The notes under the pieces: model-generated | What the model was told of the DNA's origin: nothing | What the model saw: the letters and a program-made list of their open reading frames with translations, nothing else | Database searches by the model: none | Position numbers and translations under genes: made by a program | Source: Cyanophyceae cyanobacterium | Lineage (GTDB): Bacteria > Cyanobacteriota > Cyanobacteriia > Cyanobacteriales > JBHJGN01 | Reading direction: 5' to 3' | Length of the DNA: 60,741 bases | Assembly (NCBI GenBank): GCA_050331735.1 | Contig: JBHJGN010000071.1 | Span: forward strand, 1-60,741 | Part shown: positions 1 to 60,741 of the stretch, in pieces | Numbering within the stretch: position 1 is the stretch's first letter | How the letters are laid out: each line of letters starts with the position of its first letter

Positions 1-975
1 GGCAACCAGAATCATTTCTGTCGATCCTCCGGGGGCTGTTACTAATATACAGGTTAGCCAATCCCAGGAAGTGATGACCATAGCAACCGATGCCGCCACA
101 AATCCGCTAGCGATGGTCATTGCTACCGGAATAATCGCGTAAGTTAGGTTTCTTCTCTGAGTCTCTACGCAATTGCTCCAGGCTTCCCCAACTGTCATTC
201 CGAGTAATAGTTGACCCATCAAACTCATTACGGGCGGTGGCGCAAAATCAACGGTAGGCAAGAAATAGCCGATTCCATAACTAAACACAATTCCGCCTAT
301 CAAAGTTCCAAAGAAAGAAGCGGCAGGGATACGGCACCGACTCGCTAATTTGACCCCCAGCCATGCCACCAGAATTGAGAGAAGGAGGACGAGTAAATTA
401 GCAGAATCATGACCGTTTGCCGAATTTTCCCAAGAAAGTGTCGTTTGGCGAGCAGCACCCGATGTTCCAGCGAGAAGAGGAATAATCAAAATGACGCTTG
501 TGATGCGCAGGGTTTGAACCGAAGCAACAACAGAAACGTTCCTGCCGTAATCGGCGGCAATACTGGACATTGTGGCGACACCACCAGGTACTGTTGCTAA
601 AAGAGCATTTAGCAAATTAGTCTGGCTGATGCGAGCATAGAAATAGCCGATGCCGCTGCCACAAAGCAGCATAAATAGAGTCAGAAAAATAAAGAGTGGC
701 AACTGGGAAGAAGCGGCAAGTAAATCGCTGTTGGCAATCGCGCAACCAATCGATAAACCAACCATACCCTGCCCAATTTTTCTGCCGATTTTGTTAGGTT
801 TAAGAGACTGCCGCTTTAGAATCCAGTAGCTTCTAAAAACTAGCGCTCCACCCCCCATTCCTCCAAAGATCCAAGCGACACTGCCAAAACCTAGCTGCGC
901 GATCGCTATTCCCAAAAACAAGGCAATGATTGTCTCTAACATCACAATTAATAGCCTTGTCGTGAACTTAGTCAT
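1..975 (-). CDS. AbrB-family (AbrB duplication) membrane protein, 3' end outside window
   Basis: Not in the ORF track. Manual translation from ATG 975 gives MTKFTTRLLIVMLETIIALFLGIAIAQLGFGSVAWIFGG...GRKIGQGMVGLSIG...LLATVPGGVATMSSIAADYGRNVSVVASVQTLRI, with multiple TM helices and the PGG motif. Confidence 0.8.
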   Translation of the reverse strand, partial: MTKFTTRLLIVMLETIIALFLGIAIAQLGFGSVAWIFGGMGGGALVFRSYWILKRQSLKPNKIGRKIGQGMVGLSIGCAIANSDLLAASSQLPLFIFLTLFMLLCGSGIGYFYARISQTNLLNALLATVPGGVATMSSIAADYGRNVSVVASVQTLRITSVILIIPLLAGTSGAARQTTLSWENSANGHDSANLLVLLLSILVAWLGVKLASRCRIPAASFFGTLIGGIVFSYGIGYFLPTVDFAPPPVMSLMGQLLLGMTVGEAWSNCVETQRRNLTYAIIPVAMTIASGFVAASVAMVITSWDWLTCILVTAPGGSTEMILVA

Positions 976-1270
976 TAACTTTGGATACTTCCTGAGAATT
1001 TATTTAAGTATAGATTGAGAAGTTCCTCTTGAAGGGTATTTAAAGAGTCAGAAAATTTTCCTGGTTGACTACTAGGACTAAATCCAAAACAGTTGATGAG
1101 ATTGAAGTATCTAAATTGCTAAAAGCTATATTGTGTAGTAATTGTAGCCATTAACTATGATGGCGATTTTAACAGACTCACACACTCTAGCTAGATTTTT
1201 CCCTATTTAAAAGGTTGTCTTCCGCTGTTATCGGTAGGATAAGAGCGGGAGTTTCTATGCCATTCAGCCC

Positions 1271-2497
1271 ATGAAGATCTTGGTTCTTAATGCCGGTTCC
1301 AGCAGCCAGAAAAGCTGTCTTTACGACCTAAGCGACAACCTGCCCGATCACCCACCAAAACCTCTTTGGCAGGCTGACATTGACTGGACTGGCAGTAACG
1401 ATGAGGGCAAGCTGACGGTAGAAGCCCAAGGCTCAACCCAAGAAATTTCTCTCAACCGCGATGATCGTACTGGGGCGATCGCTACCATGCTAATGACCCT
1501 CACTGAGGGAGAGACAGAGGTAATCGCTCAATTTGCAGACATCGATATTGTCGGTCATCGAGTTGTTCACGGCGGTTCAGATTACTCCGAAGCGACGCTG
1601 ATTACTCCTACTGTTAAAGCGGCGATCGCCTCCCTCATTCCTCTCGCTCCTAGCCACAACCCGGTCCATCTAGAAGGCATTGAAGCCGTCGAGATGATGT
1701 TGCCAAACCTCCCTCAATTAGCTATGTTTGATACCGCTTTTCATGCACATATGCCCCCCGAAGCGGCTATTTACCCAATTCCCTACGAATGGTACGAGAA
1801 AGGCGTTCGTCGCTATGGCTTTCACGGCATCAGCCATAAATACTGTGCAGGGAGAGCCGCTCAACTGCTAGCTCGACCCCTCGATACTCTAAAACTCGTT
1901 ACCTGTCATTTAGGCAACGGTTGCTCCCTCGCCGCCATTCAAAATGGGATGAGTGTTAATACCACAATGGGATTCACCCCCTTAGAAGGATTAATGATGG
2001 GAACCCGCAGCGGCTCGATCGATCCGGCCATTTCCCTCTACCTGATGCGCGAACATCATTTAGAGGCGGACCAGATTGACCGCCTGCTGAACAAAGAATC
2101 GGGATTGCAGGGCATCTCAGGAATCTCTGGAGATATGCGGCAGATTCAGCAACAGATCGACAAAGGCAACAAACGAGCGATGCTGGCTCTGGATATGTAC
2201 GTGCATCGCCTCTGCTCGCAACTAGGGTCAATGATAGCCACCCTTGGCGGAGTCGATGCCTTAGTGTTTACTGCTGGCATCGGAGAACATTCTGCTACGG
2301 TGCGGGAACTCGCCTGTAATCGCCTGCGGTTTTTAGGACTCCAGCTAGACCCCCAAAAGAATGCTGCTTCCCCCGCTGATGAAGACATTGCCACTCCAGA
2401 TTCAGCAGTGCAGGTGTTGATTATTCATGCCGAGGAAGACTGGGCGATCGCTCAAGAATGCTGGCACTATGACAGCAGTCAGCAGTCAGCAGAATGA
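1271..2497 (+). CDS. ackA: acetate kinase
   Basis: MKILVLNAGSSS, GHRVVHGG, FDTAFH, RRYGFHG, HLGNG, MGFTPLEGLMMGTRSGSIDP, FTAGIGE motifs. Confidence 0.97.
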   Translation: MKILVLNAGSSSQKSCLYDLSDNLPDHPPKPLWQADIDWTGSNDEGKLTVEAQGSTQEISLNRDDRTGAIATMLMTLTEGETEVIAQFADIDIVGHRVVHGGSDYSEATLITPTVKAAIASLIPLAPSHNPVHLEGIEAVEMMLPNLPQLAMFDTAFHAHMPPEAAIYPIPYEWYEKGVRRYGFHGISHKYCAGRAAQLLARPLDTLKLVTCHLGNGCSLAAIQNGMSVNTTMGFTPLEGLMMGTRSGSIDPAISLYLMREHHLEADQIDRLLNKESGLQGISGISGDMRQIQQQIDKGNKRAMLALDMYVHRLCSQLGSMIATLGGVDALVFTAGIGEHSATVRELACNRLRFLGLQLDPQKNAASPADEDIATPDSAVQVLIIHAEEDWAIAQECWHYDSSQQSAE

Positions 2498-2634
2498 TTC
2501 GCTGAACTAGTCTTCAGCCTCTTAGGGGATGCTGATCTAGCTGTTCTCCACTATGGTAGCTTGAACCTCACTAGGGTTGAGAGACCATCATTGAGCGATC
2601 GCTTTAGGGTTTTTCCCCGAATTTAGTTAAGACC

Positions 2635-3174
2635 ATGACAAATCTTCAACGATCCCATAAGCTCTTTACCGCTGAAAACTATCTCAACTACGATGACGGC
2701 ACCGACGCACGTTATGAATTACTCAATGGTCTGTTGATGGAAATGCCCCCCGAAAGCAACCTCAATGCCCGTATTGCTGCATTTCTATTCGCTCAATTCC
2801 TCAAACAGCTCTCCTTCTCGCGCATCTGCCATAAAGATGCTGAACTTCAAGTCGCCAGCGTCAAGGTCAGCTTTAGAATTCCGGACCTGATGATTCTTTC
2901 AGAAGCAGGCGAGGAGGCTCTCTCGGGCAGTCCTCGCAACACTATCACCCTAGATATGCCCGCTCCTCTGCTAGTGATTGAAGTCGTATCTCCTGACGAT
3001 CCCGCCAGAGATTACCGATATAAACGTTCTGAATATGCCGTGCGAGGCGTTCCGGAATACTGGATTATCGACCCCGCTCAAAAGCAAGTTTTAGGACTCA
3101 CGCTCAAACTGACAGTTGCTCAAATTCTTTTGGAATCGCCAACCTCATACCATTTACCGAAAGTAGTCAGATAG
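2635..3174 (+). CDS. Uma2-family (DUF820) endonuclease-like protein, C-terminus probably damaged
   Basis: RYELLNG..EMPPES, PDLMIL, PLLVIEVVSP, DYRYKRSEYA..GVPEYWIIDP; the stop codon lies inside the MITE. Confidence 0.85.
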   Translation: MTNLQRSHKLFTAENYLNYDDGTDARYELLNGLLMEMPPESNLNARIAAFLFAQFLKQLSFSRICHKDAELQVASVKVSFRIPDLMILSEAGEEALSGSPRNTITLDMPAPLLVIEVVSPDDPARDYRYKRSEYAVRGVPEYWIIDPAQKQVLGLTLKLTVAQILLESPTSYHLPKVVR

Positions 3175-3283
3175 TTCCTTAAACAAACTAAGCATTGGAG
3201 GTTCAAGGGCAAAGAGCTGCTGTGCGTCCCTTTCCCCTTTCCCCCAACTCATCAAGTCTCCTATTACTTTTTCTAATTGGTAT
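3147..3283 (+). mobile_element. MITE-like element family A, copy 1
   Basis: Near-identical copies at 55797-55925 and 60603-end (reverse). Imperfect terminal inverted repeats ATACCATTTACCGAAAGTA / ATACCAATTAGAAAAAGTA (15/19). Confidence 0.85.
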
Positions 3284-3347
3284 CAGAATGACCGAGGGAG
3301 CGATCGCCTGTTTGAACCAGCGCTCGAGTCTAATCATTTTTTTAAAC

Positions 3348-4064
3348 TTAATCGTACCCGCTTAAAAGTTCCTTCAGCTTGGGGCTAGCACGGTCTAGCA
3401 CTTCTTGACGCGCCTCTCGGAACGGATTTTCTAGGGGACGAACGAACTTAAGAGCATAGTTGCCGAGAATGGACACTCTGGGTTCATTAGCAGTGTTGGC
3501 AGAGGTATTGTGCCATGCTAATCCGTGGGAAAGCACCACCGACCCGGCTTGACCCGTGATTTTTTGAGCGACCCGATTAAAATCCGGGACGCTAGGAAGG
3601 CTGCAACGCTTCTGGGACTCCGGGGCGAACAGGGGCGCACCATTGTTTTCGGTGAAGTCTTCCACCATCCAAATCGCCTGCACCTCCATCACCGGGTGTT
3701 TGGGGAAGGGCGGCTCCATTGCCCAGTAGGGATAGTCTACATGAACGCCCATTTCTGTTGCGCCAGGGTGAAGAATATGAGCGGAAAAGCCCCCCAAGGT
3801 AATTTCTGAACCTAAAATTGCCTCCACGACCTCAAGAACCAGAGGATGCTGCACCATCTGCTCAAAAATTTTGCCCCGATAGAGCAGGCTGTACAGTCTT
3901 TCCCGCTTACCGTCTATCAGCAGTTTGCCCTGCTGCTTCTCCTGTGCCGCATGTTGCAGCACGAGCGATCGCGCTTCATTAGCCTGGGTTATACTGAGAA
4001 CTTCAGGAATCAGTACGTACCCTCGACCCTCCAAAATTTCGTGCTTAATGCTGGCAACGTTCAT
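3348..4064 (-). CDS. phytanoyl-CoA dioxygenase (PhyH) family Fe/2OG dioxygenase
   Basis: GYVLIPEVL, HVD (HxD), WMVEDFTENNGAP, GSVVLSHGLAWH, RVSILGNY. Confidence 0.9.
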   Translation of the reverse strand: MNVASIKHEILEGRGYVLIPEVLSITQANEARSLVLQHAAQEKQQGKLLIDGKRERLYSLLYRGKIFEQMVQHPLVLEVVEAILGSEITLGGFSAHILHPGATEMGVHVDYPYWAMEPPFPKHPVMEVQAIWMVEDFTENNGAPLFAPESQKRCSLPSVPDFNRVAQKITGQAGSVVLSHGLAWHNTSANTANEPRVSILGNYALKFVRPLENPFREARQEVLDRASPKLKELLSGYD

Positions 4065-4070
4065 CCAAAC

Positions 4071-5633
4071 TTAAATAGTAAAAGAATAAAGCTCTTGATC
4101 AATCCACTGCCGCTGATAGCGTTCGGCGACAATCGGTCGCACCACAAATTTAGGAGGAGTACCAGAAAGCACATCAATTCTCAAACATGAGTAGGGACGG
4201 CGCTTGTTCGCCCCATGACCATTACGACCAACAAATAAATGCGATCGCGCCACTTTGCGCTCCTCCTCAGCTTCATGCGTTTCCGTTAACACATCTCCTT
4301 CCGGGCGCTGGCGACGTAAACTGTGACCGCTGCCGCCGCAGACAAGCCAGTTGATATAAGAGTCGGCGTGTCCGGTATCTACCGTAGACAGATGCTCTAA
4401 ACAGTGGGCGTGTCCTGACAGCACCAAATCCACAACCGGACGCTCTTGGGCTATGTCTTTGACTTCTGCTCGTACCGTGTTGAATACACCCCGCAGGCGA
4501 TCGCGGATTTCTAAGGTTTGCGACTGGTCCCACTTCGTCTGTTCCGTTACGTAGGGAGGATGGTGAAAGAAAACCACCCGTCCGCGTACTTCAGGGTTGT
4601 GCCACGATGCCACTAACCGAACTTGAAACCAGTCGAGCTGCTCGTAATCAATTCTATGTATAGGACTCGCTTCTAGCTGCTTTTCAATATCGAGCTGAGC
4701 TTCCTCAATTTGATTCAGCTTTCCCTGGCAGTCATCAATCTGCTCTGCCTCTTCTGGTTTATTGGCGTCAAGCTGAGCGAGCTTCTGCATCAGTTTGTTT
4801 TGCACCTCTTCAAGCGTCTTCTGGCGCTTGAGCAGGTTCTGACGCTTCGCATTGCCTTCCTGGGTATCTGGAATCGCCTCTGGACTGTTAAAGGTATTAG
4901 AGTCAAGGGCAAAGAAATCAATGCCGCCATAGCGGAAGGTATAGTAGCGATTGGGGAGCCGGGTAAAGTGTCCTGGCTCGTAGCGCAAACAGCGACCTGT
5001 ATCGGTTTTGGCAGCATAGTGCTGCTCAAGATGTTTCTCTAATTCCGTTCTTCTCAGATCTTTTAAGCAATCAAGAAAAGCTTTTGCATAGGCTTCACCA
5101 ACTCCTGAACCATGCCAGCCAACCCCCAGATCTAACTTCGTTTTAAACAAATGGCGCAGGGGCCAACTCACCTGAGCCAAGAAGCCGTAAACTAAGGGGA
5201 GTTCGTAGTAGTCGTGATTCCCCGGAACTGGCAAAAAGGGCAGGCGAAACACCATGCGGTCATATTTAATGCCTTGAGGAGATTCTCCCCCGACAATCAG
5301 CTCGCGGTAGGGTTCAATGAAGTTTTTGGGGTAATACTCACTCGAACCAACCTGGTAGATCACATCGCCAGTATGCAGCACAAAGCGGCAGGAGTCGAGA
5401 TGAGGAAGCATGAGCTCCGCAATTTTTCGTTGCGGATGGTGATCGGGATGGGTTCCAGAACCTGTATCGCCGAGCACTAAAAATGAAAACTCCGGTGTAT
5501 CGGAGTTGGAATCGTCGATTTCTAAGCGAGTTTGATCGATTGAGTGCTGTGCTATACTTTTCTCCTGCCACCGCACCCTGCGCTTCATCCTGTCAATCTT
5601 CTTAGAAATGGGCGGATCGGATACAAATTTCAT
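4071..5633 (-). CDS. calcineurin-like metallophosphoesterase with coiled-coil insertion
   Basis: GDTG, HTGDVIY, PGNHDYY, FHHPPY, SGHAH motifs; start taken at ATG 5633 (MKFVSDPP). Confidence 0.9.
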   Translation of the reverse strand: MKFVSDPPISKKIDRMKRRVRWQEKSIAQHSIDQTRLEIDDSNSDTPEFSFLVLGDTGSGTHPDHHPQRKIAELMLPHLDSCRFVLHTGDVIYQVGSSEYYPKNFIEPYRELIVGGESPQGIKYDRMVFRLPFLPVPGNHDYYELPLVYGFLAQVSWPLRHLFKTKLDLGVGWHGSGVGEAYAKAFLDCLKDLRRTELEKHLEQHYAAKTDTGRCLRYEPGHFTRLPNRYYTFRYGGIDFFALDSNTFNSPEAIPDTQEGNAKRQNLLKRQKTLEEVQNKLMQKLAQLDANKPEEAEQIDDCQGKLNQIEEAQLDIEKQLEASPIHRIDYEQLDWFQVRLVASWHNPEVRGRVVFFHHPPYVTEQTKWDQSQTLEIRDRLRGVFNTVRAEVKDIAQERPVVDLVLSGHAHCLEHLSTVDTGHADSYINWLVCGGSGHSLRRQRPEGDVLTETHEAEEERKVARSHLFVGRNGHGANKRRPYSCLRIDVLSGTPPKFVVRPIVAERYQRQWIDQELYSFTI

Positions 5634-5693
5634 GACTGCCATCTTCCGGATTGCCACCCCGATTATAGCTAGCGTCGGAAGTTGCTGCGCAAC

Positions 5694-5852
5694 GGAAAAG
5701 GGGAAAGGGGAAGCGCCACTGGCGCAGGGGAAAGGGGAAAGGGGAAAGGGGGAATAAATTAGCTTATTCCTTAGCCCTGTGTTCTTTTGCCGTCGTGAGC
5801 GCGACAGTTTCCCCTTTCCCCGTCCCGCACCGGACAGTTTTCCCTTTTCCCC
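5694..5852. repeat. dispersed repeat family B, copy 1 (GGGGAAA/TTTCCCC arms around a conserved core)
   Basis: Core AAATTAGCTTATTCCTTAGCCCTGTGTT matches 26077-26104 at 24/28; shares CCCGTCCCGCACCGGACAGTT with copy 2. Confidence 0.8.
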
Positions 5853-5919
5853 AAACTAACGCTGAAAACTTTTACCAACTCATGAAGTCTTTTCCCTTTG
5901 CCCATCGCCAAGCGACGTT

Positions 5920-6120
5920 CTATGTTCGATCTTCAATGCCAAGGGTAGAATCTTCTAGAGCTTGTTCTACTTCGCCGAGTTCTTTTTCCGTTTCAGGATC
6001 GAGAGATTGAGTGGAAGGTTCGTCTGCATACTTTTGCACTTCAAGGTCTACAGCTTCCCCGCTAGAGACGGGATCGGGTGAAACAGCAGCATCGTTCTTT
6101 GGATGTTGAGATTCAGTCAT
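5920..6120 (-). CDS. small acidic hypothetical protein (66 aa)
   Basis: ATG start, hydrophilic D/E-rich sequence, fills an intergenic gap. Confidence 0.55.
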   Translation of the reverse strand: MTESQHPKNDAAVSPDPVSSGEAVDLEVQKYADEPSTQSLDPETEKELGEVEQALEDSTLGIEDRT

Positions 6121-6222
6121 AGCAGTTTACGTCATTCTTGACTTTTAAAGTGTTTCCATTGAGGTCTCGTTGCTAGGCGATCGCTATTCTACATGCTAGT
6201 AGTCCTAAGCGATTGGCAACAA

Positions 6223-6813
6223 CTATCCCCTTCTTAACAAACCTCCAAATATCAAAGCCGTACCGGCACCCAAGATAGTCAAAGGCTCTGGGACTGGAGT
6301 AACGCCAGTAATACTGATATCAAATTCAACACTGCTAAGCCCATCTTCTTCAAATCCTGCAACAATGCCTGAAGAATCGAGAATTGGATCGTTATTAAAA
6401 GTAGTTACTGCAACGAGGAACTGATCTGTTTCGGAGACAAGAAAATTGGAAATAAGAGAGGTGAAACCTTCACCACTATCATCGTCTTCTGCTAGAAGTG
6501 TACCTAGACTATCAAAAAGAAAAAGCTGAGTATCGTCGTCTGTAAAGATAGTTCCTGGAAGAACGTTTGTTACATCAACATCAATGGTAATTAGGTCACC
6601 CGAAAATGCGGTAAAATCAAAAATTTCTTGACCGGTACTTACTGCACCTGACGCAAAGCCTGCTCCAGTAAACACGTCAATTTTTGTTGATGGGAATAAA
6701 GCTGGAGGTGTAACTCTCATCGCATTGGAAGCTCTTGAAGTTCCTAAAATAATGAGCGTTGTTCCAGTAATCACTATTGGTAAGGATTTTAATAAATTCC
6801 AGGCAAGGGTCAT
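6223..6813 (-). CDS. PEP-CTERM surface protein with PPC/DVUA0089-like domain
   Basis: Signal peptide; DTQLFLFDSLGTLLAEDDDSG; C-terminal VPEPLTILGAGTALIFGGLLRRG. Confidence 0.88.
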   Translation of the reverse strand: MTLAWNLLKSLPIVITGTTLIILGTSRASNAMRVTPPALFPSTKIDVFTGAGFASGAVSTGQEIFDFTAFSGDLITIDVDVTNVLPGTIFTDDDTQLFLFDSLGTLLAEDDDSGEGFTSLISNFLVSETDQFLVAVTTFNNDPILDSSGIVAGFEEDGLSSVEFDISITGVTPVPEPLTILGAGTALIFGGLLRRG

Positions 6814-7317
6814 ATCAAAAAAATACTGCTTTTGTAAACCAAAGAAAGCAGCCTATAAAATCATAAACGAGCAGGCTAAAATTTAACCGTAGATGCCGCA
6901 GAACAGGTCACAAAAACAGGTAATTTAGTGAAACTAGAAAAATCCTTTAGATTTGCTGCCAATCCTATTTCTCAATCTGTTTTTTTCGACGAACGGCTGT
7001 TGTTTTTACTGATTTATCTACTGTCAGTTTCTCGAAGTCAAAATAGAGTAAACAAAAAACTTTTTATAGAGCAGAGATAGCAATAAATAGCTAGAGTGAT
7101 TGACTTCAGCTCTGTTCCATCACAGCTTCCTCATTTAAGTTTTCATCAATTCCAGACATTTCTCTGAAATTTTGTTTGCTGTTCACACAGAATCCACATT
7201 TTTAGATCAATACAGACAAAGCCGAGCCACTCTCCCTTTTCATGCATCTATTGGCGCTGCATACTGAAGAGATGGAATGTCTAAAGACACCTAGCCTTCT
7301 CCGGAGCCTAACGATAC

Positions 7318-8292
7318 TTAAGGAGATACAGCAGCAGGTTCAGACGAATTAAAAGCGGTGTATTCTCCTCCTAACGCTTCTACAATCGTGCGCGTGTTAG
7401 CAACCAGCATGTTTACGTAGCTATCTCCCTCGCTTCCCGAGGCTCCAATAGAGTCGGAATAAAGTTCCTGGGAAGCAAGCGGCACTCCAGATTCTTGAGC
7501 AACGGCTTCTAGAAGCACTGGATTAATCGTCGTTTCGGCAAAAATTGCTTTAATATTCGTGCTTTGAAGTTGGTCTGATAAATTTTTCACCGTTTGAGCG
7601 CTGGGCTGTTCTTCAGTACTGATACCAATGAGAGTACCGGGGATTTCTAATCCATAAGCGCGAGCATAGTACTGAAAGGCATCGTGGGTGGTCACTAGCT
7701 GCCGCTGGGGTTCGGGAATCGTTTCAATCTGTTCGGTAATCCAGGTGTCAAGCTGCTGAAGTTCATCAATGAGCTGAGCGGCATTTTCTGTAAAGACGGC
7801 GCTATCTTCGGGAGCAAGGGTGCTCAGCTCGTCTCGAATTGTTTCTACCATCATGATGGCGTTCTCGGCATCGCCCCAAACGTGAGGATCGGGCTCAGTT
7901 TGACCGTCATACTCATAATCTAGAGGAACAACGGATTCGCCAACGGCAACTTTTTGGGCATTAATCCCCGCCGCATTCATGACTTTGATTAAACCAGGTT
8001 CTAGGTTATAGCCGTTGTAAAAAATCAGGTCTGCTTCCTCAAAGGCAATACTGTCTTGGGGAACAGGTTCATAGACGTGAGGATCGGCTCCGGGTTTGAG
8101 AATGCCGACATGCTCAATCTCCTCTCCGCCAACTCGCTCGGTCAAATCTGCCAAAATAGTGCTCGTGGATACGACTTTAGGCTGATTATCCTCGGTCGTT
8201 GGCCTGTTAGTTTGAGGATTACAGCCACTGAGCCAAATTCCTAACCCTAGTCCCGCCGCTGCTATTGGGATGCTTTTCTGAAACGCAATCAT
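7318..8292 (-). CDS. mntC: Mn/Zn ABC transporter substrate-binding lipoprotein (MntC-like)
   Basis: Lipobox LSGC, GADPHVYEP, DPHVW, TTHDAFQYY, LYSDSIG. Confidence 0.9.
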   Translation of the reverse strand: MIAFQKSIPIAAAGLGLGIWLSGCNPQTNRPTTEDNQPKVVSTSTILADLTERVGGEEIEHVGILKPGADPHVYEPVPQDSIAFEEADLIFYNGYNLEPGLIKVMNAAGINAQKVAVGESVVPLDYEYDGQTEPDPHVWGDAENAIMMVETIRDELSTLAPEDSAVFTENAAQLIDELQQLDTWITEQIETIPEPQRQLVTTHDAFQYYARAYGLEIPGTLIGISTEEQPSAQTVKNLSDQLQSTNIKAIFAETTINPVLLEAVAQESGVPLASQELYSDSIGASGSEGDSYVNMLVANTRTIVEALGGEYTAFNSSEPAAVSP

Positions 8293-8308
8293 GATTGCTG
8301 CCCACGAC

Positions 8309-8360
8309 TTATCATAATTTATTCATAATCTTCCTTAAGTATTATCATATTTCTTTCATA
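8309..8360 (-). promoter_or_regulatory. two tandem ManR-like boxes
   Basis: Minus strand reads TATGAAAGAAATATGATAA (8342-8360) and TATGAATAAATTATGATAA (8309-8327), resembling the recalled ManR direct-repeat consensus TATGAAAAGAATATGAGAA; lies between the divergent mnt genes. Confidence 0.75.
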
Positions 8361-8431
8361 TTTAGTTTATGCTGGGAGCAGAAGGGAAAAAACTGTCGTG
8401 ATTTCCCCCATATTTTCTAGAGGAAAAGAGC

Positions 8432-9181
8432 ATGAGCAGTACGGCGGATATTCAGGTCAATAATCTTGGCGTTTACTATCGCGCGGTAGAAGCACTGAAA
8501 GAGATTTCGGTTTCGGTCCAGCCAGGGCGAGTAACGGGCATGATTGGACCGAATGGTGCTGGAAAAAGTACGCTGCTCAAGGCGATGTTGGGGCTAATTC
8601 CAGTCAGTAGTGGTCGAGTGCTTTACAACGACCATCCTTTAAGTCAATATCGAGACCAGGTGGCATACGTTCCGCAGCGATCGCAGATCGACTGGACCTA
8701 CCCCGCCACAGTCTGGGATGTCGTCATGATGGGCCGAGTGCGCAAAACTGGCTGGTTTCGTCGCTTTTCTGCCGTGAGTCGCTTTTCTGCCAAAGCAGCG
8801 CTAGAGCGAGTCGGCATGCTGCCTTACCGCAATCGACCGATTGGGCACCTTTCAGGAGGACAGCAGCAGCGTGTTTTTTTAGCGCGTTCTCTCGCTCAAG
8901 AAGCAGAAATCTTCTTTTTCGACGAGCCATTTGTCGGCGTTGACCAGAGAACTGAAGCGATTCTCTTTAATATCTTTCACGAACTCGCTAACGCTGGCAA
9001 AATTGTCTTAGTAGTCAATCACGATCTTGGAGAATCGATTACCAACTTCGACGATCTCATTCTGCTCAACAAGCACTTAGTCGCGGCAGGAGAGCGTCAA
9101 GCAGTTCTGCAAGAAGAAAACCTCAACCGCGCCTACGGAGGCCAGGTAATTTACTTCTCTGAACCCCCAATGGCAGCCTAA
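8432..9181 (+). CDS. mntA: Mn/Zn ABC transporter ATP-binding protein
   Basis: GPNGAGKST, YVPQR, LSGGQQQRVFLAR, DEPFVGVD. Confidence 0.9.
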   Translation: MSSTADIQVNNLGVYYRAVEALKEISVSVQPGRVTGMIGPNGAGKSTLLKAMLGLIPVSSGRVLYNDHPLSQYRDQVAYVPQRSQIDWTYPATVWDVVMMGRVRKTGWFRRFSAVSRFSAKAALERVGMLPYRNRPIGHLSGGQQQRVFLARSLAQEAEIFFFDEPFVGVDQRTEAILFNIFHELANAGKIVLVVNHDLGESITNFDDLILLNKHLVAAGERQAVLQEENLNRAYGGQVIYFSEPPMAA

Positions 9182-9214
9182 CAATAAGCAATCAACCATC
9201 AACAAACAGAATTG

Positions 9215-10120
9215 ATGCTTCAAACCCTAATAGAGCCACTCGAGTATAGCTTCATGCAGCGATCGCTTCTAGAAGCGGTGATTGTGGGCGTAATTTGTGC
9301 CGTTGTAGGAAGTTACCTGATGGTGCAGCGGCTGGCGCTGTTGGGAGATGCCATTAGCCATTCGGTGTTGCCCGGGTTGGCGATCGCCTTTTTACTAGAT
9401 TTTAATATTTTTGTGGGGGCTTTTGTAGCTGGTTTGCTGAGTACGGTCTGTATCAACGTGATTAGAACCCGCTCTCATATCAAAGAAGATGCGGCTATGG
9501 GAATTGTGTTCTCGGCTTTCTTTGCCCTTGGGATTACCCTAATCACGGTTATTCAGAAAGACAACAAGATCGATCTCAACCATTTCCTGTTTGGCAACAT
9601 CCTCGGGGTTACGTTAGGCGACGTGCGCGATACGTTGATTATTGCCGCTGTGGTTTTATTAGTGGTCGCCTTACTGTATAAAGAGCTACAATTTTACACC
9701 TTCGATCCCCTCGGAGCCCAGGCGGTGGGTTTGCCTGTGCATCTGCTGGATCTGGGGTTAATGATGCTGATTGGTCTGACCATCGTGGCTAGCCTTAAGG
9801 CAGTCGGCGTTGTTTTAGTTCTATCGTTGCTTATTACTCCCGCCGCTACGGCTTATCTGTTGGTGACTCGACTGCACCAAATGATGTTTGTCGGAGTTGG
9901 AGTGGGGATCGTCTCTAGTATTAGCGGCCTGTACCTCAGCTATTTTTACAACTTGCCTTCCGGTCCGGCAATTGTTTTGGTGGCTTCTGGATTGTTTGTT
10001 CTGACTTTTCTCTTTAGTCCTAGCCAAGGTCTGCTCACTCGCCCCGCCACAACCACCAGTACTCCTCCGGTCCTGCAGGAGCTAAAAAGCTTATTTTCTA
10101 GACCGGAGTCAAAGCTTTAA
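9215..10120 (+). CDS. mntB: Mn/Zn ABC transporter permease
   Basis: GDAISHSVLPG, KEDAAMGIVFS, FLFGNILGV, TFDP, PSGPAIV. Confidence 0.9.
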   Translation: MLQTLIEPLEYSFMQRSLLEAVIVGVICAVVGSYLMVQRLALLGDAISHSVLPGLAIAFLLDFNIFVGAFVAGLLSTVCINVIRTRSHIKEDAAMGIVFSAFFALGITLITVIQKDNKIDLNHFLFGNILGVTLGDVRDTLIIAAVVLLVVALLYKELQFYTFDPLGAQAVGLPVHLLDLGLMMLIGLTIVASLKAVGVVLVLSLLITPAATAYLLVTRLHQMMFVGVGVGIVSSISGLYLSYFYNLPSGPAIVLVASGLFVLTFLFSPSQGLLTRPATTTSTPPVLQELKSLFSRPESKL

Positions 10121-10319
10121 CGCGAACCACTTGCTTTTAAAGCCTTGCCTCTATCGCGGCGAGTATTTTACCATAGTAGACTTGTTATACTGGAAATTTG
10201 CTGGCTAACCGATACAGGAAAACCCCGTCACTTAATATTAGATTATCAGTCTTGAAGGGCGGATACCACTGCTTCTGTAGGCTTTATTAAGCTTGATGCA
10301 ACTTCAAACTCAACAAAAT

Positions 10320-12203
10320 ATGAGAAACGCACTAGATAGACGGTTCGATTACGTCAAAATTGGCATCGCTTCTCCTGAACGCGTTCGTCAATGGGGAGAA
10401 AGAACGCTACCGAATGGCTCGGTCGTGGGGGAAGTCACCACCCCGGAAACCATCAACTATCGCACCCTTAAACCAGAAATGGATGGGCTTTTCTGCGAGC
10501 GCATCTTTGGACCCTCGAAAGACTGGGAGTGCTGGTGCGGAAAGTATAAGCGGGTCCGCCACCGGGGAATTGTCTGCGAGCGCTGCGGCGTAGAAGTCAC
10601 CGAGTCGCGGGTTCGTCGCCACCGGATGGGGTTTATTAAACTAGCCGCCCCCGTCACTCACGTCTGGTATTTAAAAGGCATTCCGAGCTATCTCAGCATT
10701 CTGCTAGACATGGCGCTCCGCGACGTCGAGCAAATTGTCTATTTCAACGCCTATGTGGTTCTCGACCCGGGTAACGCCGGGAACTTGAGCTACAAACAGC
10801 TATTAACTGAAGACCAGTGGCTTGAAATTGAAGAGCAGCTTTACGCCGAAGAATCTGAGCTTCAAGGAGTAGAAGTAGGGATTGGCGCCGAAGCTGTTGA
10901 GCGGCTGCTTCAGGAAATGGAACTTGAGTCGGAGGCAGAAAAACTGCGCGAAGGTATTGCCGACAGTAAAGGGCAAAAGCGAGCCAAGCTGATCAAGCGC
11001 CTGCGGGTGATCGATAACTTTATTGCGACCGGCTCCCGTCCTGAGTGGATGGTACTTTCCTATATTCCCGTCATCCCGCCGGATTTGCGCCCAATGGTGC
11101 AGCTAGACGGCGGACGCTTTGCTACTTCCGACCTCAACGATCTTTATCGCCGGGTGATCAACCGCAACAATCGTCTAGCGCGCTTGCAGGAAATTCTCGC
11201 TCCTGAAATTATTGTGCGCAACGAAAAGCGTATGCTTCAGGAAGCGGTAGATGCGTTAATCGATAACGGACGACGAGGACGCACTGTTGTCGGGGCGAAT
11301 AACCGTCCGCTGAAATCTCTCTCTGACATTATTGAAGGAAAGCAGGGGCGTTTCCGCCAAAACCTGCTCGGAAAGCGAGTCGATTACTCGGGTCGTTCAG
11401 TGATTGTTGTCGGTCCCAAGCTAAAAATTTATCAGTGTGGCTTACCTCGGGAGATGGCTATTGAGCTGTTTCAACCCTTTGTCATTCATCGCCTGATTCG
11501 CTTAGGCTTAGTAAACAACATTAAAGCTGCCAAGAAGCTGATTCAGCGAGGCGATGCTCAGGTGTGGAACGTGCTTCAGGAAGTCATTACGGGTCATCCC
11601 GTCCTGCTGAACCGTGCCCCGACTCTACACCGACTGGGAATCCAGGCTTTTGAGCCAATTTTAGTGGAAGGTCGCGCCATTCAGCTTCATCCCCTCGTCT
11701 GTCCGCCCTTTAACGCAGACTTCGACGGCGACCAAATGGCCGTACACGTTCCGCTCTCCCTAGAATCCCAGGCAGAAGCGCGTTTGCTGATGCTGGCGTG
11801 CCATAATATTCTCTCTCCGGCAACGGGGCGCCCGATTATTGCGCCTTCACAAGACATGGTTTTGGGCTGCTACTATCTCACCGCCGAAAATCCCCACTCT
11901 CAGACAGGTCAGGGACGTTACTTTGCCAGTCTTGACGATGCTATCAAAGCATACGAACAAGGACAGCTCGACATTCATACCTACATTTGGGTGCGCTATG
12001 AGGGGACTGTAGAAACAGGAGAAGAAGATACCGAGGTGGTTAAATCTGAATCCCTAGACGATGGCACGGTTCTGAAATACTACAAGCACCGCAAGGTTAG
12101 AGAAACCGCAGATGGTGAAATTATTTCCCAGTACATCAACACAACTCCTGGGCGAGTCATCTATAACAAGACCATTCAGGAAGCGCTCGTCGATCAGAGC
12201 TAG
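10320..12203 (+). CDS. rpoC1: DNA-directed RNA polymerase subunit gamma
   Basis: [13 protein letters not shown], Zn finger [38 protein letters not shown]; start may be 10296 or 10320. Confidence 0.99.
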
Positions 12204-12234
12204 TTTGTTGTAGAACTTAGTTAGTCAATGTGAT

Positions 12235-12263
12235 AGGAATCAGCTATGGCTGATTCCTGTTTT
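12235..12263 (+). terminator. intrinsic terminator after rpoC1
   Basis: AGGAATCAGC-TATG-GCTGATTCCT perfect 10-bp stem followed by GTTTT. Confidence 0.75.
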
Positions 12264-12475
12264 GATCAGCCATCCTCCACCGCGGAGCTACTAAAATTCC
12301 TCCCAAAGAATGAAGAAAAATTTAGCGCTCATTGCCTAGCATCGGGGATAAACTGACGACCATTATTTGAGCGAGAGGTGCCAGATGATCGCTGTCATGC
12401 TCTAACCTCATTTGGCTTGGAAAATCTAATCACAAGCTCAATTTAGTAGACAGATCACTAGAACGGAGGACATCA

Positions 12476-13567
12476 ATGGTAACTAAGGTCAGCACAAAGA
12501 CGCGGGTGGCAGTGCTGCTAGAAGATAAATTTGAGGATTCAGAATTTCGGATTCCCACCACCGCTCTTAAGCAAGCTGGAGCAGAGGTGGTGATTCTGGG
12601 GTCGCGGATGAATGACCAATATCAGGGTAAGCGAGGCACTGTTTCCGCTGAACCAGATGCCACGGCGACGGAAGTGCGCTCTGAAGATTTCGATGCCATC
12701 TTCATTCCGGGTGGCATGGCTCCCGACCACATTAGAGCCAATCCGCATGCGGTACGCTTAGTGATTGATGCGATCGCTCAGGGAAAAATCATCGCCGCCG
12801 TTTGTCATGGTCCCCAGGTGCTTATCGATGCAGACCAACTGCGAGGCAAACAGGCCACCGGCTATCGCTCGCTCCGCAAAGATATTCAAAATGCTGGAGC
12901 CACCTACATCAACGAACCGGTCGTTGTCCAAGGAAATTTAATGACCTCCAGACGACCCGGCGATTTACCGGTGTTTACGACAACGCTACTGACCCGTCTC
13001 GGCTTAAGCCTTGAGGAGACGAAACTGCCGGAGGTGAGCGACCAAACCTATGAATGGTGGAAACTGGGAGAAACCTGGGGTGGCTCTAGCCGACTAGATA
13101 TTGTCAACGCGATTAATACCGCTCTTACAGGAGAACACTACACCCTTAAAGCGTTTGAGCAGTATGTTGATAAAGTGGCAGACCAAGAATTTAAGGTCAT
13201 TTTTTCTGAGGTGGTTGGAACCAAGCGCCAGCACGTTCAGCTACTCGAAAAGCGCTTGGCCGCTTTCAACGAGCAACCCACCTGGCAAACCGCTGGCGGC
13301 GAAGCCTACGCTACTCTGCAAGGCTGGCTCCAATCGAACGAAAATGAAACCGATATTCTCCGTCGCGCCCTGGGGGATGTCCAAACGGGAGTCGTCGATT
13401 CCTATCGCCTATGCGGTCAGCTCACCGATCCGCTGACGGTAGAAATCATGGAGCAAATTGAGGGGAACCTGTCGCAGTTGGAAATGCGCTTGGGCGAACT
13501 GTATCGGGCCAGAATGGGAAGTAACGTTCAGCCCCCAATGCCGACAACCTTTGCTGTATTTGGGTAA
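12476..13567 (+). CDS. DJ-1/PfpI-family protein fused to a C-terminal ferritin-like domain
   Basis: FEDSEF, IPGGMAPD, AVCHGPQ, SRRPGDLP; helical C-terminal half with GEHY and ExxGTKRQH; GGAGGA RBS upstream. Confidence 0.88.
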   Translation: MVTKVSTKTRVAVLLEDKFEDSEFRIPTTALKQAGAEVVILGSRMNDQYQGKRGTVSAEPDATATEVRSEDFDAIFIPGGMAPDHIRANPHAVRLVIDAIAQGKIIAAVCHGPQVLIDADQLRGKQATGYRSLRKDIQNAGATYINEPVVVQGNLMTSRRPGDLPVFTTTLLTRLGLSLEETKLPEVSDQTYEWWKLGETWGGSSRLDIVNAINTALTGEHYTLKAFEQYVDKVADQEFKVIFSEVVGTKRQHVQLLEKRLAAFNEQPTWQTAGGEAYATLQGWLQSNENETDILRRALGDVQTGVVDSYRLCGQLTDPLTVEIMEQIEGNLSQLEMRLGELYRARMGSNVQPPMPTTFAVFG

Positions 13568-13728
13568 GCTAACGTTAAAGCTAGATCAAGCGACCAATTG
13601 GTGGGGAAAAAGGGAGTTTTGTTCCTTTACTAGTTTCCGCTTGAGTAGTCTTTAGAAAGAGAATCTTATGAATCGTTTGGTAAAACTTTCTAAGGGGGCG
13701 ATCGCCTCTTTCGTTTACAGGTCAACCG

Positions 13729-14406
13729 GTGGCTAAGTCGTTTAAGCACCTAGATACAATCGCGGCGCTATTTGTCGCTGTCTTACTGATTTCTAACATC
13801 GCGTCCACCAAAATTGTTGATTTAGGGGTGTTTACCTTTGACGGCGGCACTCTCCTCTTTCCCCTCAGCTACATTTTTGGCGACATTTTAACCGAAGTTT
13901 ACGGCTACTCGCGCTCTCGGAAAGTGATTTGGCTCGGATTTATCTCCGCTGGCTTAATGTCGGTGACCCTAACCATTGTGGGCGCACTTCCTCCAGCAGC
14001 AGACTGGCCCTATCAAGACGCTTACAATCAGATTTTAGGACTCACGCCCAGGATTATCGTAGCGAGCTTGATTGCCTATTTCGCGGGGGAATTTTCTAAC
14101 TCCTATACGCTGGCAAAGCTCAAAGTGATTACTCAGGGAAGATGGCTCTGGACCCGCACCGTCAGCTCAACCTTAATTGGTCAAATTTTAGACACAGCCC
14201 TCTTTATTCTGATTGCTTTTACCGGAGTCGTTCCCCATCGTTTACTGTTGCCTCTAATTTTGTCCAACTACCTGTTTAAATGTGGAGTAGAGATTCTGCT
14301 CACTCCCGCGACCTACTGGTTCACCCACTGGCTCAAGCACCAAGAACAAGAAGATTACTACGACTCAAACACTAACTTTAATCCATTTCGGTTATCGAGC
14401 CGATAG
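13729..14406 (+). CDS. queuosine precursor transporter (YhhQ/VUT family)
   Basis: SNIASTK, FPLSYIFGDILTEVYG, PRIIVASLIAY, RTVSSTLIGQILDT. Confidence 0.92.
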   Translation: MAKSFKHLDTIAALFVAVLLISNIASTKIVDLGVFTFDGGTLLFPLSYIFGDILTEVYGYSRSRKVIWLGFISAGLMSVTLTIVGALPPAADWPYQDAYNQILGLTPRIIVASLIAYFAGEFSNSYTLAKLKVITQGRWLWTRTVSSTLIGQILDTALFILIAFTGVVPHRLLLPLILSNYLFKCGVEILLTPATYWFTHWLKHQEQEDYYDSNTNFNPFRLSSR

Positions 14407-14537
14407 CTCCCGATCATAATTAGAGAGATTGGGAAGGAATATCTTGTAGCAGTCAGGATATCAACCATTAACCATCAACAAAGAATAGAACGTCAGCCTG
14501 TCTTTGATTAAACGAAAAACTGCTACAGATCCAGTGT

Positions 14538-15599
14538 ATGAAACCTCTGCCAATCCTCCAGGTCATTATTGCCGTTATTTTAGCGATCGCCGCGATTAGA
14601 TCCGCTCGCGTGGTCACGTTACCGCTCGCGTTTGCTTTTCTGATTGCGGTTCTGGTCTACCCGCTGCAAAAGTGGCTGGAGCGCTATCTGCCTCATTGGT
14701 TGAGCGCCGCTGCCGTGGTGCTTCTGCTGGCGAGTTTTCTCGGTTTAGGAATCTGGATTCTAGAACTGAGCGTTGAAATCATTGAACCAAAGGCCCCAGA
14801 GTATCTAGAGCGGTTCCAGCAGCTCGCTCAAAACGCGCTCACCTGGCTACAGCAGCGGGGCATCCCCGTCGCACAATTGTCTTCTTCCCAGGGGTCGCTC
14901 GGTCGGTTTGCGAGCGAGGCGATCGCCGGAGTGCGCACTCTCTGGTCTGTCTTAGGATTGTTTGTTTTGGTGGTTTCGCTGCTCTGCTTACTGCTGCTAG
15001 AGGTCGGCGACTACCGACAGAAGGTTAGCAGCAGCTTTAGTCGAGCGACAAGCGACAAAATTGTAGAGGCTTTCACGCGGATGAGCCACAAGCTGCGTCG
15101 CTTTGTGTTAGTGCAGGCTTTCACCAGCCTATTGACGGGAATTCTGACGGGGCTGTGGTGTTTAATCCTCGGAGTCGATCTGGCCTTTGTCTGGGGAGTG
15201 ATTGCTTTGGTCCTCAATTTTGTACCGACTATCGGTTCCCTCATTGCGGTAATTCCGCCATCGCTCTTAGCGCTCCTGTTTAACGGGGTCGGTCAGGGAG
15301 TAGCCACCTTAGTGGGTCTGGTAACGATTCAATACATCATGGGAAATTTCGTCGATCCTCGTCTTCAGGGTCGTTCTTTGGCTATTTCTCCCTTTGTGGC
15401 GCTGCTGTCGATTATTTTTTGGGGATGGGTATGGGGCATTCCCGGAGCGTTTATCGCGATTCCCACCACGGTCTCTATCGTTGTTCTGTGCCAAGAATTC
15501 GAGCCCACGCGTCCGTTCGCTGCCCTCTTAGCTGATGTTGATGATGCCGCAGGCGAGGGAGAGAGGAGAAGGCAAGCCAGGAAGCCGAGGGAGGAGTAA
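14538..15599 (+). CDS. AI-2E family transporter
   Basis: LNFVPTIGS, GNFVDPRLQG, FWGWVWGIPGAFIAIP. Confidence 0.92.
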   Translation: MKPLPILQVIIAVILAIAAIRSARVVTLPLAFAFLIAVLVYPLQKWLERYLPHWLSAAAVVLLLASFLGLGIWILELSVEIIEPKAPEYLERFQQLAQNALTWLQQRGIPVAQLSSSQGSLGRFASEAIAGVRTLWSVLGLFVLVVSLLCLLLLEVGDYRQKVSSSFSRATSDKIVEAFTRMSHKLRRFVLVQAFTSLLTGILTGLWCLILGVDLAFVWGVIALVLNFVPTIGSLIAVIPPSLLALLFNGVGQGVATLVGLVTIQYIMGNFVDPRLQGRSLAISPFVALLSIIFWGWVWGIPGAFIAIPTTVSIVVLCQEFEPTRPFAALLADVDDAAGEGERRRQARKPREE

Positions 15600-15696
15600 C
15601 GCGCTTAACCTTGCGGAGGCACAGCCGCCGGAGGCAGTCTCCAGCGGAACGTTGTTACAACTGGATTGAGGATGACTCCTCTCGCTAGCGGGTCGG

Positions 15697-17385
15697 TCAA
15701 CTATCTTTTCCCTGAACGAACAGTGCTTTAGTCTGGGACTGACTGAAGTGGCGGAGTTGTCGAGTCATTTGAACAGCGCAAACCACAATCGCCAGCCATT
15801 GAACCAGCAGTACGCTCATCATAGTGGTCGTTTGAACCGCTGCTGTCGCCGCCAGAGGCTGTAAGGAAAGCAGCCAGAGCCAAGCTTCTGGTGCATGACC
15901 AGCAGGCATCTCCATCAAGCCGAGATAAAGCACTGGAGCGATCGCTCCAGTGCCAATGGTTGCTGTTGCCCAGGTTGACCGTTGCTCGCTCTTCATCATC
16001 AGCAGCAGTTGGGCCACAACGGCATACAGGATAATCAGGCTTCCGCTGAGGAAAAAGCCCGCCACGACAGCCATCGCGTTGTTGACTGGAAAGAGCAGCA
16101 CAGAAGGTAACGTCAAGCCCACCACAATTGCTATATTGAAAGCGATCGCCACCGGAGCCGGACTCTTCTCGCCCCACAGCAGCTCGGCTACCAAGCTCCG
16201 CTGGCTTGTTTGATGGCGATACCGCGCCCAGTCTTGGAGCGCTTGCCGATGAGGACTTAAGGCAGCAATTAGCAGGAGGAAAAAGACAGCGTTCTGGAAG
16301 AGTAGAGAGCTAAAGTTAATCAAAAGCCTATCGGAGTGGGCGTTTTGGAGCGCAAATCCGAGAGTAATCAGTGTAAAAAATCCAGACAGCCAATAACTTT
16401 GTTCTTTACTCCAGATTGCCGCTGTTGGCTGCCGAAACTGACGCTTGCTTGCCTGCCACAGCCAGTAAGTCCATCCAGCATAATTGAGCACCATAAAACC
16501 GATCGCGCTTCCAGGCTCCTGCCAGAGAGGTTGACCGTACCACAGTCCCGGCATCAGTCTGTGAACATCAAAGTACCCCACCGTTCGATGAGGCAAAAAG
16601 GTCGATTGAACTAAGTAGGGTAAGACAGTACTCGGGTTGAAGAGTTTTAACCAGTCCAGCGCAAAACCAGCAAAGGACCACTTGCTAGCGAGGACAGAGG
16701 TCAGCACAAATAGCCAAGACAGTACCGCTAAACTCAGCCAGACCGCCCGCGCTTCCCGTCCCTTTCCAATCAGTCCCACCAGGATCGCCAAGCTATAGAA
16801 GCAAGCGCAGCTAGCCGCTAGCACTCCATAAAAACCAACAATCAGGCCCAAGGAAACTCCCGCCGCTAATCCAGCTCCAACATGAAGCGGTATCGCCAGA
16901 GCCAGAGCGAGGTGGAGTAATATCGGAACTCCTAAAAATTTGCCGATTAAGATGCTGCTAGCCGAGCGAGGACTCAGGCGAATCAAGCTTAGCGTTCCGC
17001 GACTCTTCTCGCGAGACAGATCGCTCACCAAGAGGGTAATGCCGACTCCGATAAGAACAGCGATGCTGGCGAGACTGATCGCGACAAACAGATCGAGCCA
17101 CCACAGTTCTTTGAGGAGCATGACGTTGCTCTGAAGATCTAAAATACATTCAAACTTCCGCTCCCCTAAAGACGGTCCAGTACAGTAGCGGCTGGCAGTA
17201 CTTTGAGTCGTCAAGAGCAGCTCATCAGCAGTGGGGAGTCGCTTGACAAAGTACCCATACAGCAGGAGTTGGCTCAACAGCGAAAGTGTTGCGGCGAGGG
17301 CCACATTACGAGGCTTCAGTCGTCCCTTGAGTTCCCGCACTAGTTGGGGATTTTCTTCTGCTAGCCAATCGACAATCGTTGCCAT
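15697..17385 (-). CDS. ABC transporter permease (cyanobacterial ABC-2-like)
   Basis: NPQLVRELKGRL, DLSREKSRGTLSLIRLSPRS..ILIGKFLGVP, many TM helices; follows the ATPase gene. Confidence 0.85.
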   Translation of the reverse strand: MATIVDWLAEENPQLVRELKGRLKPRNVALAATLSLLSQLLLYGYFVKRLPTADELLLTTQSTASRYCTGPSLGERKFECILDLQSNVMLLKELWWLDLFVAISLASIAVLIGVGITLLVSDLSREKSRGTLSLIRLSPRSASSILIGKFLGVPILLHLALALAIPLHVGAGLAAGVSLGLIVGFYGVLAASCACFYSLAILVGLIGKGREARAVWLSLAVLSWLFVLTSVLASKWSFAGFALDWLKLFNPSTVLPYLVQSTFLPHRTVGYFDVHRLMPGLWYGQPLWQEPGSAIGFMVLNYAGWTYWLWQASKRQFRQPTAAIWSKEQSYWLSGFFTLITLGFALQNAHSDRLLINFSSLLFQNAVFFLLLIAALSPHRQALQDWARYRHQTSQRSLVAELLWGEKSPAPVAIAFNIAIVVGLTLPSVLLFPVNNAMAVVAGFFLSGSLIILYAVVAQLLLMMKSEQRSTWATATIGTGAIAPVLYLGLMEMPAGHAPEAWLWLLSLQPLAATAAVQTTTMMSVLLVQWLAIVVCAVQMTRQLRHFSQSQTKALFVQGKDS

Positions 17386-17412
17386 AGTTTCTCCGTCCAG
17401 TAACTTGTTAAT

Positions 17413-18357
17413 TTACGATGCCTGTCGCTCACCGCTCCTAAAAAAGATTGCCTCTAAATTTTCTGGTTCCCGGTGAAATTGAGTCAGCGGAATTCCGGCT
17501 GCTACGAGCGATCGCAATAGTTCGGCACACTCCTGAGTCGAACCGGAACAGTTAACGTGCAGACTTCCCGGTTCGGGCAAAGCCTCCCATCCCGTCACCA
17601 GAGGATGACTGCTCAGGGCCTGCTGTAGCTCCTGTACGTCTCCCAAGGTTGACACCGTAATCGTCTGTTGCTGGTTATTATACAGGGTCGCCAGAGAAGT
17701 ACTTTCAACTAGACACCCCATCTCCATCATGCCAATGGAGCTACAGAGTTCTGCCAAGTCGCTCAAAATGTGAGACGAAATCACAATGGTCATCCCCGCT
17801 GCCTGTAGCAGCTTCACAGTTTCCCGAAACCGCTCGCGAGCTACCGGGTCTAAACCGGAGACGGGTTCATCTAGCAGCAGCACCAAGGGCTCGTGCAGAA
17901 TGGTGCGAGCGAGGCTGAGACGCTGCTTCATGCCTCGGGAGAGGGTCGCGACCAAAGCCTGCTGCTTGGGGATTAACTGCACGAGGTCGAGCACCTCTTG
18001 AAGACGGCGGCGGCGCTCGCCCTTGGGCAAGCGGTACAGTCGCGCAAAGTAGTCTAGGTAATCCCAGACGGTCAAATCGTCATAGAGCGGAAAATCATCG
18101 GCCAAGTAGCCAATATACTGCTTCAGCGACGGCTCGCCTCGCTCCCACCGCAGGCGCTGACCGTAAAGCCAGATCTCTCCGGCGGTTGGTTCTTCTAAAG
18201 CGGCTAACAGGCGTAATAAAGTAGTCTTTCCCGCACCGTTAGGACCGATCAGCCCATACACTTCGCCGCTGGCAATCTGAAGCTCTACATCCCGAACAGC
18301 AACGTGTCGATCGAACTGCTTGGTCAATCCAGTCGTGGCGATCGCTTCCTTGGTCAA
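17413..18357 (-). CDS. ABC transporter ATP-binding protein
   Basis: GPNGAGKTT, LSRGMKQRL, LLDEPVSGLDP, SSHILSDL. Confidence 0.95.
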   Translation of the reverse strand: MTKEAIATTGLTKQFDRHVAVRDVELQIASGEVYGLIGPNGAGKTTLLRLLAALEEPTAGEIWLYGQRLRWERGEPSLKQYIGYLADDFPLYDDLTVWDYLDYFARLYRLPKGERRRRLQEVLDLVQLIPKQQALVATLSRGMKQRLSLARTILHEPLVLLLDEPVSGLDPVARERFRETVKLLQAAGMTIVISSHILSDLAELCSSIGMMEMGCLVESTSLATLYNNQQQTITVSTLGDVQELQQALSSHPLVTGWEALPEPGSLHVNCSGSTQECAELLRSLVAAGIPLTQFHREPENLEAIFFRSGERQAS

Positions 18358-18468
18358 GCTACTTGGCTCCCGTTTTAGTGATTCTGACTGTCATTAAAGC
18401 AAAATGAAGCATTCATAAAATCTTGCTTTTGACTTTTGCCTGTTAAATTCAGGATGGTTTGCGGTCCT

Positions 18469-19275
18469 TTATGCCACCGATTCTACCGCATCTAGTTCAG
18501 CCCACAGCTCGCCAATCTCGTCGGCGGCAAAATCTAATTCAGAAGCCATTTCCACTATCTCTAACACCTTTTCTTGGTTATCTCCGGCGAGAGCCAGAAG
18601 ATCTGAATCTGACAGCTCAAAGTTTTCAATCTTTCTTAACAGATAGCTAATGATGGTTTCGTTATCTGGGCAAGACGATGCTGATGCCGCAAAACAACCC
18701 GCTTCCGCTTCAATTTCGTTGCAGGCGCGATCGCTAGCGAGAGCCAGCGGACAGCGCACTTCAAATCCTTGTTCAAAACCTAGCTCGTTTTGGAGCACTC
18801 GCCGCGTCTCCGGTTTTAGCTGAACCTCGATCGGGGTATCGCTTTGCGGACGAGAGCAAAAAGGAAGCTGGGGAACGCGCAGGACCGTGTATCCTCTCGC
18901 TGACCACGTTTCCGCCACCAAAGGCTCTGGCAGTGTTTTCGGGACAAGCTGCACCACCGCAGTCCGACTAGCGGGAATCCGAAATAGACCCAGACAGCGA
19001 TTTGGCCCAAATAGAGGACCAGTCATCAAACTGACTTTTTGGGCATCCCCGTCAAGATTTACCAGGAGCTCCAGATTTCTATAGGGATCTACTTCCATCG
19101 CTCCTAGAGAGGAGGGACTGAGAAAAATCTCTAGCTGAAAGGTAATGTCTCTTGGCTCTCGGTTAGCAATTGTCAGGGCATACCCCTGAATAATTTGTCG
19201 AAAAGGCTGAGTACTCGCATTGCTATCTTGGCAGTCAGTTGGTTTAACTGTTAGTTCAAAAGTGGAGACTTCCAT
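18469..19275 (-). CDS. hypothetical protein (268 aa)
   Basis: Long ORF with ATG start and AT-rich upstream region; no motif recognised. Confidence 0.75.
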   Translation of the reverse strand: MEVSTFELTVKPTDCQDSNASTQPFRQIIQGYALTIANREPRDITFQLEIFLSPSSLGAMEVDPYRNLELLVNLDGDAQKVSLMTGPLFGPNRCLGLFRIPASRTAVVQLVPKTLPEPLVAETWSARGYTVLRVPQLPFCSRPQSDTPIEVQLKPETRRVLQNELGFEQGFEVRCPLALASDRACNEIEAEAGCFAASASSCPDNETIISYLLRKIENFELSDSDLLALAGDNQEKVLEIVEMASELDFAADEIGELWAELDAVESVA

Positions 19276-20356
19276 TGTAATTTTTTAAAAATATAATTAA
19301 CATTACGTAATATTTATAGAGAACAAAATATTCTCTTTAACTTTAGTAGTATCTATGCCGTTCTGTTTTAATGCTTCATTCTCTGGCTAGAATTTTCCGG
19401 GTCGTCCCTACTCCCTCAAACTCTGACTAGCAAAGTCTCCTCAGTTAAACGAGCGAAATCTTCAGCGAATTTGCCTCCCGTTCTCCTTTATAAAAAATAC
19501 GTGAGACTGAATTCCCAGTTCCTCTCAAACTCACCAGATTGAGCCGTTCTCTGTCTGTCAAACGGTATACTAGAGTGCCGCAGCGAATTAATTCGACAAT
19601 ATTCGATTAGCTTGCCTGCTTTACCCAGATTTTTGCATTTTTTCTCTTTAATGATTAAATCACCTCCTCAAAAAGGATTTTTTACGGTGGAAACAAGTTT
19701 GAGACAGCAATCCTAAACAATTTGCGACAATTTCTCCTACCTCTTACATTCTCCCTGCGGGTTTTTCCTAGGTCGACGCTCTGCGTCTCCGCACCCTCTA
19801 TAGGAAGCGCGACGGAAGCATTTCCGGCGGCTGCTTTGAACACGCTCAATGACGCACCGTCTGCCTCCTGCCTTGACTTGTCAACAGCGTTTCTAACTAA
19901 GAAAGAGCTTCTATAAACTGGAATTGATTAATTGCCCTGAAGGTAAAACAGCAAATGCCGCTACTTTTTCTGGTTCATTCCTGAAGACCCTTCCACAATA
20001 CAAGGAGTGCTGATCGGTCAAAAACGACAATATTATATAAAGCCTTTTTGATATCTATCAAGCACAGTATCTGCTCAAAATAGTGCAGGCTTAGTGTTAA
20101 CAACGGAGGTTCTCTTTAGGGTTTCTTAAGCTTTTTGACTGTCTGCTCCCTGCTTTTGTTACTAATAGAGGCTCTATCCTCCTACGACTTTTACTCAGGT
20201 CTTAAAAGTTCCCTTGATGCCGAAAAAAATTATTGTTTCTTAACACTAAACTGGTGTTGCCGTTCTGCGCTTGCTTAAAGCAGCCGTCGGAACTTTAAAT
20301 GAAGGCAGGAGGCGTAAGGTGCAGAGGGTACAATCATTTGGTCTATCAGCAAAAAT

Positions 20357-20836
20357 ATGGATGAGCTAAAAAAAGTTACGATTTATACAGACGGAGCCTG
20401 TATTCATAATCCCGGTCCTGGAGGATATGGGGTGGTCTTGCTCTACGGTTCCCATCGCCGGGAAATTTCGGGAGGGTTTTGCTTAACGACCAACAATCGG
20501 ATGGAGATGAAGGCGGCTATTGTTGGGCTTGAGGCTCTCAAAACGTCATGCACCGTGACTCTGTACTCGGATTCCCAATATTTAGTCAATGCTGTAGAAA
20601 AAGGATGGGCAAAACGATGGCGAAGCAATGGCTGGCAGCGTAACAAGAAAGAAAAGGCGAAAAATCCCGATCTGTGGGAGCAACTGCTGAACTTGTGCGA
20701 GCACCACAGCGTCCGGTTTGTGTGGGTTAAAGGACATGCCGGGAACCGGGAAAACGAGTGCTGCGATCGCCTAGCAGTGGCCGCTGCTCAGCAGGAGGAG
20801 CTGCCGATCGATCCTGGCTACGGAGAGGGGGAATAG
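20357..20836 (+). CDS. rnhA: ribonuclease HI
   Basis: [50 protein letters not shown]. Confidence 0.97.
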
Positions 20837-20916
20837 GGTGGGGAACGGGAAAGCAATTGTTTCCCAGCGAGCGCAATTTTCTGCCACAATCTTAGAGAGA
20901 GCGACAGGATGACGCG

Positions 20917-22398
20917 ATGCTGCTAAACAAGATTTTTCACCCCCAACACGATAACTGGAAACCAATCATTAAGAAATTTGCAGCGGTTGTGGGTCAAGAT
21001 GGGGTAGTGCGGCGCAAAGAAGAATTACTGACCTACGAATGCGATGGGCTAGCCAGCTATCGCCAGCGTCCCGCTTTGGTCGTGCTGCCGCGAACCACCG
21101 AGCAAGTGGCCGCCGTGGTCAAACTTTGCGATCAGCACAATCTCCCCTGGGTGGCAAGAGGAGCCGGAACCGGGTTATCGGGAGGAGCCCTGCCCATAGA
21201 AGACTGCGTTCTGATCGTGACGGCGCGGATGAACCGCATTTTGGAGGTGGATCTAGTAAATCAGCGCATCGTCGTCCAGCCGGGAGTCATCAACAATTGG
21301 GTGACGCAAGCCGTTAGCGGCGCGGGTTTTTACTACGCCCCCGATCCCTCTAGTCAGATTATTTGTTCGATCGGCGGGAATGTAGCCGAAAACTCGGGGG
21401 GCGTTCACTGTCTGAAGTATGGGGTGACGACGAATCACGTCATGGGCTTAACGCTGGTGCTGACTGACGGTACAGTAGCGCAGGTAGGCGGACCGGTGCC
21501 AGAAATGCCGGGATACGATATCACAGGTTTATTCGTGGGCTCTGAGGGCACGTTGGGCATTGCGACAGAAATTACCCTAAAGATTCTTAAAAGCCCAGAA
21601 GCAGTGTGCGTGGTGCTGGCAGACTTTGAAAGTATTGAAGCGGCTGGAAGTGCCGTGGCCGAAATCATTGGGGCGGGGATTGTTCCGGCGGGCATGGAAA
21701 TTATGGACAACCTCAGCATCAATGCGGTGGAGGATGTGGTCGCTACCGGCTGCTATCCCCGAGATGCCGGAGCAATTTTGCTCGTGGAACTCGACGGTTT
21801 ACAGATAGAAGTAGCCTCCAATAAAGGGCGGGTGGCTGCGCTGTGTAAGCAAAACGGAGCTAGAAACGTTACTTCCGCAAGCGACCCGCACACTCGACAG
21901 AAGATGTGGAAAGGACGGAAAGCAGCTTTTGCCGCTGCAGGGCATATCAGCCCCGACTACTTTGTTCAAGATGGAGTCATTCCCCGGACTCGTCTTGCCG
22001 AGGTGCTGCGGGAAATTGAGGCCCTCAGCGTACAGTATGGCTATAAGATTGCTAATGTGTTTCATGCCGGGGATGGCAACCTGCATCCGCTGATTCTGTA
22101 TGATAACTCTGTGGCAGGGGCGCTGGAGCAGGTAGAAAAGCTCGGAGGAGAGATTCTGCAGCTTTGCGTTCGCTCTGGCGGCAGTATTTCTGGAGAACAC
22201 GGCATCGGAGCTGATAAAAGCTGCTACATGCCGGATATGTTCAGTGAAGCGGATTTAGAAACGATGCAGCTTGTGCGTCGGGCGTTTAATCCCAAAGGGT
22301 TAGCTAATCCTGGTAAGATTTTTCCCACTCCCCGTACCTGTGGCGAAGCGGCTCATGCTCAACAGGCAGGGCAGTTTCAGGAGGCGGAGCTGTTTTAG
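20917..22398 (+). CDS. glcD: glycolate oxidase/dehydrogenase FAD subunit
   Basis: RGAGTGLSGG, PDPSSQIICSIGGNVAENSGGVHCLKYG, GSEGTLG, HAGDGNLHP, GEHGIG, NPGK. Confidence 0.93.
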   Translation: MLLNKIFHPQHDNWKPIIKKFAAVVGQDGVVRRKEELLTYECDGLASYRQRPALVVLPRTTEQVAAVVKLCDQHNLPWVARGAGTGLSGGALPIEDCVLIVTARMNRILEVDLVNQRIVVQPGVINNWVTQAVSGAGFYYAPDPSSQIICSIGGNVAENSGGVHCLKYGVTTNHVMGLTLVLTDGTVAQVGGPVPEMPGYDITGLFVGSEGTLGIATEITLKILKSPEAVCVVLADFESIEAAGSAVAEIIGAGIVPAGMEIMDNLSINAVEDVVATGCYPRDAGAILLVELDGLQIEVASNKGRVAALCKQNGARNVTSASDPHTRQKMWKGRKAAFAAAGHISPDYFVQDGVIPRTRLAEVLREIEALSVQYGYKIANVFHAGDGNLHPLILYDNSVAGALEQVEKLGGEILQLCVRSGGSISGEHGIGADKSCYMPDMFSEADLETMQLVRRAFNPKGLANPGKIFPTPRTCGEAAHAQQAGQFQEAELF

Positions 22399-22475
22399 CG
22401 CTAAGTTTTAACGGTTTGGCTATGACTCCCGCTAATTGAAGGCCCGTTGGAATCGACTCTCCTTGTTCAAGCTCG

Positions 22476-23333
22476 TTACGCTGCACTCTGGCTGTGGCAA
22501 CTATCTGTGGCGATCGCGCACTTAGTCAGGGCGTCTGTTCCTAAAAATTTGCCTCGACAGCGATGACTTGCTAGTTTCCTGAGCCTTTGAGCTGGCGGCT
22601 GTGTGAGGATACTAACAGGCTGCGGCTCAAATCTACCTAATGCCCAGTAGCTCAGCAGCCCTAGATACTCTCGGATAGACAACCAGGTTACTTTGACGGA
22701 GCGATAAGAAGAGAGAGAACTAGCGCGAGGAATGACCTGCCAGCCAAAGCTGCTGAAGCTTAAATAAGCACGCTGTAAGTGCAGCAAATCAGTAATTAGA
22801 ATAATTTTCCGGACCCCCTGTGGACCTAAAAGGGCCGCGGATAAAGCCGCTTCTTGGTAGGTTGTGCGCGGGCATCTCAGGCCGATTACGCTATTAGGAG
22901 TGCTGTCGGTGTCTTCAATCCGCTGCCAAATTGCTTCTGCTAGCTCATCTCCAATCGCCAGAATTTTTGCGGCTCGTTCTTCCTGCCAAAGCTGTGCTGC
23001 TAACTCAGCGCGGGAAGCCTCTAGTGCTTTCCCTCTTCGTAGCACGACAATGGCATCGGCGACGGCACCGGAATCTGCCGGTAGCGAGACAGTTAAGCCC
23101 CAAACCGCCAGAGACGAAAAGAGAGAAGAACTAATGAGTAAATAGAGCGCTAGTCCAAACGCTGCTGGTTTACTCAGCCATTGTTTTCCCCAGGCAAAGG
23201 ACGTTACCCAGGGAACCACAACGAGCGCTAAGAGCGGTGGGACGATCAACCACGGAGTTGCCAGCCACTCAAAAACCTCGTTCAGTTGAATCCAGGTGTT
23301 GATATTAATACTGCTCATGGTAGTTTCCGCCAA
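22476..23333 (-). CDS. YdcF/DUF218-family membrane protein
   Basis: ADAIVVL, RTTYQEA, IILITDLLHLQRA, REYLGLLSYW; several motif positions look degenerate. Confidence 0.8.
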   Translation of the reverse strand: MAETTMSSININTWIQLNEVFEWLATPWLIVPPLLALVVVPWVTSFAWGKQWLSKPAAFGLALYLLISSSLFSSLAVWGLTVSLPADSGAVADAIVVLRRGKALEASRAELAAQLWQEERAAKILAIGDELAEAIWQRIEDTDSTPNSVIGLRCPRTTYQEAALSAALLGPQGVRKIILITDLLHLQRAYLSFSSFGWQVIPRASSLSSYRSVKVTWLSIREYLGLLSYWALGRFEPQPVSILTQPPAQRLRKLASHRCRGKFLGTDALTKCAIATDSCHSQSAA

Positions 23334-23480
23334 CGCTGACGCTTATAAGCCGAGAGCAGGCGCTCTAAAAGCTGAACTTGACCGCGCTGTGTCCTCAGAC
23401 TAAGACGGCGGCTGCCGCGGTTGTTAGGAAAATTAAGCGAGGTCACTGTTACTATTTTTGAGAAATTAGAAGTCAGCATA

Positions 23481-23821
23481 ATGCTTATGAATGACGCTTT
23501 TGCGCTGGTATTTCCCTGCCTTGAGACGGAGCGGCTTTGGCTGCGGTCAACAACAAAATTAGATGCTGAAGCTATACTAGCTATATTTTCAGATCCGCAG
23601 GTGACTCAATACCACGACCTCGCTCCGCTTACAGATATTAGCCAAGCCCTTGAAATTGTTGAGCGACGGGCTAAAGGGTTTGCTCGGGGAGTCGGAATCC
23701 GGTGGGGCATTGCTCAGAAACCAATTTGATTGGTTCGTGTGGACTGACGTGGCACAGAGAAGCGTAGTCTGCCGAGATTGGCTATGAGCTTGCTAGTCGG
23801 TATTGGAGACAGGGCATCATG
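23481..23821 (+). pseudogene. RimJ/RimL-type GNAT acetyltransferase remnant
   Basis: FPCLETERLWLR...IRWGIAQK, then a frameshift near 23723 to LIGSCGLTWHREA*SAEIGYELASRYWRQGIM (TAG 23765-23767), then truncation. Confidence 0.88.
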
Positions 23822-23910
23822 GATCCTTGCTGAGTCGATGAAGCATCCTGTTTTAAAAATTTGCATCAGAAATTTCCCCGTTGAGAACTTCATCCTTTAA
23901 AGTGATTAAA

Positions 23911-24098
23911 GAGACCCCGGTTTGAGCTTGCTGAACGCAGCATCTAGTTAGCAGCGTGTTCGTCGGATTCAGCTCCCCCGGAGGAAGCACCCGAAGGGCG
24001 GGAAATAACTGACGAGAGTAGACGTTCAGACGGGACTGACTCCTACTGTATGAACTCGAAAAAACAGACATTTTAAAACTTCAAGAGAAGACGCTGGC
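23911..24098 (+). promoter_or_regulatory. candidate structured 5' leader RNA of dxs
   Basis: Several nested helices found by eye (23916-27/24024-34; 23929-33/23938-42; 23960-66/24009-15); possible -10 TAAAGT at 23898-23903. Confidence 0.5.
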
Positions 24099-26006
24099 AT
24101 GCATATAAGCGAAATTACTCATCCAAATCAGTTGCATGGTTTATCAATCCGTCAACTGGAGAATATTGCCCGTCAGATAAGAGAAAAACACCTACAAACT
24201 GTGTCCACCAGTGGCGGACATTTAGGGCCGGGACTGGGCGTTGTGGAACTCACAATCGCCCTGTATCAAACCCTCGATCTAGACCGGGATAAGGTCATTT
24301 GGGACGTGGGACATCAAGCCTATCCCCATAAAATGCTGACGGGACGCTACGACCGTTTTCACACTCTTCGGCAAAAAGACGGGATTGCCGGGTATCTCAA
24401 GCGCTGCGAGAGCAGATTTGACCATTTTGGTGCAGGACACGCTTCTACCAGCATTTCTGCGGGTCTAGGGATGGCGCTAGCGCGGGATGCCAAGGGAGAG
24501 GATTTTAAAGTGGTCGCGGTGATCGGTGACGGAGCACTCACTGGCGGCATGGCCCTCGAAGCCATCAATCATGCCGGTCATCTACCCAACACAAACATCA
24601 TGGTGGTGCTGAACGACAACGATATGTCGATCTCGCCTAACGTAGGAGCGATTTCTCGCTACCTCAACAAAGTGCGGCTGAGCGAACCCGTTCAGTTCCT
24701 CTCCGATAATTTGGAGGAACAGTTGAAGCAACTGCCTTTCTTGGGCAAGTCTTTGACCCCCGAGATGGAACGGCTTAAAGAAGGAATGAAGCGTTTAGCG
24801 GTTCCTAAAGTAGGAGCCGTGATTGAAGAACTCGGCTTTACCTATTTTGGTCCGATTGACGGCCATAATCTCCCCGAACTGATTGCGACCTTCAAGCATG
24901 CCCACAAGGTTTCCGGTCCTGTATTAGTTCATGTGGCCACGACTAAGGGCAAAGGATACGAGATTGCCGAGAAAGACAAGGTAGGCTATCACGCTCAAAA
25001 TCCCTTTAACCTGGCTACGGGAAAAGCTGTTCCATCTAGTACACCTAAACCCCCTAAATACTCCAAGGTTTTTGCTCATACCCTCACTAAGCTAGCAGAA
25101 AACAATTCTAGAATCATCGGCATTACGGCGGCCATGGCGACGGGAACCGGATTAGATAAGCTCCAGGCAAAGCTGCCGAAACAGTATGTTGATGTCGGCA
25201 TTGCTGAACAGCACGCCGTTACCTTGGCAGCCGGGTTGGCCTGTGAAGGAATGCGTCCGGTGGCAGCCATCTACTCAACCTTCCTTCAGCGGGCCTACGA
25301 CCAAGTGCTGCACGACGTTTGTATTCAGAAGCTGCCTGTTTTCTTCTGTTTAGACCGCGCAGGCATTGTGGGCGCAGATGGCCCGACCCATCAAGGCATG
25401 TACGATATCGCCTATCTGCGCTGCATTCCCAACATGGTAGTGATGGCTCCTAAAGATGAAGCCGAACTCCAGCAGATGGTCGTGACCGGAATTGAGTACA
25501 CCGATGGTCCCATTGCCATGCGCTATCCTCGCGGCAACGGCGTGGGCGTTCCGCTGATGGAAGAAGGATGGGAACCCGTCCCCATTGGTAAAGGGGAAAT
25601 CCTGCGCCAGGGGGATGACGTGTTGCTGCTGGGCTACGGAGCGATGGTATATCCGGCGATGCAGGTCGCAGAAATTCTGAGCGAACACGGCCTTGAAGCC
25701 ACCGTCATTAATGCCCGCTTTGTCAAACCGTTAGACACCGAGCTGATTTTTCCGTTGGCTCAGCAGATTGGCAAGGTAGTTACTCTCGAAGAAGGCTGCT
25801 TAATGGGGGGCTTCGGGTCTGCGGTGGCTGAAGCCTTGGTAGACAACAAGATTTCGGCTTCCGTCAAGCGGTTTGGCGTTCCCGACCGGCTGGTGGACCA
25901 CGCCAAACCGGATGAGTCGAAGGCCACTCTCGGCTTATCCAGTCCGCAAATTGCTCAGCAGATTCGAGAGTTTCTGAGCTCGAAGCAGCCGTCGGTGGTC
26001 GGTTAG
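24099..26006 (+). CDS. dxs: 1-deoxy-D-xylulose-5-phosphate synthase
   Basis: [64 protein letters not shown]. Confidence 0.99.
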
Positions 26007-26021
26007 TCAGCAACCCAGGAG

Positions 26022-26165
26022 CGGGAGAAGGGAAGCCGCTTTCGCGGCGGGAAAAGGGGAAAGGGGAAAGGGAAACAAATTAGCTGATTTCTTGGCTCTG
26101 TGTTTTTCCCCGTCCCGCACCGGACAGTTGCCCCTTTTCCCTTGACCCGTCCCACACCGGACATT
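26022..26165. repeat. dispersed repeat family B, copy 2
   Basis: Same core and heptamer arms as 5694-5852; two GTCC-N6-GGAC units. Confidence 0.8.
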
Positions 26166-26170
26166 CTGCT

Positions 26171-26953
26171 ATGCCGCTAAAAATTATGAGCCTGAATCTG
26201 CGTCTAGACAAGCCCGATCCCGGAGAAGGGAACTGGCGCGTACGACGGGGGGCGATCGCCTCTCTCATTGCCCACTACTCGCCAGATCTCATTGGCACTC
26301 AGGAAGGTCTTCCCCATCAGCTCCTCGATCTGCATCGTCTGCTGCCCGACTATCGAAGTGTGGGTGGCGATCGCACCGGCACCGGCACCGGAGAACACTG
26401 TGCCATCTTCTACTCTCCGCGTCTCCAGTGCCGAGAGACCGGAGATTTTTCCCTGAGCGATACTCCAGAAGTGCTGGGCAGTCTCAGTCGGGAATGGGGC
26501 AATCCAGTTCCTCGTATGGTGACGTGGGCCGTGTTTGCCTTGGCAGGAACGAGCGTCACCTTGTTGAATACGCATCTAGACTACCATAGCGCGACGGCGA
26601 GAGAACGAGGAGCCCAGTTGCTGCGCGATCGCCTCGGCAGCAGGCCTGCATCGGAGGCTTACTGCTTTGTTACAGGAGACTTCAACGCCGTTCCCGCTAG
26701 CCTGCCGAGACAAATCTTGACCCGAAGACTCGCTAACGGCATTCAGCTCAACGACGCGCTAGCAGGGCTGCCCCCCGAACAGCAACTGTCGTTTCATGAT
26801 TTTACGGGTCAAGGCTCCCTTGCCGTTGACACCATTTACTTCGATAGTCGCCTCAGTCTCCAGGCTGCTAAAGTAGAGTCTGCCCGCTGGCCAGAAGTTC
26901 TTCCCTCCGATCACTTCCCCATCCTTGCAGAATTTGCAGAGCCTCACCGATAG
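26171..26953 (+). CDS. endonuclease/exonuclease/phosphatase (EEP) family protein
   Basis: SLNLR, DLIGTQEG, NTHLD, GDFN, SDHFP. Confidence 0.93.
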   Translation: MPLKIMSLNLRLDKPDPGEGNWRVRRGAIASLIAHYSPDLIGTQEGLPHQLLDLHRLLPDYRSVGGDRTGTGTGEHCAIFYSPRLQCRETGDFSLSDTPEVLGSLSREWGNPVPRMVTWAVFALAGTSVTLLNTHLDYHSATARERGAQLLRDRLGSRPASEAYCFVTGDFNAVPASLPRQILTRRLANGIQLNDALAGLPPEQQLSFHDFTGQGSLAVDTIYFDSRLSLQAAKVESARWPEVLPSDHFPILAEFAEPHR

Positions 26954-27028
26954 AGGAAACAAAAATATTTTCCTTTTTCCCTTTCCCCGAACTTCAAAAC
27001 TTGGCAGCCCTCCGCCAGAAAAGACGTA

Positions 27029-27700
27029 TTATCCTTTAAGCCGATAACCTACTCCATAAACGGTTTCAATTAAATCGGGGGAAGCCCCTGACTCTTTTAG
27101 CTTATGACGGAGGCTTTTAATATGAGCTTTAATGCTGTCCTCTTGAGGAGGATCGTCTAAAGACCAAATATGCTCAATGATGTAGTTACGGCTCAACACC
27201 CGCTGCTCGTTACGCAGAAACAGTTCTAGAATACTGTGTTCTTTAGGCGTGAGGTTGAGATCTTGATTACTATAGGTCACTTCACGAGTACTAGGATTGA
27301 GTTTTAATCCTTTCCACTCTAAAACTGGTGAGGCGGCGATCGTACCGCGACGCAGTAGCGCTCGAATTCGGGCCAGCAGTTCTGGTAAATCGATCGGCTT
27401 CACAACGTAATCATCTGCACCGGCATCTAAGCCAAGCACTTTATCAGTGCTGGTATCGCGTGCAGTAATAATCAACACCGGCATGGCGTATTCTGCTTGA
27501 CGCAGCCGTTGGCAGAGGCTAATCCCGTTTAGCTTCGGCAGCATGACATCCAAAACGATCAGATCGTAATCTAGAATCTGAAGCTGAGACCACGCTGCTT
27601 CGCCATCATGAATGGTATCGACAACGTACTGCTGATCGCTAAGAGCTTCGGCTAAAGCTTCAGCCAATGGAATATCATCTTCTACTAACAGAATCCTCAT
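27029..27700 (-). CDS. OmpR-family response regulator
   Basis: MRILLVEDD, LDVMLP, GLDAGADDYVVKP, winged-helix ETVYGVGYRL; AAGGAGG RBS. Confidence 0.96.
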   Translation of the reverse strand: MRILLVEDDIPLAEALAEALSDQQYVVDTIHDGEAAWSQLQILDYDLIVLDVMLPKLNGISLCQRLRQAEYAMPVLIITARDTSTDKVLGLDAGADDYVVKPIDLPELLARIRALLRRGTIAASPVLEWKGLKLNPSTREVTYSNQDLNLTPKEHSILELFLRNEQRVLSRNYIIEHIWSLDDPPQEDSIKAHIKSLRHKLKESGASPDLIETVYGVGYRLKG

Positions 27701-28202
27701 GCCTGGAAAGTCCTCCTTATACAGGTGTCATCTTCTTTAAGAAGTAAGATAGTGTGAAATTTAGTCAAGCTGATTAACTCTGCGAATTTAGAATATTAAA
27801 CGATTAAATCGTTTGCAAAAGATGCTGACTGACCAGCACAGCCTAAAACAGGCGCGATAGTTTTACCATGTCTAGCTTTTGAGAAGATTTTCTTGTCGGA
27901 TCGTTAAGAGATCAAGCAAGTTAAGTGGCACTCGGATTAAAATCGTTTGTGTTAGCCGGAATAAATTTTTTCTTGCCCTGTAATAAAGCTTAAAAACCAG
28001 CTAAAAGAGATTTTAAGTAGACTGGCAATTCGCTATTTCTGCTAGCTAAACTTGTTAGTACACCAAGATCAACACTTGTCTTGTTGCAGAAAAACGCCTT
28101 TTTCACCATTGTGAATTAGCGGATAGTCTGTTGATGAGCATTGTTTATAAATGTTCATTCTTATCTCGTGATTGTTCTGGCAGCAATTGACAAATTTTTA
28201 AC

Positions 28203-31200
28203 ATGCACCCAAGCTATCAAACCTTACAGAAGCTGCTCGCCGAACAAGCTGCTCAGCTCAAGCAGATGAACAAACAGCTACAGGCCGAAGTCGCAGCAAA
28301 AGAAGCCGCACAAGACGCCCTACAGAAGTGCCGGAAGCGACTGGCTCAAGAGGCGATCTCTTCTAATCGAGGCAATTGGGAACTAGAAAAAAAACTCTCT
28401 CAATCCGAAACACGCTATCACGATCTCTACAACAAAATTCCGGCGATGCTGCACTCGATCAACCGCCACGGTCGGTTGATTAGCGTCAGCGACTATTGGC
28501 TAGAAACCCTCGGCTATACTCGCAGCGAAGTAATTGGGCGATACTCCGTTGAGTTTTTGACCGCCGCCTCTCGTCGCTACGCGGAGGAGGAAGCACTCCC
28601 GCAGTTTTTTCAGACAGGAATCTGCCGAGATATTTCTTATCAAATGGTCAAAAAGGATGGTGAAGTGATCGACGTGCTGCTTTCGGCAGTGGCAGAACGA
28701 GACCAATCAGGACAAATTGTGCGGACTCTCGCCGTTGCCGTTGACATTACCGAGCGTAAGCGCTGGGAAGAATACTTTCGAGCTTTTATGGACCGTAATC
28801 CGGCCATGGCATTTATTAAAAATAGTGCTGGACGTTACCTCTACGGCAACCAAGCTTGGGCTAATCAGTTTAATCTGCCGCTCTCTGAAGTTTTAGCCAA
28901 GTCTGACGCAGAGTTATTTTCTCCGACAGCCGTGCAGAGAATTCGAGCCAATGATGCGGTAGTTTTATCTCGAGGAGAGACCTTGAAGGTGCTAGAAACG
29001 GAGAGGGCTCAGCAACTGCGCTACTGGACAGCCGTTAAGTTTCCGCTCCCCAATTCTAAGCAACCTCTGATTGGGGGCTTTGCTTTAGACATCAGCGAGC
29101 AGCAGCGGAGTGAGCAAGAATTAAGAGTGCGGGTGAGGCAGCAAGCAGCCGTTGCTCAACTGGGCTTGCAGGCTTTAGAAACAGAATTACCCGAGCTGAT
29201 GAATCACGCCACAGTTTTACTCGCTCAAGTACTAGAGGTAGAGTACACCAAAGTCCTAGAGCTGCTTGGCGGTCGAACCGCGCTCCGACTCAAAGCCGGA
29301 GTTGGCTGGAAGCAGGGACTAGTAGGAGTCGCAATGTTCAGTGCCGAGCGCGACTCTCAGGCAGGCTACACACTGGTTTCCGCGCAGCCAGTAGTTGTGG
29401 AAGATCTGCGCCAGGAAACGCGCTTTAGTGGTCCACCTCTCCTCACCGCCCACGGAGTCGTCAGCGGGATGAGCGTTGTGATTTGCGGGACTGCTCAGCC
29501 CTACGGTGTTTTGGGGGTTCATACTGCCAAACAACGACAGTTTAGTCAGCATGACGTGAACTTTCTTCAGGCAGTAGCCAACATTCTGGCTACCGCAGTC
29601 GAGCGTCAGCAGGCCGAAAAAGCCCTCAAAGAGAGCGAGCAACGCTTTCGCCTCTTGGTGGAAAAGGTTAAAGACTACGCCATTTTTATGCTCGCTCCCG
29701 ATGGCAGAGTGATGAGCTGGAACGCAGGAGCCGAAAAAATTAAAGGCTACCGCGCTCAGGAAATTTTAGGTCAGCACTTCCGACGCTTCTACACCCATCA
29801 GGACAAACAGCAAGGTATTCCTGAGCAAGTCCTGAGAACGGCTGAAAAGGAGGGGCAATTTGAGTATGAAGGCTGGCGTCTTCGTAAAGATGGCTCTCTG
29901 TTTTGGGCCGACATGGCGATCACCGCTATTCGGGATGAGGGCGGTCAGCTTCGGGGTTTTACCAAGGTGACGCGGGATATTACAGAACGTAAGCGAACCG
30001 AGGAGGCCCTCCGACGACAGGCCAAAGCCCTGCAAAAATTCAGCACCAACCTTAAGCACCTCCACCGCATCAGCACCGCTAAGCACCAGGATTTAGCAGC
30101 GCTATTTAGCGACTACTTAGGGGCAGGATGCGCCATCTTAGGACTGACAACCGGAATTGTCAGCGAGATCAGCGAGCACCACTACATAATTCGTGCTGTT
30201 CAATCTCCCTTCGATTTATCTCCTGGTCAGGTGTTTGCTCTTAAAGATACCTACTGCGTCTCAGTTATTCAAAAAAAACGCACGATTACCTATACCCACG
30301 TGAGCCAAGAACCGCAGATGCAGAGTCATCCGGTTTATCAAACTCTTCAGCTAGAAAGCTATCTGGGCACGCCTATTCTTGTCAATGGCAATATCTATGG
30401 AACGCTCAGCTTTTCGTCAACCGTTCCGAGAGACCATGATTTTCCTCCTTACGAACAGGAAATTATTGAGCTGATGGCAGAAAGCATGGGACGATTTATT
30501 GCCACTCATCAAGCCGACCAAAAACGCAAGCAGGCAGAAGAAACTCTCCGCCAAAGCGAGATTCGCTATCGCGGGATTGTCGAAGCCCAAACCGAACTGA
30601 TCTGCCGGATTCGTCCCGATGGAGCGTTCACCTACTTAAACGATACCTACTGCCGCTATTTTGGGGAGCAGCGCGACCATCTTCTCGGCTGTAGTTATTT
30701 GGCTAAGGTTTGCAAGCAAGACCGCGACCGGGTAAAGCAACATCTGGCTTCTTTAAGTCGCCAGCGGTCAACGGGAACGATTGAATACTGCGTGATGCAG
30801 AACGGACAGAGGCGATGGCAACAGTGGAGCAATCAAGCCATCTATAACCGGTTGGGGTTAGTGGAGTTTCAGTGTGTCGGGCGCGATATTACGCCCCGAA
30901 AAGAAGCAGAAACCGCTCTGCGAAAGAGTGAAGAACTCTATCGAACCTTAGCTAGTAATTTTCCCAATGGAGCGGTTTTTCTGTTCGACAGCAGGATGCG
31001 CTATACCTTGGCAGCCGGCACTGGACTTGCCGACCTTGGCTGGCAAGAGTCTTTAGAAGGAGGCTTGGTGGAGGAAGCGCTGCCAGTCGGACTGTATCGG
31101 GCGCAGGAGTTTGCCTATCGAGCGGCGCTGAGAGGGGAAGCGAGCGTGTTTGAACTGCCCTATCAAAACAAAACCTATCTTGTTCACGTCCTGCCTGTGA

Positions 31201-32039
31201 ACAACGAGCAGGGAGAAATTTTTGCAGGCATGGCGATGATGCAGGACATTAGCGATCGCAAACGCACCGCAGCCATGCAGCTCGCTCTAGAACGAGAGCA
31301 AGAACTCAATCAGCTCCAGCTCCGTTTCTTCTCGATGGTGTCCCACGAATTTCGGACTCCTTTGAGCACAATCTTGATGTCTACCCAAATTCTCGAACAC
31401 AGCAACGAACACTGGCTCAATCCGAAAATTTTGCGGAATCTACGTCGCATTCAGACCTCTGTTAAACATACCCTCGGATTACTCGAAGACATTCTCACCA
31501 TTAATCGCGCGAAAACGGGCAAGCTAGAATTTCGCCCGCAGCCTCTAAATCTCGAACAGTTTTGCAATCAGCTAATCGAGCAACTTGCTTTCGACAACGG
31601 TCCCGCCATTGTCTTTACCTTGGAGTGTCAGACTGCCATTGTCACCATCGACGAGAAGCTGCTGCATTGTGTGTTGAGCAATTTGCTCTCGAACGCGGTG
31701 AAGTATTCGCCCCAGCGCAGCACTATTACGTTGACCGCTCGCTGCTCCCCTATATCTGTCAGCTTTCGCGTCCAGGATGAGGGCATCGGTATTCCGCCAG
31801 AAGACCTTGCTAAGCTATTTGAACCGTTTCACCGAGGCAGTAACGTAGGTACAGTTGCTGGTTCAGGTTTAGGTCTAACTGTTTTGAAACAGTGTGTAGA
31901 TCTTTATGGCGGTCAAGTGTCGGTTGATAGTCAGGTGGGTCGAGGAACGGTATTGACTGTGACTCTCCCTGTGGGGGAGAGGGACAAGGGTAAGGGGGAA
32001 ATCGTCCCTCCGGGACGGGAACGGGGAAAAGGAAACTAA
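28203..32039 (+). CDS. multi-PAS/GAF sensor histidine kinase
   Basis: Repeated PAS/PAC (DITERK) units, two GAF-like segments, SHEFRTPL, NLLSNAVKY, DEGIGIP, GSGLGL; no TM segment evident. Confidence 0.95.
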   Translation: MHPSYQTLQKLLAEQAAQLKQMNKQLQAEVAAKEAAQDALQKCRKRLAQEAISSNRGNWELEKKLSQSETRYHDLYNKIPAMLHSINRHGRLISVSDYWLETLGYTRSEVIGRYSVEFLTAASRRYAEEEALPQFFQTGICRDISYQMVKKDGEVIDVLLSAVAERDQSGQIVRTLAVAVDITERKRWEEYFRAFMDRNPAMAFIKNSAGRYLYGNQAWANQFNLPLSEVLAKSDAELFSPTAVQRIRANDAVVLSRGETLKVLETERAQQLRYWTAVKFPLPNSKQPLIGGFALDISEQQRSEQELRVRVRQQAAVAQLGLQALETELPELMNHATVLLAQVLEVEYTKVLELLGGRTALRLKAGVGWKQGLVGVAMFSAERDSQAGYTLVSAQPVVVEDLRQETRFSGPPLLTAHGVVSGMSVVICGTAQPYGVLGVHTAKQRQFSQHDVNFLQAVANILATAVERQQAEKALKESEQRFRLLVEKVKDYAIFMLAPDGRVMSWNAGAEKIKGYRAQEILGQHFRRFYTHQDKQQGIPEQVLRTAEKEGQFEYEGWRLRKDGSLFWADMAITAIRDEGGQLRGFTKVTRDITERKRTEEALRRQAKALQKFSTNLKHLHRISTAKHQDLAALFSDYLGAGCAILGLTTGIVSEISEHHYIIRAVQSPFDLSPGQVFALKDTYCVSVIQKKRTITYTHVSQEPQMQSHPVYQTLQLESYLGTPILVNGNIYGTLSFSSTVPRDHDFPPYEQEIIELMAESMGRFIATHQADQKRKQAEETLRQSEIRYRGIVEAQTELICRIRPDGAFTYLNDTYCRYFGEQRDHLLGCSYLAKVCKQDRDRVKQHLASLSRQRSTGTIEYCVMQNGQRRWQQWSNQAIYNRLGLVEFQCVGRDITPRKEAETALRKSEELYRTLASNFPNGAVFLFDSRMRYTLAAGTGLADLGWQESLEGGLVEEALPVGLYRAQEFAYRAALRGEASVFELPYQNKTYLVHVLPVNNEQGEIFAGMAMMQDISDRKRTAAMQLALEREQELNQLQLRFFSMVSHEFRTPLSTILMSTQILEHSNEHWLNPKILRNLRRIQTSVKHTLGLLEDILTINRAKTGKLEFRPQPLNLEQFCNQLIEQLAFDNGPAIVFTLECQTAIVTIDEKLLHCVLSNLLSNAVKYSPQRSTITLTARCSPISVSFRVQDEGIGIPPEDLAKLFEPFHRGSNVGTVAGSGLGLTVLKQCVDLYGGQVSVDSQVGRGTVLTVTLPVGERDKGKGEIVPPGRERGKGN

Positions 32040-32041
32040 AC

Positions 32042-32245
32042 TCAATCAATCATCTCTTGAGAATTTGGCTCAGCTATAGTAATCGCGTCCAGATTGCTGT
32101 CTGGTTGTGGGGGTAAAAGTGCCAAGGATAAAGTTTGAAATAAACCAGCAGCAAGACCAGCACCGAAGGCGATCGCCGCAGCTAGGCGAAAGTCAGGATG
32201 TGGTGGTAGACGCAGTGGAGCCTTATTTTTACGTCTCTGGGTCAT
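32042..32245 (-). CDS. small single-TM hypothetical protein
   Basis: MTQRRKNK... followed by hydrophobic LAAAIAFGAGLAAGLFQTLSLALL. Confidence 0.5.
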   Translation of the reverse strand: MTQRRKNKAPLRLPPHPDFRLAAAIAFGAGLAAGLFQTLSLALLPPQPDSNLDAITIAEPNSQEMID

Positions 32246-32329
32246 TGTGTCACTCTTCACTCTATCGAAAGGTAGATAGAGTTTAGCCGATCTTAATGGG
32301 GAAAGCAAGCTCAGGGCAGTAACCGGTGA

Positions 32330-32588
32330 TTAGAGCGTCATAGCGCCAAGCAGGGCAACAAGCCAGAGCCTAATCAGGTCGATCCTCGCTATTGGGTGTA
32401 CGAGATTGGTGAGAAACAGCGACTGTTCAGTGGATGCCACCATCTATCATAACGTCCGCGACGTTATCACCTTGTTTCGACAACTCCCCAACGCTAAGGC
32501 AACCTTGGCTACTAAGCGCGTCAACCGCAGCCTGCTAGAGTACAACCCCCAAGGCAAGACGCGCATTCGCTTTAGCCTGATGCCCCAG
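32330..32588 (+). pseudogene. spore photoproduct lyase (SplB-like radical SAM) internal fragment
   Basis: LERHSAKQGNKPEPNQVDPRYWVYEIGE, frameshift, then NSDCSVDA...ATKRVNRSLLEYNPQGKTRIRFSLMPQ; no N- or C-terminus. Confidence 0.75.
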
Positions 32589-32654
32589 TCTGAGGAAAAT
32601 TTGTCTCCTCCTCGCCTCGTGTCACACCAACTAATTGATTGACTCGTTAGCTTA

Positions 32655-33110
32655 CTATTGACCCCTCAGTTGGTCGAGTTCAAACGGATTCTCTTGAGGA
32701 ACGATATCCTCTAAGTCGAACTCCATGCCTGACTTGAGGAGAAATCTTTCTCTGGACTCAGAGTAGCACTCCTCAAGGATAGTTTCTAAATAAGGATTGA
32801 GACTCGGGCTTGTTTTGAGAAGCTTCTTGATGCGACGTTGTTGCTCGTCTACCGTCAGTCTCCATCCTCTGCTACATCTTTCCCGCTCATCTTTTGGTAT
32901 CCAGTAGCGAAGACAGAGAAGATGAACGAGAAGAATATTGAGGCGATTGTATAGCTGCTGTTTCTGGGACTTTCCCAAGCTATCTACCTCATCTATGAGT
33001 GATTCTAGCTCTAGCTCATCAAAGCGATGCTCTTTGAGAAGCGAGACTGTCCGTTCACACCATTGCAGAAAGTCTTGGTCGTAGAATTTTTGATGCACTT
33101 GATCTGGCAT
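32655..33110 (-). CDS. DUF29 domain protein
   Basis: YDQDFLQW, LIDEVDSLGKSQ, LLVHLL, RGWRLTVDEQ, SPSLNPY. Confidence 0.9.
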   Translation of the reverse strand: MPDQVHQKFYDQDFLQWCERTVSLLKEHRFDELELESLIDEVDSLGKSQKQQLYNRLNILLVHLLCLRYWIPKDERERCSRGWRLTVDEQQRRIKKLLKTSPSLNPYLETILEECYSESRERFLLKSGMEFDLEDIVPQENPFELDQLRGQ

Positions 33111-33256
33111 TGCTCTTCTCAAGGCGAGGATTCAATGTCTAATAGCTGCTGAATACACTCAGGGAAACAACTTCAGACTTTATCCTAGCTTAGCTAGGAT
33201 AATACAAAGACGCGGGCGATCGCTAGAATCATCCCATGCAGTGACCAACAAAATTA

Positions 33257-33285
33257 TTGACATTAATTTTCAACAATACTATAGT
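33257..33285 (+). promoter_or_regulatory. sigma70 promoter overlapped by a Fur-like box
   Basis: TTGACA(33257-62)-N17-TATAGT(33280-85); 7-1-7 inverted repeat TGACATT-A-ATTTTCA over the -35 element. Confidence 0.8.
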
Positions 33286-33291
33286 TGACTC

Positions 33292-33363
33292 TAGTGTTCT
33301 CCTCTTAAAGAATCAGCAGGTGAAGTTGCTTGAACCCGAAAAAGCGGCTTGCCTGTTTTTTTT
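33292..33363 (+). ncRNA. isaR1: IsaR1-like iron-stress sRNA
   Basis: Starts ~7 nt after the -10 with AGTGTTCTCCTCTTAAAGAATCAGCAG (resembles the recalled IsaR1 5' region) and ends in a stem-loop plus T8. Lies upstream of crtH with a Fur-like box, matching the recalled Synechocystis isaR1 context. Confidence 0.78.
33317..33363 (+). terminator. intrinsic terminator of the sRNA
   Basis: CAGGTGAAGTTGCTT...AAGCGGCTTGCCTG followed by TTTTTTTT. Confidence 0.85.
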
Positions 33364-33405
33364 GGCGATACACTAGGAAAGTCAGCATTAGGATTGACTA
33401 GGTTT

Positions 33406-34923
33406 ATGGGTGCTGCTTCACTTGGGCAGAAGACAGAATGGGATGCAATTGTGATCGGCTCGGGAATTGGTGGCTTAGTCACCGCAACTCAGCTAGCCGC
33501 TAAAGGGGCACAGGTTTTAGTCCTGGAGCGATACATTATTCCTGGCGGTAGTGCCGGATACTTTGAGCGAGCTGGCTACCGTTTTGATGTAGGTGCATCC
33601 ATGATCTTTGGTTTTGGCACTCAGGGAACGACCAACTTACTAACTCGGGCGCTAGCCGCCGTCGATACCAGCCTAGAAACGATTTCCGACCCGGTACAGA
33701 TTCACTATCATCTGCCTCACTTAGAGCTAAAAGTCCATCAGGATTATGAGAAGTTTTTGCAAGAACTCACGACGCGGTTTCCCCACGAACAACAAGGCAT
33801 TCGCCGTTTCTACGATGAGTGCTGGCAGGTTTTCCACTGCCTCAACTCGATGGAGTTGCTGTCCTTAGAAGAACCTCGCTATCTGCTGCGCTCATTCTGG
33901 CAGCATCCGCTGGCCTGCTTGGGGTTAGCGAAGTATCTGCCACAAAATGCCGGAGATGTGGCCCGTCGCTCGATCAAAGATCCGACGCTCCTGAAGCTGA
34001 TTGATATGGAGTGCTACTGCTGGTCGGTGGTGCCAGCTTCCTCTACCCCAATGATTAACGCTGGGATGGTGTTTAGCGATCGCCACTACGGAGGCATTAA
34101 CTATCCTAAAGGAGGCGTCGGGCAAATTGCCCAAAAGCTAGCAGCCGGACTCGAACAAGCAGGCGGCAAAATCCAGTACCGCTCCCGAGTCACCAAGATT
34201 CTCGTTGAAAACGGTAAGGCCGTGGGAATTCAGCTAGCAAACGGGAAACAGCACTGGGCCAAGAAAATTGTTTCTAACGCCACTCGCTGGGATACCTTCG
34301 ACAAGCTGCTGCCGCCCGCAGCAATGCCTGCTGCTGAAAAGCGCTGGCGTCAGCGCTATCAAAAATCCCCCAGTTTCCTCAGCCTACATTTAGGAGTCGA
34401 AGCCGACGTATTGCCTCCCGGTACGGAATGTCACCATATTTTGTTAGAAGAGTGGGAGCGCATGGAAGAGGAGCAAGGCACTATCTTTGTGTCAATTCCC
34501 ACCCTGCTCGATCCGAGTTTAGCCCCTGAGGGATATCACATCATTCATACCTTCACGCCAAGCTGGAGCGAGCGCTGGCAGGGACTTTCTCCTCAAGAGT
34601 ACGAACAGCAAAAAGAAACCGCCGCCGCTCGCCTGATTGAGCGCCTGGAGCAGATTTTCCCTGGACTGGAGGCCGGGTTAGACTATCAGGAAGTGGGGAC
34701 ACCTCGCACCCATCGCCGCTTTCTAGGCCGCGAAGAGGGAACCTACGGACCGATTCCCCGCCGCAAGCTCGCCGGTCTGTTGGGGATGCCGTTTAACCGT
34801 ACCGCCGTGCCCGGACTGTACTGTGTGGGAGACAGTACCTTTCCGGGTCAAGGATTGAACGCGGTGGCGTTTTCTGGTTTTGCCTGTGCTCACCGCATTG
34901 CGGTTGATTTGGGACTGAGCTGA
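33406..34923 (+). CDS. crtH: carotenoid isomerase
   Basis: [58 protein letters not shown]; start ATG 33406 lies after the sRNA terminator. Confidence 0.95.
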
Positions 34924-35034
34924 GGCTCAAACAAGCGATCGCTTGACGCTATCATCGCGATCGCCTTTTCTTTTGATAATCTGTTCTTTAATATAGCTAG
35001 CGATAATAGGCCTACTAGCTAATGGAGGTAAAAC

Positions 35035-36357
35035 TTGACTACTCGCGTCATCATTGTGCGTCATGGGCAGAGCAGCTATAACGCTCAGCAAAAAATTCAG
35101 GGTCGCTGCGATGAATCTATCTTGACAGAAAAAGGGCGTGCCGATGCGCGAACAGTCGGCCATACTCTGGCTCAGTATCACTTTGATGCCTTTTACTGTA
35201 GTCCGCTCCAGCGAGCAAAGGAAACAGCGGCCATTATTCACGAGTGCTTAACGGCTCCACCGTCGCTTCAGCCCTCAGAGCAGTTGCTCGAAGTTGATCT
35301 GCCGCTGTGGGAAAAACTTACCAAGCAAGAAGTACAAAGCAAGTTTGCGGAGGACTACCGCTGCTGGAAAGAACGTCCCCACGAATTTAAGATGGTGCTG
35401 GCACAGCGGGAGCATTTTCCGGTTCTGGCTCTCTATCGGCAGGCAGAGCAGTTCTGGCAAGAGACTTTGCCCCATCACCAAAACCAAACCATTGTGATCG
35501 TCGCCCATAACGGCATCAATCGCTGTTTAATGATGAGCGCTCTAGGAATGCCGCCGGAGCGATATCATTCGATTCAGCAGTCGAACTGCAATATCAATGT
35601 GCTCAACTTCAATGGCGCTTGGGGTGAGCCAGTTCAGCTAGAATCTCTTAACCAAACCGCCCACATGGGAGTCGCCTTGCCGCCGCCACGTCCTTCCCAG
35701 CAAGGTCTACGACTGTTGTTAATTCGCCACGGAGAAACCGAATGGAACCGCGCTTCTCGCTTCCAAGGAACTCGAGATATTCCCCTCAACGACCGCGGCA
35801 GAGGGCAGGCAAAACTGGCGGCTGAGTTTCTCAAAGAGATCGCCCTCGACTTTGCGGTTTCGAGTCCAATGCTGCGCCCGAAGGAGACTGCCGAGATTGT
35901 GCTTCAGCCTCATGCTGATGTTCCCCTCGTCACCTATCCTCCCCTGCAAGAAATTGGTCACGGACTGTGGGAAGGCAAGCTAGAATCCGAAATAGAAGCA
36001 GAGTTTCCGGGGTTGCTCACTCAGTGGAAAGAACGGCCCGAAACCGTCCAGATGCCCGAAGGAGAAAACCTACAGCAGGTTTGGGATCGGGCGATCGCTA
36101 CCTGGAATGAAATTGTTGCTACCTACGCCGATACAGCCCCAAAGACGGGCATAGTTGTGGCCCATGACGCCATCAATAAAGTCATTCTGTGCTATTTGCT
36201 CGGGCTACAGCCGGCGGATTTCTGGAAAATCAAACAGGGGAACGGGGCCGTTAGCGTTATCGATTATTCTCTCGGCAAGTCTCCGGTGCTTCAGGCGATC
36301 AATATTACCTCTCATCTCGGCGGTATTTTAGACAAAACAGCGGCAGGGGCACTTTAA
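35035..36357 (+). CDS. tandem-domain histidine phosphatase (cyanobacterial phosphoserine phosphatase-like)
   Basis: Two RHG motifs (VRHGQS, IRHGET), SPLQRA/SPMLRP, VAHNG/VAHDA. Confidence 0.9.
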   Translation: MTTRVIIVRHGQSSYNAQQKIQGRCDESILTEKGRADARTVGHTLAQYHFDAFYCSPLQRAKETAAIIHECLTAPPSLQPSEQLLEVDLPLWEKLTKQEVQSKFAEDYRCWKERPHEFKMVLAQREHFPVLALYRQAEQFWQETLPHHQNQTIVIVAHNGINRCLMMSALGMPPERYHSIQQSNCNINVLNFNGAWGEPVQLESLNQTAHMGVALPPPRPSQQGLRLLLIRHGETEWNRASRFQGTRDIPLNDRGRGQAKLAAEFLKEIALDFAVSSPMLRPKETAEIVLQPHADVPLVTYPPLQEIGHGLWEGKLESEIEAEFPGLLTQWKERPETVQMPEGENLQQVWDRAIATWNEIVATYADTAPKTGIVVAHDAINKVILCYLLGLQPADFWKIKQGNGAVSVIDYSLGKSPVLQAINITSHLGGILDKTAAGAL

Positions 36358-36453
36358 TCCAGTAACCAGTGACTAGCAATCAGTAATCGATGAACAATCA
36401 ACAATCAGCAAAAAATCGAAATGCTGCGCTCCCTCTGATTTAAGTGATGCTCA

Positions 36454-37020
36454 ATGAATACTCCCAGTCACTGGATTCTTAACCTGGCTTTGCTCGGTCA
36501 AGCGGCGGCTCCCAAAGCTAACGGCGCTATTGCTGTGGGAGCTGTGTTGCCGGATGTGCCGATTTTTGTGTTCTATTTGGTCGCTAAAGTGGTGTACCGG
36601 ATGCCGGAACGCCAAATTTGGTCTGAAGCTTATTATGAACCTGTTTGGCACACTGTCGTGGCGCTGTTTCATTCGATTCCTCTAGCGCTGATTGGGCTAG
36701 CGCTCTGCGCCTGGAGCCGCTGGAGACCGGGAGTGATCGCCTGTATTAGCCTCGTGCTGCATTCGCTCCTGGATTTACCCGTTCATCACGATGACGCGCA
36801 TCGGCATTTTTTTCCGTTGAGCGACTATCGCTTGATTAGCCCTGTTTCCTATTGGGATCCGAATCACTACGGGAGCGCTGTGGCTCTGATTGAGCTGATG
36901 CTCGTTTGTGCCGCCACTCCGGTTGTCTTTAAGGTGCTAAATTCCCGTCTTGCCAGAGGTTTTGTCCTCTTTGTGGATGGAGTTTACCTCGTTAGCTACT
37001 GCCTTTTATATATTTTCTAA
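36454..37020 (+). CDS. membrane-bound metal-dependent hydrolase-like protein
   Basis: MNTPSH, GAVLPDVP, FHS, HSLLDLPVHHDDAHRHFFP. Confidence 0.8.
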   Translation: MNTPSHWILNLALLGQAAAPKANGAIAVGAVLPDVPIFVFYLVAKVVYRMPERQIWSEAYYEPVWHTVVALFHSIPLALIGLALCAWSRWRPGVIACISLVLHSLLDLPVHHDDAHRHFFPLSDYRLISPVSYWDPNHYGSAVALIELMLVCAATPVVFKVLNSRLARGFVLFVDGVYLVSYCLLYIF

Positions 37021-37139
37021 AAAACAGCTCTAATCCTTCCAGAGCAGGAGAAAACAAACACTAGCACCTAAAAATAAAAATTTACGACTGTTATTATATT
37101 TGTTACTAAATTAGTGACAGTAAGTAACAGTGAGCTATT

Positions 37140-38501
37140 ATGCTACTCAGCCAAATTTCCAGCCTGCTTCAGGAAGTTGCTGCTTCCCCTGAAGCCAACC
37201 CCTTCGGCGAGGCTTCAGTCGCTCCATCTACAGTCGTTAGTGCTGCTACGTTAAGAGCTTTCATTAGAGCAGTGGTCGAGCTGTTGAATGAGCAGCAACT
37301 CGAAGCAACCATCTTAGTTAAATGTCCAGACGAAACCTGGGTGGAGGAACTCGCCAGCTATCAGCCACCGACAAGAGCGGCAAAGATTTACGACTGTACT
37401 GACCAAAACCGTCCTCAGTCCCGTCATCTGCCTAAGTTAACCCCTTTACAAACAGAATTTCTAGAGCACGAATACTTTTTCATTGTTTTATCCCCGCAGC
37501 TTAGCGGCGTGATTTTAGCTCAACCGCAAACTGCAATCTCTCAGGAGATGCCCCAAGAGCTCAATGAGACATCGCCACTCAAAATGACGTGCAGTTTTGT
37601 GCCAGCGGTAGTCGCCAGAGTTGTAGAGGCGATCGCCCAGAGAAGTACACTGCCAGAGACGGTGGTTCAATCCTTGCCAGCCTTCACGACTCAGATCGAT
37701 GGGCTAACCGCCCTCTTGCTCAAGCAGGTGCAGAGTGCTGATGAAGCCTCCTCTCCAGCATCGCCATCAATAGAACAGTTAACGGCAGCGCTTCGTCTTA
37801 AAGAAGAGTTTCTCGACCGCCTCGTGCGCGAACTACGTCCGCCGATCACCAACATGAAGACAGCCCTCCGGCTACTAGAGTCAAAACAGCTTAAACGACA
37901 GCAGCGACAGCGCTATTTAGAGCTGTTGCAGCGGGAGTGCAGTCGGCAACATGCGGTGATTACAGGGTTGCTCGAGTTAGTGCAGCTTGACAACTCAGCG
38001 CAAGCTTCTGACACCGTGCGTTTAGAGGACTTTGTCCCGGGAATTGTGAGTACCTATCAACCGCTGGCGGCAGAAAAAGGAGTTGCGTTAGGCTATACTA
38101 TCCCAGCAAACCTTCCTCCCGTCAACTGTCCAACTGCTTGGCTCAGGCAAATTATCATCAACCTGCTCGACAACAGCTTAAAGTATACGGCTTCCCAAGG
38201 ACGAGTCTATGTTCAGGCTTATTTACGCCATCAAGCCGTCGAAATTGTGTTTAGCGATACAGGAATCGGCATTGAAAGTCACGAACTGCCCAAGATTTTT
38301 GATGGCTTTTATCGCGGTCGCACTGCCCCAACAGAGCTAGCCAGTGCCGGGTTAGGATTAACCGTTGTGCAACAGCTTCTACAGCGCTGTGGTGGCTCAG
38401 TTTCTGTAACGAGCCGAGTTGGCAAAGGCTCTACTTTCCGAGTTTTGCTGCCTATCGCTTCTCCGAGCCCTCAGACGGTTGCGATGGGAACGACGGCATA
38501 G
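37140..38501 (+). CDS. sensor histidine kinase-like protein (DICT-like N-terminus) lacking the phosphoacceptor His
   Basis: H-box reads LVRELRPPITNMKTAL; HATPase motifs NLLDNSLKY, DTGIGI, AGLGL. Confidence 0.85.
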   Translation: MLLSQISSLLQEVAASPEANPFGEASVAPSTVVSAATLRAFIRAVVELLNEQQLEATILVKCPDETWVEELASYQPPTRAAKIYDCTDQNRPQSRHLPKLTPLQTEFLEHEYFFIVLSPQLSGVILAQPQTAISQEMPQELNETSPLKMTCSFVPAVVARVVEAIAQRSTLPETVVQSLPAFTTQIDGLTALLLKQVQSADEASSPASPSIEQLTAALRLKEEFLDRLVRELRPPITNMKTALRLLESKQLKRQQRQRYLELLQRECSRQHAVITGLLELVQLDNSAQASDTVRLEDFVPGIVSTYQPLAAEKGVALGYTIPANLPPVNCPTAWLRQIIINLLDNSLKYTASQGRVYVQAYLRHQAVEIVFSDTGIGIESHELPKIFDGFYRGRTAPTELASAGLGLTVVQQLLQRCGGSVSVTSRVGKGSTFRVLLPIASPSPQTVAMGTTA

Positions 38502-38582
38502 ACGATGAATCAGAGGGGGAACGAAAGACCGCACGATTTTCTTTCCCTCACGCTTGAACCGCAGCTATCCTTGGCACCCTGC

Positions 38583-40289
38583 TCACCCCTCAAGATTCCG
38601 CCGGCTGCTTTGAGCAAGCTCAACCTCTGAAGGCGAAACAACCAGAGGCAAGAACACGGTAAAGACCTCCTGCTGTGGCCGTCGGCGGACAATTAGTTTT
38701 CCGCCCATAGCGTGAAACAGATTTTTAGTAACGTCGAGGTTGAGACTGAGGCTTCCCGTTTCTGGCTGGAACATCAACAACTGTCCCAACGCTCTTAGAG
38801 TAGTCGGACCACACTGAGGGACGGGAGCGTCGCCAGAGCGTCCTTCGGTGGAGCTTTGCGGGGAGAACTGTAGTTTAAGCTGGTTGCCTGCTGTCGTTAC
38901 CTGAACTCTAATTTTGCCTTCGTTGGGCAAACTGCGGGTAAATTTTTCCATTAATCCTGTCAGCACTTGATTGAGCATGCCGGGATTACTGACGATGGTT
39001 GGCAACTTTTTGGGGAGCACAACATCAAGCAGTACCCCCCGCCGCTGTGCCTGTTTTTTCCAGGAAGGAATGCTTTGCTGAAATAGCTGCTCTAGCGAGA
39101 TCGGAGTGAGCTGCATCTGTTCTTTCGTTGATTTGGTGGCCAACTCTGCTGCCCTAAAAATTAGCTCCATCCGATTGATTTGTTCAGTACACTCTTGGTC
39201 GATTGTTTCTAAGCGCTTGGTGACGTTAGGCGCGAGTTTACCGCCCCGCTTCAGCAGCGAGCGCGTGAGCGTCCGAATGGTCGTCAGTGGAGTACGGATC
39301 TCGTGGGTCAAAGCCTGGAGCAGCTCTACTTCACCAGATTGAGAATCGTGTCCCTTGGAGCGCTGCATGGCGAGAGGAATCACTTTGGTCTCGGCCTGCG
39401 CTGTTGATGGCGGATCGGACCGCCCCTTGTGTTCCTGAGACGAACAGTTCGGAAGATGCTTCAGCAAACAATGACTAAATTCGGTGACGGTGCGATAATC
39501 TGGGGTGGGCGGGGCAAATTCGTGAGTCAGAGCGTCGAGTGGATGCAGTTGATAGTGATTGGTGATTAGCAAGCGCGTCCTTAAGACTGCCCACGCCTGC
39601 TGAATCGTTTCTGGCTCAAAGGAGAAGCGAAAAGCCGGCAAGCCAGCGCTATCTTTTCCCAAAACTAGCAAGATGCCAAAATTAGCTGTTAAGACTAGAC
39701 AGAACTGTTCGGTGGCGAGCGGGTCTTGCGGCGACAGAGGAAGTTCGGCACACGGCGCTACGACTTCTACGGGGAACGGCTCTGCTGCCGGAAGCTGAAA
39801 GGGTTCTTGTCCTTGGAACGCTGTTGGCGTGAACACTCCTGTTTGAACCTGCGACACAAGAGCCGGGTGACTGAGGAGGGGAGAGGGTCCAGAGAGCAGC
39901 AGTCCTTGCCGAGCATTAAGCTTGCTCAAAGCAGCCGGGGCGTGAGGTTCCCTCGAAACGGAAGATGAAGTTTTCGCAGCACCTGGAGTCTGCATCTGAA
40001 AGCCAAACTTTCCTGAGCCAGTTGGCTCAGTGAACGAAGACGGCACCGGAACTTTGAGTCCCGTCTGGGGAGCAATCGTTTTAAACAGCAACTGCTCTAG
40101 CGCGGCGATCGCCCCACACCATTCTCTTCTTGCTTTTAGCTTCATGGAGAGGGTTTCTAAGCGCTGTCCTTCTGGCTTTCCTGAAGAGGGGGTTGGTCGC
40201 TCGTCTCCAGCCGATTGGTGCCACTCTCCTTCCGTGGCCTCACGGCGATTAAAAACATCGCTTAGAGTCGGTAATAACCAGGTTTGCAC
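38583..40289 (-). CDS. hik2: Hik2/chloroplast sensor kinase (CSK)-like histidine kinase
   Basis: EWCGAIAALEQLL, EQFCLVLT, LTHEIRTPLTTIRTLTR, ECTEQINRMELIF, FQPETGSLSLNL. Confidence 0.85.
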   Translation of the reverse strand: MQTWLLPTLSDVFNRREATEGEWHQSAGDERPTPSSGKPEGQRLETLSMKLKARREWCGAIAALEQLLFKTIAPQTGLKVPVPSSFTEPTGSGKFGFQMQTPGAAKTSSSVSREPHAPAALSKLNARQGLLLSGPSPLLSHPALVSQVQTGVFTPTAFQGQEPFQLPAAEPFPVEVVAPCAELPLSPQDPLATEQFCLVLTANFGILLVLGKDSAGLPAFRFSFEPETIQQAWAVLRTRLLITNHYQLHPLDALTHEFAPPTPDYRTVTEFSHCLLKHLPNCSSQEHKGRSDPPSTAQAETKVIPLAMQRSKGHDSQSGEVELLQALTHEIRTPLTTIRTLTRSLLKRGGKLAPNVTKRLETIDQECTEQINRMELIFRAAELATKSTKEQMQLTPISLEQLFQQSIPSWKKQAQRRGVLLDVVLPKKLPTIVSNPGMLNQVLTGLMEKFTRSLPNEGKIRVQVTTAGNQLKLQFSPQSSTEGRSGDAPVPQCGPTTLRALGQLLMFQPETGSLSLNLDVTKNLFHAMGGKLIVRRRPQQEVFTVFLPLVVSPSEVELAQSSRRNLEG

Positions 40290-40663
40290 GACGATTAACT
40301 CCCTCAGTTGAACTCAGTATGACTAAGCAGCTACGGAGTTGGCATCACTGCACGGGAAGCTGGATAGTCCCCCGTTACAATCGATACGCATTGCAGACTG
40401 ACGCTAGCCGTCGGCCAGTCAAGCCTCAGAAAGAGAATAAGCTCGGGACTGATTCTCCCAATTGTTCTCCGGCTCAGCCGATTCGCTGCGTTGGTCCTGT
40501 CTTAAAATAAACGGTAGCTACAGATGTATCAAAATATTTGACTACCCCTAGATACTACTCTGATTTGTCGTCGCTCTAAAGCCGTAGAACCGAACTTGAA
40601 GATTCGCAATGTCCGCTCTTTCAAGAACGAAGTAAAATGAGGTCACCCAAATTCCTCCTGACG

Positions 40664-41680
40664 ATGTCACAACTGCCAGTGCCAGATTTTTTTGATGCCA
40701 ATCGCGTGGATCGGGTGTGGCGGGTTCCTTATCAGCAAAGAGCCGCCGAAGCCGAAGCCTGGGCTCAGCAGCATCATATTACACCAGCGGCCAGCGATCG
40801 CCACCGTGTTGGCCTGCTGGCGATTGACGTGCAAAATACCTTTTGTCTACCGGATTTTGAGCTATTTGTAGCCGGACGTTCCGGGCGAGGAGCCGTCGAT
40901 GATAACAGGCGGCTGTGCGAATTTATCTATCGCCATTTAGGAGTAATTACAGATATTGTCGTCACCCTCGATACCCATACGGCAACGCAGATCTTTCATG
41001 CTGTGTTTTGGGTCGATGACGCGGGCCACCATCCGCCAGCGTCGACTCTGATTCACCTCGAGGACGTTCAGCAACGAGTGTGGAAGCCGAACCCGGCGGT
41101 TGCCGCTAGCGTCACGCTCAGCGAGCAAGCTCTCGAAGACTACGCGCTGCATTACGTGAGGCGATTGACGGAGGATGGTCGGTATCCGCTGACCATCTGG
41201 CCCTACCATGCTATCCTCGGAGGCATCAGTCATGCCCTAGTGGCGGCTGTTGAAGAAGCCGTCTTTTTCCACAATATAGCGAGAAACAGCCAGACTCAGT
41301 TTGAGCAGAAGGGCAGCAATCCGCTCACGGAGAACTATTCTGCCCTCCAGCCCGAAGTGCTGGTCGGGACAGATGGGAGAGCGATCGCCCACAAGAACAC
41401 GGCCTTGATCGATCGGCTCCTCGCCTATGATGTGCTTATTGTTGCGGGACAGGCCAAAAGCCATTGCGTTGCCTGGACGGTAGAGGATCTGCTGACGGAA
41501 ATCAAGAGTCGAGATCCGAAACTGGCTCATCAGGTTTACCTCCTTGAAGACTGTAGCTCTCCAGTCGTGATCGGTGAAGCGGTTGACTTTACCGCTCAAG
41601 CCGATGCTGCTTTTGAGCGCTTTGCCCATGCCGGGATCAATATTGTTCGATCCTCAACGGCAATAGCTGACTGGTTTTAG
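40664..41680 (+). CDS. isochorismatase/nicotinamidase-like cysteine hydrolase
   Basis: IDVQNTFC, TLDTH, IWPYH, AGQAKSHCV, LLEDCSS. Confidence 0.88.
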   Translation: MSQLPVPDFFDANRVDRVWRVPYQQRAAEAEAWAQQHHITPAASDRHRVGLLAIDVQNTFCLPDFELFVAGRSGRGAVDDNRRLCEFIYRHLGVITDIVVTLDTHTATQIFHAVFWVDDAGHHPPASTLIHLEDVQQRVWKPNPAVAASVTLSEQALEDYALHYVRRLTEDGRYPLTIWPYHAILGGISHALVAAVEEAVFFHNIARNSQTQFEQKGSNPLTENYSALQPEVLVGTDGRAIAHKNTALIDRLLAYDVLIVAGQAKSHCVAWTVEDLLTEIKSRDPKLAHQVYLLEDCSSPVVIGEAVDFTAQADAAFERFAHAGINIVRSSTAIADWF

Positions 41681-41803
41681 TTGAGGGAGGTTGAGCGGAG
41701 CTCGCCGGCATGAGGAACCATAGTCTTTTCGCTGATCGCTGATTGGTGCTTGAATCCCACGAAGTTAAGCAGATTCAATTCAGTTGAAAATCACCACCGA
41801 AAC

Positions 41804-42673
41804 ATGCAGAAACTTTTAGTGACCGGAGCTAGTGGCTTTTTGGGCTGGCATCTTTGTCGGCGGGCCACCGACCAATGGCAGGTCATTGGGACCACCTGGC
41901 GTCAGCGGGTAGAAATTCCTGGAGTTTGTCTAATTCGGGTTGATTTAAGACATTTCAAGACCCTGCAGGAGCTGTTTGCCCACGTACAGCCAGCGGCAGT
42001 GATTCATACGGCGGCCATGTCCAAGCCTAACGCTTGTCAGCAGAGCCCTGAAGCCGCCTATTCCATTAACGTTACCGCCTCTCTCAATCTGGCTCGGCTT
42101 TGCGCGGAGGCGAGGATTCCTGTTGTCTTTACGTCCACTGATTTGGTATTCGACGGCCACAATCCTCCCTATTCAGAAACCGCGCCTGTCTCTCCGCTCA
42201 ACATCTACGGCGAGCAGAAGGTGGCTGCTGAACAAGGCATTCTCAAGCGCTCTCCCCGTGCTGTTATCTGCCGTCTACCGCTCCTCTTTGGTGCAGCAAC
42301 GCCGAGCGCCAGCAGCTTCATGCAGCCGCTGGTTGCTGCCTTAAAAGCTGGACAGGAACTGCGATTATTTACCGATGAATTTAGAACTCCCGTCAGTGCG
42401 GCCACCGCTGCCGACGGTTTGCTGTTGGCCCTCAACACTCAGGGAATCTTGCATCTTGGGGGCAAAGACCGGGTATCTCGATACCAGTTTGGATGTTTAA
42501 TAGCAGAAGTCTTCGGTCTTTCCCAGGCCAACATTTCTCCCTGCCGTCAAAGAGATATCCCGATGGCGGCTCCGAGAGCGGCGGATGTTTCCCTCGATAG
42601 CTCAAAAGCCTTTAGTTTAGGTTATCGACCTTTACCGCTTCAGGAGCAGTTAAAGTCTTTACTAGAGCAATAA
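41804..42673 (+). CDS. RmlD-like NAD(P)-dependent oxidoreductase (dTDP-4-dehydrorhamnose reductase family)
   Basis: LVTGASGFLG, STDLVFDG, YGEQK, DEFRTP, PRAADVSLD. Confidence 0.9.
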   Translation: MQKLLVTGASGFLGWHLCRRATDQWQVIGTTWRQRVEIPGVCLIRVDLRHFKTLQELFAHVQPAAVIHTAAMSKPNACQQSPEAAYSINVTASLNLARLCAEARIPVVFTSTDLVFDGHNPPYSETAPVSPLNIYGEQKVAAEQGILKRSPRAVICRLPLLFGAATPSASSFMQPLVAALKAGQELRLFTDEFRTPVSAATAADGLLLALNTQGILHLGGKDRVSRYQFGCLIAEVFGLSQANISPCRQRDIPMAAPRAADVSLDSSKAFSLGYRPLPLQEQLKSLLEQ

Positions 42674-42727
42674 CCAATCTGTCTCTGCCCTTTCCCCTTT
42701 TCCCGTCGCGAAGCGACTGAGCTGGCC

Positions 42728-43438
42728 ATGACCAATCTCCCACAACTATCTGTATTGACCTTCCCGGTACACTTGGCCAACGACTATACGCAGTGGCTAA
42801 CCGAACGTCTTCGTCAAGGCGTTAGCACCCACGTTGTTACCCTCAATGCAGAAATGGTCATGCTGGCTGAGCAGAATCCGGCCTTAGCTGAGGTGATTCG
42901 AGCAGCGGAATTAGTCATTCCAGACGGTGCCGGCATCACGCTCCATCTCCGTCTCAAGCGTCAGCGACAGAAACGCTGTCCCGGCATTGAGCTGGCAGCA
43001 TCGCTGCTGAAAAATTTACAGCAAGAGTTAGTCTGCTTTTATGGAGGAAAACCAGGCGTGGCTCAAGCAGCGGCTCAAAGCTGGCAGAAGCAGCTTCCGC
43101 ACCTAAACATTATTGCCAGTCACGGCTACCTCTCCCCCCCTGAACAGCAGCAGTGGAAACAAACGCTAGCAGAACATCAGCCCCGGGTCATTTTAGTTGG
43201 TTTAGGAGTCCCCCAGCAGGAACTGTGGATTTTCCAGAATCGTTCTCTGTGCCCGCAGGCGATTTGGATCGGGGTGGGCGGTAGCTTCGATATTTGGGCA
43301 GGAGTGAAAACGCGGGCACCAAAATGGTTGAGAGAGAACAGCTTGGAATGGCTATACCGTCTCTACCAGGAACCTTGGCGCTGGAAGCGGATGCTAGCGT
43401 TACCGCAATTTTTTCTAAAGTCCTTGTTTTCTAAATGA
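42728..43438 (+). CDS. WecB/TagA/CpsF-family glycosyltransferase
   Basis: VVTLNAE, IPDGAG, GLGVPQQE, GVGGSFD, RAPKW, LEWLYRLYQEPWRWKRM. Confidence 0.93.
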   Translation: MTNLPQLSVLTFPVHLANDYTQWLTERLRQGVSTHVVTLNAEMVMLAEQNPALAEVIRAAELVIPDGAGITLHLRLKRQRQKRCPGIELAASLLKNLQQELVCFYGGKPGVAQAAAQSWQKQLPHLNIIASHGYLSPPEQQQWKQTLAEHQPRVILVGLGVPQQELWIFQNRSLCPQAIWIGVGGSFDIWAGVKTRAPKWLRENSLEWLYRLYQEPWRWKRMLALPQFFLKSLFSK

Positions 43439-43460
43439 AGACAGCTAAGGCTTCAGATTA

Positions 43461-44348
43461 CTACTGAAGCAGCTCAGCTTCTTGCTGGTAATTCAGCAGC
43501 CGCTCTAACTCGCTCAACTGCTCAGAATAGAACTGAATGCTGCTCGGGCCAGAGCTGATTTCTGTAGCAGGAGAGATAAAAGTTGTCGGTTCTGCCAACT
43601 GGTGTTGGGAAAAGCCGACCGTTCTGATAAAGGGATCTTTAGCAACCGTTTCTAGACCAACCGAACGCAGCAGCTCTACCCACTGATCTGCTATTGCTTT
43701 ATCAGACTGCAAGCTTTTTGCTTGAGCAAGAGTTGCCAAGGCTTCGTGCCAAATATTAGCCTCTTGATAAAACGCCGCTTGTTCTAAGGGGCTTAATCGG
43801 CTTAATCGGCTAATTGCCACTTGCTCAAGCTCAACACGCCGAATAATTCCCTCAACGACAACATCTTCGGCGCGGTTATCCGGATTACAGATGATGGACA
43901 GATACCAGTGGTAGTCCCGATTAACTTTCAGCGGCTGTGCTGTGCTGGCTATTTTAACGCTGATAATTCCCTGTTTCCCAGAAGCCGAGAAGATTGTATC
44001 GTAAACGAGCTGGTCTTCCTGGTTGCGCAGAACAAACTCTACTGTCTGCTGCTGGTCGGCGCGAGGCAGGCGTAAAAACAAGGTCGGAGAAGGAGAGGTC
44101 GTCAGGCTCACAGATTCGTTGGGAATGAGAGCCACAAGAGAATTTTGACTGATGCAGGTTTCTCGTCTCGTGCCGCCGCCGGCTCTACGCGAAGGAAGCG
44201 GAATCGGCTCCTCCGGTTCGGCCACAGTTTTTCTGCTCTGGTAGGTGCTGGCTAAGGCTACTGGTGCAGGGCAAACTGAAAACACGGTCAGTAGCGAAGC
44301 AATACAGATAATCGGTAAAGCTTTACCAAAGTGCGATCGCTCTAACAC
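43461..44348 (-). CDS. DUF928 domain secreted protein
   Basis: Signal peptide (ALA); RRAGGGTR..C, LVALIP, TTSPSPTL, YHWYLSIIC, GIIRRV, IWHEAL, WVELLRSVGL. Confidence 0.9.
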   Translation of the reverse strand: MLERSHFGKALPIICIASLLTVFSVCPAPVALASTYQSRKTVAEPEEPIPLPSRRAGGGTRRETCISQNSLVALIPNESVSLTTSPSPTLFLRLPRADQQQTVEFVLRNQEDQLVYDTIFSASGKQGIISVKIASTAQPLKVNRDYHWYLSIICNPDNRAEDVVVEGIIRRVELEQVAISRLSRLSPLEQAAFYQEANIWHEALATLAQAKSLQSDKAIADQWVELLRSVGLETVAKDPFIRTVGFSQHQLAEPTTFISPATEISSGPSSIQFYSEQLSELERLLNYQQEAELLQ

Positions 44349-44612
44349 GACAATTTCCTCTATACGGATTCAAGCTTAGGTCACTAGATAGTGTAACATT
44401 ATTTGTCGATTGAGCAAGGGAGAGGCCAAAATTTAGCCGCTCAAACTTGGGTAACTGACCTGTTCTCCCGGGAATTCCTCGCCCTGAAGGAACTTCGGGC
44501 AGGACGGGCAGCACCACTAAAATGAGCAGCTCTTTAGGTAACATAAAGTAATATTTATTGCTAAAAAAGTAACTTTTTAGAGAACCCTCAACCGCGATCG
44601 CTATCCTAGGCC

Positions 44613-47132
44613 ATGATGAAGCTTCTCCACACGGTTCGTTTGCTGTTCTTCAAGACAAAAGCTCGCCCAGGATTTTTTGGGTCAGCTTCCGGGTCTCTGG
44701 TGCTGCTCGCTAGCGTCCTCGTTACGGGAACAGTGCTGGCCGCTAAGTCCTTAAGCTGGTTTCAGTTGCCTGAGCTAGTCGCCTACGACAGCATGATTCG
44801 TCTTCGGCCAGAAGCTCCCCTCGATTCTCGTTTGCTCATTGTCGGAATCACTGAGGCAGATATTCAAAACCAAAAGAGCTGGCCTCTCTCCGATGAAGTC
44901 GTTGCTCAACTGCTCGAGAAACTCCAAAGGCATCAGCCACGGGTGATTGGTTTAGATTTATACCGCGATATTCCCCATCCGCCAGGAACAGCCTCTCTGC
45001 GGCAGCAGCTTCAGGCCGACAACGTTGTTGCTATTTATGAAATTGGCAACAACACTGGCGTCAAGCCTCCCCCGGGAGTTCCCGAGGAGCGTCTTGGCTT
45101 TAACGATTTACTGCTGGATGCCGACAATGTGCTGCGCCGGAATCTTCTCTATGCCGAGTCCGCCTCTGGGGCCCGAAAAATTTACTCGTTTGCTCTTCAG
45201 GTCAGCCTCCACTATTTAGGCGATCGCGCGGCACTCTTTGCGGCCTATCCAGACTTTCTCCAAATTGGTCAGACCGTCTTCCCGACTCTCAAGCCCAATT
45301 CCGGCGGCTATCAGATGGTTCCGCTCGAAGCTCAAGGCTGGCAAACCTTGCGAATCTACCGCTCTCGAGAAATAGCGCCCCAAATTTCTCTTACCCAGGC
45401 TTTGACCGAAGAGTTAGATCCGAACCTGATTCGGGGTAAAGCGGTGCTGATTGGCACTACGGCTCCGAGTGAAAAAGATATTTTTTTGAGTCCCTACAGC
45501 GCTACTTTAACTGGCATGTTGCGAGTGCCGGGGGTAGAAGCCCATGCTCGTACCGTTAGCCAAATCCTCGGTGCTGTCCTCGATGATTCTTCTCAGTTCT
45601 GGTTTTGGCCAGAAACGAGCGAGGGGCTGTGGATCTGGGCCTGGTCTCTAGGAGGCGGCGTTTTAGTCTGGCGCATCCACCGTCCGCTCCTATTGGGAGT
45701 CAGCTTAGCGACGGCGGTCCTGCTCCTGTGGGGACTCTGCTTCGGGCTATTTCTCGGCTCGGGATGGGTGCCGTTTGCTGCCCCAGCCATTGCTTTAGTC
45801 GCCACTGGCGGCAGTGTCTTAGCCTACAAGTTTTTCTACAGTTTTTCCTACGATTCTCTCACGGGTCTGGCCAATCGCGGTCGCTTCATCAAACAGCTAC
45901 GACAAGAACGCCACAGACACCAACCGATCGCCGTAATCGTGGTGACGCTCAACCGTTTCAAGGTAATCAACGATAGTCTCGGACACCAGGCTGGAGATCA
46001 GCTTCTGATCGTGGCGGCTAATCGTCTGAGAACTTGCTTGCCCGGTAAATCTCAACTCGCGAGAGTCGGCAATCATGAGTTTGCTCTCTGTCTAAACGAT
46101 ATTGCTGAAATTGAAGCAGCGATCGCCGTTGCCAACTGTATCCAACAGAAGTTACAGGCTCCTTTCCGGTTAAACGAGCAAGATATCTACACCAGTACGA
46201 GCTTGGGGATTGCCTATCGCTACCCACAGAGTAGCGGCAAATTGGAAGACCTGCTGCAAAACGCTCATATTGCCATGTATCGAGCCAAAGCGCTCGGTAA
46301 ACAGCGGCCAGAAGTCTTTATTGCCAGAATGCACGACCAGACGCTCAAGCGCTGGCAGCTCGAAACGGATTTGCGTCAGGCGTTGGAGCACCATGAGTTC
46401 GAGCTTTATTATCAGCCAATTGTGTTACTGGAGACGGGAAAACTGGCGGGTTTTGAAGCGTTGATTCGCTGGCGATCGCCTGAACGTGGCTTTGTCGTTC
46501 CCAGTGAATTCATTCCCATCGCTGAAGAAACGGGCTTAATCATTCCTATCGGTCAGCGCGTACTGCGAGCAGCCTGCCTGCAAATGAAGCGCTGGCACGA
46601 GCAGTTTCCCCATAACGCATCGCTGACGATTAGCGTGAATCTCTCCCCACGGCAGTTTGCTCAGCCAGAACTGCTCCGGCAGGTTCAGCAAACCATTGCA
46701 GACGTGGGACTGGATTCGCGGTGCCTGAAGCTGGAGATTACCGAGAGCATGGTGACAGAAGATTTGGAAGGGGCGATCGCTCTTCTCCAGCAGCTCAAGG
46801 CTCTCAACCTGAAGCTGAGTATCGATGATTTTGGCACGGGCTATTCTTCGTTGAGTACGCTGCACCGCTTTCCCATTGATACCCTCAAGATCGATAAATC
46901 CTTTGTCTGTCGTCTGGAGGAAAGCTCCCAGTATGCCGAGATTGTTAAAACCATTGTGGTTTTAGGACACAATTTGGGGTTAGAAATTATTGCAGAAGGC
47001 ATTGAGACAGCCGCTCAGATGCAGATGCTTCGAGCTTTAGGCTGCGAGTACGGACAGGGCTACCTGTTTGCCAAACCGCTCTCGAAAGAAGCCGTTGCTA
47101 AGCTGATTGCGCAAGAGCCGCAGTGGCGATAG
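44613..47132 (+). CDS. CHASE2-GGDEF(degenerate)-EAL membrane receptor, predicted c-di-GMP phosphodiesterase
   Basis: CHASE2 motifs (DSRLLIVGITEADI, PRVIGLDLYRD, GKAVLIG, PGVEAHA), three TM helices, GNHEF in place of GGDEF, EALIRW and DDFGTGYSS. Confidence 0.93.
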   Translation: MMKLLHTVRLLFFKTKARPGFFGSASGSLVLLASVLVTGTVLAAKSLSWFQLPELVAYDSMIRLRPEAPLDSRLLIVGITEADIQNQKSWPLSDEVVAQLLEKLQRHQPRVIGLDLYRDIPHPPGTASLRQQLQADNVVAIYEIGNNTGVKPPPGVPEERLGFNDLLLDADNVLRRNLLYAESASGARKIYSFALQVSLHYLGDRAALFAAYPDFLQIGQTVFPTLKPNSGGYQMVPLEAQGWQTLRIYRSREIAPQISLTQALTEELDPNLIRGKAVLIGTTAPSEKDIFLSPYSATLTGMLRVPGVEAHARTVSQILGAVLDDSSQFWFWPETSEGLWIWAWSLGGGVLVWRIHRPLLLGVSLATAVLLLWGLCFGLFLGSGWVPFAAPAIALVATGGSVLAYKFFYSFSYDSLTGLANRGRFIKQLRQERHRHQPIAVIVVTLNRFKVINDSLGHQAGDQLLIVAANRLRTCLPGKSQLARVGNHEFALCLNDIAEIEAAIAVANCIQQKLQAPFRLNEQDIYTSTSLGIAYRYPQSSGKLEDLLQNAHIAMYRAKALGKQRPEVFIARMHDQTLKRWQLETDLRQALEHHEFELYYQPIVLLETGKLAGFEALIRWRSPERGFVVPSEFIPIAEETGLIIPIGQRVLRAACLQMKRWHEQFPHNASLTISVNLSPRQFAQPELLRQVQQTIADVGLDSRCLKLEITESMVTEDLEGAIALLQQLKALNLKLSIDDFGTGYSSLSTLHRFPIDTLKIDKSFVCRLEESSQYAEIVKTIVVLGHNLGLEIIAEGIETAAQMQMLRALGCEYGQGYLFAKPLSKEAVAKLIAQEPQWR

Positions 47133-47442
47133 GCTTTTTCTCCGGTTGCAGCAATCTACTACCAAATTTTTATCTAGAAAACAGAAAAAAAGATCAGAGT
47201 TTGCTAGGGTTTTCTACCTAGAGCATCCAAGAATTTACAGAAAAGCACAGGCGAAAGAAAATCTTTTAAAGCTAAGCTCTATAGAGCATTCTGCGTTTTT
47301 CAGAGCCAATAAGATTTGCTGAAGCGGCAAATGTGAAGATTTAGTTAAGAACAATTACTGATGTTTCTTTAGATAGAGAAAAATATATTGTTTCTTGTAA
47401 ATAACTTGAAAGAGTAACTCCAAAACTAGAGAGGCTAAAATC

Positions 47443-47616
47443 ATGAACATTAATTCTGTATTAATCGCTGTCACCCTAATTTTGATCAGCGGAGTTGGAG
47501 TCGGCACAGCTCAGGCAACTCAGATTCAAGAAGACACCGCTCAGCTATTCCAACTTGAAGACATTCAAGATACGGTAACGGCTGAAGGAAGAAGAAGAGG
47601 TGGAAAGCAACGGTAA
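47443..47616 (+). CDS. unannotated 57-aa secreted peptide
   Basis: MNINSVLIAVTLILISGVGVGTAQA|TQIQEDTAQLFQLEDIQDTVTAEGRRRGGKQR*; AGAGAGG RBS 8 nt upstream; signal peptide with AxA site; absent from the ORF track, presumably too short. Confidence 0.75.
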   Translation: MNINSVLIAVTLILISGVGVGTAQATQIQEDTAQLFQLEDIQDTVTAEGRRRGGKQR

Positions 47617-47909
47617 TTAAAGAACTGTTCTAGTTAAGTAAACCAAATACGAGCAAATTATCAGAATAAAGAAGGACTGGTAAGAGAAAAAGTGTACGCT
47701 CAAGACAAATAATTTTAGCAATTGATCGTGTTTGATGAATTGCCGCAGGTCGAGCAGTATGCTTTAGGCTTGACAAAATTTGTAGCTTCAGTAGGCAGTT
47801 GCTAGCTACTAATAGGATTTAAGCTTCTGCTAGCCGGATTCTGATAGGATTACACCAGTACATTTTCTAGCAGTTAGCGGCTAAAGCCTCTATTAACCTG
47901 CTCGATTTG

Positions 47910-50579
47910 ATGAAACAACAGTACTATACCTGGGTTGCTAGCAGTCTTGCTTACTTCTGTTTAGCAACCCCATCTGTTTATGCTAATCCAATTGAAGCTG
48001 ATGCGACTTTAGCACCTGACAACACTGTTGTTAATCATCAGGGAAACACCTTTGAAATTACAGGTGGAGTCGAAGCTGGCACTAACTTGTTTCATAGCTT
48101 TAAGCAATTTTCTGTGCCTGATGGGAGTGTTGCTCGCTTTGTTAATGACGTTTCAGCCATCGAAAATGTCATTACCCGGGTTACGGGTTCATCTCCTTCA
48201 ATAATTAACGGTCGGCTCGAAGCTGGAGGCATGGCTCCTAATTTCAACTTGTTTCTGCTCAACCCTAACGGGATTAGTTTTGGTCCAAATGCCTCCCTCG
48301 GGTTAAACGGTTCGTTTATTGCCACTACAGCGAATGCGATTCAGTTTCGTACTCAGGGATTCTTTGGCACTAATGCATCAAGCGACCCATCAGTGCTTAG
48401 GATTAATCCTTCGGCATTGCTATTTAGTCAAACCCAATCCCAACCAATCAACAGCAAGCGCTCCTCTCTCTCCTTAGCAGAGGGAAACACTCTCGGGTTC
48501 GTTGGTGGCGAGGTTTTAATAGACGCTAGCAAGCTGATAGTTCCTGGGGGCGATGTTGAATTAGGAGGACTCTCACAGCCAGGAGCAGTACAGTTAATCT
48601 GGGAAGGGAACAATTTTGACTTAGGTTTTCCTCCTGACAAGGCTACGCTAGCTGATGTCACGCTTACCAATGGAGCCGAAATTAACGTAAGGTCATCTCG
48701 CGGTGGCAATATTAACATTGCTGCCGAAGCTCTGACGATTCTAGCTGAAAGCAAGCTTTTTGCTGGAGTTGAAGAAGGCACAGGTTCTAGAAACGCTAGA
48801 TCCGGGGATGTTACGTTACAGGCTCGCTCTGTTGATATTGTCAATTCTGAATTGAGAAACAGAGTTTTGGGTAGAGGGCAAGGCGGAAGCGTCTTGATAA
48901 CAGTTGATAATTCTCTGCGGTTAGATGGCAATACACTGATTCAGAGCAATCTAGGCGATTTTGGTATTGAAGCAGCAGCAGGACAAGCAGGTAATATTAA
49001 TATTCAGGCGCGCTCACTTTCACTCCTTAACGGGGCTCAGATACAGTCCAACACTAGAGGGCGCGGTAATGCTGGGCAGATTGATATCCGTGCCCATAGG
49101 GTAAAAATTGAGGGAGAGATCGAAGATGAAGAAGTGCCGGGGGATTTTTTTCCCAGCGCAATCTTCAGCACGGTAGGGGAAGAGGCAATCGGCAGTGGGG
49201 GAAATATTGATATTAAAGCTAGCACATTAGAAATATCTGATGGAGGACAAGTGCTAGCCGATACTTTGGGTATAGGTGATGCCGGAAGTATTTCCATTCG
49301 GGCTAGTGAAGCTGTCGCTCTTTCCCAAAGTACAGAAAACAACGGTACTCTGATTGGTAGCGGTGTAGTCTCGGGCGCAGAGGGCAATGGAGGAATAATT
49401 TTTCTAGAAACGCCAGTACTCTCTCTAACAGGTGGCGCTCAAATCGGGACGAACATTTTTGGTCCTTTGAAAGATCTTCCTGGTGGAATAGCAGACCAAG
49501 GAGGTGATATTTCAATTAATGCCTCTGATTTTGTCCTCATATCTGGGTTTGGTCTACGGGGGTTTTCCAGCGGAGTCTTCACTAGTGCTGAAGAAGATAC
49601 GACGGGTACAGCAGGAAGTATCAATATTACAACAGCAAACTTTCGTATTGAAGATGGTGCATCAGTAGATGCCCGAACCGAGAATGATAGCGCTGGAGGC
49701 AATATTAAAATTAACGCGACTACGTTTGAAGCAGTTGGCGGCGGTCAAATTCAAACGAATGCTAGGGGTCGGGGTCAAGCCGGCAATATTACTGCCAATG
49801 TAACAGGCAACCTCACCATTTCTAGTAGCGAGCCTGGCTTTGAATCTCGATTAGAGAAATTTGGGGAGCAGGTAGTCACTAAGTTTGGAGCGGAGAGCGG
49901 GCTGATTACGGTAGCGGAAGAGAGTAACGGAGGCAATATTACTCTCCAAAACTTAAATCTTTTGGTGCTGCTAGATGGCGGCAGAATATTAGCTAGTGCT
50001 CTCCAAGGTCGGGGAGGAAATATCAATATTGAAGCGCAGGGAGTGTCCGTTGCTAATCCTGAAGCGCAGATTGATGCGAGTGGTGAAGTTGATGGAAATA
50101 TTAATATCGAGACTCCTAATCTTGACCCCGATCAAAGACTGGTCAAGCTAGCGGTGGAAGTGGTCGATGTCGAAAACCTGGTCGCTCAAGGATGCCAACC
50201 TGGGAAAAACTTAGGTAACAGCAGCTTTACCATTACCGGACGCGGGGCTTTAACGCCTAGCCCCATCGATACGCTTTCTCCTAATTCGGTGCTCGTTGAT
50301 TTCGGAACGGATGCTGAGCCGTCACCGAACGACCGTTTTGCTCCATCAGAAGCCGAATCGACTGCTGAACCAGCTCTCCCGCTTGCTCCCCCAGAAATTC
50401 GGGAAGCTCAGGGATGGATTCAAGAAGCAAATGGTAAAGTAGTGCTAACCGCTCAAGCACCAGCGGGAAGTTCTTATACATCTGGCCTGAGTTCAGCAAC
50501 CTGCCGTGATTTTAGCTCTCGCTCACCCTTATCTATTTCTCCGACTACTACTAGAGATAGCACTAGTCGTCCTCGTTAG
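47910..50579 (+). CDS. filamentous haemagglutinin-like TpsA exoprotein
   Basis: Signal peptide; TPS domain NLFHSFKQFSV, RVTG, NLFLLNPNGI.FGPNASL; GxAGNINI beta-helix repeats; C-terminal SSFTITGRG and EAQGW..GKVVL. Confidence 0.93.
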   Translation: MKQQYYTWVASSLAYFCLATPSVYANPIEADATLAPDNTVVNHQGNTFEITGGVEAGTNLFHSFKQFSVPDGSVARFVNDVSAIENVITRVTGSSPSIINGRLEAGGMAPNFNLFLLNPNGISFGPNASLGLNGSFIATTANAIQFRTQGFFGTNASSDPSVLRINPSALLFSQTQSQPINSKRSSLSLAEGNTLGFVGGEVLIDASKLIVPGGDVELGGLSQPGAVQLIWEGNNFDLGFPPDKATLADVTLTNGAEINVRSSRGGNINIAAEALTILAESKLFAGVEEGTGSRNARSGDVTLQARSVDIVNSELRNRVLGRGQGGSVLITVDNSLRLDGNTLIQSNLGDFGIEAAAGQAGNINIQARSLSLLNGAQIQSNTRGRGNAGQIDIRAHRVKIEGEIEDEEVPGDFFPSAIFSTVGEEAIGSGGNIDIKASTLEISDGGQVLADTLGIGDAGSISIRASEAVALSQSTENNGTLIGSGVVSGAEGNGGIIFLETPVLSLTGGAQIGTNIFGPLKDLPGGIADQGGDISINASDFVLISGFGLRGFSSGVFTSAEEDTTGTAGSINITTANFRIEDGASVDARTENDSAGGNIKINATTFEAVGGGQIQTNARGRGQAGNITANVTGNLTISSSEPGFESRLEKFGEQVVTKFGAESGLITVAEESNGGNITLQNLNLLVLLDGGRILASALQGRGGNINIEAQGVSVANPEAQIDASGEVDGNINIETPNLDPDQRLVKLAVEVVDVENLVAQGCQPGKNLGNSSFTITGRGALTPSPIDTLSPNSVLVDFGTDAEPSPNDRFAPSEAESTAEPALPLAPPEIREAQGWIQEANGKVVLTAQAPAGSSYTSGLSSATCRDFSSRSPLSISPTTTRDSTSRPR

Positions 50580-52245
50580 TATTGGCTCAATTCGTCGCCT
50601 CCCTGCTCAAACGCCCCCAGAGCTACCTCCTCGCGAAGACCTACCGCAACTGCCTCGCCCGATTCCTCCAGAGGATGAGATTCCTGAAGAATCGCCGCAG
50701 CTTCCTCCCCCCGAAGAACTCCTCCCGCCCGATTCGCCAGCTCCCTCAGATCTCCCCGCTATTCCCGGAACGATCACCGTTAATCAGTTTCAGGTCGTCG
50801 GCAGCACAATCTTTACCGACGAACAGCTAGCAGCAGCCACCGAGCCGTTTGAGGATCGCCCCCTCTCGTTTGCGGAACTGCTTCAGGCTCGCTCAGCGAT
50901 AACTCAGCTCTACGTTAATAACGGCTACGTCACCTCAGGCGCAATCATTCCGCCCCAAGAAATCGCAGAGGGTACCGTCAGAATTGACGTCGTGGAAGGG
51001 GCTTTGGCCGAAACCAACGTGGACATTGAAGGAAGACTCGACCCAGACTATATCAGCGATCGCCTGGCGCTGGCCACTCAAGTGCCCTTAAACGTGCCTC
51101 GCCTGGTAGAAGCGCTTCAGTTACTTCAGCTTAACCCTCTGGTGGAGAGAATTTCAGCAGAACTCTCGGCGGGGGTTCGACCGGGAACCAGTGTCTTGGA
51201 TGTGGAAGTAGAAATTGCCGATACCTTTAGTACCCAAATCGCTTTAGATAACGGTCGTTCTCCCAGCGTTGGCAGCTTTCGCCGCCAGGTGGAGCTCACC
51301 GAAGCCAATTTGCTCGGCTTAGGAGATAATTTTAGAGCCACCTACCGCAATACCGACGGCAGCAACGACTTTGACGTAGCCTACACGATCCCCGTTAATG
51401 CCCGCAACGGCACGTTTGCCCTCAGCTATCGCAAGGTGGGCAGTGAAGTCGTAGAAGAGCCCTTCGATTTTCTTAATATCGAATCAGAGTTCGACCGCTA
51501 CGAACTCACGCTCCGTCAACCCGTCATCCAGAAACCCACACAGGAGCTAACCCTTGGCCTGAGCGCCGAGCGGACTGCCAGCGTCGTGACCTTTTTAGAC
51601 GAAGAAGTGGGGTTTCCCGAATCAGGAGAAGGAATTACGCGACTAACGACCCTGCGCTTCTTTCAGGAATGGCTCCAGCGCGGTCAACAGCAGGTGTTTG
51701 CTGCGCGATCACAGTTTAGCGTTGGGTTGGATGCCCTCGATGCGACCACCAGCGATGAAGCTCCCGACGGGCGCTATTTTGCCTGGCGCGGACAGGCTCA
51801 ATGGGTCAGGCAGCTAGCAGCAGATACGTTAGTGTTAGTCCGCAGCGACTTACAGTTAACCGACGACAACTTAGTAGCGCTCGAACAGTTCGGCTTGGGA
51901 GGCATTGGCAGCGTGAGAGGGTATCGCCAGGATGCTCTGTTAGAAAATAACGGTGTTCTCGCTTCGGCTGAGGTGCGTCTTCCCATCCTGCGGGTTCCCT
52001 CTCAAGACATGGTGCTACAGGTAGTTCCCTTTGTCGATTTTGGAACCGTCTGGGGTCGGTCTGATGACGAATTTAGCCCAGATACGGATACCCTGGCGGC
52101 GATCGGCATTGGCCTCAACTACGAGCTTGGAGAAACGTTTAGTGCCCGTTTAGATTGGGGCATTCCTCTAGTTGAGCTAGAGGCTAACGGCGATACATTG
52201 CAAGAAAACGGGATTTACTTTTCAATTATCTATACACCTTTCTAA
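50506..52245 (+). CDS. ShlB/FhaC/HecB-family TpsB outer-membrane transporter
   Basis: POTRA (ITQLYVNNGYVTSGA), DNGRSPSVG, GGIGSVRGY, C-terminal Phe; start uncertain because of a 74-nt overlap with tpsA. Confidence 0.93.
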   Translation: MILALAHPYLFLRLLLEIALVVLVSIGSIRRLPAQTPPELPPREDLPQLPRPIPPEDEIPEESPQLPPPEELLPPDSPAPSDLPAIPGTITVNQFQVVGSTIFTDEQLAAATEPFEDRPLSFAELLQARSAITQLYVNNGYVTSGAIIPPQEIAEGTVRIDVVEGALAETNVDIEGRLDPDYISDRLALATQVPLNVPRLVEALQLLQLNPLVERISAELSAGVRPGTSVLDVEVEIADTFSTQIALDNGRSPSVGSFRRQVELTEANLLGLGDNFRATYRNTDGSNDFDVAYTIPVNARNGTFALSYRKVGSEVVEEPFDFLNIESEFDRYELTLRQPVIQKPTQELTLGLSAERTASVVTFLDEEVGFPESGEGITRLTTLRFFQEWLQRGQQQVFAARSQFSVGLDALDATTSDEAPDGRYFAWRGQAQWVRQLAADTLVLVRSDLQLTDDNLVALEQFGLGGIGSVRGYRQDALLENNGVLASAEVRLPILRVPSQDMVLQVVPFVDFGTVWGRSDDEFSPDTDTLAAIGIGLNYELGETFSARLDWGIPLVELEANGDTLQENGIYFSIIYTPF

Positions 52246-52497
52246 ACCGGAAATTTCAGTAGATTTACGGAGTATAGAAGAGCAGGATTGATTGTAGCAT
52301 TGATCCGTTCAATTCTGAGGAGACAACACGATTGAAGCTGCCAACGAAGGGATAAAGTGCCGCTAGCGGGAGTGAGGGAGCTATCCTACACGAGGAAAAC
52401 CTAGGGAGTTGCTAATGGCCTTTCTCCTGCCTTTGCGATCGCTCGGCGACTAATCCCTCTTTTATTCAGATTGCCTTGGGCAAAACATCTAAGCCTC

Positions 52498-55026
52498 ATG
52501 TTTTTTCGTCATTTATTCAAGCTCGCTTTGTTAGCGATACTGGGCTTGGCGATTAGCTTAACGTCAGTGATTGGCTCTAACAGTTGGGCCGGACAACCAG
52601 TCGAGCAGCAGGGACTCGAACTCTATCAAAATGCCCAGTTTCAAGAAGCCGCTCAGTTTTGGCAGCAGGCCATTCAAGAATATCAAACCACCGGCAACCG
52701 CTTCGGCCAGGCCAGAGTTTTGAGTAATTTATCTCTGGCCTATCAGCAGTTAGGGCAATGGCAGCAGGCACAAACCGCCGTCAGGCAAGGCCTAGAGCTG
52801 CTGCAATCAGCGGTGAGGGATTCTGATTCTTTGGCCTTTACCAGAACCATGGCCCAGGCCCTCAATACCCTGGGAAAATTGCAGTTAGCTCTAGGTCAGG
52901 CCGAGACAGCGCTGAATACCTGGCAGCAAGCAGCAGACTACTACGCTCAAGCTAATAACGTCACCGGGGTAGTGCAAAGCCAGCTCAATCAGGCGGAGGC
53001 ATTACAGCGACTCGGACTCTATCGCCGCGCTTTCAAGCAGCTTCTGGAGGTAGAGCCGCAGCTCGAGACTCAGCCACCAACGGTTAGGGCAGTCGGGCTC
53101 AGAAGCCTGGGAGATCTGCTGCGGCTTACTGGCAACGTGGAGCGATCACGTCAGGTGTTAGAGGACAGTTTAGCCGTGAAAGGGATCGACCCCAATGAAA
53201 GGGCTGCTACTCTCCTCAGCTTAGGCAATACCGTTCGCGCTCAAGCTGATGTCCAAGAAGCTCTTGACACCTATCAACAGGCAGCCAATCGAGCCACTAC
53301 CCCCAGTCTCCGCGCCACTGTTCGTCTCAGCCAGTTTAGCCTGCTGTTGGATTTAGAGCGGTGGCAAGCGGCGGCGGCGCTCTGGCCTCAGATTGGCTCA
53401 GAAATTGCTCAGCTTCCCCTCAGTCATGCATCGATCCATGCCCGGATCCATTTTGCCCATAGCTTAACCCGCCTGAAAGCAGGATTAACGACGGCGGATG
53501 GTCCCTCTTGGCAGTCGATTACTCAATACCTAACGGACTCTGTTCAACAGGCTAGGGCCCTCGATGACGCGAGAGATTTATCTTACGCTCAAGGCTTCCT
53601 CGGTGAAGTTTATGCCCAGACCGAGCGGTGGGAGGAAGCGCAGGAATGGCTAGAAAAAGCTCTATTGTTAGCCCAGGCGGCGCGAGCGCCGGATGTTGTT
53701 TACCGCTGGCAGTGGCAACTGGGTAAAGTGCTCAACGCTCAAGGACAACGGCTCCAGGCGATCGCTGCCTATCAAGAAGCGGTGAACACCCTCGACTCGC
53801 TGCGCAGCGATTTAGCCGCCGTTGACCTCAATCTCCAGTTTTCTTTTCAAGAGAGCATTGAGCCTATCTATCGCGAGCTGGTCAGCTTACTGCTCCAGCC
53901 AGAGGCCGATGAAATCCCTCAGCAGAATCTAGCACAAGCCCGCGACGTGATTGAATCGTTTCGCGTTGTTGAACTCGATAATTTTTTGCGCCAAGCCTGT
54001 GTAACGGCTGAGCCAGTCGAGATTGAGCAACTCGATCCCCAGGCAGCAGTTATCTATCCGATTATTTTGAGCGATCGCCTAGAAATCATCGTTTCTTTCC
54101 CCGATCTTCCCCTGCGTCACTATACCAGCTCGGTCTCAGCAGCCCAACTCGAAGCGGTCATTGAGGAGCTGCGAGTTGGGCTTGTGATTCGCAGCCGACG
54201 ACTATTTTATGCTCCAGCGCAGCAGCTCTACGATTGGCTGCTGCGACCGATGGCGGCAGATTTAGCTAACAGTGACGTCAACACTCTGGTCTTTGTTTTG
54301 GATGGCTCTCTGCGCAACGTCCCAATGGCGACTCTACACGACGGCGAACACTACCTCCTCGAACAGTACAGCTTGGCCCTCAGTCCAGGGCTGCGACTGT
54401 TGCCGCCCACGACTCTAGAACCAACGGCCATCAAAACGTTAATGGCCGGAGTTTCTGAGGCCAGTCAAGGCTTTTCTTCTCTTAACCATGTTGTTCTCGA
54501 GCTCCAGGAGATTGCAGAAACAGCGACTAAAAGCGTTGTCTTACTCAACGAAGAATTCACCGAAGACGCCCTCAGCAATCAAGTGAGGTTTTCCGAGCTG
54601 CCCATTGTTCACATTGCCACTCACGGACAGTTCAGCTCTAGTTTACAAGAGACTTATATCTTAGCCTGGGACAGCCGCATCAACATCCGCGAGTTAAACG
54701 AGCTGCTTCAGACGAGAACCGCCACTGACGCGATTGAACTGCTTGTCCTCAGTGCCTGCGAGACGGCGATTGGAGATAAACGAGCCGCTCTTGGTTTAGC
54801 AGGAGTTGCTGTTCAGGCGGGAACCAGAAGTACCGCCGCTACCCTGTGGGCTGTGAATGATGAAGCTACGGCCCTCCTCATGGGTCAGTTTTACGAGGAA
54901 TTGACCAATCAGCAGACTACCAAAGCAGAAGCGTTAAGACAAGCGCAGCTCAAGCTGCTGCAAAATCGCTGGTACAGACACCCGTTTTACTGGGCTCCCT
55001 ATGTTCTCATTGGGAATTGGCTGTAG
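52498..55026 (+). CDS. exported TPR-CHAT domain protease (caspase/HetF-like clan)
   Basis: Signal peptide, TPR repeats, catalytic HIATHG and LVLSAC, LWAVND, HPFYWAPYVLIGNWL. Confidence 0.95.
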   Translation: MFFRHLFKLALLAILGLAISLTSVIGSNSWAGQPVEQQGLELYQNAQFQEAAQFWQQAIQEYQTTGNRFGQARVLSNLSLAYQQLGQWQQAQTAVRQGLELLQSAVRDSDSLAFTRTMAQALNTLGKLQLALGQAETALNTWQQAADYYAQANNVTGVVQSQLNQAEALQRLGLYRRAFKQLLEVEPQLETQPPTVRAVGLRSLGDLLRLTGNVERSRQVLEDSLAVKGIDPNERAATLLSLGNTVRAQADVQEALDTYQQAANRATTPSLRATVRLSQFSLLLDLERWQAAAALWPQIGSEIAQLPLSHASIHARIHFAHSLTRLKAGLTTADGPSWQSITQYLTDSVQQARALDDARDLSYAQGFLGEVYAQTERWEEAQEWLEKALLLAQAARAPDVVYRWQWQLGKVLNAQGQRLQAIAAYQEAVNTLDSLRSDLAAVDLNLQFSFQESIEPIYRELVSLLLQPEADEIPQQNLAQARDVIESFRVVELDNFLRQACVTAEPVEIEQLDPQAAVIYPIILSDRLEIIVSFPDLPLRHYTSSVSAAQLEAVIEELRVGLVIRSRRLFYAPAQQLYDWLLRPMAADLANSDVNTLVFVLDGSLRNVPMATLHDGEHYLLEQYSLALSPGLRLLPPTTLEPTAIKTLMAGVSEASQGFSSLNHVVLELQEIAETATKSVVLLNEEFTEDALSNQVRFSELPIVHIATHGQFSSSLQETYILAWDSRINIRELNELLQTRTATDAIELLVLSACETAIGDKRAALGLAGVAVQAGTRSTAATLWAVNDEATALLMGQFYEELTNQQTTKAEALRQAQLKLLQNRWYRHPFYWAPYVLIGNWL

Positions 55027-55099
55027 CGGAAGCTGTTGGCTATTAGCTATTAGCAATGGGCTAGCGGCGACTCTAATAGTTTGTTTGGGGAACTATTTG

Positions 55100-55193
55100 A
55101 TATGAAATTGCTTAACGTTTGCTACAAATGATAGGCAGGGGGCAGGAGGGTGAGAGAAAACGCATCTGTAGCATTTTTTCTGCTATTTCATAT
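55100..55193. repeat. hairpin/MITE-like element (single copy in window)
   Basis: 27-nt imperfect inverted arms (20/27) ATATGAAATTGCTTAACGTTTGCTACA ... TGTAGCATTTTTTCTGCTATTTCATAT around GGCAGGG-type heptamers. Confidence 0.55.
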
Positions 55194-55279
55194 GACCTAC
55201 TTTTGGTAAATGGTATGATGTGCTCGCTGAGCCTCAATTGCTTTTAAAATAGGAAGTCTGCTTAGAACAGTCTCGACTG

Positions 55280-55765
55280 ATGAAAAAAACAAATGCGGTT
55301 CGCCTGCTAGATAATCTGGGGATTGAATATCAGTTGCTGACATACTCAGTAGATCCCGATGATTTAGCAGCTCAGAGTGCGGCTGCTAAGTTAGACTTTC
55401 CTCCCGAACAGCTCTTTAAAACCTTAGTCGCTCGCGGTAGCCAAGTCGGAGTCTGTTTTGCCGTCGTTCCGGCCAATGTCCAACTGAGTTTTAAAGCTTT
55501 AGCCAAGCTAGCAGGCGATCGTAAACTGGAAACAGTGCCGTTAAAAGCAGTACAGTCCTTAACTGGATACATTCGCGGTGGCGTGACGGCACTAGCAGCT
55601 AGAAAAAATTATCCAGTCTACATCGATGAAACTTGCCAACATTTTGAAAAAATTGCTGTATCGGCAGGAGTTCGGGGTATGCTGATTCAGTTAGCGCCTG
55701 CCGACTATATTCGGGCAACCCAGGGAATGCTTGGGGCGATCGCCATAGCAGTGACCAGTGATTAA
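55280..55765 (+). CDS. ybaK: Cys-tRNA(Pro) deacylase
   Basis: KTNAVRLLD, FKTLV, TGYIRGGVT, VSAGVRG. Confidence 0.93.
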   Translation: MKKTNAVRLLDNLGIEYQLLTYSVDPDDLAAQSAAAKLDFPPEQLFKTLVARGSQVGVCFAVVPANVQLSFKALAKLAGDRKLETVPLKAVQSLTGYIRGGVTALAARKNYPVYIDETCQHFEKIAVSAGVRGMLIQLAPADYIRATQGMLGAIAIAVTSD

Positions 55766-55796
55766 TGAGTAGATTAACTAGATAATTGGGGAAGTA

Positions 55797-55925
55797 ATAC
55801 CATTTACCGAAAGTAGTCAGATAGTTCCCAAACGAACCAAGAATTGGAGGTTCAAGGGCAAAGAGCTGCTGTGCTTCCCTTTCCCCCAACTCATCAAGTC
55901 TCCTATTACTTTTTCTAATTGGTAT
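55797..55925 (+). mobile_element. MITE-like element family A, copy 2
   Basis: Near-identical to 3147-3283 with one fewer TTTCCCC unit. Confidence 0.85.
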
Positions 55926-55997
55926 AACTCACTCAGGACTGACAAGCGACAACTGGTCACTGCTATAACTGGTAACTGATACAACTGGTAACTGGAA

Positions 55998-56630
55998 ATG
56001 GCTAAACTTTCGGTAGAACTGCAACGGTACTTTTTAGAAGAAGAACGACAGCCTCAGGTCAGACTGGCCGATATCCTGTCTTTGGCGGGGGAACGGGTGT
56101 TTGGGTTCCTGTTTGTCCTGATTTCTATTCCTTCGGCCTTGCCGATTCCGGCAGCGGGTTACTCCATTCCTTTTGCCATTATTATCTTTGTCTTAGCCGT
56201 TCAGCTCATTGCCGGAGCCAAACGTCCTTGGCTGCCGCAACGAATGATGAATAGCTCGCTGCCGCTTGTGAAGGTGCGCAGCTTTGTGAAATCGGCCATT
56301 CCGTGGCTGCGGCGAATCGAGGCCTTAGCGCGTCCGCGTCTGACCTATGTATGCGCCAGCTTACCGGGGCGAATACTTCTCGGAGTAGCGATCGCGCTGA
56401 TGTCTGTATCAATGATGATTCCGATCCCGCTGACGAATACTTTGCCAGCGATCGGCATTTTTGTCACTGCCTTTGGTCTGACCGAAGATGATGGCTTCAT
56501 CTGCCTTGCTGGTTTGGCTATTTGTGTTCTCGGAGCCACTGTTACCACTTCGGTACTCGTGCTGGGGGCGGCGGCTGTTTATCAGGGAATTGATTTCCTC
56601 AAAGAATGGTTACAGACATTGCTATCTTGA
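55998..56630 (+). CDS. exoD: ExoD-family exopolysaccharide synthesis protein
   Basis: PSALPIP, PWLP, RPRL, PIPLTNTLPA, EDDG. Confidence 0.9.
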   Translation: MAKLSVELQRYFLEEERQPQVRLADILSLAGERVFGFLFVLISIPSALPIPAAGYSIPFAIIIFVLAVQLIAGAKRPWLPQRMMNSSLPLVKVRSFVKSAIPWLRRIEALARPRLTYVCASLPGRILLGVAIALMSVSMMIPIPLTNTLPAIGIFVTAFGLTEDDGFICLAGLAICVLGATVTTSVLVLGAAAVYQGIDFLKEWLQTLLS

Positions 56631-56901
56631 GCTTTTGGCCAGCGCTCGTTTCGTGACATCAAGCTGTGAATCGGGGAAAATATCAAATCCGCGTGATTAG
56701 TGCTTAGCAAAGAGGAGCTGGATTTGATTAGTGGTCAAGGATTAGTCGTTAGCGACGAAGATGATTTCCACTCACTACCCCGTCTAGCTTACTGTTCAAC
56801 TGCTTGTAAGACTATAGCGATTTAAACGGACGAAGGAGATTGGCACCAGTCTTTTCACTTGCGGGTTTTGTATAATATAATAATTAATCGTGGTATTAAA
56901 T

Positions 56902-56986
56902 GGGTCGATGCCCGAGTGGTTAATGGGGGCGGACTGTAAATCCGCTGGCTATGCCTACGCTGGTTCAAATCCAGCTCGGCCCACCA
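56902..56986 (+). tRNA. trnY: tRNA-Tyr(GTA)
   Basis: GGGTCGA acceptor stem, CTGTAAA anticodon loop, long variable arm, TTCAAATC, encoded CCA. Confidence 0.98.
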
Positions 56987-57014
56987 CCCAAATTTAGTTT
57001 TTTGGTATTGTTTT

Positions 57015-57086
57015 GCCCGTGTAGCTCAGCGGTAGAGCACACCCTTGGTAAGGGTGAGGTCACGAGTTCAAGTCTCGTCACGGGCT
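57015..57086 (+). tRNA. trnT: tRNA-Thr(GGT)
   Basis: GCCCGTG/CACGGGC acceptor stem, TTGGTAA anticodon loop, TTCAAGT T-loop; CCA not encoded. Confidence 0.98.
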
Positions 57087-57188
57087 TTCAACACATCAGG
57101 GAAAACGAGCTCCTGGAGATTGATGCAGAGCCTAGGGAGCCAATTTCTAGCAAGGGGTGTTGGGGTAATATGGAGTAGTTTAGAGCGA

Positions 57189-57261
57189 AAACTGACCCTA
57201 AACTGACCCGATGAAAAACAGATCAAATACGGAAACTAACCCGATTTTGAAAAACTGACCT
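57189..57261 (+). repeat. four 10-bp direct repeats resembling integrase arm sites
   Basis: AAACTGACCC (57189, 57200), AAACTAACCC (57233), AAACTGACCT (57252), about 100 bp downstream of tRNA-Thr. Confidence 0.7.
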
Positions 57262-57372
57262 CCCAAAAGCCAACAGCTATTTGAAAAACAACGCAGCTTC
57301 TCAAGCCGTCACGATCTAACCTGTTAACATCTTAGATAGCTCGGTTTCCAGCCTGTTCGCTCTCCTTGAGAA

Positions 57373-59751
57373 ATGCCCTTGGACTTAAATTCTTTGACTG
57401 CCAATCCATCAGCCTCCCTTGCCCCCCTAGCAACGTACCAGGAACTGAACGAATTAGTTCGCAGTCTACGCCCAGGACAGCAAAGCCTAGCCAACTGGCA
57501 GGGGGGACAGATGGCAGTTTCGGCAGTGCCTGGGGCAGGCAAATCCCATAGCCTAGCTGTCGCTGCTGCCCTGGCAATCGCCCGTTACCGACTGCACCCT
57601 CGCCGACAGTTGATGATTGTGACCTACACCCGGTCGGCGGCGGCCTCGATTAAAGCGAAGGTGCGCGATCGCCTCCAAGCGCTTAGGCTTCCTGCCGGGG
57701 GGTTTGCTGTACAAACGCTGCACGGCTTAGCGCTCAACATCGCCAGTCGCCATGCAGAACTCTCGCGGCTCGATCTCGATACCGCCACGCTGGTTACACC
57801 CAATACTAGCCATCGCCTAGTGAGAACCTGCGTTGAACAGTGGGTGAAGGCCACCCCCCAGCGCTATCAAACTCTACTAGCAGGAGTTCAGTTCGACGGC
57901 GAAGAAACCGAACGGCTACGCCGCCAGTCGGTGCTGCGGACCGAAGTGTTGCCGAGTTTGCTGCATACGGTGGTGCGGGAAGCAAAAAGTTCTGGGCTAC
58001 GCCCGGAAGATCTCTGGGAATTAAGCCACCAAACCACCGATGAATATCAAATTTTGGCGATCGCGGCTGGACTCTACGAACACTATCAAACCTTGATGTC
58101 TGCTCGTAGCCTGATCGACTACGACGAGATGATTCTCGCGGCACTGCGGGTGTTAGAAAACGCTCCGGTACGTCAACTGTGGCAGAAACAGGTCTTTGCG
58201 GTGTTTGAAGATGAAGCCCAAGACTCTAGCCCTCTCCAAGAACAGCTCATCTCTATTCTTGCTAGAGATCCCGAAGGACTCGCTCCTCCCAATTTAGTCC
58301 GCGTCGGCGATCCTAATCAGGCGATCAACTCCACCTTTACCCCGGCTGATCCGATTTATTTCAACTGGTTCTGCGATCTTTGCGAGCAACAGGGAAACCT
58401 CGCCACTATGGACCAAGCCGGACGCAGTAGCCAGACAATTATCGATGCTGCTAATTTTGCTCTTCAGTGGGTCAATCATACTTGGAAAGCTCAAGCTCAG
58501 AAACAATCTCCAGAGCACCAAATCTTATCGGAATTAGGCATTCCTCAACAGAACTTGGAATTTTCTCCGTTCCGTCTCCAAAAAATTCAGCCCGTTGCCA
58601 CTGACGATCCGCAACTGGATGCTAATCCAGACCCTGTTGGTCGCGGAGTCGAAATTTACACTCCAGACGACATCTACCAATCAATCGAGCTGATTGGTGA
58701 GCGCGTCAGACAGTTGTTCGCTGAAAACGCCAAAAATGCCGCTATTTTAGTGCGGGAGAATCGCCAAGGACGCTTCGTCGCTCAACAGCTCGCCTTTCTG
58801 CAGCGGGAGCACGATATTAGAGTCTATGAAGTTGGAGAGGTTGAGCGCCATTCCCACATTCCCGCAGAAATTCTGAAGCTACTGCAATTTCTCGACCGTC
58901 CCCACTCCCCCGACTATCTCAAAGCGGCCCTAGAAGTTCTCGAAAAGCGTCAGCTAATTGTGGCGCAAGATCTCAACGCGTTAGCCACCGCCCCTGAACA
59001 ATTCCTTTATCCTGGTCCGCTCGCACCTCCCCAAAAGCCCCAGGTCGAACAGGCTCGGCGCTACTGCTGTAACCTGCTGCGGGCCAGAATCGAACTGCCG
59101 CACTACCAGCTCATTACCTTTTTAGGCATGACCCTTCAATTTACCGGCTCAGAACTAGCTACTGTGCAAAAACTAGCAGAACGAGTGAACCAGCAGATCG
59201 TTGGCAACAGTTCTTTAAAAACCACCCTTGCTGTCCTGCATGAAATTGTTGATTCGGAGCGTTTTGAAGGCGTCGAAGAAGACAATGACGACCAATATAC
59301 GCGCTCTAGTCAACTGACGATCATCACCATGCATAAAGCCAAAGGACTAGACTGGGATTATGTTTTTATCCCCTTTCTCCACGACGATGTATTACCTGGT
59401 CAACCCTGGGTTCCCAATGCCGCCAAGTTTCTGGGTGATTTCACGCTAGCAGACGTTGCCCGCGCCCAAATTCGTCTGGCCGTTCACTCCCAGCATCAGC
59501 ACCAAGATATCCCGCTTCCCTCACCGACCCAAGCCTGGAAAGAGGCCGAACAGCTCAAAAAAGCCGAGGAATTTCGCCTGCTCTATGTGGCGATGACGCG
59601 GGCTAAGCGCCTGCTGTGGTTGTCGGCAGCTCATCAAGGACCATTCCGCTGGAGCTTATTTAGAGGCGACGGCAGCGACAATTTACAGCCGAAAAAACCC
59701 TGTCCGGTGATTCCGGCCCTGATGCGACAGTTTCCTCAATCTGTTCAATAG
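57373..59751 (+). CDS. UvrD/REP-family ATP-dependent helicase
   Basis: AVPGAGKS, TYTRSAA, DEAQD, VGDPNQAI, TMHKAKGLDWD, RLLYVAMTRAK. Confidence 0.95.
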   Translation: MPLDLNSLTANPSASLAPLATYQELNELVRSLRPGQQSLANWQGGQMAVSAVPGAGKSHSLAVAAALAIARYRLHPRRQLMIVTYTRSAAASIKAKVRDRLQALRLPAGGFAVQTLHGLALNIASRHAELSRLDLDTATLVTPNTSHRLVRTCVEQWVKATPQRYQTLLAGVQFDGEETERLRRQSVLRTEVLPSLLHTVVREAKSSGLRPEDLWELSHQTTDEYQILAIAAGLYEHYQTLMSARSLIDYDEMILAALRVLENAPVRQLWQKQVFAVFEDEAQDSSPLQEQLISILARDPEGLAPPNLVRVGDPNQAINSTFTPADPIYFNWFCDLCEQQGNLATMDQAGRSSQTIIDAANFALQWVNHTWKAQAQKQSPEHQILSELGIPQQNLEFSPFRLQKIQPVATDDPQLDANPDPVGRGVEIYTPDDIYQSIELIGERVRQLFAENAKNAAILVRENRQGRFVAQQLAFLQREHDIRVYEVGEVERHSHIPAEILKLLQFLDRPHSPDYLKAALEVLEKRQLIVAQDLNALATAPEQFLYPGPLAPPQKPQVEQARRYCCNLLRARIELPHYQLITFLGMTLQFTGSELATVQKLAERVNQQIVGNSSLKTTLAVLHEIVDSERFEGVEEDNDDQYTRSSQLTIITMHKAKGLDWDYVFIPFLHDDVLPGQPWVPNAAKFLGDFTLADVARAQIRLAVHSQHQHQDIPLPSPTQAWKEAEQLKKAEEFRLLYVAMTRAKRLLWLSAAHQGPFRWSLFRGDGSDNLQPKKPCPVIPALMRQFPQSVQ

Positions 59752-59907
59752 TGGCAGCAGATTGGTCCTACTGCGTCTAATTTCTAGCTCCGTCTTCAAA
59801 ATGGACTTGTCCATTTTATTTATCAAAGTCTAAATTGACCTTGCTTCAATCCACCTCTCGGCGAAGACAAATCCTGTAACTTCATCGCTTTTTCTCGCGG
59901 CTTAGAG

Positions 59908-60129
59908 CTAAAACTCCAGCAAATATCTGAGGCTCACCGTTGTTCCTCTAGCGGCACTGCGAGACGAATCAAGGCTCTGTAATTGCGAAACGACGGGCAA
60001 ATAGTCGTTGTTGAACAAATTTTCAACACCGAGTTGCAAAGTGCCAGTGCGAAGGCGAACGCTGCTAATCAAATCGACGATGAAGTAGCTATCCACCTCT
60101 GCTAAACCAAACCCTTCTCCTTTCTGGCT
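59908..60129 (-). pseudogene. TonB-dependent receptor C-terminal fragment
   Basis: VDSYFIVDL...LQLGVENLFNNDY...ARGTTVSLRYLLEF; only ~70 codons remain. Confidence 0.85.
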
Positions 60130-60605
60130 TTAGTGACGACGGCGACAACGATACATCACCAAACCGGTGCTAAACAGTACAGCAGGAGCTACGCCAACAA
60201 ATACATAGAGAATGCGAATCGGCAAACCACCAAAAGTACCGTAGTGAAAGTCAGCAACTAACTTGGCAATTTTATTACCCAAAGATGGCTGTAACACTTT
60301 CTGCACTGCCAAAATACTGCCCGTATGACGGTCGATTGCCACACTGCTTAATCCTGACGGAAAAATATCGTCAGGATACTTTTTTTGGACGATAATTTTT
60401 CTTTCTCCTTCAAGAGCAAGAAATGTTGTTTGACTATTCGGCAGTTCTCGATTCGCTATCTGTATGGCTTCGGTAATGCCGATTGCTTCTTGCCGCGAAG
60501 AAAGTGCTACTAATTCAGTTTCCGGGGGAGAATCAAAAAATAAGCTTAAAAAAGCTGGAGAATGATGGGCCAGAATAAATAAAATTCCTGTTACGCTAAT
60601 TAATA
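60130..60605 (-). pseudogene. PepSY-associated TM protein, C-terminal half interrupted by MITE
   Basis: IDRHTGSIL, FHYGTFGGLPIRILYVFVG; the reading frame runs into MITE copy 3. Confidence 0.85.
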
Positions 60606-60741
60606 CCAATTAGAAAAAGTAATAGGAGACTTGATGAGTTGGGGGAAAGGGGAAGGGGTCAAGGGGAAAGGGAAGCACAGCAGCTCTTTGCCCTTGAACC
60701 TCCAATGCTTGGTTAGTTTAAGGAACTATCTGACTACTTTC
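60603..60741 (-). mobile_element. MITE-like element family A, copy 3 (truncated by window end)
   Basis: Reverse complement of copies 1 and 2 with extra GGGGAAA-type units. Confidence 0.85.

Follow-up and report, generated by a model that had tools for sequence, protein, structure and literature searches.

Do six neighbouring cyanobacterial genes for a DUF928 protein, a CHASE2 receptor, a small peptide, a TpsA/TpsB pair and a CHAT protease work together, and if so, what do they sense and report? The window, a stretch of 60,741 nucleotides that makes up contig JBHJGN010000071.1 of a Cyanophyceae cyanobacterium, carries these genes at 43461-55026, and our ORF check and Pfam searches confirmed all six at the coordinates that a sequence-only reading had given. 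As that reading also held, and as the strands confirm, the DUF928 gene (43461-44348, minus strand; Pfam DUF928 PF06051, E 3.4e-56; 295 aa) is divergent from the CHASE2 receptor gene (44613-47132, plus strand; CHASE2 2.2e-64, GGDEF 3.7e-37, EAL 1.2e-76; 839 aa). The latter is followed on the plus strand by a small peptide gene (47443-47616; 57 aa) that matches no Pfam family, tpsA (47907-50579; TPS domain 2.3e-41; 890 aa), tpsB (50506-52245; ShlB 3.4e-28, POTRA_2 1.3e-22, Omp85 2.6e-16; 579 aa) and the TPR-CHAT gene (52471-55026; CHAT 3.5e-60 and TPR families; 851 aa). The only overlap is between tpsA and tpsB, where the start of tpsB lies 74 nt inside the end of tpsA, and the receptor and peptide genes lie 310 nt apart, peptide and tpsA 290 nt, and tpsB and CHAT 225 nt. 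The six genes are not a single tight operon, and promoter- and terminator-like sites at the locus are no commoner than in shuffled sequence. Export of the proteins was assigned on two features only, hydrophobic segments at the N-terminus and Ala-X-Ala-like sites. Our literature search found no paper describing the six-gene module.

About eight paralogous copies of a modular cyanobacterial envelope sensor exist in the source genome, and the window holds one of them; the gene set is widespread in cyanobacteria. The source genome has eight DUF928 genes, all of which have a CHAT gene within 10.6 kb. CHASE2 lies within 2 kb of six of them, the remaining two being at contig ends, and TPS genes lie within 6 kb of five. 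A wider count covered five complete genomes from five families and compared neighbours within a 10-kb radius of 43 DUF928 genes with random placement. CHASE2 was found near 28 of these genes (random mean 2.0), CHAT near 25 (4.3) and TPS near 21 (1.8), and all three partners were found near 14 of the 43, compared with 0.39 at random. CHAT is also within 10 kb of 38 of 56 TPS genes. Co-location of the families far exceeds chance, and the claim that they co-occur in cyanobacteria is thereby upheld.

The core of the module is DUF928 and CHASE2, while the CHAT and TpsA/TpsB arms are optional. Among 21 loci with a receptor orthologue, seven have DUF928 alone and one lacks both partners within about 13-15 kb. 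The arms differ in order and orientation from one locus to the next, and the full set of six parts recurs in two gene orders, with two different outputs. CHAT adjoins DUF928 with no TPS gene nearby at four loci (L027, L034, C44 and C56), adjoins TPS without DUF928 on contig C24, where TpsA, TpsB and CHAT stand alone, and its fusion to TPS was confirmed in 4/4 fetched proteins; together with the 38 TPS genes near CHAT, this speaks for CHAT as the bridge. The outputs of the CHASE2 proteins vary across paralogues between GGDEF-EAL, GGDEF, class III cyclase, histidine kinase and fused caspase with unchanged periplasmic partners, and this fits a shared input that feeds different outputs. Since c-di-GMP is merely one of several outputs, the module is a general sensory front end rather than the c-di-GMP circuit that had been proposed for it.

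In the window's own copy, the predicted output is c-di-GMP hydrolysis. The receptor consists of a transmembrane segment, a periplasmic CHASE2 domain (about residues 46-338; PF05226, 218 bits), a hydrophobic block, a degenerate GGDEF domain and an EAL domain, and its 19-aa windows with above-threshold hydrophobicity cover residues 19-48 and 355-404. This is the layout of a CHASE2 receptor, in which membrane helices flank the CHASE2 domain and a cytoplasmic output domain follows. The GGDEF domain, which had been overlooked when the protein was described as a CHASE2-EAL receptor, retains its fold (Pfam 128 bits), but the GG(D/E)EF active-site motif of diguanylate cyclases is absent from the receptor and replaced by GNHEF (residues 486-490, 46068-46082). 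The motif is also degenerate in the closest relatives, P0038 and P0039 (GENEF), and more distant relatives retain GGDEF. The catalytic motifs of EAL domains are EAL, N, E, DDFGTG, K, E(GIE) and Q. The EAL part of the earlier description stands, as the receptor has intact EAL (615; 46455-46463), DDFGTG (738), KID (759), EGIE (795) and QGY (815) motifs, and SVNLS and EITES are readable in its translation. It is the combination of intact EAL motifs and a degenerate GGDEF motif that leads us to predict hydrolysis.

The DUF928 protein scores 190.4 bits against PF06051 (cut-off 26), covering model positions 2-183 of 184, and is built of a signal peptide, a disordered N-tail, a beta-sandwich and a helical TPR-like domain. 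Its AF2 model (mean pLDDT 78.7) is confident from about residue 65, with strands in 81-171 and helices in 176-237. The best structural match to both domains is MtxA of Magnetospirillum gryphiswaldense (4Z29; PMC4439547), with Z 9.7, 147 aligned residues and an rmsd of 4.0, and Foldseek gives E about 5e-4; the DUF928 profile did not find MtxA by sequence. The modelled fold is thus MtxA-like, with an Ig-like sandwich ahead of a TPR-like helical domain. DUF928 and MtxA each carry a signal peptide and have a CHASE2 receptor gene next to their own, but MtxA differs from DUF928 in having an extra N-terminal domain and a CHASE2 adenylate cyclase as partner (PMC4439547). While fold, signal peptide and CHASE2-adjacent gene agree, a sequence relation is undetectable, so that the likeness does not imply common descent. 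The part of the MtxA account drawn on here reports no visible phenotype for an mtxA deletion mutant and mentions neither CHAT nor TPS genes (PMC4439547).

The N-tail of DUF928 carries the motif RRAGGGTR (residues 54-61; 44166-44189, minus strand) directly before Cys65. Arg61 and Cys65 are invariant in 33 sequences of the family, in which Cys154 is at least 90% conserved. Residues 56-61 have pLDDT below 50, and Arg61 and Cys65 lie at the boundary of disordered tail and fold. The predicted complex of DUF928 with CHASE2, a pairing already suggested in the sequence-only reading, scored 0.57, a mark reached by 116/157 solved complexes and 2/215 mismatched pairs. This is above the best control (0.33) but within the weak zone of 0.60 and below; at least 57% of contacts recur between runs and partner pLDDT is at least 77. 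The modelling lends weak support to the complex. Periplasmic co-receptors paired with membrane sensors are known from LuxP-LuxQ and TorT-TorS. The DUF928 pair resembles these in that a soluble periplasmic protein is encoded next to the sensor gene and may set sensor activity, but DUF928 has no solute-binding-protein fold, its disordered N-tail is conserved, and a protease gene travels along with it.

This protease gene encodes an N-terminal signal or anchor, a TPR region and a CHAT domain (PF12770, 204.4 bits). Its N-terminus is a hydrophobic segment with an SWA|G site, and all eight CHAT paralogues of the source genome begin with a hydrophobic segment. The HIATHG (residues 714-719, 54610-54627) and LSAC (residues 760-763, 54748-54759) motifs are intact as first reported, and the dyad His718/Cys763 is invariant in 27/27 module-linked CHAT domains. 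We predict that TPR-CHAT is an exported cysteine protease with an intact catalytic dyad.

TpsA has a signal peptide, a TPS domain, Gly/Asn-rich repeats and a conserved C-terminal tail. NPNG after the signal peptide is a motif of the TPS domain of TpsA passengers, and here it is found at residue 119. The domain matches PF05860 (142.9 bits) and TIGR01901, and its terminal branch is very long (1.86 versus a median of 0.33). TpsB, an outer-membrane transporter of the Omp85 family whose gene adjoins and overlaps tpsA, matches POTRA_2 (79.9 bits) and ShlB (99.5 bits). TpsA is conserved in its C-terminal third and variable in its N-terminal and central part. The tail (50193-50504, plus strand) runs from Cys763 through TGRGALT and EAQGW to Cys866, and the layout C...TG(R/A/S)GG(L/M)P...E(A/P)xG(W/V)...C is seen in 10/10 complete TpsA proteins of the source genome. 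Four of these ten have no CHAT on their contig; therefore, the tail, which in the sequence-only reading may activate TPR-CHAT, is not specific to CHAT neighbours.

The 57-aa ORF appears from its alignment to belong, as a divergent member, to a family of exported peptides whose leader is conserved and whose core, with two cysteines, is hypervariable. We define this family by alignment A4, in which members have a signal peptide, a conserved pro-region and a two-cysteine C-terminal core, and the gene is directly upstream of tpsA. Such tiny, highly variable secreted peptides are apparently undescribed and new here. The window peptide matches the family profile with E 7e-9 in one search and 2.3e-18 in another, and its ATG is preceded, 9 nt upstream, by a Shine-Dalgarno-like AGAGG. 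Its core RRRGGKQR (47590-47613) has no cysteine, which makes it the sole member of 28 without two cysteines. In 5/5 receptor-to-tpsA gaps a small ORF with a signal peptide is found at this place, and the peptide gene is directly upstream of tpsA in 11/11 independently found loci. The small ORF of the sequence-only reading therefore belongs to a real gene family, but its suggested role as a CHASE2 ligand is argued against both by this tracking of tpsA, rather than of CHASE2 or CHAT, and by the hypervariable core. Pheromone and bacteriocin precursors are leader-core peptides. The family resembles them in having a conserved leader or pro-region ahead of a short two-cysteine core that is hypervariable, but its signal is of the Sec type and not a double-glycine leader, and tpsA always follows; no modifying enzyme or dedicated ABC exporter is encoded beside the peptide gene.

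How might these parts act together? Our leading reading, which we hold tentatively, is that signalling runs from outside in, with the TpsA arm, the periplasmic TPR-CHAT and DUF928 controlling the CHASE2 phosphodiesterase receptor. What we observe directly is which genes occur together, how they are conserved, how the proteins are built of domains, which residues are invariant and that the outputs vary; all steps of binding and cleavage, and the direction in which the signal runs, are inferred. TpsA would be threaded via TpsB and display its variable N-terminal and central part at the surface, and its conserved tail, bracketed by two cysteines, would remain on the periplasmic side. The state of the TpsA/TpsB arm would then govern TPR-CHAT, which would act on DUF928, probably in the disordered N-tail at or near the invariant Arg61 before Cys65. 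Processing could alter how DUF928 engages the CHASE2 domain, and this engagement would set phosphodiesterase activity and thus c-di-GMP. In favour of this mechanism are the co-location counts, the constant periplasmic partners of varying outputs, the position of CHAT as a bridge, its invariant dyad and hydrophobic N-terminus, the invariant Arg61 and Cys65 of DUF928, the weakly supported complex, the CHASE2 cyclase gene beside mtxA and the conserved C-terminal third of TpsA. The optional arms, the TpsA tail that is not specific to CHAT, the weak-zone complex score with one control at 0.33, the failure of the DUF928 profile to find MtxA, the mtxA mutant with no visible phenotype, the promoter- and terminator-like sites at shuffled-sequence frequency and the loose gene arrangement count against it. 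CHAT proteases need not cleave after Arg, which counts against the Arg61 site.

Rather improbable, in our judgement, is that the locus holds two separate neighbouring units, a DUF928-CHASE2 sensor of some ligand and a secretion unit of peptide, TpsA, TpsB and CHAT. CHAT would merely mature or release TpsA or the peptide, and the link would be one of co-regulation or co-inheritance alone. The conserved TQPQ that precedes the variable peptide core does resemble a processing site, and each unit can be found by itself: the peptide, TpsA and TpsB occur without the other partners at L054, L056 and L057, TpsA, TpsB and CHAT on contig C24, and DUF928 with the receptor at the seven orthologous loci noted above. 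The shuffled arms also count for this reading. Against it are the four loci where CHAT is directly beside DUF928 with no TPS nearby, the 14 DUF928 genes with all three partners and the recurrence of the full set in two gene orders with two outputs. In addition, five peptide loci (L032, L037, L054, L056 and L057) have no CHAT in the fetched DNA (roughly 5-19 kb per side), so CHAT is not needed in cis for the peptide.

Signalling could also run from inside out, as in the LapD/LapG control of CdrA/CdrB in Pseudomonas aeruginosa, although we consider this unlikely. The receptor would read the nucleotide, and CHASE2 with DUF928 would hold or free CHAT, which would cut the TpsA tail and release TpsA from the surface. 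Both systems combine a TpsA protein and its TpsB with a cysteine protease of the periplasm and a GGDEF-EAL protein that sits in the inner membrane and has a periplasmic domain (in Pseudomonas the adhesin CdrA with CdrB, LapG and LapD; PMC4694147), and both would link the status of a surface protein to c-di-GMP. The degenerate GGDEF of the window's receptor and the conserved TpsA tail flanked by two cysteines are in line with this. However, protease and sensor domain come from unrelated families, a TPR-CHAT with a clan CD fold versus the transglutaminase-like LapG, and CHASE2 with its DUF928 partner versus LapD's own periplasmic domain (PMC4694147). Pfam found no LapG-type (transglutaminase-like) domain among the six proteins, and no LapG site is known in the module. 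The EAL motifs are intact where those of LapD are degenerate, and related modules have a cyclase or a histidine kinase as output, both of them enzymes and not nucleotide receptors. The LapD model reaches 130.4 bits against a cut-off of 1020. The module was rejected as a LapD/LapG-CdrAB system on the protease, the LapD score and the EAL motifs, and its direction of signalling is probably the opposite.

Our outside-in reading has an extension that we regard as a long shot, in which two variable elements at the cell surface, the core of the peptide and the N-terminal and central part of TpsA, fit each other as a polymorphic lock and key for self or kin recognition of a pherotype-like kind. Recognition would be relayed via the TpsA tail, CHAT and DUF928 to CHASE2, with c-di-GMP, cAMP/cGMP or a two-component system as output. 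If this were true, a physiological input to CHASE2 receptors would be identified, and caspase-fold proteolysis would act as a signalling step in the bacterial periplasm. About as improbable is that the peptide itself, once its pro-region is removed, possibly by CHAT, is a secreted quorum-type or pherotype cue sensed by DUF928/CHASE2, which comes near to what the sequence-only reading proposed. Secreted signalling peptides usually look like this one's family, with a conserved leader before a hypervariable core that holds two cysteines, the gene sits between receptor and tpsA in the window and at L013, L018, L032, L037, L055 and L064, and all six parts occur together in two gene orders. However, identity among five loci of a single genus is about 40% for the core but 94% for CHASE2 and 91% for DUF928, neither of which has a hypervariable patch (lowest 15-column windows 0.75 and 0.71), and this argues against the core as a CHASE2 ligand. 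Moreover, 3/16 peptide loci (again L054, L056 and L057) lack CHASE2 and DUF928 with tpsA always present, and both cysteines are gone from the window's own copy.

A role of CHAT as a death or immunity effector in conflict or defence, as proposed for cytoplasmic caspase systems of multicellular bacteria in which CHAT/caspase-CHASE2 fusions with DUF1822 are catalogued (PMC8195603), is very improbable here even though the source genome has one paralogue of this fused kind, since the CHAT of the window carries TPRs and a signal for export and is unfused to CHASE2, PADLOC matched only a generic TPR model, and the flanking ORFs (scanned with Pfam at 38583-43438 and 55280-59751) hold no sigma factor or DUF1822 match and no STAND or TRADD-N gene beside CHAT. 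The EACC2-caspase-CHASE2 systems with an ECF sigma factor and DUF1822 (Kaur, Iyer, Burroughs, Aravind, eLife 2021, PMC8195603) likewise tie a cyanobacterial caspase-fold protease to CHASE2, but there a cytoplasmic caspase is fused to CHASE2 in one chain, and the part of that account considered here mentions neither DUF928 nor TPS genes. With CHAT and CHASE2 in separate genes and no sigma factor or DUF1822 among its flanking ORFs, the window was rejected as such a system. The paralogue on contig C15 of the source genome, a fused caspase-CHASE2 with a DUF928 neighbour, does qualify as one.

The best-supported picture of the module at 43461-55026 is that of a modular envelope sensor. Its six ORFs lie exactly where a sequence-only reading had placed them, and Pfam recognises DUF928 on the minus strand (43461-44348), a receptor with CHASE2, GGDEF and EAL domains (44613-47132), the TPS-domain protein TpsA (47907-50579), the TpsB protein with POTRA_2 and ShlB (50506-52245), and a TPR and CHAT protein (52471-55026); a 57-aa ORF (47443-47616) belongs to no Pfam family. 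Every protein has the expected hydrophobic start and a plausible signal-peptidase site, as judged by hydropathy only, and in the receptor CHASE2 is flanked by two hydrophobic blocks (residues 19-48 and 355-404). The flanking genes are ordinary (RmlD-like and WecG-like upstream; YbaK-like, ExoD and UvrD-like downstream), and promoter and terminator scans returned fewer sites than shuffled sequence.

The receptor had been read as a CHASE2-EAL protein. The EAL part of this assignment stands, as the motifs EAL, DDFGTG, KID, EGIE and QGY, which we take to be the catalytic set, are all there, but a GGDEF domain had been overlooked. The GGDEF signature is degenerate (GNHEF), which in combination with the complete EAL motifs suggests that the output of this receptor is most likely c-di-GMP hydrolysis only. 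The motif is likewise degenerate (GENEF) in the two closest receptor relatives of the protein collection, and GGDEF is kept in more distant ones.

The window's genome contains 8 DUF928, 8 CHASE2, 11 CHAT, 11 TPS and 4 ShlB matches, and a Pfam scan of 69 ORFs picked from 104 ORFs in nine regions around these matches shows that the copies differ in the cytoplasmic output of their CHASE2 proteins. GGDEF-EAL in the window is replaced by GGDEF alone on contig C13, by a class III cyclase on C56 (then a metallo-beta-lactamase-fold gene and a cNMP-binding MscS channel), and by histidine-kinase ATPase domains on C39 and C19. The C5 copy has no recognised output domain and a response regulator comes next, and on C15 a caspase/CHAT domain precedes CHASE2 in one fused protein, next to a DUF1822 gene. 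The same periplasmic cast with a changing output is the main reason for regarding the module as a shared sensing front end across outputs, and the cyclase, histidine-kinase, GGDEF and fused-caspase outputs argue against the c-di-GMP-specific circuit proposed from the window alone. Eight parallel copies in one organism also suggest wiring specific to each copy. CHASE2 receptors are widespread, with c-di-GMP, cAMP/cGMP, kinase or protease outputs, and they gain here concrete, testable candidate partners in the periplasm: DUF928, an exported caspase-like protease and the TpsA/TpsB surface arm.

Some of these copies have features of their own. The C56 locus (L003, 1040-10390) encodes DUF928, the CHASE2-class III cyclase, the metallo-beta-lactamase-fold gene, which is Apyc1-like, the cNMP-binding MscS channel and a 1289-aa TPR-CHAT, and this cyclic-nucleotide module likely brings its own degrading enzyme and reader. 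The C5 module (L007) is flanked on one side (1-2481) by a C39-peptidase ABC exporter that begins with a cNMP-binding domain and on the other (16300-17973) by a STAND (NB-ARC/NACHT) NTPase. The C15 fusion of 788 aa is located between the DUF1822 and DUF928 genes (L002, 6476-10509); this module is of the same type as the EACC2-caspase systems, plus a DUF928 partner that is absent from the account in the accessible text of PMC8195603.

Within the same genome, a CHAT-domain gene is found within 10.6 kb of all eight DUF928 genes and within 8.2 kb of seven, where chance would give about 4% per DUF928 gene (11 CHAT genes in 5.57 Mb). CHASE2 lies within 2 kb of six of the eight, the remaining two being at a contig start or end, and TPS within 6 kb of five. 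DUF928 occurs in 30/101 sampled genomes of the phylum, mostly in multiple copies, and was not found in the small-genome families of that sample. Five complete genomes from five families, chosen for completeness and for having DUF928 (43 genes), were compared with 2000 random trials. CHASE2 lay within 10 kb of 28/43 DUF928 genes (random mean 2.0, maximum 8), CHAT of 25 (4.3 and 12), TPS of 21 (1.8 and 8), and all three of 14 (0.39 and 4). Here and in the counts below, kinship among genomes inflates the numbers. In the reverse direction, DUF928 was within 10 kb of 27/61 CHASE2, 32/136 CHAT and 24/56 TPS matches, and CHAT was within 10 kb of 38/56 TPS matches. The co-occurrence noted earlier for these families in cyanobacteria is thus borne out above random for DUF928 with CHASE2, CHAT and TPS.

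Full-length CHASE2-GGDEF-EAL relatives of the window's receptor (42-59% identity) are present in 53/201 sampled genomes of the order, source genome included; the 30 relatives searched were all from families other than that of the source genome, and in the closest syntenic locus that turned up the receptor is 59% identical. Strains of Stanieria, Pleurocapsa and Crocosphaera are among the relatives that databases name. We examined 21 receptor loci together with about 13-15 kb of DNA to either side, or less where a contig ended sooner. DUF928 adjoins the receptor in 20 of them, a count biased by choosing most loci from rows with a nearby DUF928 match already visible; CHAT is present in 10, TPS in 11 and TpsB in 6. 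All four partners occur in three loci: G106 keeps the window's gene order, G117 has a different one, and G113 carries a TPS-CHAT fusion. DUF928 is the sole partner in seven and one locus has no partner. These counts define DUF928 and the receptor as the core, and the protease and secretion arms, though often present, are optional and shuffled in order.

DUF928 would work with CHASE2, either as its co-receptor or as a partner under regulation. The predicted complex of the CHASE2 periplasmic domain (residues 46-338) with DUF928 (36-250), a pairing already envisaged from sequence, exceeded the best control (median score 0.57 vs 0.33) but falls inside the weak zone (<=0.60) of a calibration in which the mark was reached by 116/157 solved complexes and 2/215 mismatched pairs. 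Contacts agreed between runs to at least 57%, with partner pLDDT at least 77. The AlphaFold2 model of DUF928 (mean pLDDT 78.7) has beta-sandwich strands in 81-171, with confidence rising from about residue 65, followed by helices that form a second domain at 176-237. Among solved structures, MtxA alone matches both domains, through its C-terminal part (4Z29; Z 9.7 over 147 aligned residues, rmsd 4.0; Foldseek E about 5e-4), the next match covering the sandwich only (Z 7.8). A DUF928 profile gave no meaningful match among PDB sequences, and MtxA was not found by sequence. According to the accessible text of PMC4439547, MtxA has a signal peptide, its gene precedes that of a CHASE2 adenylate cyclase, and mtxA deletion had no visible phenotype. 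The one paper found to mention DUF928 refers in passing to a CHASE2-DUF928 pair in Nostoc punctiforme (sections available of PMC5587647).

Neither Arg61 nor Cys65 varies across 33 DUF928 sequences, and Cys154 is almost invariant. The motif RRAGGGTR (residues 54-61) lies in the N-tail, the N-terminal segment of DUF928, in a stretch that AlphaFold2 leaves disordered (pLDDT <50 at 56-61), immediately ahead of the confident beta-sandwich. In a Merismopediaceae locus (L013, 1324-2079) the N-tail motif occurs twice (RRKPGGSR ... RRKPGGSR).

CHAT proteases are known from cytoplasmic death and defence systems, and the module would place them in envelope signalling. The HIATHG and LSAC motifs noticed earlier were both found in the window's protein, the His/Cys dyad is invariant in 27/27 CHAT domains from these modules and fusions, and all eight TPR-CHAT paralogues of this genome start with a hydrophobic segment. 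The enzyme is most likely active and outside the cytoplasm, as the dyad and the hydrophobic starts suggest. In the five complete genomes, about 14/56 TPS matches are TPS-CHAT fusions by shared reading frame, and the four fetched all have an N-terminal TPS and a C-terminal CHAT domain. Since CHAT accompanies each side in the absence of the other and also occurs fused to TpsA, the exported protease would be the link between the sensor and the TpsA/TpsB arm. The reading we tentatively put first is outside-in signalling, with CHAT acting on the DUF928 N-tail. That two units are merely co-located is somewhat unlikely; parts of the module do occur separately, as in three loci with peptide, TpsA and TpsB only (L054, L056 and L057). 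Inside-out control of TpsA release, as in LapD/LapG-CdrAB in the accessible portion of PMC4694147, appears unlikely.

All 10 complete TpsA proteins of the source genome share a C-terminal tail that runs from a Cys through TG(R/A/S)GG(L/M)P, a linker rich in Pro and Ser, and E(A/P)xG(W/V) to a second Cys at its end, a count that leaves out an eleventh TpsA cut by a contig end. In the window's TpsA, no Pfam or NCBIfam model covers this tail. We considered the tail as a mark of CHAT linkage and rejected it; four of the ten tail-bearing proteins have no CHAT gene on their contig, and the tail is thus a general feature. Tail-bearing complete proteins (C...TGRGGLP...EAQGW...C) are found on contigs C4, C5, C9, C13, C24, C39, C59 and C71 of the source genome. 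The TPS-CHAT fusions lack the tail (four checked), CHAT occupying the C-terminal position; they are 1310-1510 aa long (four scanned) and form their own clade in the TPS-domain tree (L014-L017 and L047; support 100/100).

The 57-aa peptide, searched alone against 1.84 billion representatives, matched only itself and a spurious repetitive 1402-aa protein, and its family emerged only after alignment of positional homologues. In all five loci compared (window, L013, L018, L032 and L037), the gap between receptor and tpsA holds a same-strand, ATG-started ORF of 53-63 aa with a predicted signal peptide, and a Shine-Dalgarno-like site lies just upstream in all except L013. A profile of these ORFs retrieved 27 protein clusters at E <=0.01 among 72 candidates, which together with the shared position supports the peptide as a real gene, as first supposed. 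The 28-member alignment shows a conserved signal peptide, a conserved pro-region usually ending in TQPQ, and then a core of 8-16 near-totally different residues, rich in aromatics and Arg, with two cysteines 2-8 residues apart. Both cysteines are present in 27/28 members, the exception being the window's copy (RRRGGKQR), and the core of the family is a hypervariable stretch of apparent disulfide type. Two 53-54-aa members (P0159 and P0177) are labelled 'protochlorophyllide oxidoreductase' in public records, which looks like a carried-over annotation error.

The profile found the family in 14/401 genomes of the order (8/142 genera), with the peptide gene directly upstream of a same-strand TPS-domain gene in 11/11 loci (12 genes from about six lineages, six loci being from one genus). 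One locus (L057 in G328, 9714-10242) has two identical tandem peptide genes before one tpsA. Overall, 12 of 16 peptide loci have CHASE2 and DUF928, and seven have CHAT; one genus has all six parts in a different order with a cyclase output. Eleven TPS genes that do not share the receptor-to-tpsA arrangement had no family-like ORF upstream; the filter passed only two poor 30-33-aa ATG ORFs there (L029 and L047), and the upstream region of a twelfth gene is incomplete. Peptide-linked TpsA proteins may share a single origin; the TPS-domain tree, with a poorly resolved backbone and the window's domain on a very long branch, needs three changes. Always placed before tpsA, this newly noticed family offers a handle on the role of cyanobacterial two-partner secretion, possibly in strain-specific recognition in mats and colonies.

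Five loci of the one genus with all six parts were compared by mean pairwise identity: CHASE2 0.94, CHAT 0.92, DUF928 0.91, TpsB 0.89 (partial), TpsA 0.77, and for the peptide 0.9 in the leader and 0.4 at the core, in the lowest-scoring stretch of 15 columns. The first approximately 600 columns of TpsA are variable (synonymous difference 0.48-0.61, non-synonymous 0.10-0.25), and the last 250 or so resemble the flanking genes (0.21-0.31 and 0.04-0.06). The corresponding values are 0.15 and 0.04 in the peptide leader and 0.77 and 0.47 in the core, which offers very few sites (no more than about 8 synonymous ones) and is saturated for synonymous and non-synonymous change alike. No segment of the peptide core or TpsA had dN > dS in any of 10 pairs, so the result is high divergence only, with positive selection not proven, and a block of old or exchanged divergence extends from the peptide core into tpsA. 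The same pattern of variable front and conserved rear is seen between L013 and L055 (receptor 0.91, TpsA 0.78), repeats between L054 and L056, and is weak between L032 and L037. The window and its nearest syntenic relative give the same conservation ranking (TpsB 0.61, receptor 0.58, CHAT 0.58, DUF928 0.44, TpsA 0.40, peptide 0.26). The conserved TpsA rear would face the conserved periplasmic machinery; the TpsA front and the peptide core are the variable parts. The earlier suggestion that the peptide is a CHASE2 ligand is weakened to the point of being quite improbable, because the core is hypervariable next to a conserved CHASE2 and DUF928, and because the peptide keeps strictly to tpsA.

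That the module is a conflict system like those in the catalogue of Kaur et al. (accessible sections of PMC8195603) is highly improbable, and PADLOC returned a generic TPR model and nothing else. In a literature search of openly accessible main texts, DUF928 with CHAT, CHASE2 with 'CHAT domain', and 'CHAT domain' with 'two-partner secretion' were not found together, and no such module was among the matches listed for two-partner secretion in cyanobacteria.

RRRGGKQR (47590-47613), the core of the window's peptide, and RRAGGGTR (44166-44189), the conserved motif of the DUF928 N-tail, have the common pattern R-R-x-G-G-x-x-R. The core may mimic the DUF928 tail, or this may be coincidence; the related locus L013 has no such likeness, and RRxGG-type small ORFs in the paralogous modules were limited to one implausible antisense ORF. 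A WecG/TagA-type glycosyltransferase gene adjoins DUF928 both in the window (42728-43438) and in L013 (478-1278), and an ExoD gene lies downstream of the module in the window (55998-56630), neighbours which make a link to surface polysaccharide possible.

What the first reader, a model, noticed from the sequence alone, without database searches (positions are those of the whole stretch)
47443..47616. Unannotated secreted micropeptide sharing an RRxGGxxR motif with the neighbouring DUF928
Seen: a 57-aa ORF with RBS, signal peptide (AQA), acidic spacer and basic C-terminus EGRRRGGKQR. DUF928 residues 53-61 (R54-R61 at 44189-44166) read SRRAGGGTR, so both fit R-R-x-G-G-x-x-R. Known: the layout (signal peptide, spacer, terminal Arg/Gly motif) recalls PatX-type precursors, although RGSGR is absent, and several clan-CD proteases cut after Arg. 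Inference: the peptide is a substrate, decoy/inhibitor or signal precursor for the CHAT/CHASE2 module, mimicking the DUF928 N-terminal motif.
Basis: partly seen in the sequence, partly recalled or inferred. Interest (0 to 1): 0.85.

Follow-up and report, generated by a model that had tools for sequence, protein, structure and literature searches.

The report
Secreted mini-peptide opening a TpsA operon
The 57-codon reading frame is very probably a real gene for a small exported peptide that belongs to an undescribed cyanobacterial family always encoded just in front of a two-partner-secretion gene, but the arginine/glycine motif it shares with the neighbouring DUF928 protein looks like coincidence.

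Summary
The ORF (47443-47616, +) exists as described. Its length alone is not unusual for the gap, but its codon usage is gene-like. It is also the positional counterpart of small signal-peptide ORFs found in all 7 of 7 loci with the same gene order (CHASE2-GGDEF-EAL > peptide > TpsA). A profile of the six relatives ranks it first of 47,674 ORFs in its own genome.

The family is unnamed: 65 clusters in a 5.8-billion-protein set, all "hypothetical". Members lie 78-515 nt upstream of a TPS-domain gene (12 of 13 further hits). They have a Sec-type signal peptide, a polar linker and a hypervariable C-terminal loop between two cysteines (62 of 64 relatives).

The window's peptide is an odd member. 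It has no cysteine and ends GRRRGGKQR. None of the 64 relatives carries RRxGGxxR.

Against a profile of the conserved DUF928 motif (G-x-P-G-R-R-x-G-G-G-[ST]-R) the peptide ranks only 314th of 47,674. Among shuffled peptides, 14 of 300 match that region equally well.

So it is a real, exported, module-linked peptide. The DUF928-mimicry/CHAT-substrate reading is not supported. The gene is tied to TpsA, not to CHAT or CHASE2. Function is untested and no expression data exist.

The parts
47430..47434 (+). Shine-Dalgarno-like AGAGG, 8 nt before the ATG
   Evidence: Read directly. Relatives carry GGAG/AAGGAG at a similar distance (upstream strings printed).
47443..47616 (+). 57-aa peptide gene (P0001), including the stop codon
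   Evidence: Gene-like codon usage. Rank 1 of 47,674 ORFs with the profile of six syntenic relatives, E 0.037. Rank 2 with a 17-member profile, E 0.071.
47443..47517 (+). Predicted Sec-type signal peptide, residues 1-25, ending A-Q-A
   Evidence: Hydrophobic core and small-x-small site found by my own script. Aligns with the signal peptides of relatives. Cleavage is inferred, not shown.
47518..47613 (+). Predicted mature peptide, residues 26-57: acidic/polar linker plus basic tail
47587..47613 (+). C-terminal tail G49-RRRGGKQ-R57. It occupies the place of the two-cysteine loop of relatives.
   Evidence: Alignment A3. No Cys in any frame just past the stop (my reading of the DNA).
47907..50579 (+). 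TpsA-type exoprotein (TPS domain), the constant downstream partner of the peptide family
   Evidence: Pfam TPS 2.3e-41. TPS gene downstream of 12 of 13 further hits.
50506..52245 (+). TpsB transporter (ShlB/FhaC type, POTRA_2)
52471..55026 (+). TPR-CHAT protease with a signal-peptide-like N-terminus
   Evidence: Pfam CHAT 3.5e-60. N-terminus printed.
44613..47132 (+). CHASE2-GGDEF-EAL membrane protein, the upstream neighbour
   Evidence: Full-length orthologues at 41-59% identity.
43461..44348 (-). DUF928 protein. Its N-terminal motif SRRAGGGTR is encoded at 44192-44166.
   Evidence: Family-wide motif shown.

Best explanation
The ORF is a real gene. It encodes a divergent, cysteine-less member of an undescribed cyanobacterial family of 47-78-aa peptides that form the first gene of TpsA (two-partner-secretion) operons.

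Shown:
- Gene-like codon usage.
- The same position, strand, size and architecture as the relatives.
- Weak but top-ranked profile similarity to them.
- Constant adjacency of the family to a TPS gene.

Inferred:
- The precursor is exported by Sec and cut after A-Q-A, releasing a 32-aa polar peptide into the periplasm. TpsA, TpsB, the CHASE2 sensor domain, DUF928 and the signal-peptide-bearing TPR-CHAT protease are all expected in that compartment.
- The peptide works together with the TpsA/TpsB pair it is encoded with.
- The C-terminal segment is the specificity-determining part. In relatives this is a hypervariable disulfide loop.
- In this genome that loop has been replaced by an Arg/Gly tail. 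The peptide therefore either acts without a disulfide or is losing its function.

The RR-G in the tail is more simply read as family heritage than as a copy of the DUF928 motif: relatives have C-RR-G-C, C-RR-F and C-RR-I loops at the same alignment columns.
For: - Codon log-likelihood 0.214, in the range of true genes and reached by 0.1-2% of control ORFs.
- 7 of 7 loci with DUF928< CHASE2-GGDEF-EAL> [450-1115-nt gap] TPS>, out of 67 anchored loci examined, hold a same-strand small signal-peptide ORF in the gap.
- The profile of the six relatives, built without the window's peptide, ranks it 1st of 47,674 ORFs in G000, E 0.037. The 17-member profile ranks it 2nd, E 0.071.
- A search of 401 genomes of the order with alignment A1 gave further members. 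12 of the 13 examined lie 78-515 nt upstream of a TPS-domain frame. Their upstream neighbours vary, while TPS is always next.
- By my script's criteria, a signal peptide plus two late Cys is found upstream on the same strand of 8 of 43 TPS genes. The figures are 1 of 43 on the opposite strand and 6 of 963 for other genes. One of the 8, own_C4, is not a profile member.
- Family size: 65 clusters at E <= 1e-3. Every name a source gives is "hypothetical" or "uncharacterized", apart from one evident misnomer.
- In one genus the first 45 codons are conserved (pN 0.02-0.07) while the loops differ completely. In the same genus TpsA is the most variable cluster protein: 65% mean column identity, against 87-91% for DUF928, CHASE2 and CHAT.
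- Peptide-linked TpsA proteins cluster on a TPS-domain tree: 6 changes against a mean of 15 in shuffles, 0 of 500 shuffles as low.
Against: - No expression data: no RNA run holds the stretch.
- Sequence similarity to the family is weak (E 0.04-0.07 in a one-genome database) and lies mostly in the signal peptide, a compositionally biased region.
- Single-sequence searches found no relative; self only; and (only a repetitive artefact).
- The defining two cysteines are missing.
- The window's TpsA sits on a long branch outside the main peptide-linked clade, so orthology of the gene pair is not shown.
- None of the other 10 TPS paralogues in G000 has such a peptide.
- pN/pS in the conserved part of relatives is only moderately below 1, and 1.05 in one pair.
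- Binding to TpsA is not shown.
Confidence: 0.6

Rival explanations
1. First reader's reading. The peptide tail mimics the DUF928 N-terminal Arg motif and acts as a substrate, decoy or inhibitor of the exported CHAT protease, or of whatever recognises DUF928.
For: - The DUF928 motif is a genuine family hallmark (G-[LA]-P-G-R-R-x-G-G-G-[TS]-R-G-x-C), and RR.GG..R occurs in 26 of 80 DUF928 proteins examined.
- The neighbouring DUF928 is the only one of the 8 paralogues in G000 with the RR.GG..R form.
- The motif sits at a similar distance from the signal peptide in both proteins.
- The TPR-CHAT protein has a signal-peptide-like N-terminus, so it could meet the peptide.
- RR.GG..R is rare genome-wide.
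Against: - 0 of 64 family relatives carry the motif.
- A position weight matrix (PWM) built from 63 unique DUF928 motifs ranks the peptide 314th of 47,674 ORFs. K-Q replaces the near-invariant G-[ST], and the Pro is missing.
- 14 of 300 shuffles of the mature peptide match DUF928 residues 46-66 as well.
- The family follows TPS, not CHAT or DUF928.
- The cleavage specificity of this CHAT protease is unknown.
Confidence: 0.1
2. The mature peptide is a diffusible signal sensed by the CHASE2 domain of the upstream GGDEF-EAL protein (an autocrine or paracrine input to c-di-GMP turnover), analogous to PatX export and processing.
For: - The peptide gene directly follows a CHASE2-GGDEF-EAL gene in 7 loci. 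A CHASE2 gene follows TPS in three more (L171, L172, L175).
- The CHASE2 ligand is unknown (my recall; earlier scan notes say the same).
- PatX shows that cyanobacteria export and process such precursors (PMC12756182).
- Language-model features place P0001 nearest to PatX clusters, at 0.84 and 0.83. This is below the 0.9 line and is a lead only.
Against: - G387, G333, G258 and G152 have peptide plus TPS with no CHASE2 gene in the fetched 12-16 kb.
- 53 of 67 CHASE2-GGDEF-EAL loci pair with DUF928 (my count), but only 7 have the peptide.
- CHASE2 is well conserved where the loops are hypervariable, which fits poorly with a cognate receptor.
Confidence: 0.12
3. The gene is a decaying remnant: a former two-cysteine family member that lost both cysteines and no longer has a function.
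For: - It is one of very few cysteine-less members. Of 64 relatives, 2 lack the pair: one looks truncated and one has Trp at both sites.
- It has no close relative.
- Its TpsA is divergent.
Against: - The frame is intact, with ATG and a Shine-Dalgarno-like site.
- Codon usage is slightly above the mean of true genes.
- GC is raised over the flanks.
Confidence: 0.13
4. The ORF is a regulatory leader whose translation or export controls expression of the downstream TpsA/TpsB genes (SecM/VemP/MifM-like secretion monitor). The peptide itself is not the product that matters. The comparison with SecM/VemP/MifM is from my recall.
For: - Small ORF with a signal peptide directly upstream of secretion genes.
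- C-termini of relatives are rich in W, P, G and R and stop right after the motif.
- Polybasic tail here.
- The 311-nt stretch from the ORF's 3' end to the TPS start (47600-47910) folds slightly better than shuffles, z -1.8.
Against: - The conserved feature in 62 of 64 relatives is a cysteine pair, which points to a disulfide in an exported product rather than a ribosome-arrest motif.
- No terminator-like site and no Rfam element in the gap.
Confidence: 0.06
5. Chance ORF in an AT-rich gap.
For: 42% of shuffles give an ORF this long. No homologue by single-sequence searches.
Against: Codon usage, synteny in 7 of 7 loci and top profile rank.
Confidence: 0.03

Closest known systems
Unnamed family of 'hypothetical' small proteins upstream of cyanobacterial TPS genes (e.g. 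P0009 = PCC8801_3441 of Rippkaea orientalis PCC 8801; P0006, Xenococcaceae MAG; names as given by sources)
   Same: Position immediately upstream of, and co-oriented with, a TPS-domain gene. Similar length. Sec-type signal peptide of about 25 aa. Polar Q/E/T/N linker. Shine-Dalgarno site. Top-ranked profile similarity.
   Different: Lacks the two C-terminal cysteines present in 62 of 64 relatives. Ends in GRRRGGKQR instead of a W/F/P/G/R-rich disulfide loop.
PatX (exported heterocyst-inhibitor precursor; processed by the periplasmic peptidase PatP to HRGTGR; PMC12756182, abstract and passages read)
   Same: Small precursor with a Sec signal peptide, a spacer and an Arg/Gly-rich C-terminal end. 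Encoded in a cyanobacterium. A periplasmic peptidase is at hand. Nearest named clusters by language-model features, 0.84 and 0.83, a lead only.
   Different: No RG(S/T)GR. No HetR match found in G000, with an uninformative control. Linked to a TPS operon, which is not reported for PatX in what I read. The PatX Pfam model was not available.
N-terminal Arg motif of DUF928 proteins (PF06051 neighbours of CHASE2 receptors)
   Same: Shares G-R-R-x-G-G-x-x-R with the commonest form of the motif, at a similar distance behind a signal peptide.
   Different: Lacks the Pro, the third Gly, the near-invariant Ser/Thr before the last Arg and the following Cys. PWM rank 314 of 47,674. No DUF928 domain.
Secretion-monitor leader peptides SecM / VemP / MifM (recalled, not looked up here)
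   Same: Small ORF with an export signal directly upstream of secretion-machinery genes.
   Different: No arrest motif has been identified. The relatives' conserved feature is a cysteine pair. No test was made.

Membership tests
TPS-upstream small exported peptide family (unnamed; alignment A3) | Lies directly upstream of, and on the same strand as, a TPS-domain (TpsA) gene | tested here: met
   290 nt upstream of the TPS gene. Relatives: 7 of 7 syntenic loci and 12 of 13 further hits.
TPS-upstream small exported peptide family (unnamed; alignment A3) | 47-78 aa with an N-terminal Sec-type signal peptide and a polar linker | tested here: met
   57 aa. Hydrophobic core plus A-Q-A by my own heuristic, no SignalP. 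Alignments.
TPS-upstream small exported peptide family (unnamed; alignment A3) | Profile similarity to members | tested here: met
   Rank 1 of 47,674 ORFs, E 0.037, with a profile that excludes it. Rank 2, E 0.071, with 17 members. Weak in absolute terms.
TPS-upstream small exported peptide family (unnamed; alignment A3) | Two cysteines bounding a C-terminal loop | tested here: not met
   No Cys in the peptide. 62 of 64 relatives have exactly two in the last 22 residues.
PatX | RG(S/T)GR pentapeptide near the C-terminus | tested here: not met
   Regex search found none in the peptide.
PatX | Sec signal peptide and export | tested here: inconclusive
   Signal-peptide-like by heuristic only. Export not testable here.
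PatX | Co-occurrence with hetR | tested here: inconclusive
   PF03574 gave no match in G000, but the control genomes also gave none.
PatX | Match to Pfam PatX model PF28278 | not testable with these tools
   The model is not in the library. The Pfam copy used gave no family for P0001.
DUF928 N-terminal motif | G-x-P-G-R-R-x-G-G-G-[ST]-R followed within 1-5 residues by Cys | tested here: not met
   Only G, RR, GG and the last R match. PWM rank 314 of 47,674. No Cys follows.
Secretion-monitor arrest peptides | Translation arrest relieved by export, controlling the downstream gene | not tested
   Needs experiments. Only a fold of 47600-47910 was made, z -1.8.

The most novel reading that the evidence does not exclude
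The family is a set of hypervariable, disulfide-looped exported peptides that co-diversify with their TpsA exoprotein. Together they would form an allele-specific recognition or signalling pair at the cyanobacterial cell surface (kin discrimination or a peptide input to the CHASE2/DUF928/CHAT envelope module). In this genome the loop would have been swapped for a DUF928-like Arg motif that plugs the peptide directly into the CHAT/CHASE2 branch.
Probability: 0.1. Interest if true: 0.8.

Novelty: new variant of a known kind. Interest (0 to 1): 0.55.

Why it matters
The CHASE2/DUF928/CHAT/two-partner-secretion gene set is widespread in cyanobacteria: DUF928 was found in 133 of 151 genomes of the order. 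In my searches I found no study of it:
- "DUF928": 1 paper, on WD40 proteins; only its search listing was seen.
- "CHASE2" + "CHAT domain" + "cyanobacteria": 0 papers.
- Two-partner secretion + cyanobacteria + small/signal peptide: nothing relevant among the 12 listed of 115.

What CHASE2 receptors sense is unknown (my recall). A conserved small exported peptide with a hypervariable loop, placed at the head of a subset of the TpsA operons, is a new and easily testable component. It can be synthesised, deleted or tagged in cultured relatives.

For this window the practical result is an annotation: a real small gene, family member, atypical tail. It is also a caution that the eye-catching shared motif is not supported.

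Tried and rejected
- **Single-sequence homology searches with P0001.** 41 genomes, the 5.8-billion-protein set and 1.84 billion representatives. They returned only the peptide itself, plus P0005, a 1402-aa tandem-repeat protein whose score is a sum of weak repeats. Rejected as a relative.
- **The search for related loci with the TpsA protein in genome contigs:** no relative.
- **All-against-all clustering of 1,882 small gap ORFs from 74 loci.** 113 components, none containing the window's ORF. Sequence clustering alone missed the family.
- **Own-genome paralogues.** No similar ORF upstream of the other 10 TPS genes.
- **Sequencing runs.** No RNA holder listed. Contigs of the one holder, possibly the source sample, cover the stretch with no difference inside the ORF. 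The other two runs hold nothing.
- **Rfam on 47050-48000:** no match at E <= 1.
- **Promoter/terminator scan:** 2 promoter-like sites against 1.5 expected, 0 terminators.
- **RNA fold of 47600-47910:** z -1.8.
- **Complex prediction of TpsA residues 27-890 with peptide residues 26-57.** No verdict (scores 0.11, 0.49, 0.01; mark 0.32; controls not run). Not evidence either way.
- **Protein atlas.** All scores under 0.9, leads only.
- **PatX Pfam model:** not in the library.
- **Frameshift or read-through hiding a cysteine loop.** My reading of the three frames around the stop in the DNA shows no cysteine pair.
- **G012 hit** (E 0.001). No cysteines, no TPS in the 732 nt available downstream and none in the 6.3-kb contig fetched. 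Left out as probably false.
- **Weak tail.** The 72 of 401 genomes with a match at E <= 0.05 mostly have weak matches inside long frames. I followed only those with E <= about 1e-3.

Full report
**1. The observation**

The window holds an ATG-to-TAA frame at 47443-47616 (+) encoding MNINSVLIAVTLILISGVGVGTAQATQIQEDTAQLFQLEDIQDTVTAEGRRRGGKQR. AGAGG lies 8 nt before the ATG.

Pfam assigns the neighbours as follows:

| Coordinates | Strand | Assignment |
|---|---|---|
| 43461-44348 | - | DUF928 |
| 44613-47132 | + | CHASE2-GGDEF-EAL |
| 47907-50579 | + | TPS-domain exoprotein (TpsA) |
| 50506-52245 | + | ShlB/POTRA_2 transporter (TpsB) |
| 52471-55026 | + | TPR-CHAT |

The peptide matches no Pfam or NCBIfam model. 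DUF928 residues 53-61 read SRRAGGGTR at the stated coordinates. The description is therefore correct.

**2. Is it more than chance?**

Length is not. The 774-nt gap has 37.7% GC, and 836 of 2000 dinucleotide shuffles give an ORF of at least 57 aa (376 of 2000 with ATG only).

Coding character is. I built a codon log-likelihood from 2,115 long ORFs of the same genome. The frame scores 0.214 per codon. True 57-codon gene segments give 0.19 +/- 0.077. Only 0.1% of 11,426 small ORFs lying inside larger genes, and 2% of 1,999 small ORFs in gaps, reach that score. The frame's GC is 0.443, against 0.335 and 0.383 in the flanks, with GC1 > GC2 > GC3.

**3. Single-sequence searches say "orphan"**

- P0001 found only itself in 41 genomes of the order (best other E 0.06, inside a 754-aa frame).
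- It found only itself in the 5.8-billion-protein collection.
- Among 1.84 billion representatives it found itself and P0005. P0005 is a 1402-aa tandem-repeat protein whose score is a sum of weak repeat matches.
- The genome has no relative closer than order level among those held.
- The only run holding the DNA is a stromatolite metagenome that may be its source, and no RNA holder is listed.

**4. Synteny finds the relatives**

The genome has 8 DUF928 genes and about 11 TPS genes in many clusters. None of the other 10 TPS genes has a similar upstream ORF.

The CHASE2-GGDEF-EAL protein has full-length orthologues at 41-59% identity in many genomes of the order. I fetched 60 such loci and added six earlier loci and the window, giving 67 anchored loci.
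- By my reading of the table, 53 have DUF928 directly beside the anchor.
- 7 have a TPS gene next downstream on the same strand: the window, L056, L081, L090, L110, L118 and L122.
- These seven have unusually long gaps of 450-1115 nt.
- All seven gaps hold a same-strand small ORF with a signal-peptide-like N-terminus and a polar Q/E/T/N-rich linker, mostly behind a GGAG-type Shine-Dalgarno site.

A profile HMM of the six relatives, built without the window's peptide, was searched against all 47,674 ORFs of at least 30 aa in the six frames of G000. It ranks the window's ORF first (16.0 bits, E 0.037; next hit E 0.44). A 17-member profile ranks it second (E 0.071), with the match over residues 3-44. 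The similarity is weak and lies mostly in the signal peptide. Together with position, strand, size and architecture, I take it as homology.

**5. The family**

A search of 401 genomes of the order with alignment A1 gave further strong matches (E 1e-16 to 6e-4) in G387, G267, G306, G258 (two tandem copies), G152, G372, G346, G304, G333 and G097, and again G036.

- Of the 13 hits I examined, 12 lie 78-515 nt upstream of a frame with a TPS domain (E 1e-37 to 1e-43). The exception, G012, is weak (E 0.001), has no cysteine and had only 732 nt downstream.
- With 5-16 kb of context, the upstream neighbours differ from locus to locus, whereas TPS always follows. TPS is then followed by ShlB, or by CHASE2 > DUF928 > and a convergent CHAT, or by TPR-CHAT. 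G387, G333, G258 and G152 show no CHASE2, DUF928 or CHAT in the stretch fetched.
- By my script's criteria (signal-peptide-like start, at least two Cys in the last 16 residues, mature part of at most 60 aa), such ORFs lie upstream on the same strand of 8 of 43 TPS genes. The figures are 1 of 43 on the opposite strand and 6 of 963 for other genes. The loci are kin and were chosen through cluster genes, so this is descriptive. One of the eight (own_C4) is not a profile member.
- The 18-row alignment A3 found 65 clusters at E <= 1e-3 in the 5.8-billion set. They are 47-78 aa with no Pfam hit. Where a source gives a name it is "hypothetical" or "uncharacterized", except one evident misnomer. Sources name Crocosphaera, Rippkaea, Microcystaceae, Snowella, Aerosakkonemataceae and Xenococcaceae. 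Several of these are the alignment's own members.
- Of the 64 other than the window's peptide, 62 have exactly two Cys in the last 22 residues. P0049 looks truncated. P0053 has Trp at both positions. None has RR.GG..R.

**6. What varies**

In four genomes of one genus the first 45 codons are nearly identical (pN 0.02-0.07, pS 0.06-0.19), while the loops share nothing but the cysteines.

In the same genomes TpsA is the most variable cluster protein. Its mean column identity is 0.65, with an unalignable central part and a conserved last ~270 residues. The other proteins are more conserved: 0.89 for CHASE2, 0.87 for DUF928 and 0.91 for CHAT.

On a quick maximum-likelihood tree of 53 TPS domains, the "has peptide" label needs 6 changes, against a mean of 15 in shuffles (0 of 500 as low). 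17 of 18 peptide-linked rows fall in one 34-row group. The window's TpsA is the exception, on a long branch (1.36) elsewhere, where its placement is unsure.

These patterns tie the peptide to TpsA rather than to the receptor or the protease. They suggest, but do not show, that the loop and TpsA diversify together.

**7. The shared motif**

The DUF928 N-terminal motif is real and conserved: G-[LA]-P-G-R-R-x-G-G-G-[TS]-R-G-x-C. RR.GG..R occurs in 26 of 80 DUF928 proteins from my loci. Some relatives carry two or three tandem P-x-RRK-P-G-x-SR copies. Of the 8 paralogues in G000, only the neighbour has the RR.GG..R form.

The peptide tail (E-G-R-R-R-G-G-K-Q-R) matches G, RR, GG and the final R. 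It lacks the Pro, the third Gly, the near-invariant Ser/Thr and the following Cys.

- A PWM from 63 unique motifs, built without G000's own sequences, ranks the peptide 314th of 47,674 ORFs. My extraction forced [ST]R at the end of the motif, which sharpens that position.
- Shuffles of the 32-aa mature peptide reach a 5-of-8 window match somewhere in the five cluster proteins in 275 of 300 cases, and within DUF928 residues 46-66 in 14 of 300.
- The real peptide also has 5-of-8 matches to TpsA, TpsB and CHAT.

In alignment A3 the tail occupies the loop columns. Three relatives have RR right after the first Cys: C-RR-G-C in L118, C-RR-F in L172 and C-RR-I in L175. G-RRR-G-G can therefore be read as a C-RR-G-C-type loop that lost its cysteines. 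That is an inference from hypervariable sequence, not a reconstruction.

I conclude that the motif sharing is most likely coincidence helped by composition. It cannot be excluded that it matters in this one genome.

**8. Mechanism**

Shown: a gene-like frame, family membership by position plus weak profile similarity, and constant linkage to TpsA.

Inferred:
- Sec export and cleavage after A-Q-A.
- A 32-aa periplasmic or extracellular peptide.
- Action together with TpsA/TpsB, with the C-terminal segment as the specificity determinant.

All likely partners are extracytoplasmic. The TPR-CHAT protein also begins with a signal-peptide-like segment.

The closest functional analogy is PatX, which is exported by Sec and cut by the periplasmic peptidase PatP to release HRGTGR (PMC12756182; abstract and passages read). 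The peptide is not a PatX by the defining pentapeptide. The PatX Pfam model was not available. A HetR search was negative but with an uninformative control. Atlas feature scores of 0.84 and 0.83 to PatX clusters are below the line where they count.

A structure-based test of peptide-TpsA binding gave no verdict and is not used.

**9. What is known**

Earlier notes of this scan describe the CHASE2-DUF928-CHAT-TPS module in at least 27 genomes as conserved and unstudied. None of the eight shown mentions a peptide upstream of TPS. I saw nothing on it in the paper searches. The one CHASE2 passage in Kaur et al. 2021 (PMC8195603, passages read) concerns caspase-CHASE2 fusions, not this gene set. 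Supplementary files of the papers were not opened.

**10. Verdict**

- It is a real small gene, the first gene of a TpsA operon.
- It is an atypical (cysteine-less) member of an undescribed family of exported peptides.
The motif-mimicry and CHAT/CHASE2-substrate reading is not supported.
- Interest is moderate. The family, more than this odd member, is a testable new part of an enigmatic envelope module.

Noticed in passing
window 50190-50260 (P0004 residues ~763-786) and TpsA genes of many loci: TpsA proteins of these clusters share a C-terminal motif: C-x(8-12)-F-x-[IV]-T-G-R-G-G-L-P..P, then ..EAQGW..G.V.L.A and a second conserved Cys. TGRG occurs in 34 of 53 TpsA longer than 500 aa. C763, F774, G778, A834 and C866 are invariant in 25 sequences. 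This could be a processing or recognition site.
   Followed up: partly
L081, L090, L110, L118 (DUF928 genes): These DUF928 proteins carry two or three tandem copies of P-x-RRK-P/G-G-x-SR before the domain, instead of the single motif.
   Followed up: no
window ~55817-55984 (-) and 12 other places in G000: A repeated element gives a 13-member cluster of small ORFs ('MMSWGKGEG/RVKGKGKHS...'), many of them beside CHASE2, CHAT or ShlB genes.
   Followed up: no
G000 contig C67 24036-24146 (-): A 36-aa ORF with a hydrophobic start ends in RGTGRDW, which is PatS/PatX-like. No HetR match was found in the genome, though the control was uninformative.
   Followed up: no
L169 6056-6226 and 6372-6542 (+): The peptide gene is tandemly duplicated, with identical products, upstream of one TPS gene. 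The same protein is P0009, named by a source as PCC8801_3441 of Rippkaea orientalis PCC 8801.
   Followed up: partly
protein P0053: A family member in which both loop cysteines are replaced by Trp (...ARLWIPGIGWIYF against ...ARVCIPGLGCFQF in relatives). It is a second natural cysteine-less variant.
   Followed up: no
L031 13474-16767 (-), L058 2590-7287 (+): Single proteins match both the TPS domain and the CHAT domain. In some genomes the CHAT protease is therefore itself a two-partner-secretion cargo.
   Followed up: no
window 47329-47411: A 137-nt contig of run X1 (depth 17 against 46) matches with 10 differences. It then diverges into ...AACTAGAGAGGTAATCAATCA, which resembles the Shine-Dalgarno region of the peptide gene. 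It may be a second strain's allele.
   Followed up: no
L056 5880-5915 (- strand): A perfect hairpin (TTGACCCCTGA-AAG-TCAGGGGTCAA) lies between the peptide stop and the TPS start in the closest syntenic locus. Nothing comparable was called in the window.
   Followed up: no
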